Assembly (NCBI GenBank): GCA_965178125.1
Contig: OZ237757.1
Coordinates: 186,001-250,000 of the forward strand
Direction: 5' to 3'
DNA from: Bilabrum cf. latius
Lineage: Eukaryota
Length of the DNA stretch: 64,000 nucleotides
The notes below the pieces were generated by a model. It saw only the letters and a program-made list of their open reading frames with translations. It was not told the DNA's origin and ran no database searches. This document shows positions 1-64,000 of this stretch, in pieces; position 1 is the first letter of the stretch; every line of letters starts with the position of its first letter. A program made the position numbers and the translations under genes.

Positions 1-424
1 TCGAACACATCCGTGTTAGAGGAATCGTAAAAGCCAGGCTTTAAAAAATCGGCACCGCCCGACCCACGCCCTCCTGACCCCCCTTCCGTTGTCCAGCTTC
101 CGAATGAGTCAGGTGATGTACGCCCTCCGCGATGGACCGAGCCCACGCACGCCATAACGTACTCATACCCCACAGGCCCGCCCGACTCCGACTCCTCGCA
201 CATTTGCTCGCCCAATCATGTACACTCGTCACACTGCATACTCACCAAATTTTAACCCAAGCCAAATCTCTCAAGGTTCAGCTTTTCACGGCCATAAAAC
301 CCCCCAAGAACTGTGTTGGGCCATAATGAGAGCTCGCAATAAACCGTAGTATAGCATTAGGCTCATAAATCATGGTAGACAGAGACAACGCTAGTAGAGC
401 ACGAGCGGGAAGCGCACCTTCTTG

Positions 425-3400
425 ATGCAGCGGAGCGGAGCTGCACAGCTAGTGAATCGGTGCGTTTTAATCGCCTTGGTTTGTCTCTGTGTAGTAATTG
501 TGTTTGGATTGGCATGGAAGCTGTCTTCCGTCAACAATGTGTCTGATCGAGAAGCTCGATCCGTGCAGGACAAGTCGACCACTGATGGTACACCAGAAAG
601 CACGATAGGAGTCCAAATGGGAGTCTTGCGCGACCTGAATTCTGAATTATACGTACCAATACTCGAAGGCGCGTCTGATAGGGAGAGCGTGGGGAGTCGC
701 AGCTCTGCAGGGCAGGTCTAGGCAGGCGGCGAAGATGACGTTTGGTCAGAACAGCCAGCCGCTGAGTCGTTTACGCAGGCTCAGTCCGAGCCAAGGCCCA
801 GCGAGAATTCACCACGAGGCAATGGTGCCGCTGAGAGCAGCAAATCCCAGCCCGCACTGCCAGGCACCAGCACAAGCACAAGCACAAGCACCAGCACCAG
901 CACCAGCACCAGCACCGGCACCAGCACCAGCACCAGCCCCGTAGAGGACAGCCCTCCAGCTTGGCTCACAGGCCGCAAGCTCGTGCTCTGGAAGCAGCGA
1001 CAGAGGTTGCAGAAAATCAAGCAAGAACGATTGCACGCACAGCAGCTCGAGCACGAGTCCCAGGACATCTGGTCCGAGGACAGGCAGCTTGCTGAGTCCC
1101 ACGCTCTGACAGCGCGCGAGCAAGACAGGGGCGCAAGGCACCGTGCAGGGGGTAGCCCCGTTCGAGCCGCGGGCTACAGTGACCAAGTCAAACAGGACAG
1201 GCCAGGCGTGCAATCGCAATCCTCGCACGGATTTGCCGGCCTGCAGACCCCAGCTGAATCGCAGCAATCAGAATCAGCGCAGTCGGAACCCCCAGAGGCG
1301 GTCCCCCCAAATCGTGCTGCAGAGCAGCTGACAAGCTAGAATGAGGCCCAGCACGAGAGCACACCATCCACTAGCCCCTCAAAACCCGCCTCGTACACGT
1401 ACCGAGGCCACCGCCCGGAGTACTCGTGGGAGCAGCTTGAGGTGGACCCGAAGGCAGGGCTCAAGCCCTTGGTCCTAGGCTCGGAGGCGGCCGGGCGCTC
1501 TGCTCGGAGCCAGTCCGCTGGGTTAGACGACTGGCACCCTTGTCGGACCATGCTCCTCGGAAGTAGATCGTTGCAGAGGTGCACTGCACTGTGGCACGCG
1601 GTGGACAGGTCGACCGGACCGGCGCAGGCACAGGCACAGGCACAGGATAGCGACTCACCAGATGCCCGCCCCCTGCTGTTTCGATACTTGCGGGGGCATT
1701 CAACCCTGAGCAGAGCGGGACTGACACCTAGTCTGTTCCCTCCGCTCGTCACACCGCAGCAGCACCCGCTTCTCCCACCCGCGTCGGCTTCGCCAAAGGA
1801 AGAGTGGGCCCTGATCGAGAACTTGCGGCAGGCGCACGCCCGCGAAGCCGAGCTGCTGGTCCTCATGACCACGGCCATGAGGCACGTCGTGAGCATGCCC
1901 ACCGCCGAGCACGAAGGGTGGCTCCGATCTGGTGGAATACCACTATCTACACCTTACAGAGTGGTCCCAGACGCACGGCACCCGTGGGAGGTCGCCGCAG
2001 CCTGCGACGAGGACCCGTCCTGCGAAGGCTTCACCCCGGACGGGCGGCTCTTCAGGTGGATCGGGGTGGGCATGATGGCTTCGTTCCATAGCAAAAGCGA
2101 GAAGAAGCTGGCCAAACCGGAGCTTCCCAGGCCCGTGTATGACCAGGTCAGGCAGCACAGGGAGGGGCTGCCGGAGCGGATCCTTCTGGCGGCCGAAGAC
2201 CTGGCCAAAGACGGCTCAACGGACACATAGGCGATCACGATGCCGGAGGCCGTGGCAAGGGTGTGCGAGGAGTGGGGCAGGGCAGACGGGCTGCTGGCAG
2301 ACAGCGACAACTGGCCCAAGCCAGTGCTAGATGCAGTCCGGAGCAGGAGGGCGGGCAGGCTCGAGCTGCTGGTGGCAGCCCAGCACGCGAAGCAGGAGGA
2401 GAATGAAAACCACAGGATGCGGGTGCGAGAGAAGGATCACGAGGGTGACCCCTTCGTCCCGGCCCCGGCCCGAGTGAACGCCCCTCCCGATCTCTCAGAG
2501 ACCCAGTGGCAGCTGGCTGAGATCGCCGCGCGGGCAGCGGAATCCGTCCCCCTGTGGATGGTGGATCCAGCCGTGGATGCAGTGGCCAGGGCGGCAAGGC
2601 GACCGGTTGGGGAGGTTCCTGCAGCAGATGGCATTGGCACCAAGCTGCAGCCCGGCCCTGGAGACTGGTCGAGGGTGTCGCTGGACGAGCTGAGGGCCGC
2701 CATAGGACTGCCTGCCGTGCCACTGGACTCGAACGAGCTGGCGAGCGGAGGGGCGGACGCGGGGCGGTTCCTTGGCATCAAGGGGGTCTTGTAGGTGGCC
2801 CGTAACACCGCTGAAGGGGTCTTTGAGCGGCGGCTGACAGAGGCGAAGGGACGTGACGCACCCGTGTACCCTCTGAGATCGCCCATCGAGCCCCTTGTGG
2901 TGAAGAGGGTGGTGTCAGGCATGCCGCGGGTGGTGCCAATCGAGCCGGCCGCGCCCGCCCCGATGACTCCGAGGGAGCAGAGGAAGCACCAGGCCCGGCT
3001 GGCTCGGGAGGCAGCCGCGGAGAAACGCAGGATCAAAAAGCAGAAGCTGGCGGAGCTCCGGGCTGCGGGCCACCACGGAGTGAATCCAGACGCGGATGAC
3101 AAGGACGTTGAGGAAGACGGCGAGGGCGAAGGATAGGGTAACGAGGGTTTGGATGGCGGTGAAAGTAAGGCGAAAAGCAGCATGTCCGTTCTGCGAGACC
3201 TCTACACGCACGATACCGCTTTGGAATCAGTCACTCTGACGAGCGAAGAGGCATAGGATCCTTGGGCGATCGACGGCGACGATCCCCTGGATGTGCCCGA
3301 CTGGGCAGCTAGGAGGGACACGTGGTTCGAGATCTGGGGCACCGACATAGTGGGAAACGACATCACTCGCGTTAAGCTGGACGACCAGGACAAGAAGCAG

Positions 3401-3889
3401 ATGGAGCAGGCGTTCAGCGAGGCAAGGGCAGCAGGGACGGAAGGAAGATCCAGAGGGTGGCTGCCCACCTCTTTGCGCGACCTCCGCGCCGACAGGGCGG
3501 CCCGAAAGGAGGAGACGGTGATGTCCTCCCTGGGAGAACCGTCTAGCAAATGGCGGACGCAGCTTCGGTCGCGAGGGGCCGTCAGCGGTGTGGTCACTGG
3601 CATAGAGGACTCTGAGCAGCAGGAGGGCACTTTGCCTCACTTGCGACCATACGATGGCCTCTCCGAAGCCGCCATCGCTGCGCTGCGGGGAATGGCATGG
3701 CCTCAGCGGGTGCAGAACAAGATGAGGATGGACGGTGGTGGGGCCGTTGGTGCTGCCCTGCGGCGGCACTGCGAACAAACACCCGGATGTGTGGCAGTCA
3801 ACTCGAACGGATGGATGAAGAGCACTGCGAGCACCGGGATGATGGCATCGCACAAGGTCATCAGCGTCTGGATCCCCTTGCGACCATAA
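425..3889 (+). CDS. 5' part of a type II membrane glycosyltransferase-like gene, truncated by a transposon inserted at ~3874 (TAG read as Gln)
   Basis: ORF-track pieces 422-721, 983-1339, 1442-2230, 2240-2794, 2795-3136 and 3293-3889 share one frame and are separated only by TAG (719, 1337, 2228, 2792, 3134, 3254). N-terminal hydrophobic anchor LIALVCLCVVIVFGLAW, then a (TS)n stem. The frame runs into the left TIR and stops at TAA 3887-3889. Confidence 0.8.
864..937 (+). repeat. Hexamer microsatellite (GCACCA/GCACAA)n encoding a Thr-Ser run
   Basis: Directly visible; in the gene frame it reads GTSTSTSTS...TSP. Confidence 0.9.
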
Positions 3890-3898
3890 CTGTCCCAA
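3874..3898 (+). repeat. Left TIR CCCCTTGCGACCATAACTGTCCCAA
   Basis: Exact reverse complement of 6621-6645. The core AACTGTCCCAA recurs at 3907-3917. Confidence 0.95.
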
Positions 3899-3968
3899 CC
3901 AACTGCAACTGTCCCAAGATTCAAATGCGACCACTTCTTGAGCTCATACAGGTCTCAATTCTAGAGTT

Positions 3969-6320
3969 ATGCAAGCATCCTCCTCCAGTTCTAAAGAATC
4001 ATCAATACTCGACGCAATTGACGACTCGGATACTCGGGCTATCCTTCAGGTGTCTGTGGATGACGTGAATCGTGTGCTCGCTTGGCGCACGGCCTTGGAG
4101 CAATCGGTAGAAGAATGCACAGCTGAGCAGCCTGAGATGCGACTATATGAAGCGCAGCAAGCAGATTATATAATTTACAAGCAAAAGCTTTAGGTGTGGA
4201 GGGAGAGAAATCCCGGTAAGGTTCAAAATGACAGTGAAATCTACCGAGAGATTCAAAATGAGGTGTACCCAGAAAAGACGTTTAGCGCTGTCCGGAAGCG
4301 ATTCCAGCGAATCTAGCAACGATTAACGTGCCCCCTACAGGATTTGTGTTGGCGAACAGATTTGCCCTAGTATGTTGAACGGGCACTTGCGAAGCTGGTC
4401 ATATTGCGAGAGGATGAGAAGGTGCCGTTCACGCTTGAAGGACTGCGCCGAACTGCAACAGGCCTTCGCAACGACTTTTGTGCTGGTTCACACAAGGATG
4501 GGGTGCCACTATCGCGTGTGTGGTCAACCAGATTTCTAAAGGCTCATAAACTGAAGGATTTGCAAGGTGAAGAGAAGACAATCAATCGTAGCGTGGCGGA
4601 GAGCCACACGTGCTTGCTGGACTGGTTTGGCGAAGGAGCAGCAAAACGAGGCCTGGTACTCAATACTGAGCTTGGCGTCGTCGTGTCAGGGACGTGCATT
4701 TATCACGAACGATTGTAGTTAAACATAGATGAGACTGTGATCATACTGCATGCCCAGCCAGGGTAGGGCGCAAGGGTTGACGGGGCGGACCGTCTGGTGG
4801 TCAGGGCCGAATCGCCCCGTGCTGCGCTTCGCGCGACGCATTTTTCCAATACAAACGTATCATTCGTTCCTGTTGTATCAGCGAAGGATGGAATTGTTGC
4901 TGGCCTTCTCGTTTTCCGCTACGATGGCAAGTCTCAAAAGGTCAAACGCGAGATCCAGCGCGAGCAGGAATATGTGGCAGCCCGGTTGCAACGTGCGCAA
5001 GCCCAGCGCGATGCGGGCAAGCTCGACGACGACGGCCTGAAGGCGGAGCTCGAGGATATTCTAGCTGAGGTAAGGCTATCTGGGAATGTTGTGGACCCCT
5101 CGTCTGTCCAGAAACTCTTCTTGGTGCTAGCCAAGACGGACATCGAGCTCCTCGACATCATCGTGTTCTGTGCGACCCCCTCCGGCTACAGCAACGTCGG
5201 GTCCTTGTCCCTGCTGCTTCCAAAGATCGTGGAGTACGCAGCTAGAGTGCGAAGGGAAGAGAGGCTCCCTCCCACAGCTAGAGTACTGCTCACGATGGAC
5301 AACCACTCGACGCATGACCAGCGGAGCCTCAGGAAGTTCTGCGCTGCCAACAACATCGACATCGAGCTCCTCCTTCCAATGAGCACCCACTTCCTGCAGC
5401 CCCTGGACGTCGCGTGCATGTCGTCCTTCAAAGCAGAGCTTCGTGGTGTTAAGAAAGACTTCTGTGTCTATCTGAGCTAGCTTCATTTCATGGAAGCATT
5501 CATGGCGTCTGCCCCGGAGGCGAAGAAGTCGGCACTAGCGAAGGCGTCGTGTGACGCGATCGGGGAGGAGTGGATCGCACCGCTGGTCTTGACCTGTGCA
5601 AGCCACAGCTTTCGAGCTTCGAATGCTGCTAGTGGATTCAAGAAGTGCGGACTTCTCCCGTTCAACCCTTCCGTTGTAGTTGACATGGACAAAGTCAAGC
5701 AGCACAGGGCCACGCTGCAGAGGGCCCGGGAGGGGGCCAGTGGTAGTGAGCTGTCAGACGTAGCCAAAATACTGGAGAGTATCCCGACAGAGTCAGGATC
5801 TTTCGTGAAGAGTACTACGGCTGCCAGTGGAGCAGGCGCATCTGAGCCGTAGTCATCATCCTCGTCTGCTGTGCTTGGGCCTGCCACGGCTGACAACCTC
5901 GGGGGACTGGCGAGCGCCCAGCGCGTGGTGAGCGCCCATGATGCCCTGGCGAAGAGACGCCCCAACACGGCTGCATTCCTGAGATTAGCAGGTTTGGGGC
6001 TTCAAGCAAAGATTGAAAGCGCAGCTCGGGCACAACAATCTCAGAAAAGGCGACCAAGGCTGAAGGGGCTGCAAGGCAACCGTGGGGCCATCGGGCCCCG
6101 GGGGGGCGGGGGTGACGCCGCTTAGCTGCGGAAAAATCAGATGCGCGACCGCCCACTCTAGGATCAGTCCACAGATGAGATTATTGAGCAGCTTGAGGAG
6201 GCTAGAGTCAACCTGGACGCAATGAGAGCTCAGAATCAGGCCCTCAAGGCCAAGATCGCGAAGATCTAGGCTGCAAGCAACAAGAGGGCCATGCCAGCTT
6301 CAAAGAAGCGTCGAACTTAA
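3969..6320 (+). CDS. pogo/Fot-like transposase, 783 aa, DD35D catalytic triad (TAG read as Gln)
   Basis: One frame from ATG 3969 to TAA 6318-6320 with 10 in-frame TAGs (4191, 4314, 4368, 4716, 4764, 5478, 5850, 6123, 6159, 6267). CENP-B/Tc5-type HTH region (ERALAKLVI...PFTLEGLRRTA...SRVWSTRFLKAHKL). Catalytic motifs LNIDET (D 4728), MDNHSTH (D 5298) and STHFLQPLD, with 35 residues between D2 and D3. C-terminal basic NLS-like KKRR. Confidence 0.9.
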
Positions 6321-6620
6321 TATTTTTATATATGATTATACTGCTATTATACTGGAAACCTGAAAAAAAAGTGTGAAATGCGAGATATTTAGGACTTTGA
6401 AGTTGGGACAGTTGTGATTTTTACCAGGCGCGATCATGCCGGCCGCCAAGGCCGCCATCTTTGGTCGGTCATAGCTTGAAGAGAACATGTCGTCCTGAAA
6501 ATCTGGTTACAGTTTTGAAATCTCCTTGAAAACCTGCTTCATTACCGAAAAGGACAGGGCCATAGTTGGACATTATTGCTCCGAATTTTGCGACTGAAGT
6601 TGGGAATTTTGCCGTTCAGC

Positions 6621-6645
6621 TTGGGACAGTTATGGTCGCAAGGGG
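6621..6645 (-). repeat. Right TIR TTGGGACAGTTATGGTCGCAAGGGG
   Basis: Exact reverse complement of 3874-3898. A subterminal copy TTGGGACAGTT lies at 6403-6413. Confidence 0.95.
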
Positions 6646-8478
6646 ATCCGAAGCAAAGGCCCGCCTCTGCCGCATGACTACCTGCTCAGGACTATCCTGT
6701 CCCTTCAGAGAGAGGTGGCCGCGGCTGCACAGGATGGGGCGGTGGATGCGATGGGTCAGGTGGACGATACAGCTGGGAGGCGTTGCGTAGAGGCGTCTAG
6801 TCTGCTGGCTTCGACTGCGATGGATGGGGAACATAAAGCACCGTCTGCGGGTATTCCGGGCGGGCTGAGGGGCTCGCAGCCTGTAGACCATGCAGGTTCG
6901 GCATTTGAACCAATTTCTTGGTCGCAAGCCATCGCCAGGTATCCGACGCTGCTGCCGCCGAGTGCAGTGGCCGATCTGGATGGGACCTCTATGGGCGGGG
7001 GACACCTGCTCGAGGCCACCGTCGCGACCGTGCCAGGCGACTCGGATTACTCAGCTCCAGTGCGATTACCCGCTGATGTGCATGCGAGCGTTGCAGCTAG
7101 GCTCAAAGGTGCGGTGTAGGGCCCCAGCGGGGAGCAGTCGGCTTCTTCGCTCGCTGCCGAGCTGGCCGTGATCGGGTCCCTGTCAGCAGCGATGGGTAGA
7201 GCGGTGGCCGGCACCAAGCCTTCCACTGCTTGCGTGGATCACGCCAGGCTCGTGTTTGGCCACGGGGCTGAAGACCCTCTGAGTCTGGACCAGAATCAGA
7301 CCGCCGATGCTGCCATATCTGCCGCGACAAATGCGGTGCAGTCGGCGGGAGACGGTCGAGCCCCTGCTGCCTCCTCCCTTCCGCCCGTCTCTGGCGAGCT
7401 TGAGCACCTGGCTGCCAGAGGCAAGGTGCACGTGTTTGTGATCAACACGTCGCCTCCCCTGGGTCGCATGGAGACGGCCGCGAGCAAAGAGCTGGCGCTG
7501 TACCGCAAGGCAAAGAACAAGGACACCGCGGGAACGAAGGAGCAGAGGGCGATGGGAAGGAGACGAAGACAGCCGTTGCAGGGCGTGGCGCAGTCGGACT
7601 ACCCCGCCTTTGAGCTACTTCGGTCGCTTCCTGGCTTGGCGGATGACCCGCGGGTCACCATCCTCGATGCGGCCGAAGTGGAGCGCACGGTGGAGGCCAT
7701 GCCCCCGCCGCACCAGTGGGGGCAACCGCCCCCCAGCAAGAAGAAAAAGGTGCCCCCGCGCGGTGAGATCAACCAAAACCTGCAGCTCGCAGACGTCATC
7801 GATGATGTGTTGAAGCGAACCGGCGAGCAACCGCAAGGGAGCGGGGGCAAGAACCGCAAGCCCCCTGCTCTCCTCATCTGGGAGGACGACTGCCACGTAT
7901 GCAGGGGCACTTTCAGGGCACTTTCGCAGCCTAGCATGTAGGGGGTGGGGCCTGGGCTGTGGCCCACGGTAAAGCAGAGCAGATGGGGAGAGGTGTTGAG
8001 GAAGGAGTGGCTTCTACCACTGGTCAAAGTGGGCAATGGAGGCAGCGGCGTGTTGCTGCCTCCCGTAGTGGCCTTTGACGGGTATGCCTCGTACTTGCGA
8101 CTCGTTCGCGGGCGATACAATGCTGACGTCGCAGTGTGGAGACATGCTGCGGACGAGTTGGGTGCTCCGGATCTTCTGAGCAAGCGGACGTTCTCCGCGC
8201 ACCGGGGCTAGAGGAGCTCCTTGCGTCCTGACGGCTGGAGGAACGGGTTCTGGGGCCGAGTTTAGTGCCTCAATGAGCTGGACTACTACTGGAGCGAGTA
8301 CCCAGACGATGGGGCGGCGTGTGCAGAGCTAGCCAAGGCGTACCGCAGGGGTCTGGAAGGAGACGTGGCCAAGGCGGCGGAGTCCGTTTCTAAAGGTGCC
8401 AAGCTGACCGAGGCAGAGGAGGCCCGGCTGCAGTGGAGGTGTGCGACGCACACGCGTGCCCCTCTGCAGGCAAAGTAA
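6646..8478 (+). CDS. 3' part of the interrupted gene, carrying a GT-A fold, GT54/MGAT4-like glycosyltransferase domain
   Basis: In frame with the 5' half once the element is removed; the reconstructed protein is ~1,759 aa. ORFs 6715-7119, 7168-7941 and 7945-8211 are joined by TAG and the frame ends at TAA 8476-8478. Motifs NQNLQLAD, LLIWEDD and FSAHRG[TAG]RSSL resemble MGAT4 KQNLD, xxLEDD and FQHxGxxSSL. Confidence 0.7.
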
Positions 8479-8744
8479 CTGTTGATGGTCACGGCAGATC
8501 CGGATCGGTAAATCTAATGAGTGGGGTAGACGTCTAGCCTGCCAGATCCGTTAAGGTGATGCATTTTGGTCCGCTCTGCAACCACTATCGGATCCATCCG
8601 ATCTGATAAAGATACCGTGCCCGGGTCGATTCAAATTTTCAGATATTGGAGTATCTCTACAATCCAATTAGAATGTAGCAGAAACTGCACAGAAACTAGT
8701 TATTGCCTGTCTGCTTGCATAGCTATCATAGAACCAAATTGTGT

Positions 8745-11700
8745 TCACTTCCCCCCACCACGCTAAGGTGGTGGAGGCAATCCAACCTTAGGTGGCAGAG
8801 GAAGCCCCCCCACTGTACCAGATTTCCGTGGTGGCGGCGGCATGCCCTTGCTGCCTGATGGCGATGCGCCTGGCTTCGGCGGCGGAGACATACCACCAGC
8901 CTTAGGTGGCGGCGGCAGCTTGCCCCCAACTGACCCGCGAGGTGACGCAGGCTTCGACGATGGTGGCGATGGAGATGCACGACCACTGCCTCGGCTCCCG
9001 CGACTGCCCGACGGAGACGGGGACCGCCGGCCCACAGACGGGGGCTTCCCCGGCGCCTTCTTTGGCACGGCCACTGGCGCTGGCGGCTTGCCCTTGCTGC
9101 CGCCAGTGGCCCCGGGCTTCCCGCTCGGCGGCGGCGGCATGCCCTTGCTGCCTGACGGCGATGCGCCTGGCTTCGGCGGCGGTGACATACCACCAGCCTT
9201 AGGTGGCGGCGGCAGCTTGCCTCCAACTGACCCGCGAGGTGACGCAGGCTTCGACGATGGTGGCGATGGAGATGCACGACCACTGCCTCGGCTCCCGCGA
9301 CTGCCCGACGGAGACGGGGACCGCCGGCCCACAGACGGGGGCTTCCCCGGCGCCTTCTTTGGCACGGCCACTGGCGCTGGCGGCTTGCCCTTGCTGCCGC
9401 CAGTGGCCCCGGGCTTCCCGCTCGGCGGCGGCGGCATGCCCTTGCTGCCTGACGGCGATGCGCCTGGCTTCGGCGGCGGTGACATACCACCAGCCTTAGG
9501 TGGCGGTGGCATACCACCAGCCTTAGGTGGCGGCGGCAGCTTGCCTCCAACTGACCCGCGAGGTGACGCAGGCTTCGACGATGGTGGCGATGGGGATGCG
9601 CGACCACTGCCTCGGCTCCCGCGACTGCCCGACGGAGACGGGGACCGCCGGCCCACAGACGGGGGCTTCCCCGGCGCCTTCTTTGGCACGGCCACTGGCG
9701 CTGGCGGCTTGCCCTTGCTGCCGCCAGTGGCCCCGGGCTTCCCGCTCGGCGGCGGCGGAGACGCACCTGCCGCAGGTGGCGGCGGCATGCCCTTGCTGCC
9801 TGATGGCGATGCGCCTGGCTTCGGCGGCGGCGGCATACCACCAGCCTTAGGTGGCGGCGGCAGCTTGCCCCCAACTGACCCGCGAGGTGACGCAGGCTTC
9901 GACGATGGTGGCGATGGAGATGCACGACCACTGCCTCGGCTCCCGCGACTGCCCGACGGAGACGGGGACCGCCGGCCCACAGACGGGGGCTTCCCCGGCG
10001 CCTTCTTTGGCACGGCCACTGGCGCTGGCGGCTTGCCCTTGCTGCCGCCAGTGGCCCCGGGCTTCCCGCTCGGCGGCGGCGGAGACGCACCTGCCGCAGG
10101 TGGCGGCGGCATGCCCTTGCTGCCTGATGGCGATGCGCCTGGCTTCGGCGGCGGCGGCATACCACCAGCCTTAGGTGGCGGCGGCAGCTTGCCTCCAACT
10201 GACCCGCGAGGTGACGCAGGCTTCGACGATGGTGGCGATGGAGATGCACGACCACTGCCTCGGCTCCCGCGACTGCCCGACGGAGACGGGGACCGCCGGC
10301 CCACAGACGGGGGCTTCCCCGGCGCCTTCTTTGGCACGGCCACTGGCGCTGGCGGCTTGCCCATGCAGCCGCCAGTGGCCCCGGGCTTCCCGCTCGGCGG
10401 CGGCGGAGACGCACCTGCCGCAGGTGGCGGCGGCATGCCCTTGCTGCCTGATGGCGATGCGCCTGGCTTCGGCGGCGGCGGCATACCACCAGCCTTAGGT
10501 GGCGGCGGCATACCACCAGCCTTAGGTGGCGGCGGCAGCTTGCCTCCAACTGACCCGCGAGGTGACGCAGGCTTCGACGATGGTGGCGATGGGGATGCGC
10601 GACCACTGCCTCGGCTCCCGCGACTGCCCGACGGAGACGGGGACCGCCGGCCCACAGACGGGGGCTTCCCCGGCGCCTTCTTTGGCACGGCCACTGGCGC
10701 TGGCGGCTTGCCCTTGCTGCCGCCAGTGGCCCCGGGCTTCCCGCTCGGCGGCGGCGGAGACGCACCTGCCGCAGGTGGCGGCGGCATGCCCTTGCTGCCT
10801 GATGGCGATGCGCCTGGCTTCGGCGGCGGCGGCATACCACCAGCCTTAGGTGGCGACGGCAGCTTGCCCCCAACTGACCCGCGAGGTGACGCAGGCTTCG
10901 ACGATGGTGGCGATGGAGATGCACGACCACTGCCTCGGCTCCCGCGACTGCCCGACGGAGACGGAGACCGCCGGCCCACAGACGGGGGCTTCCCCGGCGC
11001 CTTCTTTGGCACGGCCACTGGCGCTGGCGGCTTGCCCTTGCTGCCGCCAGTGGCCCCGGGCTTCCCGCTCGGCGGCGGCGGCATGCCCTTGCTGCCTGAC
11101 GGCGATGCGCCTGGCTTCGGCGGCGGAGACATACCACCAGCCTTAGGTGGCGGCGGCATACCACCAGCCTTAGGTGGCGGCGGCAGCTTGCCTCCAACTG
11201 ACCCGCGAGGTGACGCAGGCTTCGACGATGGTGGCGATGGGGATGCGCGACCACTGCCTCGGCTCCCGCGACTGCCCGACGGAGACGGGGACCGCCGGCC
11301 CACAGACGGGGGCTTCCCCGGCGCCTTCTTTGGCACGGCCACTGGCGCTGGCGGCTTGCCCTTGCTGCCGCCAGTGGCCCCGGGCTTCCCGCTCGGCGGC
11401 GGCGGCATGCCCTTGCTGCCTGACGGCGATGCGCCTGGCTTCGGCGGCGGAGGCATACCACCAGCCTTAGGTGGCGGAAGTATCGCTGCTCCAAGCAAAG
11501 ATTCGTCGCTTCTCGGTGGTGTCTTGTGGTCCTTATCTGACTGCAGGTCCGCGCCGCTGTGCTTGCGGGGTGACAGTTTCGTGGGCGTCAAGCGCGGGGA
11601 CGTGCGTGGAGAGGATTTGGGGGATGCCGGCTTCCCATCAGGGCTTCCGCTGCCTGTCCGGGTCCGGGGTCGCCGTACACGGGCTACTCTTGCTTTGCCT

Positions 11701-14700
11701 TTGCTTCCTGCTGCATTGGTGGGCGAGTCTCCAGAACCCGTGGATCCCGGAGAGTCGCCCGGCAGGCCTTGCGCCGCTGCAGTGGATAACCCCGGTGGGG
11801 TCGTCTAGACATTCGAGGTGTCTGATGCCTGCCTGCCAGAGGAAGGTGAAGTCTGTGCGGCTGGCGGTGCCATCCCCGGAGGTGGCGGGGGTGTGGAGGG
11901 CGGCGAATCGCCAGTGAGCTTGTCTGTTCCTGACTGTGACCCTTGCACGGGCGAGATAACTTCCTGTGCCAGCCCAGATGCCGCTGGCGACGGAGGGGGA
12001 GGCATGCCAGTGGGAGGAGGCGGAAGATTCCCTCCCCCGTTCCCATCACCACTGCCCCGGATCATACTTGGATCTTTGCCAATGTGTCCAGCGGGCGGGG
12101 GAGGGGGCGTGGACGCGCGAGAGGGCGGGCCGGAGGGCGGCAGGCTCTTCGGTGCCTCGGCAGCGTCGCCCCCGTCCTCCCCCAAGCGGTACCCGACATT
12201 GCTGAGCCTGCTGCTGGAGCTAGCACCAGAGGACGGCAGCCTGCCGCGGGCCTGGAGCTCAGTATCCGTGTCCTTGCTGGCTCCTGCTCGAGCCGCTGCC
12301 ACGAGTTGGGCGAAATCGCTCGGTGGATCAGCGTCTGATGCACCTGGCACGAGAGATCCCAACGCACCATCCTGCGCCAGCCTAGCCTTGGAACTCTCCC
12401 AAGATGCGACCAGTGCACCCACAAAGCGTCCAGATGGCCTGCGCCTCCACCAAGCCGAGTTGCGCGGGCGAGTGCTCTGGTTCGCACCGTCATCCGCAGT
12501 CGCACTCGCATCTTCTGCGCCAATATCTGTGAGCACTCCGCCATCGGTTGCACTGGCTGCGGCACGATCATGCGATGCACCTCTCTGCGAGGGAAAGAGC
12601 TCCTCCCTACCCTCTAAACCGCTATCTGGGGGTGCGCCTGGGTCACCGCCGCCCAGGCGCGACTCGTCGCTGCGGTAGGCTCGTAGCCTGGACAAGCGCC
12701 CATTGCGAGCCGGCGAGGGGGCCTCATCGATCTCCATGCGGGCCCGGGGCTCTGCGCGCGGGCCACCGTGCGATGCACCCTGTGGTGGGACACCGACGGC
12801 ACGCGGGGGCGGGGCCCCGAATGCCAGTGCTGCCGGGCTCGCGCCCGCGTCCACAGTCCCAGCCTCGGCTGCCAGCCCGCTCAGAGTGGGTCCCCTGGGG
12901 GATCGAGGCACTGACCTGGACCTGCGCGAGCGCGCTGCGGGTGCCCCGCCCTTCGATGTGTCTGTCAGACTCGGGGTGCCGCTCCTTGCACTCTATCCGG
13001 GTAGGGAGGCATGTGGGGGCCGTGCGCCGCCCCAGCCATCCGCCCCTGGCGCCCCGTACACCGACCGGAGGGCACGCGGCGCCACGTCTTGCACCCCGAT
13101 GCTCGACCCCCGGGTGGGGACACGGCCCCTGGGGGGCTCCTACAGGGGTGTTAGTGGCGCTGCTGCGAGCGCCTGCAGCGCGGCAGACCCACGCCCAATG
13201 GCCGGGCTGGTTGGAGTAGGCATAACCTCGCGCGATGCAGTCGGATCACTTGAAGAACTATTCTCTAGAGGACTCGCGCCGGAGCTCCAATCCGGGAGAG
13301 ACGGCCTTCTTCTCGGCTTCTTCCTTGATGTAGCTGTTTTACTACCACCCAGGGATGCCGAGGATGCCGCCGTGCCGCCCGCTGCGGTCCCTTCAACCTG
13401 CCCTGTCTGGATGCCGCTACTGCCGTCTTCTACGTCGCGTGCCAGTTCGGCCCTGGCCTTGGCCCACATGCCGTCGAACTCGGCTACTCTATCGCTAGCA
13501 CTAATGGAGACATCAGGGATGCGGGTACGCCGCTTGGGACGGGCCGCTCGGGGTGAAGCCAAGATGTCACTGGCGGCCTGTATCCTGGCCTTGAAGCCCG
13601 AAGGAAGCTCTCCTTGTGCACCTGCTCGCGAGCCGGAGCCAGAGCCAGCGCTCGTCCCGGACGCGTCCTGCTCACGTGTGGTACCGCTGCCTCCAGCCAG
13701 GCCGAGCGCCTCCTTCACAGCGGCCCAGTCGTCCTCGTCCATTACCACGTCTTTCTGCAGGAAAGCGAGCACGCTACCGGGGGAAGGTGGCGGCGGTTCG
13801 CTCTCTCCGCCTGAACCTTCTTTTGCCTCTATTGGAGAAGTGTTTCGCGGCGTAGAAGCCTTGGGAGGCGTGCTGGGTGGCGCTGGCAAATCCGATCCAC
13901 TCTGCCCTCGCTGCTGTTGGGAAGCTACCGCCATCACTGTGCCCGACTCTTTCGTCTGATCAGCTTGAACGGGAGAAATCTCACTGCTTGCAGGGCCTTG
14001 CTTCCCAACCCTTGGCGCAAGCTGTGCCCTCAGTCTGGCCAGCTCTGCCTGAAGCGCCTTGAGCTGTTCCTGCAACTGTGTCGCTCTTGCTGACTCCTCC
14101 TGTGCCTTCGCCGATGCCGCCTGCAATTCAGCGAGCGCATCCGAAGCCTTCTCCGCTGAGCGCGCCGCCTGCGATTTCCAGTCTCTCGCCTCCGTTGCTG
14201 CCTCTGCCTCTCGCACGCGAGCCGCGCCCAGCTCCTGCCTGGCCTCTGCCAGCCGCGACTCTAGACCATCCTGCTCGTTCCTCAACTCGAGCTCCGTTCG
14301 CTGCCAAGCTTCCCGCGCCTCTTGTGCTGCTGATTTAGCCGCAGACAGCTACTGCTACAATTCTTGCTTTCCCTCCTCTGCTGCATCCCCGATTGCCTTT
14401 GACTTGGAGCACGCTGCCTCGAGCTCAACCACTTTGTCCTGCATCTCTTTCACGGCCTTTTCGGCGGCTGTGGCACGCGATAACAACCCCTCGGCCCTTG
14501 CCTTGGCCTCGGCCGCCTCTGCTGCTGCATCGCTCGCAGCCTCGAACGCCACAAGCATTCTCATCTAAGTATCTGACCGCGCCTTCTCCGCCTCGTCCGC
14601 CTGCCCCTGCAGCCGCCTCAGCTCTGCCTTATAACCCTCCACATCCACAGCGCTGTCTTGTGGCGCGACTGGCGGAGCCACTACCTTGCTAGCAGCTGCC

Positions 14701-17700
14701 GTTGCCTACTTTTCAAGCCGGTCTACCCGGTCCTTGAGCTCTTCTACCAGTGCGCGGGATCCGTCCAGCTGCCCTCGTGCATGGTCCAGTTCTCGTTGAA
14801 GGCTCGCAAGGCCCGCCTCTGCCTTCTGGCACTTGGCCTGCCACTGTTCGGTCTGTTCGGCGCTGGCCTCGGCTTCCGATCGAGCTTGCTTGGCATCGTC
14901 TGTAGCAGCTTCTGACTTAGAAAAAGCTTCACGCGCATCGTCGAGGGCCTGCTGCTGCGCCTACTTGGCCTGGCCAGCCGCCCGCCGCAGCTCCTTCAGC
15001 TCCTGCTCGGCCAGTGTCACGCGGTGCTCAGCTTCGGCTGCAGCGGTTTCTGCTGCCGACTTGGCTGCGTTCGCATCCGCTGCCGCCTGTTGCGCAGCAT
15101 TTAGCTCGTTCAGGAGCGATGATCCCGTTTCTGGCTGCGCTGCAGGCCCTTGTTCGGCGCCCTCCCCAGTCGCAACTTCTGCCCTTGCAGCAGGCGGAAT
15201 TGAAACAGAGGCAGATACTCCTGCAGCCGACATGTCGCGCGATACTGCGGCGGATTGCGTGGACTGGTTCTCGTCCTTCCGGGCCCGTCTAAGCGCAGCA
15301 AGGGCCGCACTGGTGCCCTCCAGCTCCTCCTCCAGCTGCATCACGCGGCCCGACAGCCGCTCGTTCTGCTCGCGCACGGCATCCAGCTCCGAGTTCGTGC
15401 TGGCGGTATCTTCTCTGTCGGTGGTGGGTGCCTCTGGTTCAGGACCTTTGTCGACGCCATCCATAATGGAATCAGCCAGTAAGGGTGGGCGTGAGACAGG
15501 GCCAACCATGGGCTAAACTGAGCTGCAATCAAGAGAGCTGGGCCTCTGGTCGTCCGTCTCCCGGCTGTTGACCGCAAGCACGGCATCAGCTGCCTTTCTC
15601 GACGACAAACTGTCAGCCAGAGCCGGGGCCCCTCCTTTCCTCAGCAAGCTCAGCGCCTCCTCCGCAGCAGCCGCCCTGTCAATGGCGGCGTTGCACGCCT
15701 CATTTGCCTCATCTGCCTGCTTCCGCGCCTCTAAGGCGGCTTGGCGAGCCCTGGCAGCTTCCTGCTCCAGCTCGCCCTTCCGCGACTCAGCCTCGTCTGC
15801 GTCTGTTTGAGCCTGCTTGGCCAACGACTCGGCCCTCTCGGCCCTGGCAACGGCTCTCTCAAGCTCCGCTTGGCTGAAGGCATCACTTGCATCGATGCCT
15901 GGTGCTGGGGCTTCCGTGGGTGGCACATGAGCAGTCACAGCTGCGCTAGCCTGTTGTAGCCTAGAGACATTCCTCGCAGCCTCGCTCGCCTTCTGGCGCC
16001 ATTGGGATGCCTATGATTCGGCTGCGTCCAACTTTCTGGCGGCTTCGGACTCATTGGCTTTCGCCTCCTGCAGTGCGTACTGCAGCTCGCCCAGTCTCTT
16101 CTCTAGCGCCCTCACCTAGTCGCCTGTCGCGGCGGCCTTTGCCCGCATGGCATCCGCCGTGCTCTGTGCATCCCCCACTTCCTTCTGCAGCGACTCGCAC
16201 CGGCTGTCGAGCTCTTTGTGCGCCTGTCGCAGAGCATCTCTCTCGCGCTGCGTAGCATCGGCAGCTGCCCCTGCATCGCTAGCCCGCCTCTTTGCCAGAG
16301 ACAGCTCCTCCTCCAGCTGGAGGATGCGGCCCTCCGCCTTGGAGGCCAGCGCACGGGCCTCGCTGAGTGCTGTCGCTTCCGAATCGTGGGCCGCACTGGC
16401 TGCATCTGCGTGCTTCCGCTGCTGCTCCTGTAGCCTGGTGCGCATCTGCTATGCTTCATCTTCCGCTGCCTAGGCTCTCCGAGCATCTCTTTCCTGCGCG
16501 TCTTTAGTGGAGGTCAACTAATGCTGCAACGCCGTTGCTTGGGACTTTGCCTGTTTTACATCGGCTCGTGCGTCCTGCAGCTCGGTTTGGAGCCTCTCCT
16601 AGTCAGCCTGCCGTTGCTTTGACGCTGCCTCGGCCACGTCCCGCGCTGCCTTGGCCTCCAGCAAGGCACTTTCTGCAGCCCGCTCCATCTCTCTGGCAGC
16701 ATCAAGCTCCTGCTTCACCTCTTGCAGATACTCCGCCGCCTCGTCCACTCGTGCCTGCAGCGCCTTGCGCTGCTCCTCCAGCGTGGCGATGCGCACCTCT
16801 GCGGCCCGTCTTGCCGAATCGGCCTCCGAGCGGGCCTGGTCTGCCGCATCCGCGCGAGACCTGGCCGTCTCCGCAGCGTGTTTGAGCGAGACGGCCTCCG
16901 CACGAGCATCGCTGGCGCTCCGCTTGGCCGCGTCCAATTCCAGCTCCAGCTGCTGCACCCTCGACTGGGCCGACTGCAGCTGTACTGCCTCTGCCCCGCG
17001 GGCGGCGGCGCTGCCCGCCGCTTGCTCCTGCGCTTCCGACAGCGACTTGAGCGCTTTTTCCTGCCTCGCATTGGCCGCTTCCACCTCTTTCTCCAGCCCC
17101 TACAGCCTCGCTTCGGCTGCTGCCGCGCGCTCTCTCGCCCTCTGCGCATCCTCCGCCTGCTTGGCCCGCTCCTTGTCAGCCTGTTCCCTCGCGGTGCGCA
17201 CCTGCTCGGCTTGTTCCCTGGCAGCGGCTGCATCCTGGGCGGCACGGGCGCTCGATTTACGGAGGGACTCAAGGGCCTGTTCGTGTTCCCTGGCAGCCTA
17301 GCTCGAGCGGACCTCTGCCTCCCTGCGAGCCTCCGCTGCCTGGGCCTCGGCCGCTCGCTGGGCCTCCTCCAGGGCCTCCTTGCGCTGCCTGAGGGCTTGG
17401 AGCTCGTCACGGAGCGCATCTCTCTGCTGCCGCGCATCCACGAGGGACGCAGTCGCCTGCACCTCGGTCCGCCGTGCAGCCTCCGCGGTGGCCTCGGCGG
17501 CCTTGGCACGCGCCTCTGCGTCAGCCTGCCTGACCCTGGCGTAGTCCGCGTCCTTCTCGGCGGCGACCCTTCTCTTCTCCTCGTCGTCGGCTCGGTCTGC
17601 TTGCCACGAGGCTTTCTCGGTGGCAGCGCCGACGTCGGCTTCCGCTTTCTCGACAGCCCGCTCCATGGCCTGCGTGGCTTCTTCTGCTTGCAGTAGGCTG

Positions 17701-20700
17701 TCCTTTGCAGCTTCGTGCGCTTGCTTTGCATCCTGTCGGGCCATTTCGCTCGCGTGCTGCATCTCGCACGACACGGCCTGCAGGCGTGACACCTCTGCTG
17801 CCATTATTGCGTGCCTCTTCACCACCGCCTTGAGCACCATGGCGAGCAGTGAGTGAAGCGAGAAAGAGGCAGGCGGCAGCAGGCTCCATGCCCCGAGGGA
17901 GCCGGCAGGCACTCCAGCCCCCCCTACGTCCGTTGACATACCTGCAGCACTTCCGTTGGTCGCAGTTGCCTGGCTCTCTGACCTCCTTGACCTCAGCTTT
18001 GCCTCCATGATCGCACCCGCCAGCCCAGCAGCCGCATCCCTGACCTCGTCCCTAATTTGGTCCTCTATTCGCAAGGTCTTCTCCATCTGCTGCTGCTGGG
18101 CCCCAGTCGGCCGGGGCCGGATCAACGGGCCCGTCGTGACCTCGGCGACTGGCACAACGCTGCTGCTGCTGCTGTCACCTGCCCCACTTGCGGCACCTGC
18201 GCCACCATTTGCTGCAGCTGCAGTCGCAGCGCCAGCGGGCGCGTGTTCGCCCCACGCAGAAGCATGTGGGAGCAGCAACGGCATCGGGAACGGCGCATCG
18301 CCGCCAAGCCTTCCTGCAAGCATGATGCTGTGCGCTCCGGAGCCAGTCCCAGCGATGGAGTGCCTTCTGATCCGAACACCCGAGGCCTATTGCCCTCGAT
18401 CTGGTGCTGCTGCTCCTGCACCGCCCAGCACGCCCTCAAAGCCAGACAGGACGGCCTCCAGCTCGGTGCGAGTCGCATCGTCCACGCCGGTCGCCTGAAT
18501 CCGTTTCGCGGCAGCCCGTGCCTTTGCCTTTGCCACACCGCCACCGCCCCCTTTCCTGCCCTTGCCATTCCCTTCTCCATGCTTCGTCTCGGTGTGACCA
18601 CCTGGTCCGGGCAGCCTGACACCAGCAGCGGCAGCCACCAGTGCAAGCGTCCTCGCGGCCTCAGTCTCAGATGCCCATGCCCTGCGCTGCCACTCTGCTA
18701 GCGCCGCGCGAGACCGTTTGGCATCCTCTCTGGCCGTACTGCACTGCGCTGCCTCCTGCAGAGCCCGAGCCTCGGCCTGGCGAGCAGCGGCCGCAGCAGC
18801 CTCGGCAAGGGTCTGCTGCTGCGCCATCACCGCCCGCGCCTCCCTGCCGGCGGCGCCGCCGGCCTCCTCAGCCTCCTCCGCGGCTCGTCTCGCCTTGGCG
18901 GCCTTTGAGGAAGCATCGTCTGCCCTCTCCTTCTCGGCCTGCGCGCGCTTCCTCAGCTCATCCAGCTGGCCCAGTGCCGCTTGTTCCCTGCGAATGGCGA
19001 GCTCCGCCTCCTTCTTGGCGGCTTCAGCCTCCTGCGCCCTGGCTTGCACGGCGGCAGCGGACGCAACGGCTTTGCCGGCCTGCACAGTGGCTCGCCTCTC
19101 CGCCTCATGAGCGCGCTTCCTGCTGGCCTCCAGTTGCTTGAGCAGTCTGGATCGCGAGCGGGTGCCCGCTGGCTCGCGCTTCTTGGATCGCGGAGAGCCC
19201 AACGGAGAGCCAGCGTCTAGGCCAAGTCCTGATGTCCCATCCAGCCCGGACGCCACCGTTTCCGCATCCTCCACCTCTTCGTCCTCTCCATCGATGCTTG
19301 CAGCTTCATCGTCCGAGGAGTCCACTGCCGGGCGGCGCCCCAGCAGAGCTCCCACCGATGCCTGCTTCCGGAGCTGGGCGTGGCCCGCCCTGGCTGACTC
19401 TGCGGCCTGCCTCTCCTCTGCCAGCGCGGCCCGCACCTCTCTCAGCTGCTCCTCCAGCTCGATCGCTCGATCGCGCGCGCCCGCCAGTTCCGACAGCATC
19501 AAATGCTTCTGCACCTCCTCCTGCTGCAGCCTCTGCCTCAGACCCTCCTTCCATTGAGCTGTTTCCTCGTGCAGCTCCGAGACCTCTTGCAGGGCAGATG
19601 CAGCCGCTGCGGCACGATGGGTGGCGACGTCTCGCTGGCTGGTGGTTGCAGCCAGGTCGTCTTCAAGCTGCTTGATGGTGCTATGGGCTGCTTCCAGCTG
19701 TGCCTCCAAAGTGCTGTCGTGCTCCCCACCGGCGCTCGACATGCTTTCACCATGCTGCTGCAAGAGTGCCTGCTGCTCCTCTGCAGCCTCTAGCTACCGG
19801 CTCATATGTGCGGTATTTTCTTTCTCTTCCGCAAGGGATAGCCGCAAGGCTTCGATCTGGGCTTTGAGGCTATCACGTTCACCTGTTGCTGCCTCCCTCG
19901 CTGCCATCGCGTCCTCTGCGGTCGCGAGTGCCTGTGCCGCAGCCTGCTTTGCCTCGTCCACCTGCTACTCCATGCTCTCTCTCTCCTGCTCCCGTGCCGC
20001 AGCCGCCTGCTCTGCATGTTCCTGGCTGGATGCCAGCTGGCCGCGCGCCAGGTCTCGCTCTTTGGTCACAGCTTCGAGGGCATTCCGCAGGTAGTCCGCC
20101 TCTTCCGCCGACGCCTGCAGGGCTGTCTGAAGCATCACATGCTGCCGCTTCAGCTTGGCAGCTTGCAGTCGGACGGAACGGGGCGAAGAGGCGAGGGGTG
20201 ACCCTGGAGCGGATCTCTCATGAGGCGTGCCTTCCGCACTTGCAACCGCGGCAGGCCCAGCAACTTGTCCGTTGCTGGGCGTGGAAGCTGCATCGCTGGC
20301 CTGCGAGCTGCCGCCCTGCAGACTAGTGGATGCTCCGTTCGCAGCCTCGGTCTTCTCTTCTTTGTGCTCCCCGTCCTCACTGTCGTCATCGTCCTCTATC
20401 AGCGTCCTATCCTGCATGGCCTGCAGGATCTGCCTCAGCTCACCATTGGCTCGCTGGGCTTGCTCCAGTCGCGAGACAGGGACCATGCCGCCGGGCGATG
20501 CATGCTAGCGACCCTCGGCTGATTTACGCTCGGCCGACCCAGGCCCACTGCGAGCTGAACTCACTTTGCCGGCGGGCGTAGCGCTGGCTCGCAGCGATTT
20601 ACGCAGGTCCTGCGCCTCCTCCTCGGCGTCGACGAGCATCTGCCTCGCTTCATGCAGCTGCCTGTCCTTTGCATCGGCGATTTCCTTGCTGCGAGCAAGC

Positions 20701-23231
20701 TCCTGATCCTGCGCATGCTTGGCCTGGCGGAGCCGGTCCAGCTCTTGCCACAGAGCAGACGGCGTCGGCGTCACGGGTGGGTGTGTCTACTGCTACCGCG
20801 CACCGCCATCGATGCCGCTCCCGAGCCTGGCCTGTGGTGGCTCAGTAGCACGATTCTTTGTAGGAGTTTCGGTGGGAGGGTCGTACATGGACGTCGCGTC
20901 GCTGCCTGCTGGCTCTGCAGCCTACGCTGAGCCGATACTGGCCACGCCGTCCCCAGAGACCAGTGCACCTGACATGGGGCTGTGTCTGGCGCTCACCCTT
21001 CGGGGCGATGACTCTCGGGGAGACCGCACCATCACCGCAGTCGGGGCGATAGCGCGGTCCCCAGTCGAGGTGTCCAGCGACCGGCTCTTGCTAGCTGGCG
21101 CGCTAGCATCAGGGGCATCCGGCTCCTCCTGGGGCTAGCCTGCATCTGCCGCACCGTCTATTGTCTCGGGGCGCGGCGGAGTCGGCGCCTAAGAATCTGC
21201 GCCGTCAATATTGACGTTCGAATGTGCAACTTCCCCATTGCCACGTTCTTGCGCAGCTCCAGCCCCAGGGCCGTCCTTGCCATTTTCTAGCTCGCCCTAC
21301 ATGTCTGCATCAACATCGCCACCACCATCACCTTCCGGTCTTTGCCCTTGCGTTTCTTTAGACTTGCCCGATGCAAATCGAGCTGCCAGCGCAAGTGCAC
21401 GGACTGCCCGTGCCACCTCCATGGGATCCACCCCTTCGTCCCGGTCCCTTGCGCTGGATGGATCTACCGATTCGCCAGCGCTGCTGCTACCAACGCGACC
21501 ACTTTGCCTATAAGTCTATAGCTTTGTGCCACCCGGGGGGCCGACCACCGACGGTGGCCTGCCTGGTGGCACGCCGCTACCATGCGGCTCGGCGGTGGCG
21601 GCGATCGAACTCGCCGGCGATGTATCCGATAGCAGCGGGTCGGGCGCTCTCTTCAAGAGGAAGGGAGGGTCGTACTTGCTTTCAACTGCCTGTTCATCCG
21701 AGCTTGCAAGACTGGCGTTTGACTTGTCTTTCATATGATGCACAGTTCCGTCGACGTTACCATGCTTTTGCACGCCCTCCACTGCCCGCCTCCCACCGGC
21801 CCGTGGAGCCGACTGGGACCTGGGGGTCTGCATGGGCGCGTACAGCGAGCTCGAGGGCGACCTTTGTTCCCTAGGGGCACCCTATCGGCGTGCAGATGGA
21901 GGCCCTGGGGGTCCGCTCGGTGGCAAGCCGTGATCCGATCCGCTTGTTCCCTGGAAACCAGGCTGCCAGCCAGCCTGGGCAGCTCCGCTGGCCCGCTTAG
22001 GGTTCACGGGGGCGGCTTCGGCGCCATCAGGCTCTGCACTGCCGTTCGATGCACCCATGAGGGAGTCCGAAGGCGGCTGCTTCAGCCTGGATCTGGACCT
22101 CTTGCTGAGGGGCCGATGCCTGACGGGGCCCACTGACTGCGACCTGCCTGGCCCTGCGATGCTGGCGCTGCTGCCTGCCATCGATCGGACCTGAGACGTG
22201 GCTACGCCTTTGTCCCCTGCAGTACTTGCACTAGTCCCAGCAGCTGCTTGCTGTCCTCCATCACCCCCTCGCAATTTGAATGAGGCTGCCTGGGCCCTAG
22301 GTGGCCTCCAGGGCCGGTTGCGGCCCGATAGGGAAGGTGGCGCGTTGGGGCGATGGGGCTGGGCAGAGGATGCACGGCTGCTGGTTGGCGCTGCGGTTCT
22401 ACGAGTATTTGAATGGCCATTGCTATGATAATATGTGCTGCTTCCAAGCTTGTCGCGGCTTGCAGTAGATCGCCCCAGGCTGCCGCTTGGCGGCAGGCTA
22501 GGGCCCTCGTTTGCACCATCGTGCACTGCAGCTACGGGCCCACTGGCCCTAACTTGCTGCCTCTGCAGCCGGCCAGTCCCATTAGAAGGCGACTGATGCC
22601 CTTTGGATTGTGACTATGACGGCGATGCGCGCGGAGACCGGAATATGTCTCGCAAGGCGCGCTTGGTGGGGGTGGAGGAGCCACTGCCAGAAGTACCCGC
22701 AGGGGGAATTTTTCCATTTCGAGAGCTGGATGGGCTAGCAAATACTCCAGTTCGACTGCTGCTACCCCTGCCAGCGGGCCTATCCCGTCTCGCCGCCTCG
22801 ATGAGTTCCTGCAGGTTCATCGGGCCTTGCGTGGCACCTGTCTGGGAGTGAGCAACCCCTGGTGATAGGCGCGGGGAGCGTCTTCTCCGCGATACTGACT
22901 CTTCTACCAAGGATTGGAAGCTCTTGCTGGTGCTAGATGGTGAAAGGGTTTGGATGGGGCTGCGCCTTGATGCGACCGAGCTGGCAAGATCAGCGTTTGT
23001 TGGGCGCTTGGCTGATCTACTCCGGCGCAGCTCATCCGCCCTCGCCCTCACACGAGCTCTAGCAAGCGCAATTTTGCTATTTCTGCTGGAATGAGTTGTT
23101 GAGCGGTCAGCACTTGCCCCAGGCGTATGAGGTGCTAGCTTAGAATCAGGCGAGGAGTCTCTTCGGCTACCGGATTCTCCAAAGGACTGCAAGCGTGAAG
23201 CCAGAATGATAGAATTCCAAATATAATACAT
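8745..23231 (-). CDS. Giant (~4,800 aa) Ala/Glu/Gln-rich coiled-coil protein with a Pro/Gly/Ser/Lys-rich tandem-repeat C-terminus
   Basis: Minus-strand ORFs ending at 22614, 21882, 21516, 20505, 19965, 18387, 17298, 16599, 16116, 15513, 14961, 14355, 13140, 11805 and 8763 all share one frame. The gaps I read contain only TAG. Terminal TGA at 8745-8747 (...PPPPQRGGGK*). Start uncertain: ATG 23231 or a later Met. Confidence 0.75.
8829..11477. repeat. Coding minisatellite: 8 near-identical ~297-bp units plus a partial unit, with optional 27-bp modules
   Basis: Units begin at about 8906, 9203, 9527, 9851, 10175, 10526, 10850 and 11174 (spacing 297, 324 or 351 bp). The minus strand encodes PPPPKAGGM...KPGASPSGSKGM...RRSPSPSGSRGSRGSGRASPSPP. 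Confidence 0.95.
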
Positions 23232-24129
23232 ATTTAAAGGCCACGATAGACTAAAGCATTCAATAATGGGCGAATCCAAATGAACACCATTAGCGATTTC
23301 GAGACGTTGCGATACAAGCCAAACCAAGACAAAATACATGCCGTTTTGCAACATACCTATCGGCCCGACTCCCTAGCCCATGCATCTACTTCTCTTAAAA
23401 GCTATGAAGTTCTATCATCGGGATCCATCCCCGCCGGGAAAGAACGTGGAAGTCTGCCGATTTTCAATCCTAAATGGCACGCAACCCGTTCCATTATATC
23501 GTATACTGAGAATTTGGGTTTTAGGCTGACACTCGACACCCGACAACTCCGCGAATGAGTGTCATATATTGAAATGTAGTGTATCGTGATGCTGCAAGGA
23601 TTTATCCGGCAAGATTCCATGAATTTATCACAATTCAAGACAATCAAATTGCTGCGAAGTGCAACTACCGCGCTTTCGGGACAGGCATGAGGTTTCAATA
23701 AGTGTTATTCGGTGTATGGACATGAATGCATAGAGTGCCAGGTGTGCACGCTTGAATGTGGGTATGGGAATATAGGTTGTAGACCCATTCTGAGTACAAA
23801 CCTTCTCCAGCCAAGCGAAGCGCGTTCAATGCCAGTGGATCCATATTCTCGTGAAATTTCGTAAATTGCTACAATCAAGTCAAGTAAAGCTCATTTTACG
23901 GCGGTTCAGGATTGCTGCATCGCCGATAAAAGACTGGTCTTGTCATGTGACAGACCCGCCCGGTATACTGCGACCCACTCCACGCGCGGCCTCCCACTCT
24001 CGAACGAAGGACGCGGGCTTCATCGGCTCCCGCAGCCTGCAGCGTTGGTCAGTACCTACAAGCTCTCGATATACCCGCCCAGTCAGGCCGCTTCCGCCGA
24101 TATCGCCACGCAAAAGCCACTATCACCAC

Positions 24130-24177
24130 CCTGTCCCTGTCCCTGTTCCTGTCCCTGTTCCTGTCCCTGTCCCTGTC
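24130..24177. repeat. Hexamer microsatellite (CCTGTC/CCTGTT)n, intergenic or UTR
   Basis: Directly visible. Confidence 0.85.
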
Positions 24178-24391
24178 ACTTGCATCGCTGGTCCCATGAA
24201 CGGCAGCTGGGATCTCCACCCTCAGGGCGCCCGCTCCATGGCCCTACCCTCTCTGGCGGCCTGGTGTGCCAGTCTGGCGTCTCTGTGTGACGAGTGCTCG
24301 ACCCTCCGCCGCGCGACACGACTGCCAGTCTGCGATCGAGCCCATCCGTTCCGAAACAGTGCTATCCTATCAAACCCACGCACAGTCACAA

Positions 24392-27300
24392 TCATTGCGC
24401 CACTGAGGAACATACATAACAGGCCTCGGCCGTGCTGCAGAGAGCGGCGAGCAAGTGGGCCCCGAGAACCACGCCAACCATCTGTGCCCGCTGCAAGCAG
24501 TACAGGCGAGGATCCACGGCCGAGACCAAATCGGGCACACCCCCAGGCGGTGCGCAAGCATCCCATCCAAGAGCCCCCACGGTGCATGCAACCGCCCACA
24601 CGAGAGCACCCAGCGCCACCGCCTCCTCTATCACTCGAAGCCAAAGCCCCGTCCTCATGGCGTAGCCCCACGCCCGGTGTTCCACGAGCCGCTCCCTGCT
24701 GGTTGCGCGGGCAAGGGCGTCACGAACCTGAGACTTGCTGTCATTCCCGTCTGACCCGGTCAATACCTCGCTACCGCTACCGCTGCCGCTGCCTTGTGTG
24801 TGTGCCCCTGCCCCAGTCCCAGTCCCAGTCCCAGCCCCAGCCCCAGCCCCAGCCCCAGCCCCAGCCTGGCTGTGCACCGAGGAGGCGGGCTGCAGTCGTC
24901 TGCCACCGACTTCCCTGGCATCTTCCTCCCCTTCAGGCCCGCCTGGTGACGGCATCCACCGCCCCCTACTTCCCCATTCCGAATCCGTGATGTTCAGGCT
25001 GTCGGTTCGGTTTGCCCCGTGTGACGGTCCACTGCTGGCGTCGTACCGTCCCGCGGGGAACCGGCGTGACGTGGTGCCCCGACCCGCGCCCTGCTCGCCA
25101 GTGCCAACCCCGTGGGGCCCCTGCTGTGCTTGCAAGCGCATGCGTCTATCCGCTTCGACGCCATACGTACGTGACCCATCGTTGGAATCCTCCGAGGATC
25201 CGGCGGAGACGTCCCAGCCCTCTGAGAGGTCGCTCGACCCGTGGCTTGAGTACCGCCGCAGCAGGCTCTGGAGGGCCGGCACCTATCTCCGTCCAGTCCC
25301 AACTGCGTTGCACCCGCAACAAAGGCCCCCGGACCACTGCACCGACCCTGCCTCCCAGTGTATGGTGGTCAGCGCCTGCGTTAAGGCCAAAGCGGCCGGT
25401 GCAGTTGCGGCCAGGGCTGCCATGGCAGGGTCCCTGCCTGGCGGAGCGCACCACATGCCCAGCCACGGGTACACTCTGCAGCAGTACCCGCCGTGCGCCC
25501 GGGACGCGCCGCTAGAGCTGCTCGACTCTCCGCTTGAGTGAGGTGAGTTGCCTGGGAAGGTGCGCCCGCCAGCAACACCGAGGGAACGAGCAGGCACGTC
25601 GGGCTGCCGGCTCGAACCGCGTCCTTGTGTGCTGCTGCGAAGCCCGCTCGTCTGGCTCTTGCCTGGAGGCAGCGACGGCGTGAGATTGAGCTGCATGGCA
25701 TGCCGAGACATGTCGTGGCCATGAAGTGGCGGTCGGGAGCCGTTAGGCACAGGTCGGGAGCGGGTTTGCACAGCCGGCACGATTTGTGCAAACGGGTCCG
25801 CATCGCGAGCCGGTGGGATTGTCCTCTATCCAGGCACCCCTCCGGCCAGCGCAGTCTACTTTGTCTTGGTTCTCGGCGCCATAGCTATCGCAGATCGGGC
25901 CTGCTTCTGAGTCTAAATAGCTGGCCTGTAACTCTGCACGCTGGATGCAGTGCCTATGGGCAGCCCCAGAGACCTGGTCGAGTGGCTCGTGAGCGCCCTG
26001 CCCGAGAGAGCCTGGTCGGGCTAGCTCGGCGCCCGAGGGGCAGTACACGCGGCACTGGCGTAGTCCAGTCCCATTAGCACCATGAAGCATCGCACTGCAG
26101 TGGTACCCACCAGCACGCCAATCTGCAAGTATCCCGGCCTCCCCATGGCTGCCCCGACCATGGCCACGCCGCTGACCCATGCCACAAGCTGTCTAGAGAG
26201 GCACATCCAGGGGCGCACTGACCTCGCCGAGGGTCCGCTGTGCCCGTCTGCACACGAGCAAGAGCACAAGCAGGGCACATCGTCAAGTTGCTCATCGTTC
26301 TTCGGCTTCCCAGTACATGCACTAGAGTCGAGAATGCACGCGACGATGTAGGCTACCCCGAGCGCGGCAAGCGCGGAAGACACCAGCACCTGCACGAGCC
26401 AGGTCGGCCAAACCACGAGCTGGCCCGTGCTTAACGCACAGCCTGGGGCATGCACCGCACTGCGGTGTCCTACGTCCTCCAGCGGCAGACAGGGTAACAC
26501 CACGTCCAGGCGCACGCTGGATGGATCCACGGCCTGCAGCCACGGGCCACTCAGTGCTCCTGGCCTGTCACCCCGTAGGATGTGCGCGAGGCGCTGGGCC
26601 ATCGCGCCGGTGCCCATCACTCTCTGGGAGGCAGCCTCCACTGCGTGTGGCGAGTCTTCTTCCGGTGTCACGATGGACCCGATCCGCAGGTCTATGGGTA
26701 CCGTGGTCATCACCACAGGCAAGGGATCTTCCGGAACACTCGAGTTCGAGGGACTGTCGAACCGCACCGACCCTGCGCGAACGGCCCACTTTCGGATGGC
26801 ACCTGCAGACATCTCCCCTGCCAGGTCCTGCAGGGATGCAAGTATGTCACCCTCTAGCCACTGCAGCTGCCTCTCGGTCGGGGCGGGGTGCGACAGCCCG
26901 GGCGGTGTCAGGGGCGCAACTGAGGTCACGAACGACGGCGCCCACCTATTCCTGTCGAAGCGAAGAGCAAATGACAGCCGTGCGGATGCCTTTGGCTCGC
27001 GCTGGGCCCACGGTGACGAGTGATCGATCGCCCCGAGCCAGCCGGACGGCTCGTCGGGCCTGCATGCCATTTGGGGCACGGATGGAAGTGAACCTCCGCA
27101 GGCGCCCTGAGCCCGATGCATGTACCGAATGCTGCTTCTGGAGGCAGTGGGCTGCAGCGGACCGATTGCCGGCACCCGGGCCAGTCGATCCACATCGAAC
27201 GAGGCTGGGTCTGCAGCCAGCGCCGGGAATCCCAGCCAGTACGAGTACCAGATTCGGACGGGCAGGGCTGCCTGGACCCAGTCCGTGGCGCTTGCTCGCC

Positions 27301-29725
27301 CGCTCCCCATCCAGGACTCCACCGCTGGATCGACGGGAAGGTGCTCGGGATCAAGGCACTGTGCCACGCACGCCGGCCGAGACACGAGGTGGCCGGTGCT
27401 GGAGGTGCGGTGGCAGGCCCAGCGGCCGTCTCGGATCGCAGGCAGGCTCACATTTGGCGCGCGCGGGTACATGCGACCCAAAACCGCCCCCCGATAGATG
27501 GCAAAGGGGCCTATCAGTGAGCCCGCCCCAGCAAACGGCACTGGCAACCCGCCCGTCAGCATGTCGGCAGTGCCTGTTGGGCTATCGGTTGCGGATTGCT
27601 GCAGCGCCCTAGGTTGGTGCGTAGCCCCAAGCAGCCCATGCTTGGGGCCCGATGTGTCGCCCGTCGGGCTGTATCTGCCTGTGTGCGCCCGTTCATAGGT
27701 TCTAGCACGCATGTAGGGCCGAGACCGTCCGCCAAACATGACGCCTACGCCGTCCTGCGCTGCGGGCAGGTCCAGGTGCATCGTATCGCTGTTGTACGCC
27801 TCGTGGTTGACGTCGTACGCGAGAGCGCACCCAGCTCGTGCCGTCGGGAACAGCCCGGTGACGGCCTCGCTCTTGAAGTACCGGCTCATGAGCCCCATGT
27901 ACTCGGGCTAGGTCGCGTTGGTCAGCAGCCCCGTGTCGGGCGTGCAGCTGCGTGATGCCACGCATGAGGCGTCGTCCAGGAGAACTCTTTGAGTCTGTCT
28001 GCTACGGATGTTGTGGATCTTGGTGAAGGTCTGGATGCACACCGGCTCCGACATCATGCTGGGCGTGACAAAGTGGCCCTTGTTCTGATTCTGTTCTGAG
28101 ACCTCAGGGTGCTGCGATTGGTGCCGGTTCGGCGGTGTCGCGCTCCACGTGGCATTGCTGGTGGTCAGGTTTGCCAGCACGCTGGGCGGCACGTCCTGCA
28201 CGAAACTCGTCACATACCCGCGGTTTACGCGCCATGCGTAGGGCTTCCCATCCGCGGCGATGTCACCTACCGGCTGGGTCCCGGGCATCAGAGGCAGCAC
28301 GGCCACTGTGCCTGGCGGCCAGACCGTGGCCAGCGCCTGGTGCCATTGGGGTGTCTCCTGGTGCGACTGTGTGCCGTCAGGACGCTCCAGCCTCGAGCTT
28401 GTCAGCTGCACGCAGGTGGACGCGGGTCGCACCCGGATGCCAGCGTTGTACCGGAGCACCATTGTGTCCTGGGTGTCTCTGAGCGTGTAATCGATCCCGA
28501 CGGACTCTGGGCGGGGAGGCACCGTGCACATGCCAGGGGCACGGCGACTGTCAGAGCTATTCTTGATCTCTAGACTGCCTGCAATGCCTGCTTGCTTGCG
28601 TCTCTCTGATGGTTTGGGCCACCAGGTGGTTTGCCTGCAGAGGTCGGCAGGGTGGATGGTACCGTTCATCGGAGTGCACCTGGGCTCCTGGATAGTGCGC
28701 GGGCAATCCACCTGCGGCATGTCCAGGCAGAACGTGTCTCCAGTGGTGATGGACACGGCCTCGCCACCTTCCTCGCCCAGGTGCCTCAGGTTTTGCACGG
28801 GCGACAAGGTGCCCTGCCCTCCCTCTGTGATGGGTGTGAACACGTCGCGTGGCGGCGGCGGCTGCTCCAGGCTGGCGCGCGCGCTGGAGTACTGCTCGAA
28901 TACGCCCTGGTATAAGAAAGAGTCATGCACTTGGTTCACCATCGTATACCACGCCTCGATGGTCCAAGGCTCCGTGGCTCTCGTCGGGGGCATCAGTGGA
29001 GAGACGGAGGCTGGCGGTGCGGGGCCCAGCGACGGGGGCTGGAGCTGGTGCGAGGCCAGACCAGGCACCCAATACGCAGCGCCGACGGCTTGCACGGCAT
29101 TGCGCAGCTCGTTGGATCGTCTAGGCATGCTTTCCTCTGCCTAATGTGAGGCAAGCTCCGGTAGGCCACCGCCAATGAGGGCTGCTGCCGGCAACGCAGG
29201 GCCGAAAGGGATTTGCCACCGCTGCGTCTGTGGAGTGTCGCCACCAGACACGTTATTGAATCCATGCCAAGGATGACGTTCCAGGCTGCACGATTGCGAT
29301 TTCCATGTCCTCTCGAAAACGCTCGAGTTGCTGTCGAGAATTCGATACCGACGAGGCTGGTCACCCAGACCAAGTCCCCACGGCGATGGCACTTTCTGCC
29401 AGGAATCTGCAAAAATATGCTTACTCATTTGGGGCCCGTTACATTGGTCATGAATAGCATTGACAGAGCCATCAGGCTATCTGGTGTTCACATGCTTTGG
29501 TCATTTGGCGGAAGCTTGCCAGCACTCACCATTGCACGGCATAGCGGCGGAATCGATTCCAACAGACCCAAATGCCTTAGCTACAGCTGGAGAGGCTCCA
29601 AGCATGTGTGTAATCAAAGGCGTGGCAGCTGTATTGCCGCTGGCATGGATCGGGTTGGTATGCTTGCCACCCGTAACGGCAATCAGTAGCATTAGCGCTA
29701 ACCCTATCATCTAGCAAAAACTCAT
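24392..29725 (-). CDS. Large (~1,736 aa) signal-peptide protein with kelch-like motifs and C-terminal transmembrane segments; one intron at 29407-29529
   Basis: Signal-peptide-like start MSFC[TAG]MIGLALMLLIAVTG. ORFs 29141-29428, 27908-29128, 26021-27898, 25283-25780 and 24392-25282 share a frame joined by TAG and end at TGA 24392. Kelch-like FPTARAGCALAYD and VMFGGR. Hydrophobic helices WLVQVLVSSALAALGVAYIVACI, VAWVSGVAMVGAAM and AVALGALVWAVAC. Confidence 0.65.
29407..29529 (-). other. Spliceosomal intron, 123 bp, phase 1
   Basis: GTGAGT donor and TTTTTGCAG acceptor. Splicing removes the in-frame TGA at 29501 and keeps the frame (PCN-D-SWQKVP). Confidence 0.75.
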
Positions 29726-30139
29726 GATTGCTGTAAATCTCTTCCACTGTGCATCCTGTTTGCCCTGCGCCACGGCTTCTTTGGATAGCGCAAATGCCGC
29801 GAGACCTGGCGTGCGTGCAACTTGCGACCGCACATGGTGCCAACGGTTGTGGTCGCACTTGTGGCTCATCATGGAAAATCAAAAAACAAGAAATGTGGGA
29901 GACTGCAAACACACGCAAGCTGTGACATGACGAACACACTCTCGGGCGACCGAGACCAGACCGCACGAAAAAACACGAGCAGCAACCTCGCTCCTGCTGA
30001 TCCCCTGCACCCATGGCCAAGCAACAACCAGGCGGTGAAGGGGGCACGGGGCAGCGAGGTGGCCACTCACCTGATGCGTCCGCGGCCGTCATGCCACCAA
30101 TCCAAAATCAACCATCCGTGCTCGGTCATGGCCGCGCCC

Positions 30140-31744
30140 TCAGGCGCTTGCGCATGCCTCACGGATGGCTCCGATCGCGGCCTCCACGCCGCCCTTGGCC
30201 CCGCGGCCGTCCGCGCGGCACGCCAGCGCGTTCACACGGGTGTACTTGAAGGTGTAGTCCGTCATCTGCTGCTGGCAGGCCAGCTCCAGCTCCGTGTTGA
30301 GTGCCCTGTAGCAGTCCCAGTCGAACGTGTCCTCGGACATGGTGCCGATGTCGGCGGTCTGGGCCGCGGTGATGGAGGACACGTCGGGCAGGAGTGCGGT
30401 CACGGCAGCAGCGGCGGCACCATGTCTGGCCCTGGCGGCGTGCTCTGCGTCGATCTCCTTCTGCACCTGTTCCTTGGCCTCGGCCGTGGAGGCGGCATGC
30501 AGGCGGGCCAGGAGGCTGGTCATGCCGGCCTCGCGGGAGTCCACGACGGCCGAGCTCTTGGCCTGCATGGCGCTGCGGGGCCGCGCCACGCCGCTGCTCC
30601 CCGCGGACATGAACTTGGAGATGAGCTCGCTGTCGATGCTGACGTCTCCGAACTGGCGCACGTGGGAGCGGTTGGTGAGGGTCTTGACCTCCTGGTACTG
30701 CTGCTCGAGGGTCTCCACCTGCATGTTGTTCCCCGACTCCGAGTTCTCCATCCATGAGACCGAGTAGAGGTCGCCCAGGCACGAGTTGATGCTCTTGCCC
30801 TTGATCACGTCGTTGGGGGGGCAGTAGCAGCCCCAGCTGCTCTCAGTGGCGTCGGCGGCCGTCGTGGCGTACATGTTGATGTTGGCGGGCAGGTTGGCGA
30901 AGATCGAGCCGGACTCGCACGCCTCGACGTAGAAGGTGAGCTGCTTGAACATCTTGGTGTCGTGCATCTGCTGCAGGGTGGCCAGCAGGTCCTTGGCGTA
31001 CAGGTAGGGGGGCACCGGGGTGCCCAGGATGCCGGGCCCGCCGTGGTCCACGTAGAAGATGAAGACCTCGTCGTTCTCAGTGCTCGCCAGCTTCTTGCCC
31101 CCGTCGATCGACTCGCCCTGAAGCACCTTGAGCATGTTGGCGGCCGTCACCTGGCTGCCCTTGTAGTCCACCGTCACGTTCGCGCGCACGTCGCGGCAGT
31201 CCCCCTGTCCGGTGCAAGGGCGGTTGTACAGCTGGCCGGGGAAGGGGTTCTCGGCGCTGTCGGCGGCGTCGTCGTAGGACATCGTGATAATGTTGGAAGG
31301 GGGGATCCCATTCTCAGCCAGGACGTGGTGGGCGTGCCTGCAGCAGGGGAGAATTTGAAACATGCGGACTATATAGTACAACATGTCCATGAGGAGCAGC
31401 TGCAATTTGCAGCAAGATCCACACAAGGACTTACATTCCATCCGCCTAGTGCCTGTAGTTGCCGTCTGCGGTGAATAAGGAGAGCGAAATAACAATATCG
31501 TGGCTCGATCCGGCGTGAATCCGACACTTCTATTGCAGCATGATCGCGTGAATCCTTACATCCCATGCTTCCGACGATCACGACAGCCCTGCGAACGAGG
31601 AAGGTTGGAGTCGCCGATCGACCCGGTACAGTAGCGAAATGACACCAACACGGGTGACGCATCATGCCGAGCACCTCACCAGTTGTCAGCCATAGCTGTA
31701 GTTGCAGCTGCTGCTAGTGCGAGGGCCGAGATCATGGAGCGCAT
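30140..31744 (-). CDS. LGMN: Legumain / asparaginyl endopeptidase (peptidase C13), 440 aa; exons 31744-31680, 31588-31560, 31465-31435, 31337-30140
   Basis: The spliced product reads MRSMISALALAAAATTAMADNWAVVIVGSMGYGNYRH[TAG]ADGMHAHHVL... Catalytic YVDHGGPG (His) and YVEACESGS (Cys), plus ENPFPG and CLGDLYSVSW. Three GT-AG introns of 91, 94 and 97 bp. CDS totals 1,323 nt and ends in TGA. Confidence 0.95.
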
Positions 31745-32855
31745 GTTGTTTACGAGCTACTAAATAGAGTCTTGGCGATCTTGGATGTTTCTTGGCCGAT
31801 TAAACCGGAGTTCTTTGGATAAATGGCACTGTACAATTTAAAAGTGGCAGTGGCCTGAAAGGGTCGGGGGTCTTGTAGTCCTTGTTTGAGGACTCCTCTG
31901 GATTCAGGTGATCACTCGAACTCCTTCGGGGGCAACGGTGCATCTGGGTGCTTGTGGAATCTTTACCCAACAATGTATTTCTGTATTTCTGTATTTCAGT
32001 GTTTTCGGGGCCGTACCGGAGGTGACCATGTCAGCTTTGCGATTTGTGGCTGAGTTCAGAAGCATATTACTATATGGCGCAGCTCGTGCATGATGCATTT
32101 CGTCGTGGGGTGTCCCACTCAGGCGCAGTCGGGTGTATCGTCTGCAACAACAACGAGGAGAAGCTGTTGGCTCAAACATCAAGACGAGCATAGGTTACTG
32201 TGGCCTTTTAAACGTTCTGTCGAACGTTCTAAATACTGCAAGGTTAAAGAATAATCAAGAACTGCTGTTTGAACAGATCTACTCGTTCGTTTGAGGCAGT
32301 CGTGCCGGGGTACCGCAGATGAATCAGCAAGCGAGACCACACACACTCAAGTAAATACAATACAAGCATCCTATCTGCTCAGGCCAGTGCAAAAGCACGG
32401 CAAAGAAAGTGTCCTGCATCCACGCGCTCGTTGCGATGCAAGTGCGCTGCGTTGGAAACTTACCAGATGATCTGATCGTCACCGCAGATTAACTACACAT
32501 CAGCTATGGACAATTAATTTACAATTCACGATCAATCTAATCTGCAAGTCATGTCTTACCTCGAAAACTGGGCATGGTGCTGTAGTTCCCTTATCAGCAT
32601 CGCTGTGGCTCGTCGACGGACAGTCTTGACTCAACGACGCAACGCCATTCAGGCCACATCATTTGAAGCGGTACTGTGCAGCAATGAGTTGAAACAACTA
32701 GGTCATCCTAAAGATTGATTGATCTTTGTGTGGAGTCTGGATGGCTGGTTGATGCTCTGTAGCGTGCCAAATATGGTATACAACCGTTTGCAATCAGGCC
32801 CTGACGAGTGTGGCCTCAAACCGTATTTCATCGGGCTCACAGCCTTGATCAAGCA

Positions 32856-35800
32856 ATGTCGAAACGCCAGTATGGCGGATCATCACGATCATAGTAGTCT
32901 GGGTCCGGCGTGGGGACTGCTGAGGATTTGCTGGGGTCCCACTCATTCCTCCGAGACTCACCGCCACCGGCAGGCCGACGATAGTTTGGGGGGAAAGGGT
33001 CCCCTGGTGGGGGCCTCATAGATTCTGATTTAATTCCATCTCATTTTGATCCCGACGAAAGGCATATCGGGACGGATCTCGCGCCAGGAGCTAGGACTGG
33101 CAGTTATGTGCAACAGCGTGCTGGCGGCGTGGAGGCGGCAGGTAGCAGAAAGCATGACATTCCACCGCCGGCGGGTTCCTCGATTCGAGTTTCCCATATG
33201 CTCTCTGGCACCGCGGAATGGAGCAACATCCAGGAGGCTGTGCGATTCGCATTCCGGGACGTTCTCGCTCACATGGCCTCGCTCAAGCGAGACAACGACA
33301 GGTTGAACCAGGAACTATCGGTGAGGCTGCTGAACGAATCAAGTGCACCAGCGGGGTATGGCGGGAGCTAGTGCATATGGCAAGCAGCGCTCTTTGGCCA
33401 ACGCATCCGTCCACCTCGCCGCCTCTCTCTCGCGTTGCCTATAGGCCACTGCACTACACCCCACCCCATTCCACGCACCGACCATCGCAGTCCATCCACG
33501 CAAGAATCAAGGCACAGGACCCCAGGGAACAAATCACCCAGCTGCAGGAAGACACGGCCGCGGCGCAAGCGGCAGCGGAGCACGCCCGCCGAGCCGCGGC
33601 AGACGCCACCGACGCCTCCGAGCGGGCGGGGGAGCGGGCCCAGGCAGCCGAGGCGTCGTCGCGCGCGTGGAGGGAGGAGGCCTTCAAGCGGGCGGCGGAG
33701 GCAGCCGAGCAGATGCGCGCCAGGGCGGACGAGGCCGCGGCCGCGGCCCACGGCGCAGTGGCGGAGGCCGCCCGCGCCGTGGATCCCGTGAGGGACTCGG
33801 TGAGTCGTCTCTCCAAGAGAGTGGAGGAGGTGGAGAGGGCGGGCGAGCGGCAGGCTAGGGAACTAGCCGCGGCGAGGGATGCGGCCGGGGACGCGGGCCA
33901 GCGTGCGAGGGAGGGCGCAGCCGCCGCCAAGGAGGCCATGGAGGTGTGCGGGGGCGGGGTGGAGCAGCTAGCGAGCGAGATCGCAGGGATGCAGTCGGCC
34001 CTTGCCGCGCTCAAGGAGGAGGCCGCCAGCGCGGGGGCGCTGGGAGACCTGGAGCGACAGGTGGGCACGCGGGCAAGCAAGCGATCCGTGGTGGCGGCAT
34101 TGAGGGAGAAGGCCTCTGTGTCGGCGCTTGAAGGGACCGAGGCGCAGGTGCGAGCCCGGCTGGAGGCGGCCGAGGCACGCCTGTCGGGGCTGGAGGGTGC
34201 ACTGCACTCCCGTGCGAAGCAGGAGGCGGAACGAGCAGCGGAAGAGGAAGCGGTGCTGCAGCAGGCAGCGCTGGGAGGGGCGTTCGGGAGGGGTGGCCAA
34301 AGGCGCGGCAGGTCACAAAAGCACAGACGAAGGGAGGGAGCTTCTTCTCCCACGTCCTCGCCCTCCTCTGACGACTCGGGCCAGCAAGGTAGAAGGGATG
34401 CGAGAAAAGAAGGAGGGGCAGGAGCAGGCACATCCGCGCCGTCCACTCCTTCCTCTGTCGCCGAGGGGCTGGGGCTCTCTGCCACCAGGGCAGCGGTGGA
34501 CCTGCTGGGTGCCTCTAGCACCAGCACGGCGGCGGGCGACCGGGCCGGAGCGCGGTCCTCCGGGGTGAGACTCCTCCTGCACAAGCTGGTGGGGCTGGAG
34601 GAGAAGCTGGAGCGGGTGCTGGCGGGGCACCGGAGGCACAGCAAGCAACTGCGAGGGGCGGCGAAACAGAGCGACCTTGAGGCATTGCGCAGGGACGCTG
34701 CCCGCACCACGGAGCTGGAGGCGCTGGCACAGGCCGTGGTGGGCCGCGGTGAGGTCGTAAGGATGGTGGGCGAAGCAGAAAACAAGGCCCTTGACGAGGT
34801 TGCAACCACTAACCGCAGGGTTGTGGCTCTCGAGGAGCACGTCAGGGGGGCGCAGGAGGAGAAGGCAGACAGGGAGCGGCGGGCAGAGCACGAGGCCAGG
34901 AGGGAGAGAACAGCGCGGGAGGACGGGCAGAGACGGATCGAGGGGCGGCTGGAGGAGGCCGAAAGGCTGGCACGGGCTGCGGCGGGGGACGCTGACCGGG
35001 CCGCGCGCTTGGCTTCAGGCGCCTCGGTGGCTCGTGCCGCGAGGGGTGAGGGATCGGCAGCGGCGGCGCACGCGTCGCCCGGGCGCGGTAGAATGGGACT
35101 CTCGTCTGCGGATGCATTGCATGGTGGTGCAGGCAGGAGTACAGAGGAGGTCCGTCGCATCGCACGGTAGGCCCTGGATCGAGCCACTGCAGCGGAGCAC
35201 AAGGCGGAGGAGGCGCGCAGGGCGGCCATGGAGGCCAGCGCGGTGGCCAGTGGTGTGAGTGCTCTAGGAGCGAGAGTCGGCGCTGGGGCTGCGCCTTCTC
35301 CGTCTTCCTCTTCTCCTTCTGCGATTGCGAGGGCAGTGCGACAGGCGGTGCAGGAGGGTCTCGCGGGGTACGGTGGAGCCGGCGTCGGGGGCGGTGCATC
35401 CTCCGGTAGTGGAGGTGGTGGTTCTATACCCGATGCCGCTTAGTTCCGGACTCGGCTGGACCAGCTGGAAGTGGGTGCGACGGTTCTCAGGGAACAAGCA
35501 GCCCGCACCCTGGAGAGGGTCCAGTCTCTGGAAGCATCCAGCACGGCGCGGGGGGAGGCCCTGGAGGGGGTGCAGCGGTCCCACCACGCGCTCTTCGCGC
35601 AGGTGCAGGGGCTGGAGGGGGACGTGAGGGAGGGCGCGTGGAGGGGAACAGTGGGGAGGAGGGGGTTCCCCAAGTAGAGGAACAGCCCGCCGTCAGCGCG
35701 AGACCCCGTGCGTGCGACCGTCGCATTTTCCTCCCCGGATCCAGGGGCTGGAGCTGGAGCTGGGGCTGGGGCCAGAAGCTCTGGCCGGCGGAGCTTGCGA

Positions 35801-37069
35801 TCCACAACCGGCACGGATTGGAACGCTGGCATGGATGGTGGTGGTGGGTTTTCGACCCGAAAGAATGGGGGCAGGAGCGTTGGCAGGCCGGGTCAGGGCA
35901 GCTCGCCAGGGCAGGGCAGAGCAGTCGAGCTGGCCGATGCAGCCGTGGCAGATGCACTCCGGGCGGCGCAACATGCCCGCAGCATGGCAGGGCATGGCTA
36001 GACTCGAAGTCCCGGTGGGGGTCCTGACCAAATGTGGCAGGATGGTGGTGATGAAAATGATTGCACGACTCACGGGAGGGAGAGGCATGAAGGGCTGTAC
36101 GCTCTAAACCAATCCGAAGCAGCGAGCAGGACGGGCCAATCGGCAGGCGAATGGCACAATGATCGGCAATCGGCCAGGGATTAGGCGCTGCAGGAAATCG
36201 ATAGGGCGCTCCGTGAGACTGGCCCAGAGGCCGAAGATGGAGCATCTGAACATCGAAGACAAGAACAGGGGTAGGAGCAGGGGCAGAGGCAGGGACAGGG
36301 GCAGGAGCAGGGATAGGAGTTTGCATCGAGGAGGGTTCACAGGTCGGGCAGCGTGCGGAGGGGACGAGGTGTTGTTCTGGGTGAGCCTGCCGGGCCCAGG
36401 GCCGGGGCAGGCCAGCACCAGCACATGCACAAGCACCAGCACCAACACGTGCCCCGCCGTGCCGGCAGGTCGTCCTCTGCTGGCAGGGCGGGGGCTGCAT
36501 CGAGCCGGGCGCGAGGGGGGACTGGCCATGGGGACGATCCGGGATCCGGGTCCCGGTCCGTTTCCGGCTCCGGTTCCGGGTCCTCTGGCAGGCCCGGGTC
36601 TAGGCCCAGGGCCGCGGCTGTCCTCGAGAGCGGTCTGGCGGGGACTGCTTCCGTGGGGTCTGCGGCGGGGGCGCTGGCTCGGGGGACTGCGGGGTTTGAG
36701 CAGGTGCTCGCCGGGAAACACAGAGCCAAGGTGCGGGGGACGCACGGGAGTGAGGGGCTGCTGCGAGAATCTGGTGTGACGAGCGCGACGCATCAAGGCA
36801 TGGGCATAGTAGCAGCCGCGCTGGGCTCGCCGGATAGCATCGATTGGGAGCTGCGGCCCGGTACACCGCCGAGCCAGCGAAGGGGGCAAGGTAGCAGCAG
36901 GGGCAGCAACAGTGATGCCGGAGATCGCGAATCGAGGGCAACACCGCCGTCCCTCCCGGTCTCTGCAGCGGCGGGCACTGCTTCCTCGGCGCAAGGGGAC
37001 TTCGTGTCGAGAGCGGCGTCATTGAGATCTTCGCCCAGGCGACTCGGGGACGAAAGCAGGGAAGTCTGA
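32856..37069 (+). CDS. Uncharacterised ~1,347-aa coiled-coil protein; intron 33321-33490
   Basis: ATG 32856 opens a frame with only TAG interruptions up to a GTGAGG donor at 33321. The CGCAG acceptor at 33490 joins the frame of ORFs 33218-35170, 35228-35443, 35471-35677, 35708-36001 and 36353-37069, which are linked by TAG and end at TGA. Long Ala/Glu/Arg heptad-like stretches. Confidence 0.7.
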
Positions 37070-37220
37070 TGTGAATGATGAATGCATGCTCCGGATTGAC
37101 TCGCCGTCGTGCTGGCGTGCCCGGTGGTTTCCAAAACTCTGATATAAATGTTATTGTTGCGTGGGAATACAGGTTCACACCCGTTTGGTTCAGCGTCCCT
37201 TATTCACCGTATCAGTCTGC

Positions 37221-40200
37221 ATGCCAACCCGTTCGCGGGCAAAAGCAAAACAATCATTAGATGTTGGTGATACCACAGCGGGTCCTGCTACAGGCGGGGC
37301 CTCTGGTATTTCCAAGGATCCTTCGGCTGCGACCGCAGGTGGGCCAAGCCGAGAAGACAACATCTAGGTCCTATGCAGGATTCGCCCGCTCAACTCTCGT
37401 GAAAAGGAAGCAAGTAGCTCCGAAATAATCGAAACAGAGGGACAAAGCACGATTGTGGTGCAAACAGAGCCCCCGAAGCGGTTTCACTTCGATCATGCAG
37501 TCGGAGTAGACACAACGCAGGAACATATCTTCGATCGAGTTGGCAGGCCAATCACGGATTCTTGTCTGAGGGGATACAACGGCACAATATTTGCCTACGG
37601 CCAAACTGGATCCGGGAAAACATTCACCGTGATCGGCGCGTCCAATCCGAGCACGAGCGCAGCTTCGGGAGCGGGCGGCGACGGCGCAGTTTCGTAGCCT
37701 GTACCAGACGCGGACTCGCCGCTCCGTGGTTTGCTTCCACGCGTACTGGAGTACTTGTTCAGCCACATCGAGGCGGAGCGGCAGGCGGGCACGCACCTCA
37801 CGGGCGTTTCGGCAGCGGAGCAGCGGCAGCAGCAGGACGATGAAGAGGAAGACGAGGACGGCGCAGAGACGCCCGCTGGCAAGGAGGGCGGCGCTCGGAG
37901 ATCTGTCACGGGTGGTTCAAGTACTATCGATGGCAGCAAGACGCCCGGGGCGAAGGGGGCCGCTGCTGGCGGCGTGCGGGGGTCCTCCGTGGTGGAGTAC
38001 GTGACCAAGTGCAGCTTCTTGGAGATCTACAACGAAAAGATATTCGACCTGCTGGACGCGGACACGTCCACGGCGCTGGGTCTTAGGGTGAACCGAGAGA
38101 AGGGCGTGTTTGTGGAGGGGCTGACGGAGGCGCCCGTGGCCACCGCAGCCTAGGCAGCGGAGTGCATGGCTCGTGGCAGCCGCAACCGGACGGTGGGATC
38201 TACCCTCATGAACAGAGAGAGCAGCAGATCTCATTCCGTGTTCACGCTCATCATAGAGAGGAGAGAGACCATCCAGATCGGGGGGAGTGCGGGGGCTGGG
38301 TCATCGTAGGGCAAGGGCCGGGCGGGGGCTGGCACGGGCAAGGCAGCATCCAAAGGGGCGGCAGCAGCTGGAGCCAAGAAGCGGAGGGCAAGCGTGGCGG
38401 GGGGTCGAGGGGGAAAGCGCAGGATGTCCGTGGCCGGGGGCAAGGGCCCGGCAGGATCTTCCTCTTCCTCTACGTCCTCAGGCGCCACCACTCTGGTCCG
38501 ATCCAGGCGGGCCCGTTTCCACCTAATCGACCTGGCGGGGAGCGAGAGGCAGTCCAGAACGGGGGCGTCGGGTGACAGGCTGGTGGAGGCTGGCAACATC
38601 AACAAGAGCCTCAGTGCGCTGGGTAACGTGATCCATGCCCTCGTCACACGGGCCCAGGGCAAGAGCGCCCACGTGGCCTACCGCGACTCCAAGCTGACGC
38701 ACCTCCTAAAAGACTCGCTCGGGGGGAACAGCAAGACCGTCCTGGTGGCAGCCGTGTCTCCCGCCGACGACAGCTTGGGGGAGACTCTGTCCACCCTTAA
38801 TTTCGCGGCGAGGGCCAAGCAGGTGAGGAACAGGGCCCTCGTGAACGAGGACACCAAGGGCACGGTTGTGGAGTTGCAGAAAGAGGTGAGGAAACTCAGG
38901 GCTCAGCTGTAGGCTGCACGGGCCGGCATCGCGGTCATGCCTCCAGCGGGTGTTGCCAAGGCAGGAGCAGGAGGGGCTGCCGGAGCGGGGGCGTCTGCGA
39001 TCGGCGCGGGGACGGGCGCGTGGGCTTCCTTGGTTCGTCTCCATCACGTGGAAGGGGCGATCCGGAGGGCCGTGGGTGCCCAGCAAGGGGCCGGTCCCGT
39101 GTCCATCCCGGCTGCCGTGGCCGCGTCACTCCTGGCTGCTATCAGCGAGGGCGAGGGCGAGGGCGAGGGCGGCGGGCAAGGGACGGAATCAATCGGTGGA
39201 GCGGAGGGTGCGAGTGCCGAGTCGGCGGCATGGAATGCGCTGCAGCGGGCGGCCAGCTGGGCGAGCGCCGCTCCCGAGACCAAACCAGCATAGGACAAGG
39301 GCGGGAAAAAGGGCAAGCAAGCGATTGCTGACGGCGGCTCGCAGCAGCAGCAGGACAGGCGCGGTGCCTGCGTCCTCGCCGCGTTTGCTTCCATCGCAGA
39401 CGCATTCGCATCCAACGAAAAGAAATGGGCAGGTGCGGCTACGAGATTGCAGCAGCTGGAGGACATCCGCAGTGCGGCGGCCATGCATGCCAAGGATGCC
39501 CAACAGGCGAGGAGCGCGCTTGCCGAGGCCGTGCAGAGCTACTAGTCCCTCTGGAAGGCGCAGCAGGCCAGGTCTGAGAAGCTGCAGGATGCAGTGAGGC
39601 AGGCTTGGAGCAGCAGCCGAGGCTAGGATCAGGACCAGGAGAGCAAAGAGAACGAGGACAAAGGTCAGAATGCTGCAGCCGGGTCGCTGCACGTGCCCAC
39701 CTTTGAGCCGTGGGTGGGAGTGGTGTGTGGAGGAAGCGACGAGTGTGGCACGGGACAGGACGGAGAGAGCAAGCAAAGCGACGGTCCTGCTGCTGCTCCC
39801 GCTGGAGAGCCGGACATGATCCGGAGGCTGGAGGCAGCCAGACGGGAGGTGACTGCGCTGAGGCAGGCCCTGCGAGCCACGCGCATGGCGGCAGGCGGTT
39901 CTGGGGGCAGCAGTAGTACGGGCAACAGCCCTGTATCTAGCCCCGCCCGCGTCCCGCCATCCGCTGCTGGTGGTGACGGCGACGTCATCGACGACGTGCT
40001 GGGCGAGGACAGGGTCGGCACGGAGGCGTACATTGCCAACCTCGAGGCTGGGCTTGCCTCGGCCTCTCACGAGCGCACCGTGCTGCAGGCTGCGCTCCAG
40101 CAGGCGCTGCGGGCGGCCGGACTGGCGGGTGAGGCCGAGGAGGGCGGCAGCGTGCAGGCTGTCTCCGCTTCAGAGGTGGCCAAAGCGGTGCAATCGGCCG

Positions 40201-43200
40201 CGCACGATGCCTCCAAGAGCATCCAGAAGGCCGCTCAGGAAGGCAGGCAGGATGCAGCTGCTGTCGGTCCTGGAGCCGACACTGTCGGCGGAAGCAGCAT
40301 GTCTCCCACGGAAGAGGCAACCCTCCGGCGAGAGGTGGCCACCCTGCGCGCATCCCTGAAACGGCAGTCGGCCAGGGAGGCAGAGGCACGAGACGAAGCA
40401 GACGCGCTGCGATCCAGGAACGGTTCGCTCGAGGCGGCCCGGCTGCGGCTGCAGAGGGAAGTTTCCCTCGCGAGGTAGGAGGGGACGGCCGAGGCAGTGG
40501 AGGCCAAGGCGGAGGCGAGACGCGCGCTGGAGGACGAGACGGCGCGGCTGGAGGAGCTCCTGGAGCAGTCGAGGAAGGAGGCGGCTGGCAGCCGCAGGGA
40601 GCTGCAAGCAGCCAGGGAGGGCGCTGCCGAGACCGCCGAGCAGCTATCCAAGGCGACGCATTCCCTGGAGGCAGAGAAGGAGCGCGCGACCGCCGCAGAG
40701 TCCCGTGGCGACGAGGCCCGAGCCGAGGCGGAGGGGCTCCGCGAGGAGCTCGATGCGCTCACCAAGCAGCTGAAGTAGGCCGAAGCCGAGTCGAGCGAAT
40801 CGGGCGAGGCTGCTGCCAAGCTGCAGAAGGACGTCGCCAAGTACAAGAAAGAGGCGCACAAGCAGAAGCGTCGCGCGCAGCAGGCCGAGTTTCAGTTCAA
40901 CGGGATGGAAGAAGACCTCGATTCGCTGCAGACGCAGGTCAGGTTCCAAGTCAGCGCCAAGCGCAAGGCCGACGCGGAGCTGGCAGGGGCCAAGAAGGCG
41001 CTGGAGGACGCCAAGGGGGCGCTTGAGGTGGCGGTTTCCAGGGAACAAGCGGCCCTGGAGAAGGCCAAGGAGCTGGAGCAGCAGGCGGAGAGCGGCATGT
41101 CAGAGATCGCGAGGCTCAGGGGGCTGGAAGCCGAGAGGGACTCTGCCAGGGCGGCGGCAGAGGCGGAGGGACAGGCGCGCAAGAGGGCAGAGTAGGACGC
41201 ATCCGCGGCCAAGATCGCGCTGGCGCGAGCAGAGGCGGCGAGGGACGCCTCCAAAGAAGAGGCAGGCGCCCAGCAGGCCGCCCTCCTCGACATGCAGGCA
41301 CAGCTGGCCAGGGGAAAGGAGGCGCTCGAGGAGGCAAGGCAGGAGGGAGCACAGGCTGTGCAAGAGGCGGAGGAGACGCGGGGCAAGCTGGCGGAAGCGG
41401 TGGCGCAGGCTGCGGCGCTCAGGCTCCAGCTGGAAGAGGCGCGCAACGACTCGGAGGTAGCGGCCAGCAAGCGCGAGAAGGATGCCAACGAGGCCGAAGC
41501 CGTGCTGCAGGCCACCCGCGCCGAGGCAGGGGAGTCCCACAGGCGGCTGGGCGAGGTCTCTAGCGCCCTGGAGGCCCTGACCGCCGACCTTGAGGCTGCC
41601 AGGAGGGCGAGGGACGCGGCGGAGAGCGAGTCTGCCGACCAGAGGGCAAGGGCGGACGGGCTCGAGCAGACGCTGGGCCTCGAGAGGCGCGCCACGACCG
41701 CGGCCAGGGAGGATCTGCAGGCCGCGGAGGAGGCAGCGGATAGGCAGGAGAAGGCGTCGAGGGCTGAGATCGAGGAGCTGAGCGGGAGGCTGGACGCCGC
41801 GGAGCGCCGTGTGTCTGTCCTTGAGGCCGAGCTCGAGTCCGCGGACGAGCGCGGTGAGGGTCTGCAGGCCAAGCTCAAACAGATGGAGAGGGCGGTGGCG
41901 GGGCTGGGGAACAGCGGCAGCCTCGGAGACGGGCTGGAGGATGAGGGTGATGAAGGCATCTTCGAGGATGAGGAACAGCAGGGCGGTGCGGCGGCCGGGG
42001 AGGGCGCGCCGGGGCGGGGCCTGGAGGCGGTGGTGGGTGTCAAGCACCTGCTGGAGGAGAAAGAAAAGGCCTTGCGAGAGGCGCGTGAGGCCGCCGCCAC
42101 AGAAAGTGCCAGGGCGGGCGAGGCCGAGGCAGCTCTGGAGGACCTGCGGGAGGACATGGCGGAGAGCGCAGAGGCGGCGGGGCAGATGGCCCTGGACCTC
42201 AAGGAGGCAAGGGAGAGGGGAGACTCGCTCGACTCCAAGGTCAGGGAGCTCGAGGGGCAGCTAGCAGAGGCAAGGGAGCGGGCGAGCGGGCTGGCGCGGG
42301 ACCTGGAGCGAGCAGAGCAGCGGGCGGCGGAGGCGGGCGGTGCGGAGGGACGGTTCGGCGCCCTGCTGACCCAGCTGGAGAGGAGGCTCGCAGACAGCAA
42401 GCAGGAGCTTGCCGAAGCGCAGGCCGAGCTGTCGGAGGCCAAGGGCAGCCGGGACGCGTTGGGCGAGGAGAAGCAGCGGCTTGTTGCGAGGGTGGAGGCC
42501 CTGGAGGCGGCAAGCAGGGCGAGGGCGCATGCCGCGGCGGCCTCAGAGGCGGCGGCCGATGGGCCGGGCGGTAGCGGTGCAAGTGGGCACACTACCGAGT
42601 CTGGTGCCCACAGGAACGGTTCCGACAGCCCCACCGGCGGCAGCAGGGCGGCGCGTGCCGAGGCCGAGGCGGCGGAGGCCGCGCTGGCCAGGACCAGAGA
42701 GCTCCTAGAGGCCGCGCAGGCCAGTGCCGGGGAGGCCAAGGAGGAGCTAGAACGGAGCAAGAGCGACGCAGAGGCGCGGGACAAGGCCCATGCGAGAGAC
42801 AGGGCGGCTGCAGCCTTGGCGATTGGCGCGGTGAGCGAGCTGTCCCGGTGCGTGGTGGACCTCAAGAACAGGCTCGAGGAGGCCGAGGCAGAGAGCCAGG
42901 CCAAGAAGCGGGCTGCCTCTCTGATGCGAGCCAAGGCAAAGGCAAAGGACCTGGCGCAGCAGCTCAAGGCCAAGGAGGCCGAGGCAGACGCGTGGGCGCT
43001 TCTCGTCTCTGAGAAGGAGCCAGCGACAACAGCCACGTCCGGGAGCGAAGCTGCCAGCCAAACCACTGTGGCGCCGCCTGCGCTGCCCGAGGGCATCAAG
43101 GAGTCAGCTGCCGAGGGAGTGGGCGCAACGGGTGCAGCGTCTGATGCTGCGGCCTGTGGAGCCAGCGAATCCGACGCATTGGCGCAGGCCCAGAGCCATG

Positions 43201-43946
43201 CCAGGCACCTGCGTGAGCTGGCTCGGGCCGGCTAGCTCGCCAGGGAACAGGCTCTCCGCGCTGAGGCCCTGCTGTTTGCCCTGCTTGGAGAGCAGCGAGC
43301 ACGCCTGGACAAGCAGGCCAAGGCCGAGAAGAGATCTGGCGGCGTTGGCTTGGACGGTGCGTGGTCGGGTGCAGCTGGCGGGCGACGGCTCAGCGGCGGA
43401 GGGTATCCCCAAGGGGACGCTGCGTCGGGCATCGGGGCATTCAGCGAGGTTTCCGCTGCAGTGGAGATGGCAAAGGACGGGCAGCTCCCTGCAGAGTGCC
43501 CTAGCCTGGTGCAGCTCGTGAGCTCTGGGTCGGAGGACGGCGTGGCCGCAGCGCTGAAGCGCGGTGCGGCGAGCCACGGTGGTAGGGCTGGCGGGTGTGC
43601 CGGAGACCAGACAAACGGTGCGGATCTCGATGCGGTTGTGGCCGGCGTGTCTGCTTGCGTGCGGCTGGGTGGCCCGTGGCTGGCCCCTGGGCCCAAGGAG
43701 CAGATAGTGCAAGGCGATGGGAAGGACGAGCGGTCAGTGCCTTGTAGTCCTGCGGCTGCTGCGGGGAGCGCGTGCACCCCTGCCAAGGGCAAAGGCAATA
43801 AGGGTGCATCCAGGCATGCTGCCCTACGAGGGCTCCAGAGTCCTCTGTCCCCTCTGCGGTCTGCGGTCAGGCAAGCGACCAGGGACGCAAAGGCAGCAGC
43901 CCGAGCTGGAAGTGATGATGCCGTTGCGTAGGACTTGGGGTTGTGA
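37221..43946 (+). CDS. Kinesin, kinesin-12/KIF15-like: N-terminal motor and long coiled-coil tail, ~2,241 aa (TAG read as Gln)
   Basis: Motifs DNI[TAG]VLCRIRP, AYGQTGSGKTFT (P-loop), SFLEIYNE, MNRESSRSH (switch I), LIDLAGSER (switch II), NINKSLSALGNVI, YRDSKLTHLLKDSLGGNSKT and neck ALVNED, all in one frame with about 13 TAGs. Ends at TGA 43944-43946. The subfamily assignment is by eye only. Confidence 0.92.
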
Positions 43947-44180
43947 CTGACAACATGGACATGGTCGCATGGTGGGAAGGGTAGATCTAGCTGCCCGTAG
44001 ATCCATGGATGGTCGGAACCCTGGCCCGTAATGGTGGCAAAACAAGGTTCATTCATGCGGCTGCTCGTCTAAACTCTTACAAAAATCGCACTAGATTCTA
44101 TCACTTTTGGAAATCCCTTCACCAGATTCACCAGATCCCGGTTGGGCTCGCCAAAGCCCGGCGGAACAATTAGGCCTAGG

Positions 44181-47100
44181 TCACATGCCCAGCTGCTGTG
44201 CCCTGAACTCGATGGCCTGCACGATCGAGGAAACCACTACGAAGATGACCACGAGCATGAAGTCGGCCTTCAGGGCAGGCCACTTCTGGTAAGGGTCCGG
44301 CACCTTGTCTTCGTTCTCCTGTTTTGCACGCTGCAGCTGCCTCTCCCTGCGGTGTTTGCGCCTTCGCCGTCGACTCGTCTCGTTTGATCCGGGCTGCGAG
44401 TTGGTTCTGCCTGCCGGTGCGGGTGATAGCTGCCGGCTGCCTTTGCGATGCCTGCCGGTCGCGTATGCACCCGCGCTAGCATCATGTGACCCCTCCCAAG
44501 CGCTGCCCCCATGGCCCGCTCGTCGCGACTGGCTTGGGCTCGGGGCCGGTGACATCAAAGAATCGCCCACGGCAAATGCAGCATCAGATACAAAGTCAAA
44601 CCGTTTACCACCTCCGCGAGTGCTGCTTTTGGGTGTGCCAAAATCGAAGGTAAACTACCGCCCTGACCTCCCGTTCAGCCCCCGCTGCCCGTGCTTCGGA
44701 GTGTCGAGGCCCAGCACGCCCTCCATACCCTCTGTTTTGAGGGCTCGCATGATCGCCACTGTAGATCCCGAGGCACGTCTTGACATAGCCTAGGATGACT
44801 CGGAGCCTGTAGCTGCCGACCCACTTGAGCTAGGCCTACCACCGCCTGCGCTCTGCTCGCCAGTATCACTCAAATTGCTGCCTTGTGAGATGCTTCGGCG
44901 GTCTGACATGTCGCTCACCTGCAGCGCCATGGCCCGCCCCAGGATGGGATCCACGCGGTTTGAGTTACCCCACCCCTAGTTCCGACCTCCACCTCCACCA
45001 TAGCCATCATCAGCGCCACCGCTTTCTATGTCAGACTCTGCGGCACGATATCTGCGGTTTCGAGACACTCTTCGGCCAGTCGCTTCGTGCTCGTGATCAA
45101 TCCCATCGTAGCCAGGAGCAAGAATGGACCGCATTCCATCGGTATTCTCCAGTCCCGCTTGGCTGTCAGAACTGTTGAATGCACCCGGGGGCTCATGCTT
45201 GTGCATTGTGAGGAGTGTGGCGTCTGCAGGCATTTCGCCAGACATGGTCTTTGACAGGGAGCGCACCTCGCGCTGCTGCTGCTGCTGCTGCGCGAAATCG
45301 TCGCTGTTCGAGGAGGGCAAGTTCGCTGCGGGCTCGTCCGTGTCACGCCTGTGCTTCTTCCGCGTCCTGGATACATCGGACGCAGACCGAGGCCTGACTT
45401 TCCGGCCGGATGGTCTTCGCTTTCTCCAACCGATCGATGCACGCTTCGTGTTCTTCATGGCGGCGACCTGGGGCTCTTGATTGAGGTTGTAGTCCTTCTC
45501 CGGTGGACTCTCCTCGTCCTTCTCACGGCCCGAATGGTCGCGCGGGGTCGGCTCAAGCCCGGCCCCGCCACCTTCACCCGCATGGTCTGCTGCATCTATA
45601 TGGGCGCTATTGTCCCCTCCCTCGCTGCCTTCGAATCGAGACCCTTGAAGTTGCGCCACGGTGTCACTAATGGCTTCATCAGCGGCATCGTCCGCAATGC
45701 CATCTCCCAAGAAAGACAGGTCCCCCTCCTTGAAGCTCTCCGCGCTCGCACTATAGTTCCCGGTGCCTTTCGAGGCGCTCTAGCCCGCCTGCAATATGAA
45801 CTGGTCAATCCTGCGCACGTGGATAGAGCTCTTCTTTCGCATGATCCGCCGCATCTGCTCCTCATCGGACAGTTGGGAGCCGTTCGTGCTGCCAATGTCG
45901 GGAATGGCTGACCCGGTGAGTAGCCTCTGAGATGTGGTGGATGCATCCCTCTCACGGGTAGTGGCATCCATCGGATGCTGCATGCCAGTGTCTGGCACCT
46001 ACCTCGTACCATCGCTCGCCTTCCCGCCAGACGTATCGGCTGCTGCAGTGCCCGCGCGGAGCGACTGTGAGATGCTATCTCTACCAACGGACCCGTGGAC
46101 TGAACCCCTGGCCACAGGAATCAGCAGGTTTTGCTGCTGCATGCGGCGCTCAGCAGCTCTTTTGGCCAACCCAGAAAACCGAACAAGGGCACGGATCGTA
46201 TGACTAATGAGACGATGCCTCGCTCCAGCTAGCCTAGCTCTTGCTTGTGCAGTGGCCAACCAACCCGCCAGGCCGGTCACGATCGTCACCACGCCAAATC
46301 CTAGTCCGAACAGAACCGAGTTGATGCTGCCAGCGGGAACTCCCCATTCCTGCAGCCTGCTCCGCGCAAAACCAGCGCCCGCCGACTGCGAGTCCACGTC
46401 TGCCGATAGCACCCTCACCTTCACCCAACCCAGCGCAAATCCGGCTTCCTCGCCGAAGAACGCCATCAGCACGCAAAGAGTTGCAAACACCTCCGCTAGC
46501 ACGGCCCGATGCACCCTCCTAGACTTTCGCCTGCTCTTCCACACTGGGTCTGTCGGCCACCTAAGCGCCCAGCACCGCAAGCCGCTCAGCTGGCACGCCC
46601 TGAACAAGCTGTGGTGCAGCTCCGGCTCGATGACGAGGATCCTGGCCGCCTTAAAGGTGAGTGTGAACAGGAAGGTGAGCGAGAACGGGTCCAGCTGCAC
46701 GAACACCACGGCCATGAATACGCGGATGCAGAAAGAGTAGAAGAAGACCATGGTGTCCCGCGCTTTTGGATGCACCGTGTGAGCCTCGGACAGCACCTGC
46801 CACGCCAGCCTGGTCACCTCCATCATCCCGAACACGATCAGGAGCGCGACGATCTGGACGTACTGATTGTTCCTGGTTGCAACCACAGCGAGGAACATGA
46901 TTTCTCCGAGTGCAGGGGCAAGGATATCGATGAGCACGGTAATCATAATCGTGGGGCCGGGGTCGAGCCGCCGCCTCCCCGTCTCCCTGAGGCACTGGTC
47001 CCACAGAATGGCGCCCATCAGCAGAACTGGTCCTGCTCCTGCAAGCAGCTGCACGGCCCCTTCAACACCGGACTGCAACATGATCTGACCGAGTGGAATG

Positions 47101-49397
47101 CTTAGCCCGAACAGCACCCCAACGATTGTGAGGAAGCTGGGTGGGCACATCGGGTGCGCGTCGCGCCGAAGGCACGCCTCACACGACCCCGGGTGACCGT
47201 GCTCCGAATACGCTCTGCAGGACACGCAGCATTCGTCACACCCCATGAGAGAACATAGCCTATATCCGCAACAGCAACCCGCTCCTGTACGTCTCGCCCA
47301 CTGCAGCGAAATTACAACGATTTGCGTGGACTTGTGGGACGGGTCTGGCAGTGTCATCGCCGGTGTGGGTGGTTGTGTAGCCATCGCTGGGTTGCTGGGC
47401 CCTGCAAACGTCTTAGGTGGCTCGAGGCAATCGGCTGGGCCGAGCTTATTCCTATGGGTATTGGCCAGGTTTGCCTCGTGATTGCCCGCGCGATTCTTCT
47501 GAACTGCCACTCCCACAGACTCGACCCGGCCCCTCGCAACCGCTGACGTCGTTGTGCCATCTGCGGGCTTTGTAGCACCAGAGCCGCTGGACGACTGAAT
47601 GTCGTCAGTGGATGGAAACTGGTCTACTTGTGCTTGTGGTTCAAGCTCAAGGCCTGGTAGAGCAGGTTTCGGCGGCGATCTCGTGACCTGGACCGGTGGC
47701 AGGGTCGTGTTGGGGACGGCCTGCCCTGTCCGGGCATTCTTCCAGCGGTTGCTGCCACTTGGCGGAAACGAGACGTCAGCAGGGGCAGGTGCTGATACAT
47801 CATAGCCCAGTACGTGAGCCGCGGCCGCATCAGGGGCGCTGATATCTCTCTCTTTGCCCCGCAGCGACCCTCCCAGCATCGAATCAGATACCTCCGTGAA
47901 CGGGACAATGCGTGCCGCGCTGACGCCGCTCTCCTGCGTGCTTGCCCTCCGGGACCCCCCTTGGGATTGCTCTCCCCTCTTGAGATGGACCAAAGGATCC
48001 ATGCCTCGCTAGCTGCTCGCATCGCTACTCATGGTAGATCTTCGAGATATTTGCCCCTCGCCCCGCCCTTGTCCTGGACCCTTGACAGCTGTTGGCGTAA
48101 TGGGGCTTGATTGGCGCGAGCCTCTGCCACCGGTAGCACTGTCCACCATAGGCCTATCTCCGGAGCTCACTTGGCCCAGGGGCTACTCCTGTTTGTCGCC
48201 AGTTTGCGCGATCTCGCCCGACGCAGCACCCGCCTTGTAGGCAGCATCACGAGCACGGTGCCTACTGAAAGTTCTAGTCCCTAGCTGGGAGCCTAGGCCC
48301 AGCATGTCGATGTGCTATACCAACAAATGCACCTTATTTAGGAGGTCCTGCGCTTTGCGGATGCTCGCTGGCAGGCTTGGTCCATGCGGTCGGCCTGCAA
48401 CTGGCTGCATCTGCGCCTGGTTGAAAGCAAGATTCTGAGCCCGCATCATCTCCGATGCCACGCACAGCTCCTCCAAACACACCTCTGATGGAAGCACCAC
48501 GCCCCCGCAGCACCACCACGTCCGCGATGGCACTGCCGCCGGAAGCTGCTGCTCCTCCAAATCGGTGTGGCTGGGCCCGCCCCTGTCCCTTCGGGTGAGG
48601 GCATGCATGGCGGCGGTCAGTGCCGCCGATGCCCCATGCCAACCTTGCTTATCTATGTGGTCAAAAGATAGCATGGGACGCATTGATCGAGGCTATTGCC
48701 GACTTGCGACCACAGGCAAGCAGTCCTTGCCTCGACTTGCAGCAAGCGACGCTAACGGTCGCTCTGATAAGAATCCTTGCCTAGCTAGCTCTAGGGAGGG
48801 TGCAACGCTACCGCCGGCTTCTATTTGATCGCCAACCTATGCCAATAGGTCGCTTGCCTGTATTTGGATGGCTTTCCGTGCTCGAGTGACAAGTCTTGAC
48901 GACGACACACGCCGACGTACAAACCCAAATATGCGACCCCCAAACAGCAACCATGGTACAACAAGCTGCAGGATGGTCAAATTAATCGAAAAAAATGCGA
49001 TTCGCCACCAAAAATACACCTTGAAGCTGGCGAAAGTCTCTTGCGTGACTGAATCCGAATGCAGCGCTGGGGCTTCTAAATTGTACATAAATGCAATTCC
49101 AAGCCGAACAAGCGACATCCCAGAAACAAGAATCCACCAAAATAGTGATCCATACTGTGCCCCCATCGAAGCATGATACCATCGAAACGACTGAACCCAC
49201 TGTGACATAACAGCGATACATGCCCAGTTCAGCCCCCGTAGCTATGTAAGGCTCGTTTCGCCATCACTTGAAGCGCTTGCAGTAATACCTACAATTGCAG
49301 CTACCAAAAGCCCAATATTAAGAGTGAGAATTTGTTCAAGCTACAGCGTAGGCAGTCTACATCCGCAATTAAACAAGGCAGGCTATACTGAAGTCAT
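44181..49397 (-). CDS. Multi-pass membrane protein of unrecognised family, paralog A (~1,738 aa)
   Basis: ORFs 48837-49208, 48315-48683, 45999-48002, 45780-45998, 44976-45710 and 44181-44570 share a frame joined by TAG. ATG 49397, TGA 44181. Colinear homology with paralogs B-D. Confidence 0.8.
48435..48615. repeat. ~180-bp block nearly identical in all four paralogs (other copies ~53619-53799, ~58950-59130, ~62986-63161)
   Basis: Encodes AAMHALTRRDRGGPSHTDLEEQQLPAAVPSRTWWCCGGVxLPSEVCLEELCVASEMMRA; only a few nucleotide differences between copies by eye. Confidence 0.9.
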
Positions 49398-49634
49398 GGC
49401 CTCCACGAAATATCACGCAGCGATAGGTTGATTATTCTAGCGAAGCACTAGATATTGACTAGCAATATTGTGTCCTACCGTGGTAGCTCGCTAAGTGGTG
49501 TGGCAGGCTGGTTTGTATCTATTGCTGTGGGGCCAACGAAACGCGTCGGGGTGGCAGTTGGTGTGACGAAATGCTACTAGGCGTGCATTTATTTGAGAAA
49601 AAGCAAGCAGAAGATAACGATTGACATATCGTTT

Positions 49635-52600
49635 TTACAGCCCGATTTGCCGTGCCCGGAACTCGATCGCCGACACGATCGAAGATACCACCACGAAGCA
49701 GATCACCAAGTAGTGATCCGCCCACAGCGCCGGCCACGCCTTGAATGGATCTGGCACCGCTTCCCGCCTCTTCCTCTTCCGCCTCCTATGCCTGCGACTC
49801 GCGGAGGACCCCGCCACAGAAGCTGTCTCCGCCTCCGACCCAGCATAGGAAGACCGATCGTCATCACTTACCTGGCTCGTGCCCCCTGAGTACACAGTGC
49901 CCTGGCCCCCTGCACTTGACATGGACGTGCGGCGGGCCACTCCCCCCCGCCCAGGTCTGGTCTGCTTGGACATGGCAAACACCCCGCCGATACCTTGCTC
50001 ATGCATGGCCGCGCGGACTGCCACGGCCGCGCCTGATGCTCGCCTGGACAGGTGCTGCGTGGGGTCGAGTGGGCCCGTCAGCATGGCTTGGCAGCGGCTG
50101 CTGTCTGCATCGCCACAGGAGGCATTTGAGCCAATAATAGCAACGCCACCGAACGGGGCCGGTCCCTCCGATTGTCTGCGTTGACTCGCAAGCGGATGTC
50201 CTGATCGGTCTTCCTTCACCTGCGGCCCATTATGGCCATGCCTCAATACCGTGGGATCCAGACTCACAGGAGCAGCTGATGCATCGCGCGCGTCCCCCTT
50301 CGCTCCCCCGGTACCATCCTCCCACGCCTCCAGAATCATGCCGGCCGGCACCTCCTGAGATACAGTTTCAAGGGCAGATTGCGATCTATCTCGCTGACTC
50401 ATTCCACCTTTGCTAGACTGCAGCCCAACAGCACTCCCTAGCGAGTACCCAGGGCTGCCATCGTTCCCGCAAGATCCCAACGTCTCAAGTACCATTCCAT
50501 CCGACGATTGGTCGGGTTTGTTTCGTGATGCTGCGCCAGCAGCTGCGGACAGCCTGCCTGCCTTGCCCCGGCGACGAGCATTTCTACTCGACGAAGCACT
50601 GCCGGCCCACTTCCCATTCGTTGCAACGCCCGACGATTCATCATCCGATGTGGCGCTATCCGCTGACTCCCCATCCGCTCCCTACGCCAGCTGAAGCCCG
50701 TCCGCCGCAGCGCCATTTCGCTCAGCTCCCACGCTTGCGTCTGCTGCAAGGCCTGCGCCTTCCACAGCCACAGCCTCATCATTATCCTCGTCGTCGCTTG
50801 CAAGCTCCCCCAAGTCCCTGCTCGATCCACTGCCCCCGCCAGCCCCATCCATCGAGTCAATCGACCCCGACCGAGACACGGCACCGGTCCCCCCTGGCTT
50901 GCCCTTATCGCCTACACCTGTGTCCGACCCATCCACGTCTGTCTCTGTCCCTGTGCCTGTGCCTGTGCCTGTGTCTGCCGTTGACCCCGAGTCTGACCTC
51001 GCCAGAATCTGCTGGTCGATCCGGTGGGCGCTGGCCCCGCTCCTCCTTCGCTGCACAAGGCCCATCTCAAGCGATGCATGTCCCGCGCTCCCGTCCTGTG
51101 CTTCACTGGCTCCGCTCCCAGCGACAAGCATGATGCCCGCGCTCGCATGGGGCTGCAGCTGCATGGACTCCGCCGATGCACCGCTGGGCATCGCGCGCTC
51201 GTCCGCCGATGCACCCAACGACGAATCAGCAGATGCGCCCGCACCGCTGCCACCACCATCGGCTCCAACAGCCTGCTGCACCATCGCAGCAGAGCTCACC
51301 AGCGGAGTCCCTGCCCACAGATTCGAAAACAACTCGAACTCCGCTGAGGAAGCATCCACGTCACTGGCCCCCATGCCCCCGCCCTTGTGCTGGGCCAGCA
51401 TCGACAGCAGCGCTCGCCGACGCAGCCTCGCCAGCCGACCAAAGCGAGCCAGCGCAAGCATAACCTTGCTCAAGAATCGAAAGCGTGCGTTGGCCAGCCT
51501 GGATCGGGCCTGGTAGTACGACACCATCCCCGCCACCACCGTCACCAGAGTCACCAGCGCAAACCCAAGCCCGAACATCACAGAGTTCACGTCAGACTCA
51601 CCAAGACCTGAATCGTCCAGATAGTCCCGGAGCGCGTCTGACGGCGATGTAGTGTTCGACTGCTGCTCCGACGACAGCAGCCGCACGTGCACATGCCCCG
51701 CCGCAAACCCAACCTGCTCCCCCACAAACGCCATCAGCACGCACATTGTCGCCAGAATCTCCGCCACCACCGCCTGCTCCACACGAGAGGCCACGCGCCG
51801 GGTCTGCCACACCGGCTCCGTCGGCCAGCGCAAGGCCCAGACCCGCCACTCCGACAGCTGCATGGCCCGCCAGAAGCTCGTGTGCAGCCCCGGCTCCAGC
51901 ACCATGATGCGCAGCACCTTCACGCAGATCGTGAACAGGAACGCCAGCGAGAACGGGTCCAGCTGCACGAAGGCCACTGCAATAAACACTCGAGTGCTGA
52001 ACGAAAACAGAAATACCATCGCGTCCCGCGCTTGCGGGTGCACCGTGTGAGCCTCCGCCAGCACGAGCCAAGCCATACGTGTGATCTCGATGATGCCCAG
52101 AAGGAAGAGGAAGGCGAAGATCTGCCCGAACTGATTCCCCGCAAAAGCGCTCAGTCCAAGGAACATGATCTCGCTCAGTGCGGGGGCCACGATGTCTGTC
52201 ATAACTCCGGTGATCATGATGATGCCTGGGTCCATTCTCCTCCTGCCCGTCTCTCGCATGCACTGGTCCCACATGATGGCAGAGACCAGCAAGACGGGAC
52301 CAAGCCCAGCCAGAATTGAGAGCGCCCACTCCACTCCTAGCTGCACTGCAATCTAGATGCCAGGGACACTCATGCCGAAGATGAGTCCCACTATGGTCAT
52401 GTAGCCTGGTGGAAGCATCGAGCGAACCCTGCCCGTGCGACGGTACATTTGAATATGTGGCACACCCAGGCCATTCTGCACGCAGCAGACATCGCACCCA
52501 ATCAGCCAGCACGGCCTGGCCCCGCAGCAGCAGGCGCACCCCGTCCGTCTGGTCCACCGCATGAATGACGTTGAGCACGAGCCCGACTCGAGCTGTGATG

Positions 52601-54575
52601 GATCTACTGGGCCCATTGTTTCTTCCTTGCCTGGTGGAGGCTGTACCTCCCGCACGACAGCGCCAGCAGCGACTGGACCTGCGAGCAGCCCGATACTTCG
52701 AAATGCCTCCTTGTCGGCAGCTGGATGATCTCCATCGCCACTTGTCTTCTCGACCAATGCTGCTGGCACCCCTGTGCCTAGAAGACCCAATGTGGCCGCG
52801 CCATCAACTTTGTCAAGCGAGCGATCATCGCTGAATCTGGGCCTGTTGGTGGCTGTCTCAAGAGGCACCGGAAAGTAACCGTTGATGGGTGCTTCGCTTG
52901 CATCCAGACCACTGCCGCCCTCAAGACTTGCAGCTGCTTGCACTTGTTTGCTGCGGCTAGAGCCCATTTTCATGCTCAGCACGTACCGGCGTGACGTGTT
53001 TTCCGCAGACTCAGACGAGTCCTGCACGCTGCGGCCGTGCGCATCGTCCACACCAGATCCAGAGTGATATGCTACAGAATCGCTCTTCCTCAAGCTACCG
53101 CCCTCTATCATCGATGACTGTACCTGTGGTAGGATTCGCGATGCCGATGCCACGCTGGCGATAGTGCCAGCCTTGTGGGAAGCTGTGCTGGACCTGCTGC
53201 CGTCACACACGGGCACCCGAATGTCGGTCGCATCATCAAACGATTGAGCCATAATGACACCGGGTGCATCGGGGCGCGATCCGATTCCTGGCACTGTAGA
53301 CTCGTCTGCACCCGCTCGACGGCTGGCGCCGGATGCAGGAGTAGCTTCGCAACCCCCGCGTTCTGCCACAGCTCTACTTCGTGCAGTGGAACTTGCGGCA
53401 TCCACCACCGGTGGACTCATCAGCGCAGTGACACTCCCCGCGCTTGACCGCCTGCCCAGGCCGCCTACGCTCGATCGCCGGCGCATTATTCCCATGTCGT
53501 TACCCTCCGCTCCCCCTTCCCCAGTATCGGACTGTACTCTGGCGATCAGCCGCCGCACCCTCGCAATCAGTGCCCTTCCCCGCGCCACGCTCGCCGGGTC
53601 ATCTTTGTCGTCTTTGAACTGAGCCCGCATCATCTCCGATGCCACGCACAGCTCCTCCAAACACACCTCTGATGGAAGCATCACGCCCCCGCAGCACCAC
53701 CACGTGCGCGATGGCACTGCCGCCGGAAGCTGCTGCTCCTCCAAATCGGTGTGGCTGGGCCCGCCCCTGTCCCTTCGGGTGAGGGCGTGCATGGCGGCGT
53801 TCAGGGCCGCTTCGGCCAGGGGGCGGATGGCCGGATCCGCCTGGTCGAGAGTGAAGCCCGGCTCTTCGTACTATTGTGGCGAGCTTGCGACCACGGCCCC
53901 GCAAAGATTGTCTGGATTTTGCGACTGCATTTTCTTCTCAACTGTCACCTTGCCAAGGTGGGCGTGGCCCGACACATCAACCTTCTCACTCGCATTGTCA
54001 TCGTCTGCAGCAAACTCTAGATTGTTTTCTGCCTCATCGGCTTGCATTTCGATGGCCTTGGCGGCTCGGTCGAGCAAGGCCTTCGACGATCGAATTCTCC
54101 GGCGGAATGCGAACAAATGCCCAGATAGTATCACTGCTGGAACCAAAACCTATAGGCATGCAATCACAGCTACATAGAATCCTAAACGCCACCAAAAGTA
54201 AGGTTTCGAGTCCCGGAAAGATTGCGGTGAAACAGACTCAGACAGAAGCAATGGGCTCAGGGACACATGTACGAATGAGATTCCAAATCGAGCAGCTGAC
54301 GTAATGCAAGCTACTATGCTCCATACAAGCCCTGAGTACCCAGCTCCCATGGTTGCAAAGTACCACCTGAATAGCTGCACAACCTGCGAAATAGCATCAG
54401 AACTGGCCCAAAGGCAGCCACGGAGCCAAAGCACGCTGTGAACGCCATCACTGGAAGCACTAGATGCATAACCAGACACTAATGCTACCAGGAGACCAAG
54501 CGTGAACTGCTTGAACCGGACTGCTGGAACACCAAAGCAATGTGGCGCACTGGCAGCTGAGTATGGAGCAGCCAT
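49635..54575 (-). CDS. Multi-pass membrane protein, paralog B (~1,646 aa)
   Basis: ORFs 54150-54575, 53871-54146, 52353-53792, 50682-52346 and 49635-50495 share a frame joined by TAG; stop is TAA 49635. Confidence 0.82.
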
Positions 54576-54968
54576 CCGTTGACCAGATCTCTTGAATTAA
54601 TATACGTTAGTGACTGCTTCGACTGCCTGACGGTGGAACAGAGTAAAGCAGTATATATTATGCAGACGAATTGCTCCTGTCGTCGAATCCTGAGACGGAA
54701 ATGGCCGTTTCGCTAGACTACCGAACCGCAAGGAACCACAGGGAACTTTGACACCGAAATGCCGAGACACTGCTGGCAGTGGCAGGCTACATCGGCATTT
54801 CAAGATGCTCACGGCGACTGATACGTGCTTTGGCCAGCATAAATCAATTCCATGCACCACAAGAGCTCCTCCTCTTCATCACCTTCATAACCAATCACCA
54901 ATAGTCCCGTATCTGACACATTGGACTACAGGCCCACACACATGCTGCGACATTCAGCGATAAATAGA

Positions 54969-57900
54969 TTAGAGCCCGATCTGCCGTGCCCGGAACTCGA
55001 TCGCCGACACGATCGAAGATACCACCACGAAGCAGATCACCAAGTAGTGATCCGCCCACAGCGCCGGCCACGCCTTGAATGGATCTGGCACCGCTTCCCG
55101 CCTCTTCCTCTTCCGCCTCCTGTGCCTGCGACTCGCGGAGGACCCCGCCACAGAAGCTGTTTCCGCCTCCGACCCAGCATAGGAAGACCGATCGTCATCA
55201 CTTACCTGGCTCGTGCCCCCGGAGTACACAGTGCCCTAGCCCCCTGCACTTGACATGGACGTGCGGCGACCCACTCCACCCCGCCCTGGTCTGGTCTGCT
55301 TGGACATGGCAAACACCCCGCCGATACCCTGCTCGTGCATGGCCGCGCGGACTGCCACGGCCGCGCCTGATGCTCGCCTGGACAGGTGCTGCGTGGGGTC
55401 GAGTGGGCCCGTCAGCATGGCTTGGCAGTGGCTGCTGTTTGCATCGCCACCGGAGGCATTTGAGCCATTCATGGCAACGCCACCAACACGGCCCGGTCCC
55501 TCCGATTGTCTGCGTTGACTCGCAAGCGGATGACCCAATCGGTCTTCTTCCACCTGCGGTCCGTTATGGCAACGCCCCAATACAGTGGGATCCAGACTCA
55601 CAGGAGCAGCTGATGCATCGCGCGCGCCCCCCTTCGCTCCCCCGGTACCATCCTCCCACGCCTCCAGAATCATGCCGGCTGGTAGATCGCCAGATGCTGT
55701 CTCGAGGGTGGACCCGGCTCGGCCTCGTTTACCTGTAGGTGATTGAGTAGACTGCAGCCCAACAGCACTCTCTAGCGAGTACCCAGGGCTGCCATCTTTC
55801 CCGGAAGATCCCAACGTCTCAAGAACCAACGCATTCGCGTGGTGGGTGGCTCCTGCAGCCGCGGACAACCTGCCTGCCTTGCCCCGGTGACGAGCATTTC
55901 TACTCGACGAAGCACTGCCGTCCCACTTCCCATTCGTTGCAACGCCCGACGATTCATCATCCGATGTGGCGCTATCCGCTGACTCCCCATCCGCTCCCTA
56001 CGCCAGCTGAAGCCCGTCCGCCGCAGCGTCATTTCGCTCAGCTCCCACGCTTGCGTCTGCTGCAAGGCCTGCGCCTTCCACAGCCACAGCCTCATCATTG
56101 TCCTCGTCGTCGCTTCCAAGCTCCCCCAAGTCCCTGCTCGATCCACTGCCCCCGCCAGCCCCATCCATCGAGTCAATCGACCCCGACCGAGACACGGCAC
56201 CGGTCCCCCCTGGCTTGCACTTATCACCTTCACCTGTGTCCGACCCATCCACGTCTGTCTCTGTCCCTGTGCCTGTGCCCGTGCCTGTGTCTGCCGTTGA
56301 CCCCGAGTCTGACCTCGCCAGAATCTGCTGGTCGATCCGGTGGGCGCTGGCCCCGCTCCTCCTTCGCTGCACAAGGCCCATCTCAAGCGATGCATGTCCC
56401 GCGCTCCCGTCCTGTGCTTCGCTGGCTCCGCTCCCAGCGACAAGCATGATGCCCGCGCTCGCATGGGGCTGCAGCTGCATGGAATCTGCCGATGCACCGC
56501 TGGCCATCGCGCGCTCGTCCGCCGATGCACCCAACGACGAATCAGCAGATGCGCCCGCACCGCTGCCACCACCATCGGCTCCAACAGCCTGCTGCACCAT
56601 CGCAGCAGAGCTCACCAACGGAGTCCCTGCCCACAGATTCGAAAACAACTCGAACTCCGCTGAGGAAGCATCCACGTCACTGGCCCCCATGCCCCCGCCC
56701 TTGTGCTGGGCCAGCATCGACAGCAGCGCTCGCCGACGCAGCCTCGCCAGCCGACCGAAGCGAGCCAGCGCAAGCATTATCTTCATCACAAAGCGTGAAC
56801 GAGCACTGGCCAGCCTGGATCGGGCCTGGTAGTACGACACCATCCCCGCCACCACCGTCACCAGAGTCACCAGCGCAAACCCAAGCCCGAACATCACAGA
56901 GTTCACGTCAGACTCACCAAGACCTGAATCGTCCAGATAGTCCCGGAGCGCGTCTGACGGCGATGTAGTGTTCGACTGCTGCTCCGATGACAGCAGCCGC
57001 ACGTGCACATGCCCTGCCGCGAACCCAACCTGCTCCCCCACAAACGCCATCAGCACGCACATCGTCGCCAGAATCTCCGCCACCACCGCCTGCTCCACAC
57101 GAGAGGCCACGCGCCGGGTCTGCCACACCGGCTCCGTCGGCCAGCGCAAGGCCCAGACCCGCCACTCCGACAGCTGCATGGCCCGCCAGAAGCTCGTGTG
57201 CAGCCCCGGCTCCAGCACCATGATGCGCAGCACCTTCACGCAGATCGTGAACAGGAACGCCAGCGAGAACGGGTCCAGCTGCACAAAGGCCACTGCGATG
57301 AACACTCGAGTGCTGAACGAAAACAGAAATACCATCGCGTCCCGCGCTTGCGGGTGCACCGTGTGAGCCTCCGCCAGCACGAGCCAAGCCATACGTGTGA
57401 TCTCGATGATGCCCAGAAGGAAGAGGAAGGCGAAGATCTGCCCGAACTGATTCCCCGCAAATGCGCTCAGTCCAAGGAACATGATCTCGCTCAGGGCGGG
57501 GGCCACGATGTCCGTAAGCACAGCCGTAGTTACAATGATGCCTGGGTCCATTCTCCTCCTGCCCGTCTCTCGCATGCACTGGTCCCACATGATGGCAGAG
57601 ACCAGCAAGACGGGACCAAGCCCAGCCATGAGTTGCACTAACCCCTGAGCGCCAAACTGCACGGTAAGTTGAACTAGTGGCACGCTAATGCCAAACATGA
57701 AGCCTACAATAGATAGAAACGCCGGTGGACACGTCGAATGGGCCCGCGAAGTATGGCAACAACGGTTACCCCTGCCGGGTATATTGTTGTCTGCTTGTAC
57801 CGCCCTGACACAACACTAGTCGCACCCAACCAGCCGGCACGGCCTGGCCCCGCAGCAGCAGGCGCACCCCGTCCGTCTGGTCCACCGCATGAATGACGTT

Positions 57901-59927
57901 GAGCACGAGCCGGACTCGAGCTGTGATGGATCAACAGGAGCGTCCTCCTGCTTGCTAGTGGGTGGAGGTGGCATCGCTCTCACCACGGTTCCAGCCGCGA
58001 CAGGAAGCACCAGAAGACCAGTACTGGTGCCCACGTCGTTGCTTGTAGCATGAGTATTGCCTATGGCATCAGGTGCGCCAGGCGCCCCACTAGCTCCCAA
58101 CGTACCCAAAATGCCACTGGGTGCTGGGGGGCTGAGTGCGGCGTTTACACGGGGCGCGCTAGATGGGTTGGACACGTCGGTCTATCCCTGGACCGCAGTG
58201 GATAGCAAGAATGGGTCGTCCACGTCAACATGAGCAAGCACGCTTTCGTGGTCGCTTGATGCCCCCATGCCGGTGCAACTGTCTGGATGCGTCCCACGAT
58301 CTGACTTTTCCAAACTGAGCATGTAACGATTGCTTGCTAGTCCTAAAGTCTGGGACGACTCTGGTAAATTGATTGATGACTGTACGCTACCCCCTCTGAA
58401 GGAGTCTCCGCCTGTTGCGCCCGACCTCGACTTGGACCAGGCAATGCCTTCATCGCTCACTTTTAGGCTGCCGCCCTCTATCATCGATGACTGTACCTGT
58501 GGTAGGATTCGCGATGCCGATGCCACGCTGGCGATAGTGCCAGCCCGGCTGGAAGCTGTGCTGGATCTGCCACTCGCGTTGACCCGCCCCTGGATGAGCT
58601 AAGCAGTGCCATCGGTATCGTTGCTCTCCGGGGGCGGCTTTGGTTCCGTGTTCATGGGCATAGTGCCCTTCCAAGGTCGGTGCACGGCCACGGAAACCCC
58701 CGCTATCCGTGATGCATTTGCACTCGCAGCGGCATCCACCACCGTTAGACTCATCAGCGCAGTGACACTCCCCGCGCTTGACCGCCTGCCCAGGCCGCCC
58801 ACTCTCGATCGTTTCTGCTAAGTGAGCTGCTAGCCCTCATCGTCCTCCTCCCTGGTCTGCTATCGTACTCTGGCGATCAGCCGCCGCACCCTCGCAATCA
58901 GTGCCCTTCCCCGCGCCACGCTCGCCGGGTCATCTTTGTCGTCTTTGAACTGAGCCCGCATCATCTCCGATGCCACGCACAGCTCCTCCAAACACACCTC
59001 TGATGGAAGCATCACGCCCCCGCAGCACCACCACGTGCGCGATGGCACTGCCGCCGGAAGCTGCTGCTCCTCCAGATCGGTGTGGCTGGGCCCGCCCCTG
59101 TCCCTTCGGGTGAGGGCATGCATGGCGGCGTTCAGGGCCGCTTCGGCCAGGGGACGGATAGCCGGATCCGCCTGGTCGAGAGTGAAGCCCGGCTCTTCGT
59201 ACTATTGTGGCGAGCTTGCGACCACGCTTGTGTCTTGAGCGGTCGCACCGCCAGTGTTAGACTCCCTCGGCGCAGCCGGCTTTGAGCCGGCTCCCTCCAC
59301 ATCGTCACTCGGTTTATCAGAATCAATATCATGTGAAAAGACATCCGCAGCAAACTCTAGATTGTTTTCTGCCTCATCGGCTTGCATTTCGATGGCCTTG
59401 GAGGCTCGGTCGAGCAAGGCCTTTGACGATCGTTTTCTTCGAGAGAATGCGAACAGCTGGCCGGACAAAATGTAGGCCGGGGCAATGACTTGGACCAGGC
59501 CCAAAACGATGGCAAAGAATACAAAGCGCCACCAAAAGTACGCCTGCGAGTTCTCGAATGCGGTCGGGATCAGAATGTCGTTTAAGATGCGAGGGCTCAT
59601 CGAGTTGTAGCCGTAACCGGCTGCAAAACGAAGTATACATAACATGGCAGCAACTGAAGTCCACATATAACCACTGTATCCAGCACCCATTGTTGCGAAG
59701 TACCACCTAAAGAGTTGCACTAGCTGAGACATTGCAGCAATGCTTCCCCAAGCGAGGCCCCTTAGCCATAGCACGCTGTGAACCCCATCACTGGCAGCAC
59801 TCGTAATATATCCACACAGAATTGCTACGACTAATCCTAGGGCGATCCACATGTGCTTTTGCGAGAAGTAAGACGCATAGCATGTCCCGGTTTCGTGCTT
59901 GATGCGCTTCGGTACCTTGTGGGCCAT
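54969..59927 (-). CDS. Multi-pass membrane protein, paralog C (~1,652 aa)
   Basis: ORFs 59202-59945, 58860-59123, 58599-58802, 58182-58526, 57816-58175, 55998-57698, 55236-55868 and 54969-55229 share a frame joined by TAG; stop is TAA 54969. The 3' ~2.7 kb is highly similar to paralog B. Confidence 0.82.
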
Positions 59928-60140
59928 CGCAGCCCTGGCTATCACCGTGACCTCGCAGGAGTAGGAGCCGAGACAGCTAGAATCGCAGATGTTGCTGAAG
60001 AGCTCTGTCAGATATGTGCAAGCACAATTTTATCAGGTATGTGCAAGACCATCCAATCCACAATTCATGCGATGCAGGCGCCGCGCGGCATTGCAGCCTG
60101 CAACAACGGAACCAAGACCGGGCCAACATCTATTTGGCCC

Positions 60141-63100
60141 TCACAGCCCCAACTAAATAGCCCGGAACTCGATCGCCGACACGATCGAAGATACCACCAC
60201 GAAGCAGATCACCAAGTAGTGATCCGCCCACAGCGCCGGCCACGCCTTGAACGGATCAGGGATGGCCCCGCTCCTTTCTCTTCGTGCCCTACCGTTCCTC
60301 CCGCCACCCTTGTGCATCGCAGCCGGAGCCGCAGCGGACCTGCCTAGACCCAGCGCTCTCTACGAAACTGAAACCGACTGCTGGGAGTACATGGCCCCCC
60401 GCCCCACGCTGGACACCGAGCTGCTCCTCGACCTCATGCAGCGGCGAGTGTCCTCCCCCCACCTCGCCAGTGGCCTGGTCTGCTTGGACATGGCAAACAC
60501 ACCGCCGATGCCCTGCTCGTGCATGGCTGCGCGGACTCTCCCAGTTCTTACGGAAAATACAGATGTCGCAGACGAGGAAGATGAGTCGGAATCAGACGGG
60601 CGGGAGCCGTTCGAGCTGACATCTAGCTCCACGCCGGCGGACGTGCCTGCCCTTTTGTTGTTCTGATCTAGATTCACCCTGGTCTGCAGCGGCGTGGCAT
60701 ACTTTGCTGTACCTCCGGTGTGTGCGTGTGCATGCTGTACACGATTCAAGTTCCGTGCAGGAGTCATATCACCCGCTTCATTGTCCTATGGTAAGGAACA
60801 CGGGGATGCATCAGCCGAAGGGCCCATCAAATTGATAGACGGCGACGACCTCGGCAGGGAGTTTCTGCTGTCCTGGGGATCGCTGTCTTGGGGACGAGGC
60901 TGGGTCTGTGAATCAGGTGCAGGCAACTCGATCACACTGCTCTGCGATTTCACCTCCTCATTCGCCTCCATGAAAGCAGCTGCGCTCGCTAGAGCAGTCC
61001 TGTTCCACAGGGCCGCAGAAGAGGCTTGTGGGCCATTGTCACAACCTACAGCTCCTTTCCTTGCTTGCAAACCCTCCTTCAGCACCCGTATGAGGCACAG
61101 CCGCCGGTCTCGGACCATCTTAGCAAGCGACTTTAGAGCGAGCTTCACGCGGTCATTGTGATCCCTAAGCATCAAGGCGTACTGCTGTTGCGCCCTTTGA
61201 AACGAAAGCCCGCCCGCAAGGATCGTCACAAGCGTCACCACTGCATACCCCAGCCCGAAGAGGGTCGAATTCACGTTCAGCTCCTGCACTCCAATGCCCA
61301 CAAGGAATTTTCTCGCTGCCCCTGCCACCGCATTGTCAGCGCTCGAGGACGCAGCAGCAAACATTCGAATGCGGATAAGTCCTACTGCAAAGCCCAGCTC
61401 CTCTCCCATGAACGCCATCAGAACGCACAGAGACACTAGGATCTCCGTGAACACCGCCTTACCCACGCGATAGGCTGTGCTTCGCGTGCTTTTGAGCGTC
61501 GCGTTCGGCCACCGCATGTCCCAGCACCGGCATCCGCTCTGTTGCAGCGCGTTTGCATAATAGATGTGGTACCGCGGGTCCACAATCAGAATGCGACCCA
61601 CACGGACACCGATCGTGAATAGGAACGCCAGCGAGAACGGATCCAGCTGCACGAATGCTACCGCAAGGTAGACTCGAAAGCTGAAATTGAACAGGAAAAT
61701 CATCGAATTCCTTGCCGCGGAGTGGACAGAGTGAGCATCTGCCAGCACCCGCCATGCACGCTGCGTCAGCTCGGCAACGCATAGCAGGAAGATGAGCGCC
61801 ATGATCTGGCCATACTGGCTCCCACCAGCCGCATCCAACCCCACAAACAGAATCTCGCTGAACGAAGGAGCCAGAATGTCCGTGAGTGCTGCTGTGATGA
61901 GCATTATGCCTGGGTCCATCCTCCTCCTGCCCGTCTCTCGCACGCACTGGTCCCACATGATGGCAGAGATCAGCAAGGGTGGCCCGGCAGCAGCCAGCAG
62001 GGTCACAGAGCCAGTAACGCCCAGTTGCTCGGCAAGCTGGATGGAGGGGACCCCAAGGCCAAATATCAGCCCAACGATGGTTAAAAACGTCGGTGGACAC
62101 AACAGATGCGGCCTATCCGAGGCACAGCATAGGCCCCCTCGGCCTCCTCTGTGCCGGGCAGTCATGCACATAGCATCGCAACCCAAAACTGTGCACGCCC
62201 GGTACCCGCAGCAGCAGGCGCATCCTGTGCGTCTGGCCCACATCCGGCAAGACGTGGTCCAGGCCAATACCTCGGAAGATGCCTGAATTCGCTCGTGAAC
62301 GCTATCGCCCATTTCTCTTCTCATCGGGCTGGCATTGGGTGAGTGCTTTGTGCTGATGCCGCCACCCTTGTCTTGTTGAATAACTCGATTCGATTTAAAC
62401 CGCTTGAATTCTCCGGAGCGACTAGACAAATCTGTTGTGCTGGGCGGTGCAGCAGCTACAGGGCGCAGTTTGCGCGGCACCATGTCCACGTCCGCCTCGG
62501 TGATGACACTGTCTTGGCGCTTCGCGTCTGAGGTGGGCTCTAGCGCCGGAGATGGCTGCTCGGAGCTTCCATTCACACGCCGAAGTGAGCCCATCAACAT
62601 GTCATGGCCGCTGGTCCATCTCTCAGGAGCGATCTGAACCAGTGATGATGACGACTGCACGGCCATGGTGATGGCCTGATCTGTCACCTGATGCTGGTGA
62701 CTTTGAGAACCAGACGGCTGCGAAGGGACCAATAAGCGTGTGCCCGGCGTGGACCATCGCGTGTGCATCCGCATGGTGCTACTTCCGTGTGTAGTTCTAG
62801 ACAGACTGACAGCCGGCTAGGTGGCCGGCACGCGACTCTGGCTGTGGACCGTCCCGTGCTCCGATTCCAGCACACACGCATGGTTCTTGATCAGGGATTC
62901 CGCTCTCTACTGTGCGGCATACAGCCGCAGATGGCACTCCTCAGCTGACACAGACAAGCCTTTACCGGAAGCACCCGAACTGCGCGCCCGCATCATCTCC
63001 GATGCCACGCACAGCTCCTCCAAACACACCTCTGATGGAAGCACCACGCCCCCGCAGCACCACCACGTGCGCGATGGCACTGCCGCAGGAAGCTGCTGCT

Positions 63101-63893
63101 CCTCCAGATCGGTGTGGCTGGGCCCGCCCCTGTCCATTCGGGTGAGGGCGTGCATGGCGGCGTTCAGTGCCGCTCGTGCAGATTGCCGCACCACTGAAGG
63201 AGTCCCATCAAGCAAAATCGTCGAAAACCGTGAGCGGACTGTGCTGCTTGTCTACGTGTCGATTGCATCGCTTGACTTGGGGAGCTGTCGGCTTTGCGGA
63301 TTCAAGGCCGACGCCGAGGAACTTGTCGGCGCCACCCTGTGAGATGCTTCGCTTGCTGCTCGAATGGCACGCTGCAGCAAGCGTGTTGCCGAATCATTTC
63401 TCCTTTTGAATGCGAATGTACTGCTTGACAGAGTCAGTATGGGGATCAGAATTTGGTACACCCCGATAGGCAGGACGAAAAAAACCAACCGCCAATTAAA
63501 GTACTCTGGATTCTGTTCAAAACCACCTTGCGTTACAGCGTCCGATACAAGAACTGGTGCATTGCTGGTGTACATAAAGGACACGCTCCACCGTGTCGCC
63601 GTGCCTACCAGTGCAGCGAGCCACCAAATGCGTGATTCATAGCCACCGCCCATGGTTGCAAAGTACCATCGAAACAGCTGTACGATCTGGGACAGGGCTG
63701 CAATACTGCCCCAATTAATCCCTCGAAGCCACAAATTGCTGGTTGAGCCATCACTGGCCGCGCTGCCAGAGAAGCCGATAAAGGCAGACACTAACAACCC
63801 AATCGCAAGTGATAATACCTGTCTCTGGGATAAACAAACGCTGCCACAAGGACAGCAAGCAGGCCATATATGTATAGGACAGCATCCAACCAT
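60141..63893 (-). CDS. Multi-pass membrane protein, paralog D (~1,250 aa)
   Basis: ORFs 63252-63920, 62907-63215, 60786-62774 and 60360-60767 share a frame joined by TAG. Ends EFRAI[TAG]LGL then TGA 60141. ATG 63893 follows an upstream in-frame TAA at 63945. Confidence 0.8.
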
Positions 63894-64000
63894 GAAAATA
63901 GTGAGACGGCGGGGAATCAAGCGAGAATGTGTGACACAAGAAGTTTACGTCACGATGATGACCATCGGGGCTTGGCCAATGGTTCCGCATTGTGCGCGGC

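Follow-up and report, generated by a model that had tools for sequence, protein, structure and literature searches.

The nuclear code of Bilabrum cf. latius, a bicosoecid-like stramenopile, almost certainly reads UAG as a third glutamine codon and terminates only at UGA, its main stop, and at UAA. Judged from sequence comparisons, it is a table-15-type nuclear code in which UAG stands for glutamine only. Such a code is rare and known from a few other protists, and we found no printed case of nuclear recoding in a stramenopile in the openly readable main texts, as distinct from supplements and database annotations.

Four paralogs in the window

The window (the whole 64,000-nucleotide stretch of DNA analysed) has a GC content of 62% and contains an array of four paralogs, A to D (Table 1). 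A Pfam search of the paralogs gave no match. An Atlas search matched only uncharacterised eukaryotic clusters (0.90-0.91, low recognition), a search with the N-terminal domain gave no Atlas match, and an AlphaFold model of a paralog reached a pLDDT of 43.6.

The original prediction was that TAG exchanges with CAG or CAA among these paralogs while TAA exchanges with TGA as the stop, and that this internal control needs no database. All the codons it cited are present on the minus strand (the CAG of B at 49902, the TAG of C at 55236, the shared TAGs and the termini). The C-termini align as EFRAQQLGM-TGA in A (44181), EFRARQIGL-TAA in B (49635, with CAA) and in C (54969, with CAG), and EFRAI[TAG]LGL-TGA in D (60141). 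Identity between B and C is 58/60 bases ahead of the TAA and 16/60 after it. TAGs common to B and C at 50682/55998 and 53871/59202 are compatible with an origin older than the duplication or conversion, and two TAG/CAR columns (B 54150 and B 52353) add to those already pointed out.

The sufficiency of this control was nevertheless overstated. There are 32 TAGs in 29 columns across the four paralogs, the majority of them in unalignable low-complexity linkers. In the 6 columns that allow TAG to be set against a consensus of the remaining three paralogs, it lies opposite Gln 3 times, against a background of 3.6% (p ~9e-4). These informative columns include a clean counter-case, with Trp opposite the TAG at 49242 of A. 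A comparison of TAG-to-CAR changes with the synonymous rate was powerless, as only 3 of 954 near-identical B/C codon pairs carry TAG (two TAG/TAG, one CAG/TAG). By themselves, the four paralogs would be weak evidence for TAG as glutamine.

Table 1. Genes, elements and codons in the window
Feature	Positions	Strand	Remarks
DNA transposon, perfect 29-nt terminal inverted repeats	3870..6649	+	DDE_1 transposase frame 3942-6320, 10 in-frame TAG, TAA end
Coiled-coil/proline-rich frame, 4,889 codons	8745..23414	-	Opened by TAG read-through (33 TAG), TGA end
Kinesin gene	37143..43946	+	13 in-frame TAG, TGA end
Paralog A, multi-pass membrane protein, unassigned family	44181..49412	-	Stop-to-stop frame, not anchored on a start codon; 13 in-frame TAG, TGA end; no Pfam match
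TAG in A, sole well-aligned counter-case	49242..49244	-	B, C and D have TGG (Trp) here
Paralog B	49635..54596	-	4 in-frame TAG (54150, 53871, 52353, 50682), TAA end
TAA stop of B	49635..49637	-	B/C identity collapses beyond
TAG in B	52353..52355	-	Opposite CAG/CAA/CAG in A, C, D
TAG in B	54150..54152	-	Opposite CAG/CAA/CAA in A, C, D
Paralog C	54969..60029	-	9 in-frame TAG, TAA end
TAA stop of C	54969..54971	-	Homologous terminal position
TAG in C opposite B CAG (49902-49904)	55236..55238	-	Same context, 94.5% identical block
Paralog D	60141..63944	-	6 in-frame TAG, TGA end
TAG in D, four codons ahead of TGA	60153..60155	-	Opposite CAG/CAA/CAG in A, B, C

TAG at conserved glutamines, TAA and TGA at gene ends

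At the level of sequence, comparison with homologs across the genome settles the assignment of TAG to glutamine, which the paralogs alone could not. In 19 dynein heavy chains, 17 of the 18 TAGs in columns conserved at 90% or more lie opposite Gln (p 4e-25; 11 gene pieces), in agreement with the original prediction. The corresponding values for CAG and CAA are 164/192 and 22/28, and Gln accounts for 235 of the 7,584 columns at this threshold. TAG was found in 0/400 Glu, 0/463 Trp, 0/258 Tyr and 0/283 Lys columns. At a threshold of at least 70%, TAG lies opposite Glu in 8/41 cases versus 26/406 for CAG, which counts against the assignment, as does a TAG in GluRS at a site where the genome's own GlnRS has Trp in an alignment read by eye. 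Among Ras-family loci, TAG occupies the catalytic Gln of DTAGQ, which we take to be the G3 motif, in 8 of 30. Internal TAGs occur in 100 of 134 ORFs, and UAG makes up about one in ten Gln codons. Its share of Gln codons tracks the CAA share (rho 0.56) and drops with GC3 (rho -0.63; n=57), indicating that it behaves as a synonymous codon would.

The best-surviving alternative, improbable as we judge it, is ambiguous decoding, in which UAG would be read mostly as Gln and sometimes as Tyr or Trp owing to a eukaryotic Tyr identity pair, C1:G72, kept in a candidate tRNA(CUA). This pair is confined to tRNA-Tyr and tRNA(CUA) among 33 nuclear tRNA bodies, the TAGs facing Trp in paralog A and GluRS would fit, and TAG leans towards columns with a Trp, Tyr, Leu or Ser majority (7/71 versus 30/766 for CAR; p 0.03). 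However, one-step mutation from TGG, TAY, TTG or TCG to TAG predicts such a lean, the conserved Tyr and Trp columns are free of TAG, and the Tyr determinants A73 and G34, as given in the available text of PMC9976931, are absent from tRNA(CUA).

Termination was assessed at 34 defined C-termini of dyneins and prenylated GTPases, of which 27 close with TGA, 7 with TAA and none with TAG. TAA closes 3 of 14 dyneins (TGA 11, TAG 0) and 4 of 20 prenylated GTPases (TGA 16, TAG 0) as well as eRF1, bearing out its predicted role as a stop. In the stop-usage sample of 134 ORFs, TGA ends 110. It is very unlikely that UAG acts in a context-dependent manner, as Gln internally and as a stop towards the 3' end in certain genes. 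TAG does occur within 10 codons of TGA in several ORFs, including the kinesin and the 4,889-codon gene, and raw counts seemed enriched (11 in 660 codons), but this excess was an artefact of duplicated genes and was gone once they were collapsed. The last 10 codons of the 134 ORFs hold 9 TAGs versus 6.0 expected (p 0.15), neither an excess nor a deficit, and conserved sequence runs on past TAGs that precede the end by 4 and by 20 codons. An ambiguous stop/sense code of the Condylostoma or Blastocrithidia type does not fit these ORF ends, which are not depleted of TAG, or the zero among 34 C-termini.

A ciliate-type code (table 6), with TAA and TAG both read as Gln and TGA as sole stop, can be set aside with little hesitation. 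It would agree with the prevalence of TGA and with one internal TAA reported among 65 Ras matches (which also hold two TGA, one at a match edge). Against it, TAA directly follows homologous C-termini in the three dyneins, four prenylation motifs, eRF1, B and C, and all 20 internal stops in 28 dynein AAA_6 matches are TAG, with 0 TAA. In addition, no tRNA(UUA) was found in pattern scans of the genome, a non-exhaustive search that scored 63 of 780 candidates and turned up no Leu or His tRNA.

Just as improbable is U-to-C RNA editing of TAG to CAG under the standard code, attractive in that a single transition separates the two codons. Zero-difference contigs of run X5 cover 12 of 13 TAGs in the kinesin and 4 of 13 in paralog A; taking this run as RNA is a guess from three spliced introns, and the comparison uses contigs, which drop rare variants, and not raw reads. 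The presence of a tRNA(CUA) gene and the lack of any gene ending in TAG also argue against editing. Strain polymorphism at TAG sites was rejected as well: runs X5-X8 are essentially identical over 29600-49550, and there are therefore no TAG/CAG alleles there. One might suspect four paralogs without known family or function of being pseudogenes with nonsense mutations, or their TAGs of being sequencing errors, but both ideas can be dismissed, given 443 TAGs spread over all 19 dynein genes, TAGs in the sole eRF1 and GluRS found, frames free of TAA and TGA over thousands of codons, and contigs from other runs that agree base for base.

The candidate tRNA(CUA) and eRF1

A single tRNA(CUA) gene was found (G000:C23:907607-907679; 69.8 bits, clean cloverleaf), and this candidate is probably the UAG reader. 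Four other CUA/UUA pattern candidates were tested and none was a tRNA; a loose pattern gave 43 further matches, near the control count. ARAGORN calls the gene 'Pyl', a label set by its anticodon alone; TAG lies at Gln columns genome-wide. The acceptor stem matches tRNA-Tyr at 12/14 positions versus 2/14 and 6/14 for two tRNA-Gln, and overall identity is 48/70 to tRNA-Tyr versus 42/70 and 42/71 to tRNA-Gln, a point against the glutamine reading. The D-stem is identical to that of Gln(UUG) (8/8), G73 is also as in Gln(UUG), and the gene is not a near copy of the genome's tRNA-Gln(CUG). Of its phage matches, the one with the highest bit score is a tRNA-Gln, aligned over positions 7-66, and a 20-mer comparison with viral contigs gave 0 matches. 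The molecule looks like a Gln-like core, with G73, that carries a Tyr-like acceptor stem including C1:G72.

We propose that this one gene would decode UAG and that ordinary GlnRS would charge its product, aided by the Gln-type D-stem together with U35 and G73. TyrRS would be barred from the Tyr-like acceptor stem by the loss of A73 and G34. UAG and UAA would be uncoupled because a CUA anticodon is unable to pair with UAA. In E. coli systems, amber suppressors that combine a Trp, fMet or yeast Tyr body with a CUA anticodon (U35) are able to attract GlnRS, according to the accessible text of PMC9976931 and PMC1483225; tRNA(CUA) has CUA/U35 in common with these glutamine-accepting suppressors, but they are laboratory constructs with a bacterial enzyme, and their charging is often at trace level. 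The table in the amber-suppressor review (PMC9976931) leaves the Gln identity elements of eukaryotes blank.

The eRF1 gene holds two in-frame TAGs itself. The one at position 44 is Gln in 114/116 homologs. The second, at position 69, is Leu in 111/117 and Gln in 4, which counts against the assignment and also means that L69Q alone is not diagnostic. Thr32 is kept, and unique changes flank the GTS and NIKS motifs. UAG recognition may have been lost or weakened via A27T, G29A, N30D, I35V, S60V and L69Q, and not via T32G. In a search for relatives with the same code, none of 79 metagenome eRF1 loci exceeded 73% identity; six metagenome eRF1 loci had stops inside their tblastn alignments.

Related codes and placement of the organism

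UAA and UAG are nearly always reassigned together in nuclei. The available texts of PMC5304391 and PMC11687900 report UAG-only glutamine codes in a single fornicate and in three ciliates. The fornicate, Iotanema spirale, reads UAG as Gln and keeps UAA as stop (PMC5304391; PMC9161772), and so shares its codon table with Bilabrum. It belongs to another supergroup, however, with UAA as dominant stop and T32G in eRF1, and its tRNA(CUA) is, in the text consulted, only predicted as a tRNA-Gln(CUG) duplicate (PMC5304391), in contrast to the gene seen here. The ciliates Hartmannula sinica, Trochilia petrani and Protocruzia tuzeti read UAG only as Gln and, like Bilabrum, use it fully as sense (PMC11687900). 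According to the same source, as far as its accessible text goes, UAA ends 86.9-98.3% of genes in five recoded phyllopharyngean genomes, unlike the TGA majority here, GC in recoded ciliates is 27-54%, below that of the window, and neither H. sinica nor T. petrani yielded a suppressor tRNA. Bilabrum is unlike the published cases in its GC-rich DNA and UGA main stop, implying that stop recoding is no longer tied to AT-rich, UAA-dominated genomes.

The rhizarian exLh likewise combines UAG-only reassignment with an eRF1 Leu69 substitution (to Ala; here to a TAG read as Gln), but its UAG encodes Leu (available text of PMC5304391). NCBI translation table 15 (TAG = Q, TAA and TGA stop) equals the code here and, by the accessible text of PMC9523058, serves crAss-like and other phages; these rely on the bacterial RF1/RF2 separation, whereas in Bilabrum a single eukaryotic eRF1 has to tell UAG apart from UAA. 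The texts seen of the published UAG-only glutamine cases report no decoding tRNA found, whereas a candidate gene is available here. This long-contig genome supplies the codon table, the candidate tRNA(CUA), GlnRS and an eRF1 whose set of changes differs, so that eRF1 separation of UAG from UAA and GlnRS acceptance of a CUA tRNA become directly testable. If annotated with the standard code, most genes would be cut short.

Two quick trees without bootstrap place the organism with bicosoecid stramenopiles: an eRF1 tree, in a 98% SH-aLRT clade of 8 that includes Bicosoecida sp. CB-2014, and a dynein-2 tree, in a 98% set of 5 that includes Cafeteria roenbergensis, although its branch is very long. 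Ten relatives were looked up by cluster, and none led to a closer named taxon. Bicosoecids host giant viruses, which makes the lineage a candidate host for TAG = Gln giant viruses; Pox_A32, a marker of endogenous virophages and Polintons, had no match in the genome. A broader reading is tentative and, as a whole, rather doubtful: that this is the first stramenopile UAG-only nuclear recoding, in a GC-rich genome with UGA as main stop, decoded by a tRNA derived wholly or partly from tRNA-Tyr(GUA) through G34C, A73G and a Gln-type D-stem, whose identity has switched to glutamine as a eukaryotic parallel, arisen in nature, to the amber suppressors that accept glutamine, in a lineage that may also host such viruses.

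Bilabrum cf. latius is a single-celled, marine-type flagellate. Its mitochondrial contig (C111; 38,401 bp, tRNA(UCA), code-4 ORFs) resembles the mitochondrion of Cafileria marina, described in the available text of PMC6723347 as having UGA = Trp, tRNA(UCA) and a genome of about 40 kb, features that are not unique to Bicosoecida. The 18S array is located on contig C12.

Codon meaning and stop usage across the genome

We assessed the meaning of TAG in 19 dynein heavy-chain genes (39 frame pieces, 99,893 codons, including 443 TAG, 3,670 CAG and 651 CAA) by scoring columns holding at least 30 residues against 270 homologs, the best 60 per piece. In columns conserved to at least 90%, TAG stood opposite Gln in 17 of 18 cases and opposite Leu in one, while the control codons CAG and CAA stood opposite Gln in 164/192 and 22/28. 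TAG was absent from conserved dynein columns of Glu (0/400), Trp (0/463), Tyr (0/258) and Lys (0/283), and no further codon departed from the standard table in this test. At the 70% level, 41 TAGs fell opposite Gln (26), Glu (8) or other residues (7). Every stop within 28 dynein AAA_6 matches was TAG (20/20). Among 30 Ras-family loci examined out of 65 matches, eight encoded the G3 glutamine by TAG. The TAG share of Gln codons rises with the CAA share and drops as GC3 rises.

Defined protein ends gave a complementary picture. Seventeen dynein pieces end in a stop; omitting three without alignment at the homologs' ends left 14 with a homologous C-terminus, closed by TGA (11) or TAA (3). A cysteine motif followed immediately by a stop was present in 20 of the 30 Ras loci (TGA 16, TAA 4), and the release factor eRF1 ends in TAA; TAG terminated none of these frames. 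In 134 de-duplicated ORFs, which were chosen by codon score and some of which may read into introns, ends were TGA in 110 and TAA in 24, and 100 carried internal TAG. Their last 10 codons showed neither excess nor depletion of TAG (9 seen, 6.0 expected); an apparent excess near ORF ends was rejected, its source being duplicated genes. Judged from conservation, this 48.6-Mb eukaryotic genome very probably uses a nuclear code in which UAG is Gln and UAA and UGA are stops, so that the original prediction, made from four paralogs, is upheld and extended by the dynein, Ras and C-terminus data.

None of the sequencing runs listed is on record as RNA. Contigs of X5 and X8 skip three GT-AG introns of a legumain gene (31336-31679), indicating that both include spliced RNA. 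Contigs from X5 without differences span 12 of the 13 TAGs of a kinesin gene (37143..43946, plus strand) and 4 of 13 in paralog A, which argues against RNA editing of TAG at the level of contigs from a run possibly containing DNA.

The four paralogs

Reading through TAG alone opens long frames in the window (contig C23, 186001-250000; 62% GC), the maximum being 4,889 codons. The paralogs, from a family of six copies in the genome, read from the alignment as long membrane proteins with helical membrane domains at the N-terminus and in the center, and with a Cys-rich motif, a helix at the C-terminus and long disordered linkers; Pfam gave no match from which to assign a family. They contain 32 TAGs in 29 alignment columns, and all codons cited in the prediction were present. 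In the six TAG columns on which the remaining three paralogs concur, TAG faced Gln in 3, against a background of 58/1,603 (p ~9e-4), the three misses being Trp, Asp and Asn, the latter two in poorly aligned linkers. The pattern put forward as an internal control is real, but on its own suggestive and short of decisive. Near-identical codon pairs of B and C (n = 954) include 41 with a Gln codon (CAG/CAG 30, CAA/CAA 6, TAG/TAG 2, CAA/CAG 2, CAG/TAG 1), none of which changed to a non-Gln residue. Around TAA, B and C share 58/60 bases upstream and 16/60 downstream. By eye, a fifth paralog (contig C28) has TAG in two of the columns where B has it, and its terminus reads FRARQLGL-TGA.

Coordinates of the features discussed
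Feature	Position	Strand	Detail
Paralog A	44181-49412	minus	
Paralog B	49635-54596	minus	
Paralog C	54969-60029	minus	
Paralog D	60141-63944	minus	
TAG opposite CAR	B 54150; B 52353; C 55236; D 60153	minus	paralog alignment
TAG common to B and C	53871/59202; 50682/55998	minus	paralog alignment
TAG opposite TGG in other three	A 49242	minus	paralog alignment
eRF1	locus L001 1068-2941		four exons
tRNA(CUA), nuclear	C23:907607-907679		window's own contig; 69.8 bits

A GluRS gene (L104) has TAG where GlnRS of the same genome has Trp. Together with the site in A, this suggests that TGG-to-TAG gives a one-step Trp-to-Gln change forbidden under the standard code. Gene conversion among the paralogs is patchy (49635-63944): copies that otherwise diverge share short, near-identical blocks, around the central WWCCGG motif and in the C-terminal helix.

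Release factor and tRNA(CUA)

The two TAGs of eRF1 fall at human-numbered positions 44 (Gln in 114/116 homologs) and 69 (Leu in 111/117, Gln in 4). The protein retains GTS, E55, NIKS, S70 and YxCxxxF, and carries T27, A29, D30, V35 and V60, among others, which are absent from all 117 homologs, as well as SH at 129-130 where homologs have NK or SR. Such changes may have cost eRF1 its recognition of UAG. In the published descriptions Iotanema eRF1 bears T32G and rhizarian exLh eRF1 L69A (PMC5304391), unlike this eRF1, indicating a different route here. Both TAGs lie in the N-domain, one as the final codon of exon 2; speculatively, if UAG still ended translation to any degree, eRF1 would itself be cut short, which might act as a feedback. 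The closest eRF1 (P0032, 67%) is also changed at positions 30, 69 (Gln) and 129, and may come from a related lineage that is recoded or pre-adapted.

A DNA search found tRNA(CUA), which folds as a cloverleaf, in a single copy; pattern scans, from an incomplete tRNA set, yielded neither a second CUA tRNA nor any UUA tRNA. It has a Gln-like core carrying a Tyr-like acceptor stem. Descent from tRNA-Tyr is a plausible if tentative origin: tRNA-Tyr(GUA) is its best match among 32 other nuclear tRNA bodies (48/70 positions), and matches 20/24 acceptor and anticodon stem positions, compared with 12/24 for Gln(CUG), 6/24 for Gln(UUG) and at most 16/24 in 469 non-cognate pairs. C1:G72, confined to tRNA-Tyr and tRNA(CUA) among the nuclear bodies compared, is described as the eukaryotic Tyr identity pair, with A73 and G34 as other determinants (PMC9976931); tRNA(CUA) has neither of the latter. 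Against a pure Tyr origin, however, its D-stem is identical to that of Gln(UUG), with which it also shares G73, the phage match with the highest bit score is a tRNA-Gln (D 8/8, anticodon 8/10 and T 8/10 stems), and the two Gln tRNAs of this genome agree with each other at just 9/24 positions. It could equally be an old Gln tRNA whose acceptor converged. Recombination is a less likely origin. Trp, fMet and yeast Tyr tRNAs made into amber suppressors are described as able to take Gln from E. coli GlnRS (PMC9976931; PMC1483225).

Nuclear tRNA-Ile genes (L011, L043) have anticodon GAU, and tRNA-Val(GAC) is present too (L242). The eukaryotic tRNA-Ile anticodon is usually AAU. A tRNA-Val-like piece recurs about 15 times (L243-L245 and other places) within AT-rich repeats. 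These repeats are 96-99% identical over 500-800 bp, have short inverted repeats and probably represent a mobile element.

Lineage, precedents and neighboring elements

The organism is in all likelihood a bicosoecid. Best named matches were Cafeteria roenbergensis (dynein-2) and Bicosoecida sp. CB-2014 (eRF1), and for Nad7 Cafileria marina, at 71%, was the sole named taxon among 120 similar matches. Quick trees of eRF1 and dynein-2 grouped it with named bicosoecids (98% SH-aLRT), with a very long branch in the dynein tree. On the 38.4-kb mitochondrial contig UGA is Trp and all 30 long ORFs end in TAA.

UAG-only Gln (NCBI table 15) is described for Iotanema spirale, Hartmannula sinica, Trochilia petrani and Protocruzia tuzeti (PMC11687900; PMC5304391; PMC9161772). 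In contrast to these cases, the present one falls in a new supergroup and in GC-rich DNA, with UGA as the main stop, an identified but atypical tRNA(CUA) and eRF1 T32 intact. No stramenopile nuclear case appeared in the mainly open-access literature searched; a report could well exist somewhere, and the public record may already carry table 15, though this is less likely than not. No link to viruses emerged: the virophage/Polinton marker Pox_A32 had no match in the genome, and a 20-mer of tRNA(CUA) had none in viral contigs. Nad7 relatives (P0121-P0125, 88-100% identity) occur in several metagenome collections, and such close kin could date the recoding.

A second 18S rRNA (L054, C95:6099-7900, on an 18-kb contig), 78-83% identical to the array on contig C12 and presumably fungal in look, appears to come from a contaminating or co-cultured eukaryote. 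In the window, a DNA transposon (3870-6649) is bounded by terminal inverted repeats of 29 nt that match perfectly, and its DDE_1 transposase has 10 in-frame TAGs. The element seems to have interrupted a host gene, since frame 158-3889 ends and frame 6598-8478 begins within the repeats; the TAA at 3887-3889 is thus not a true gene end. The 4,889-codon gene (8745-23414), without a Pfam match, combines an extended coiled-coil region with numerous C-terminal proline-rich repeats that are almost identical. A short multi-copy intergenic element (31880-31970) showed deep coverage and many variant letters in every run compared.
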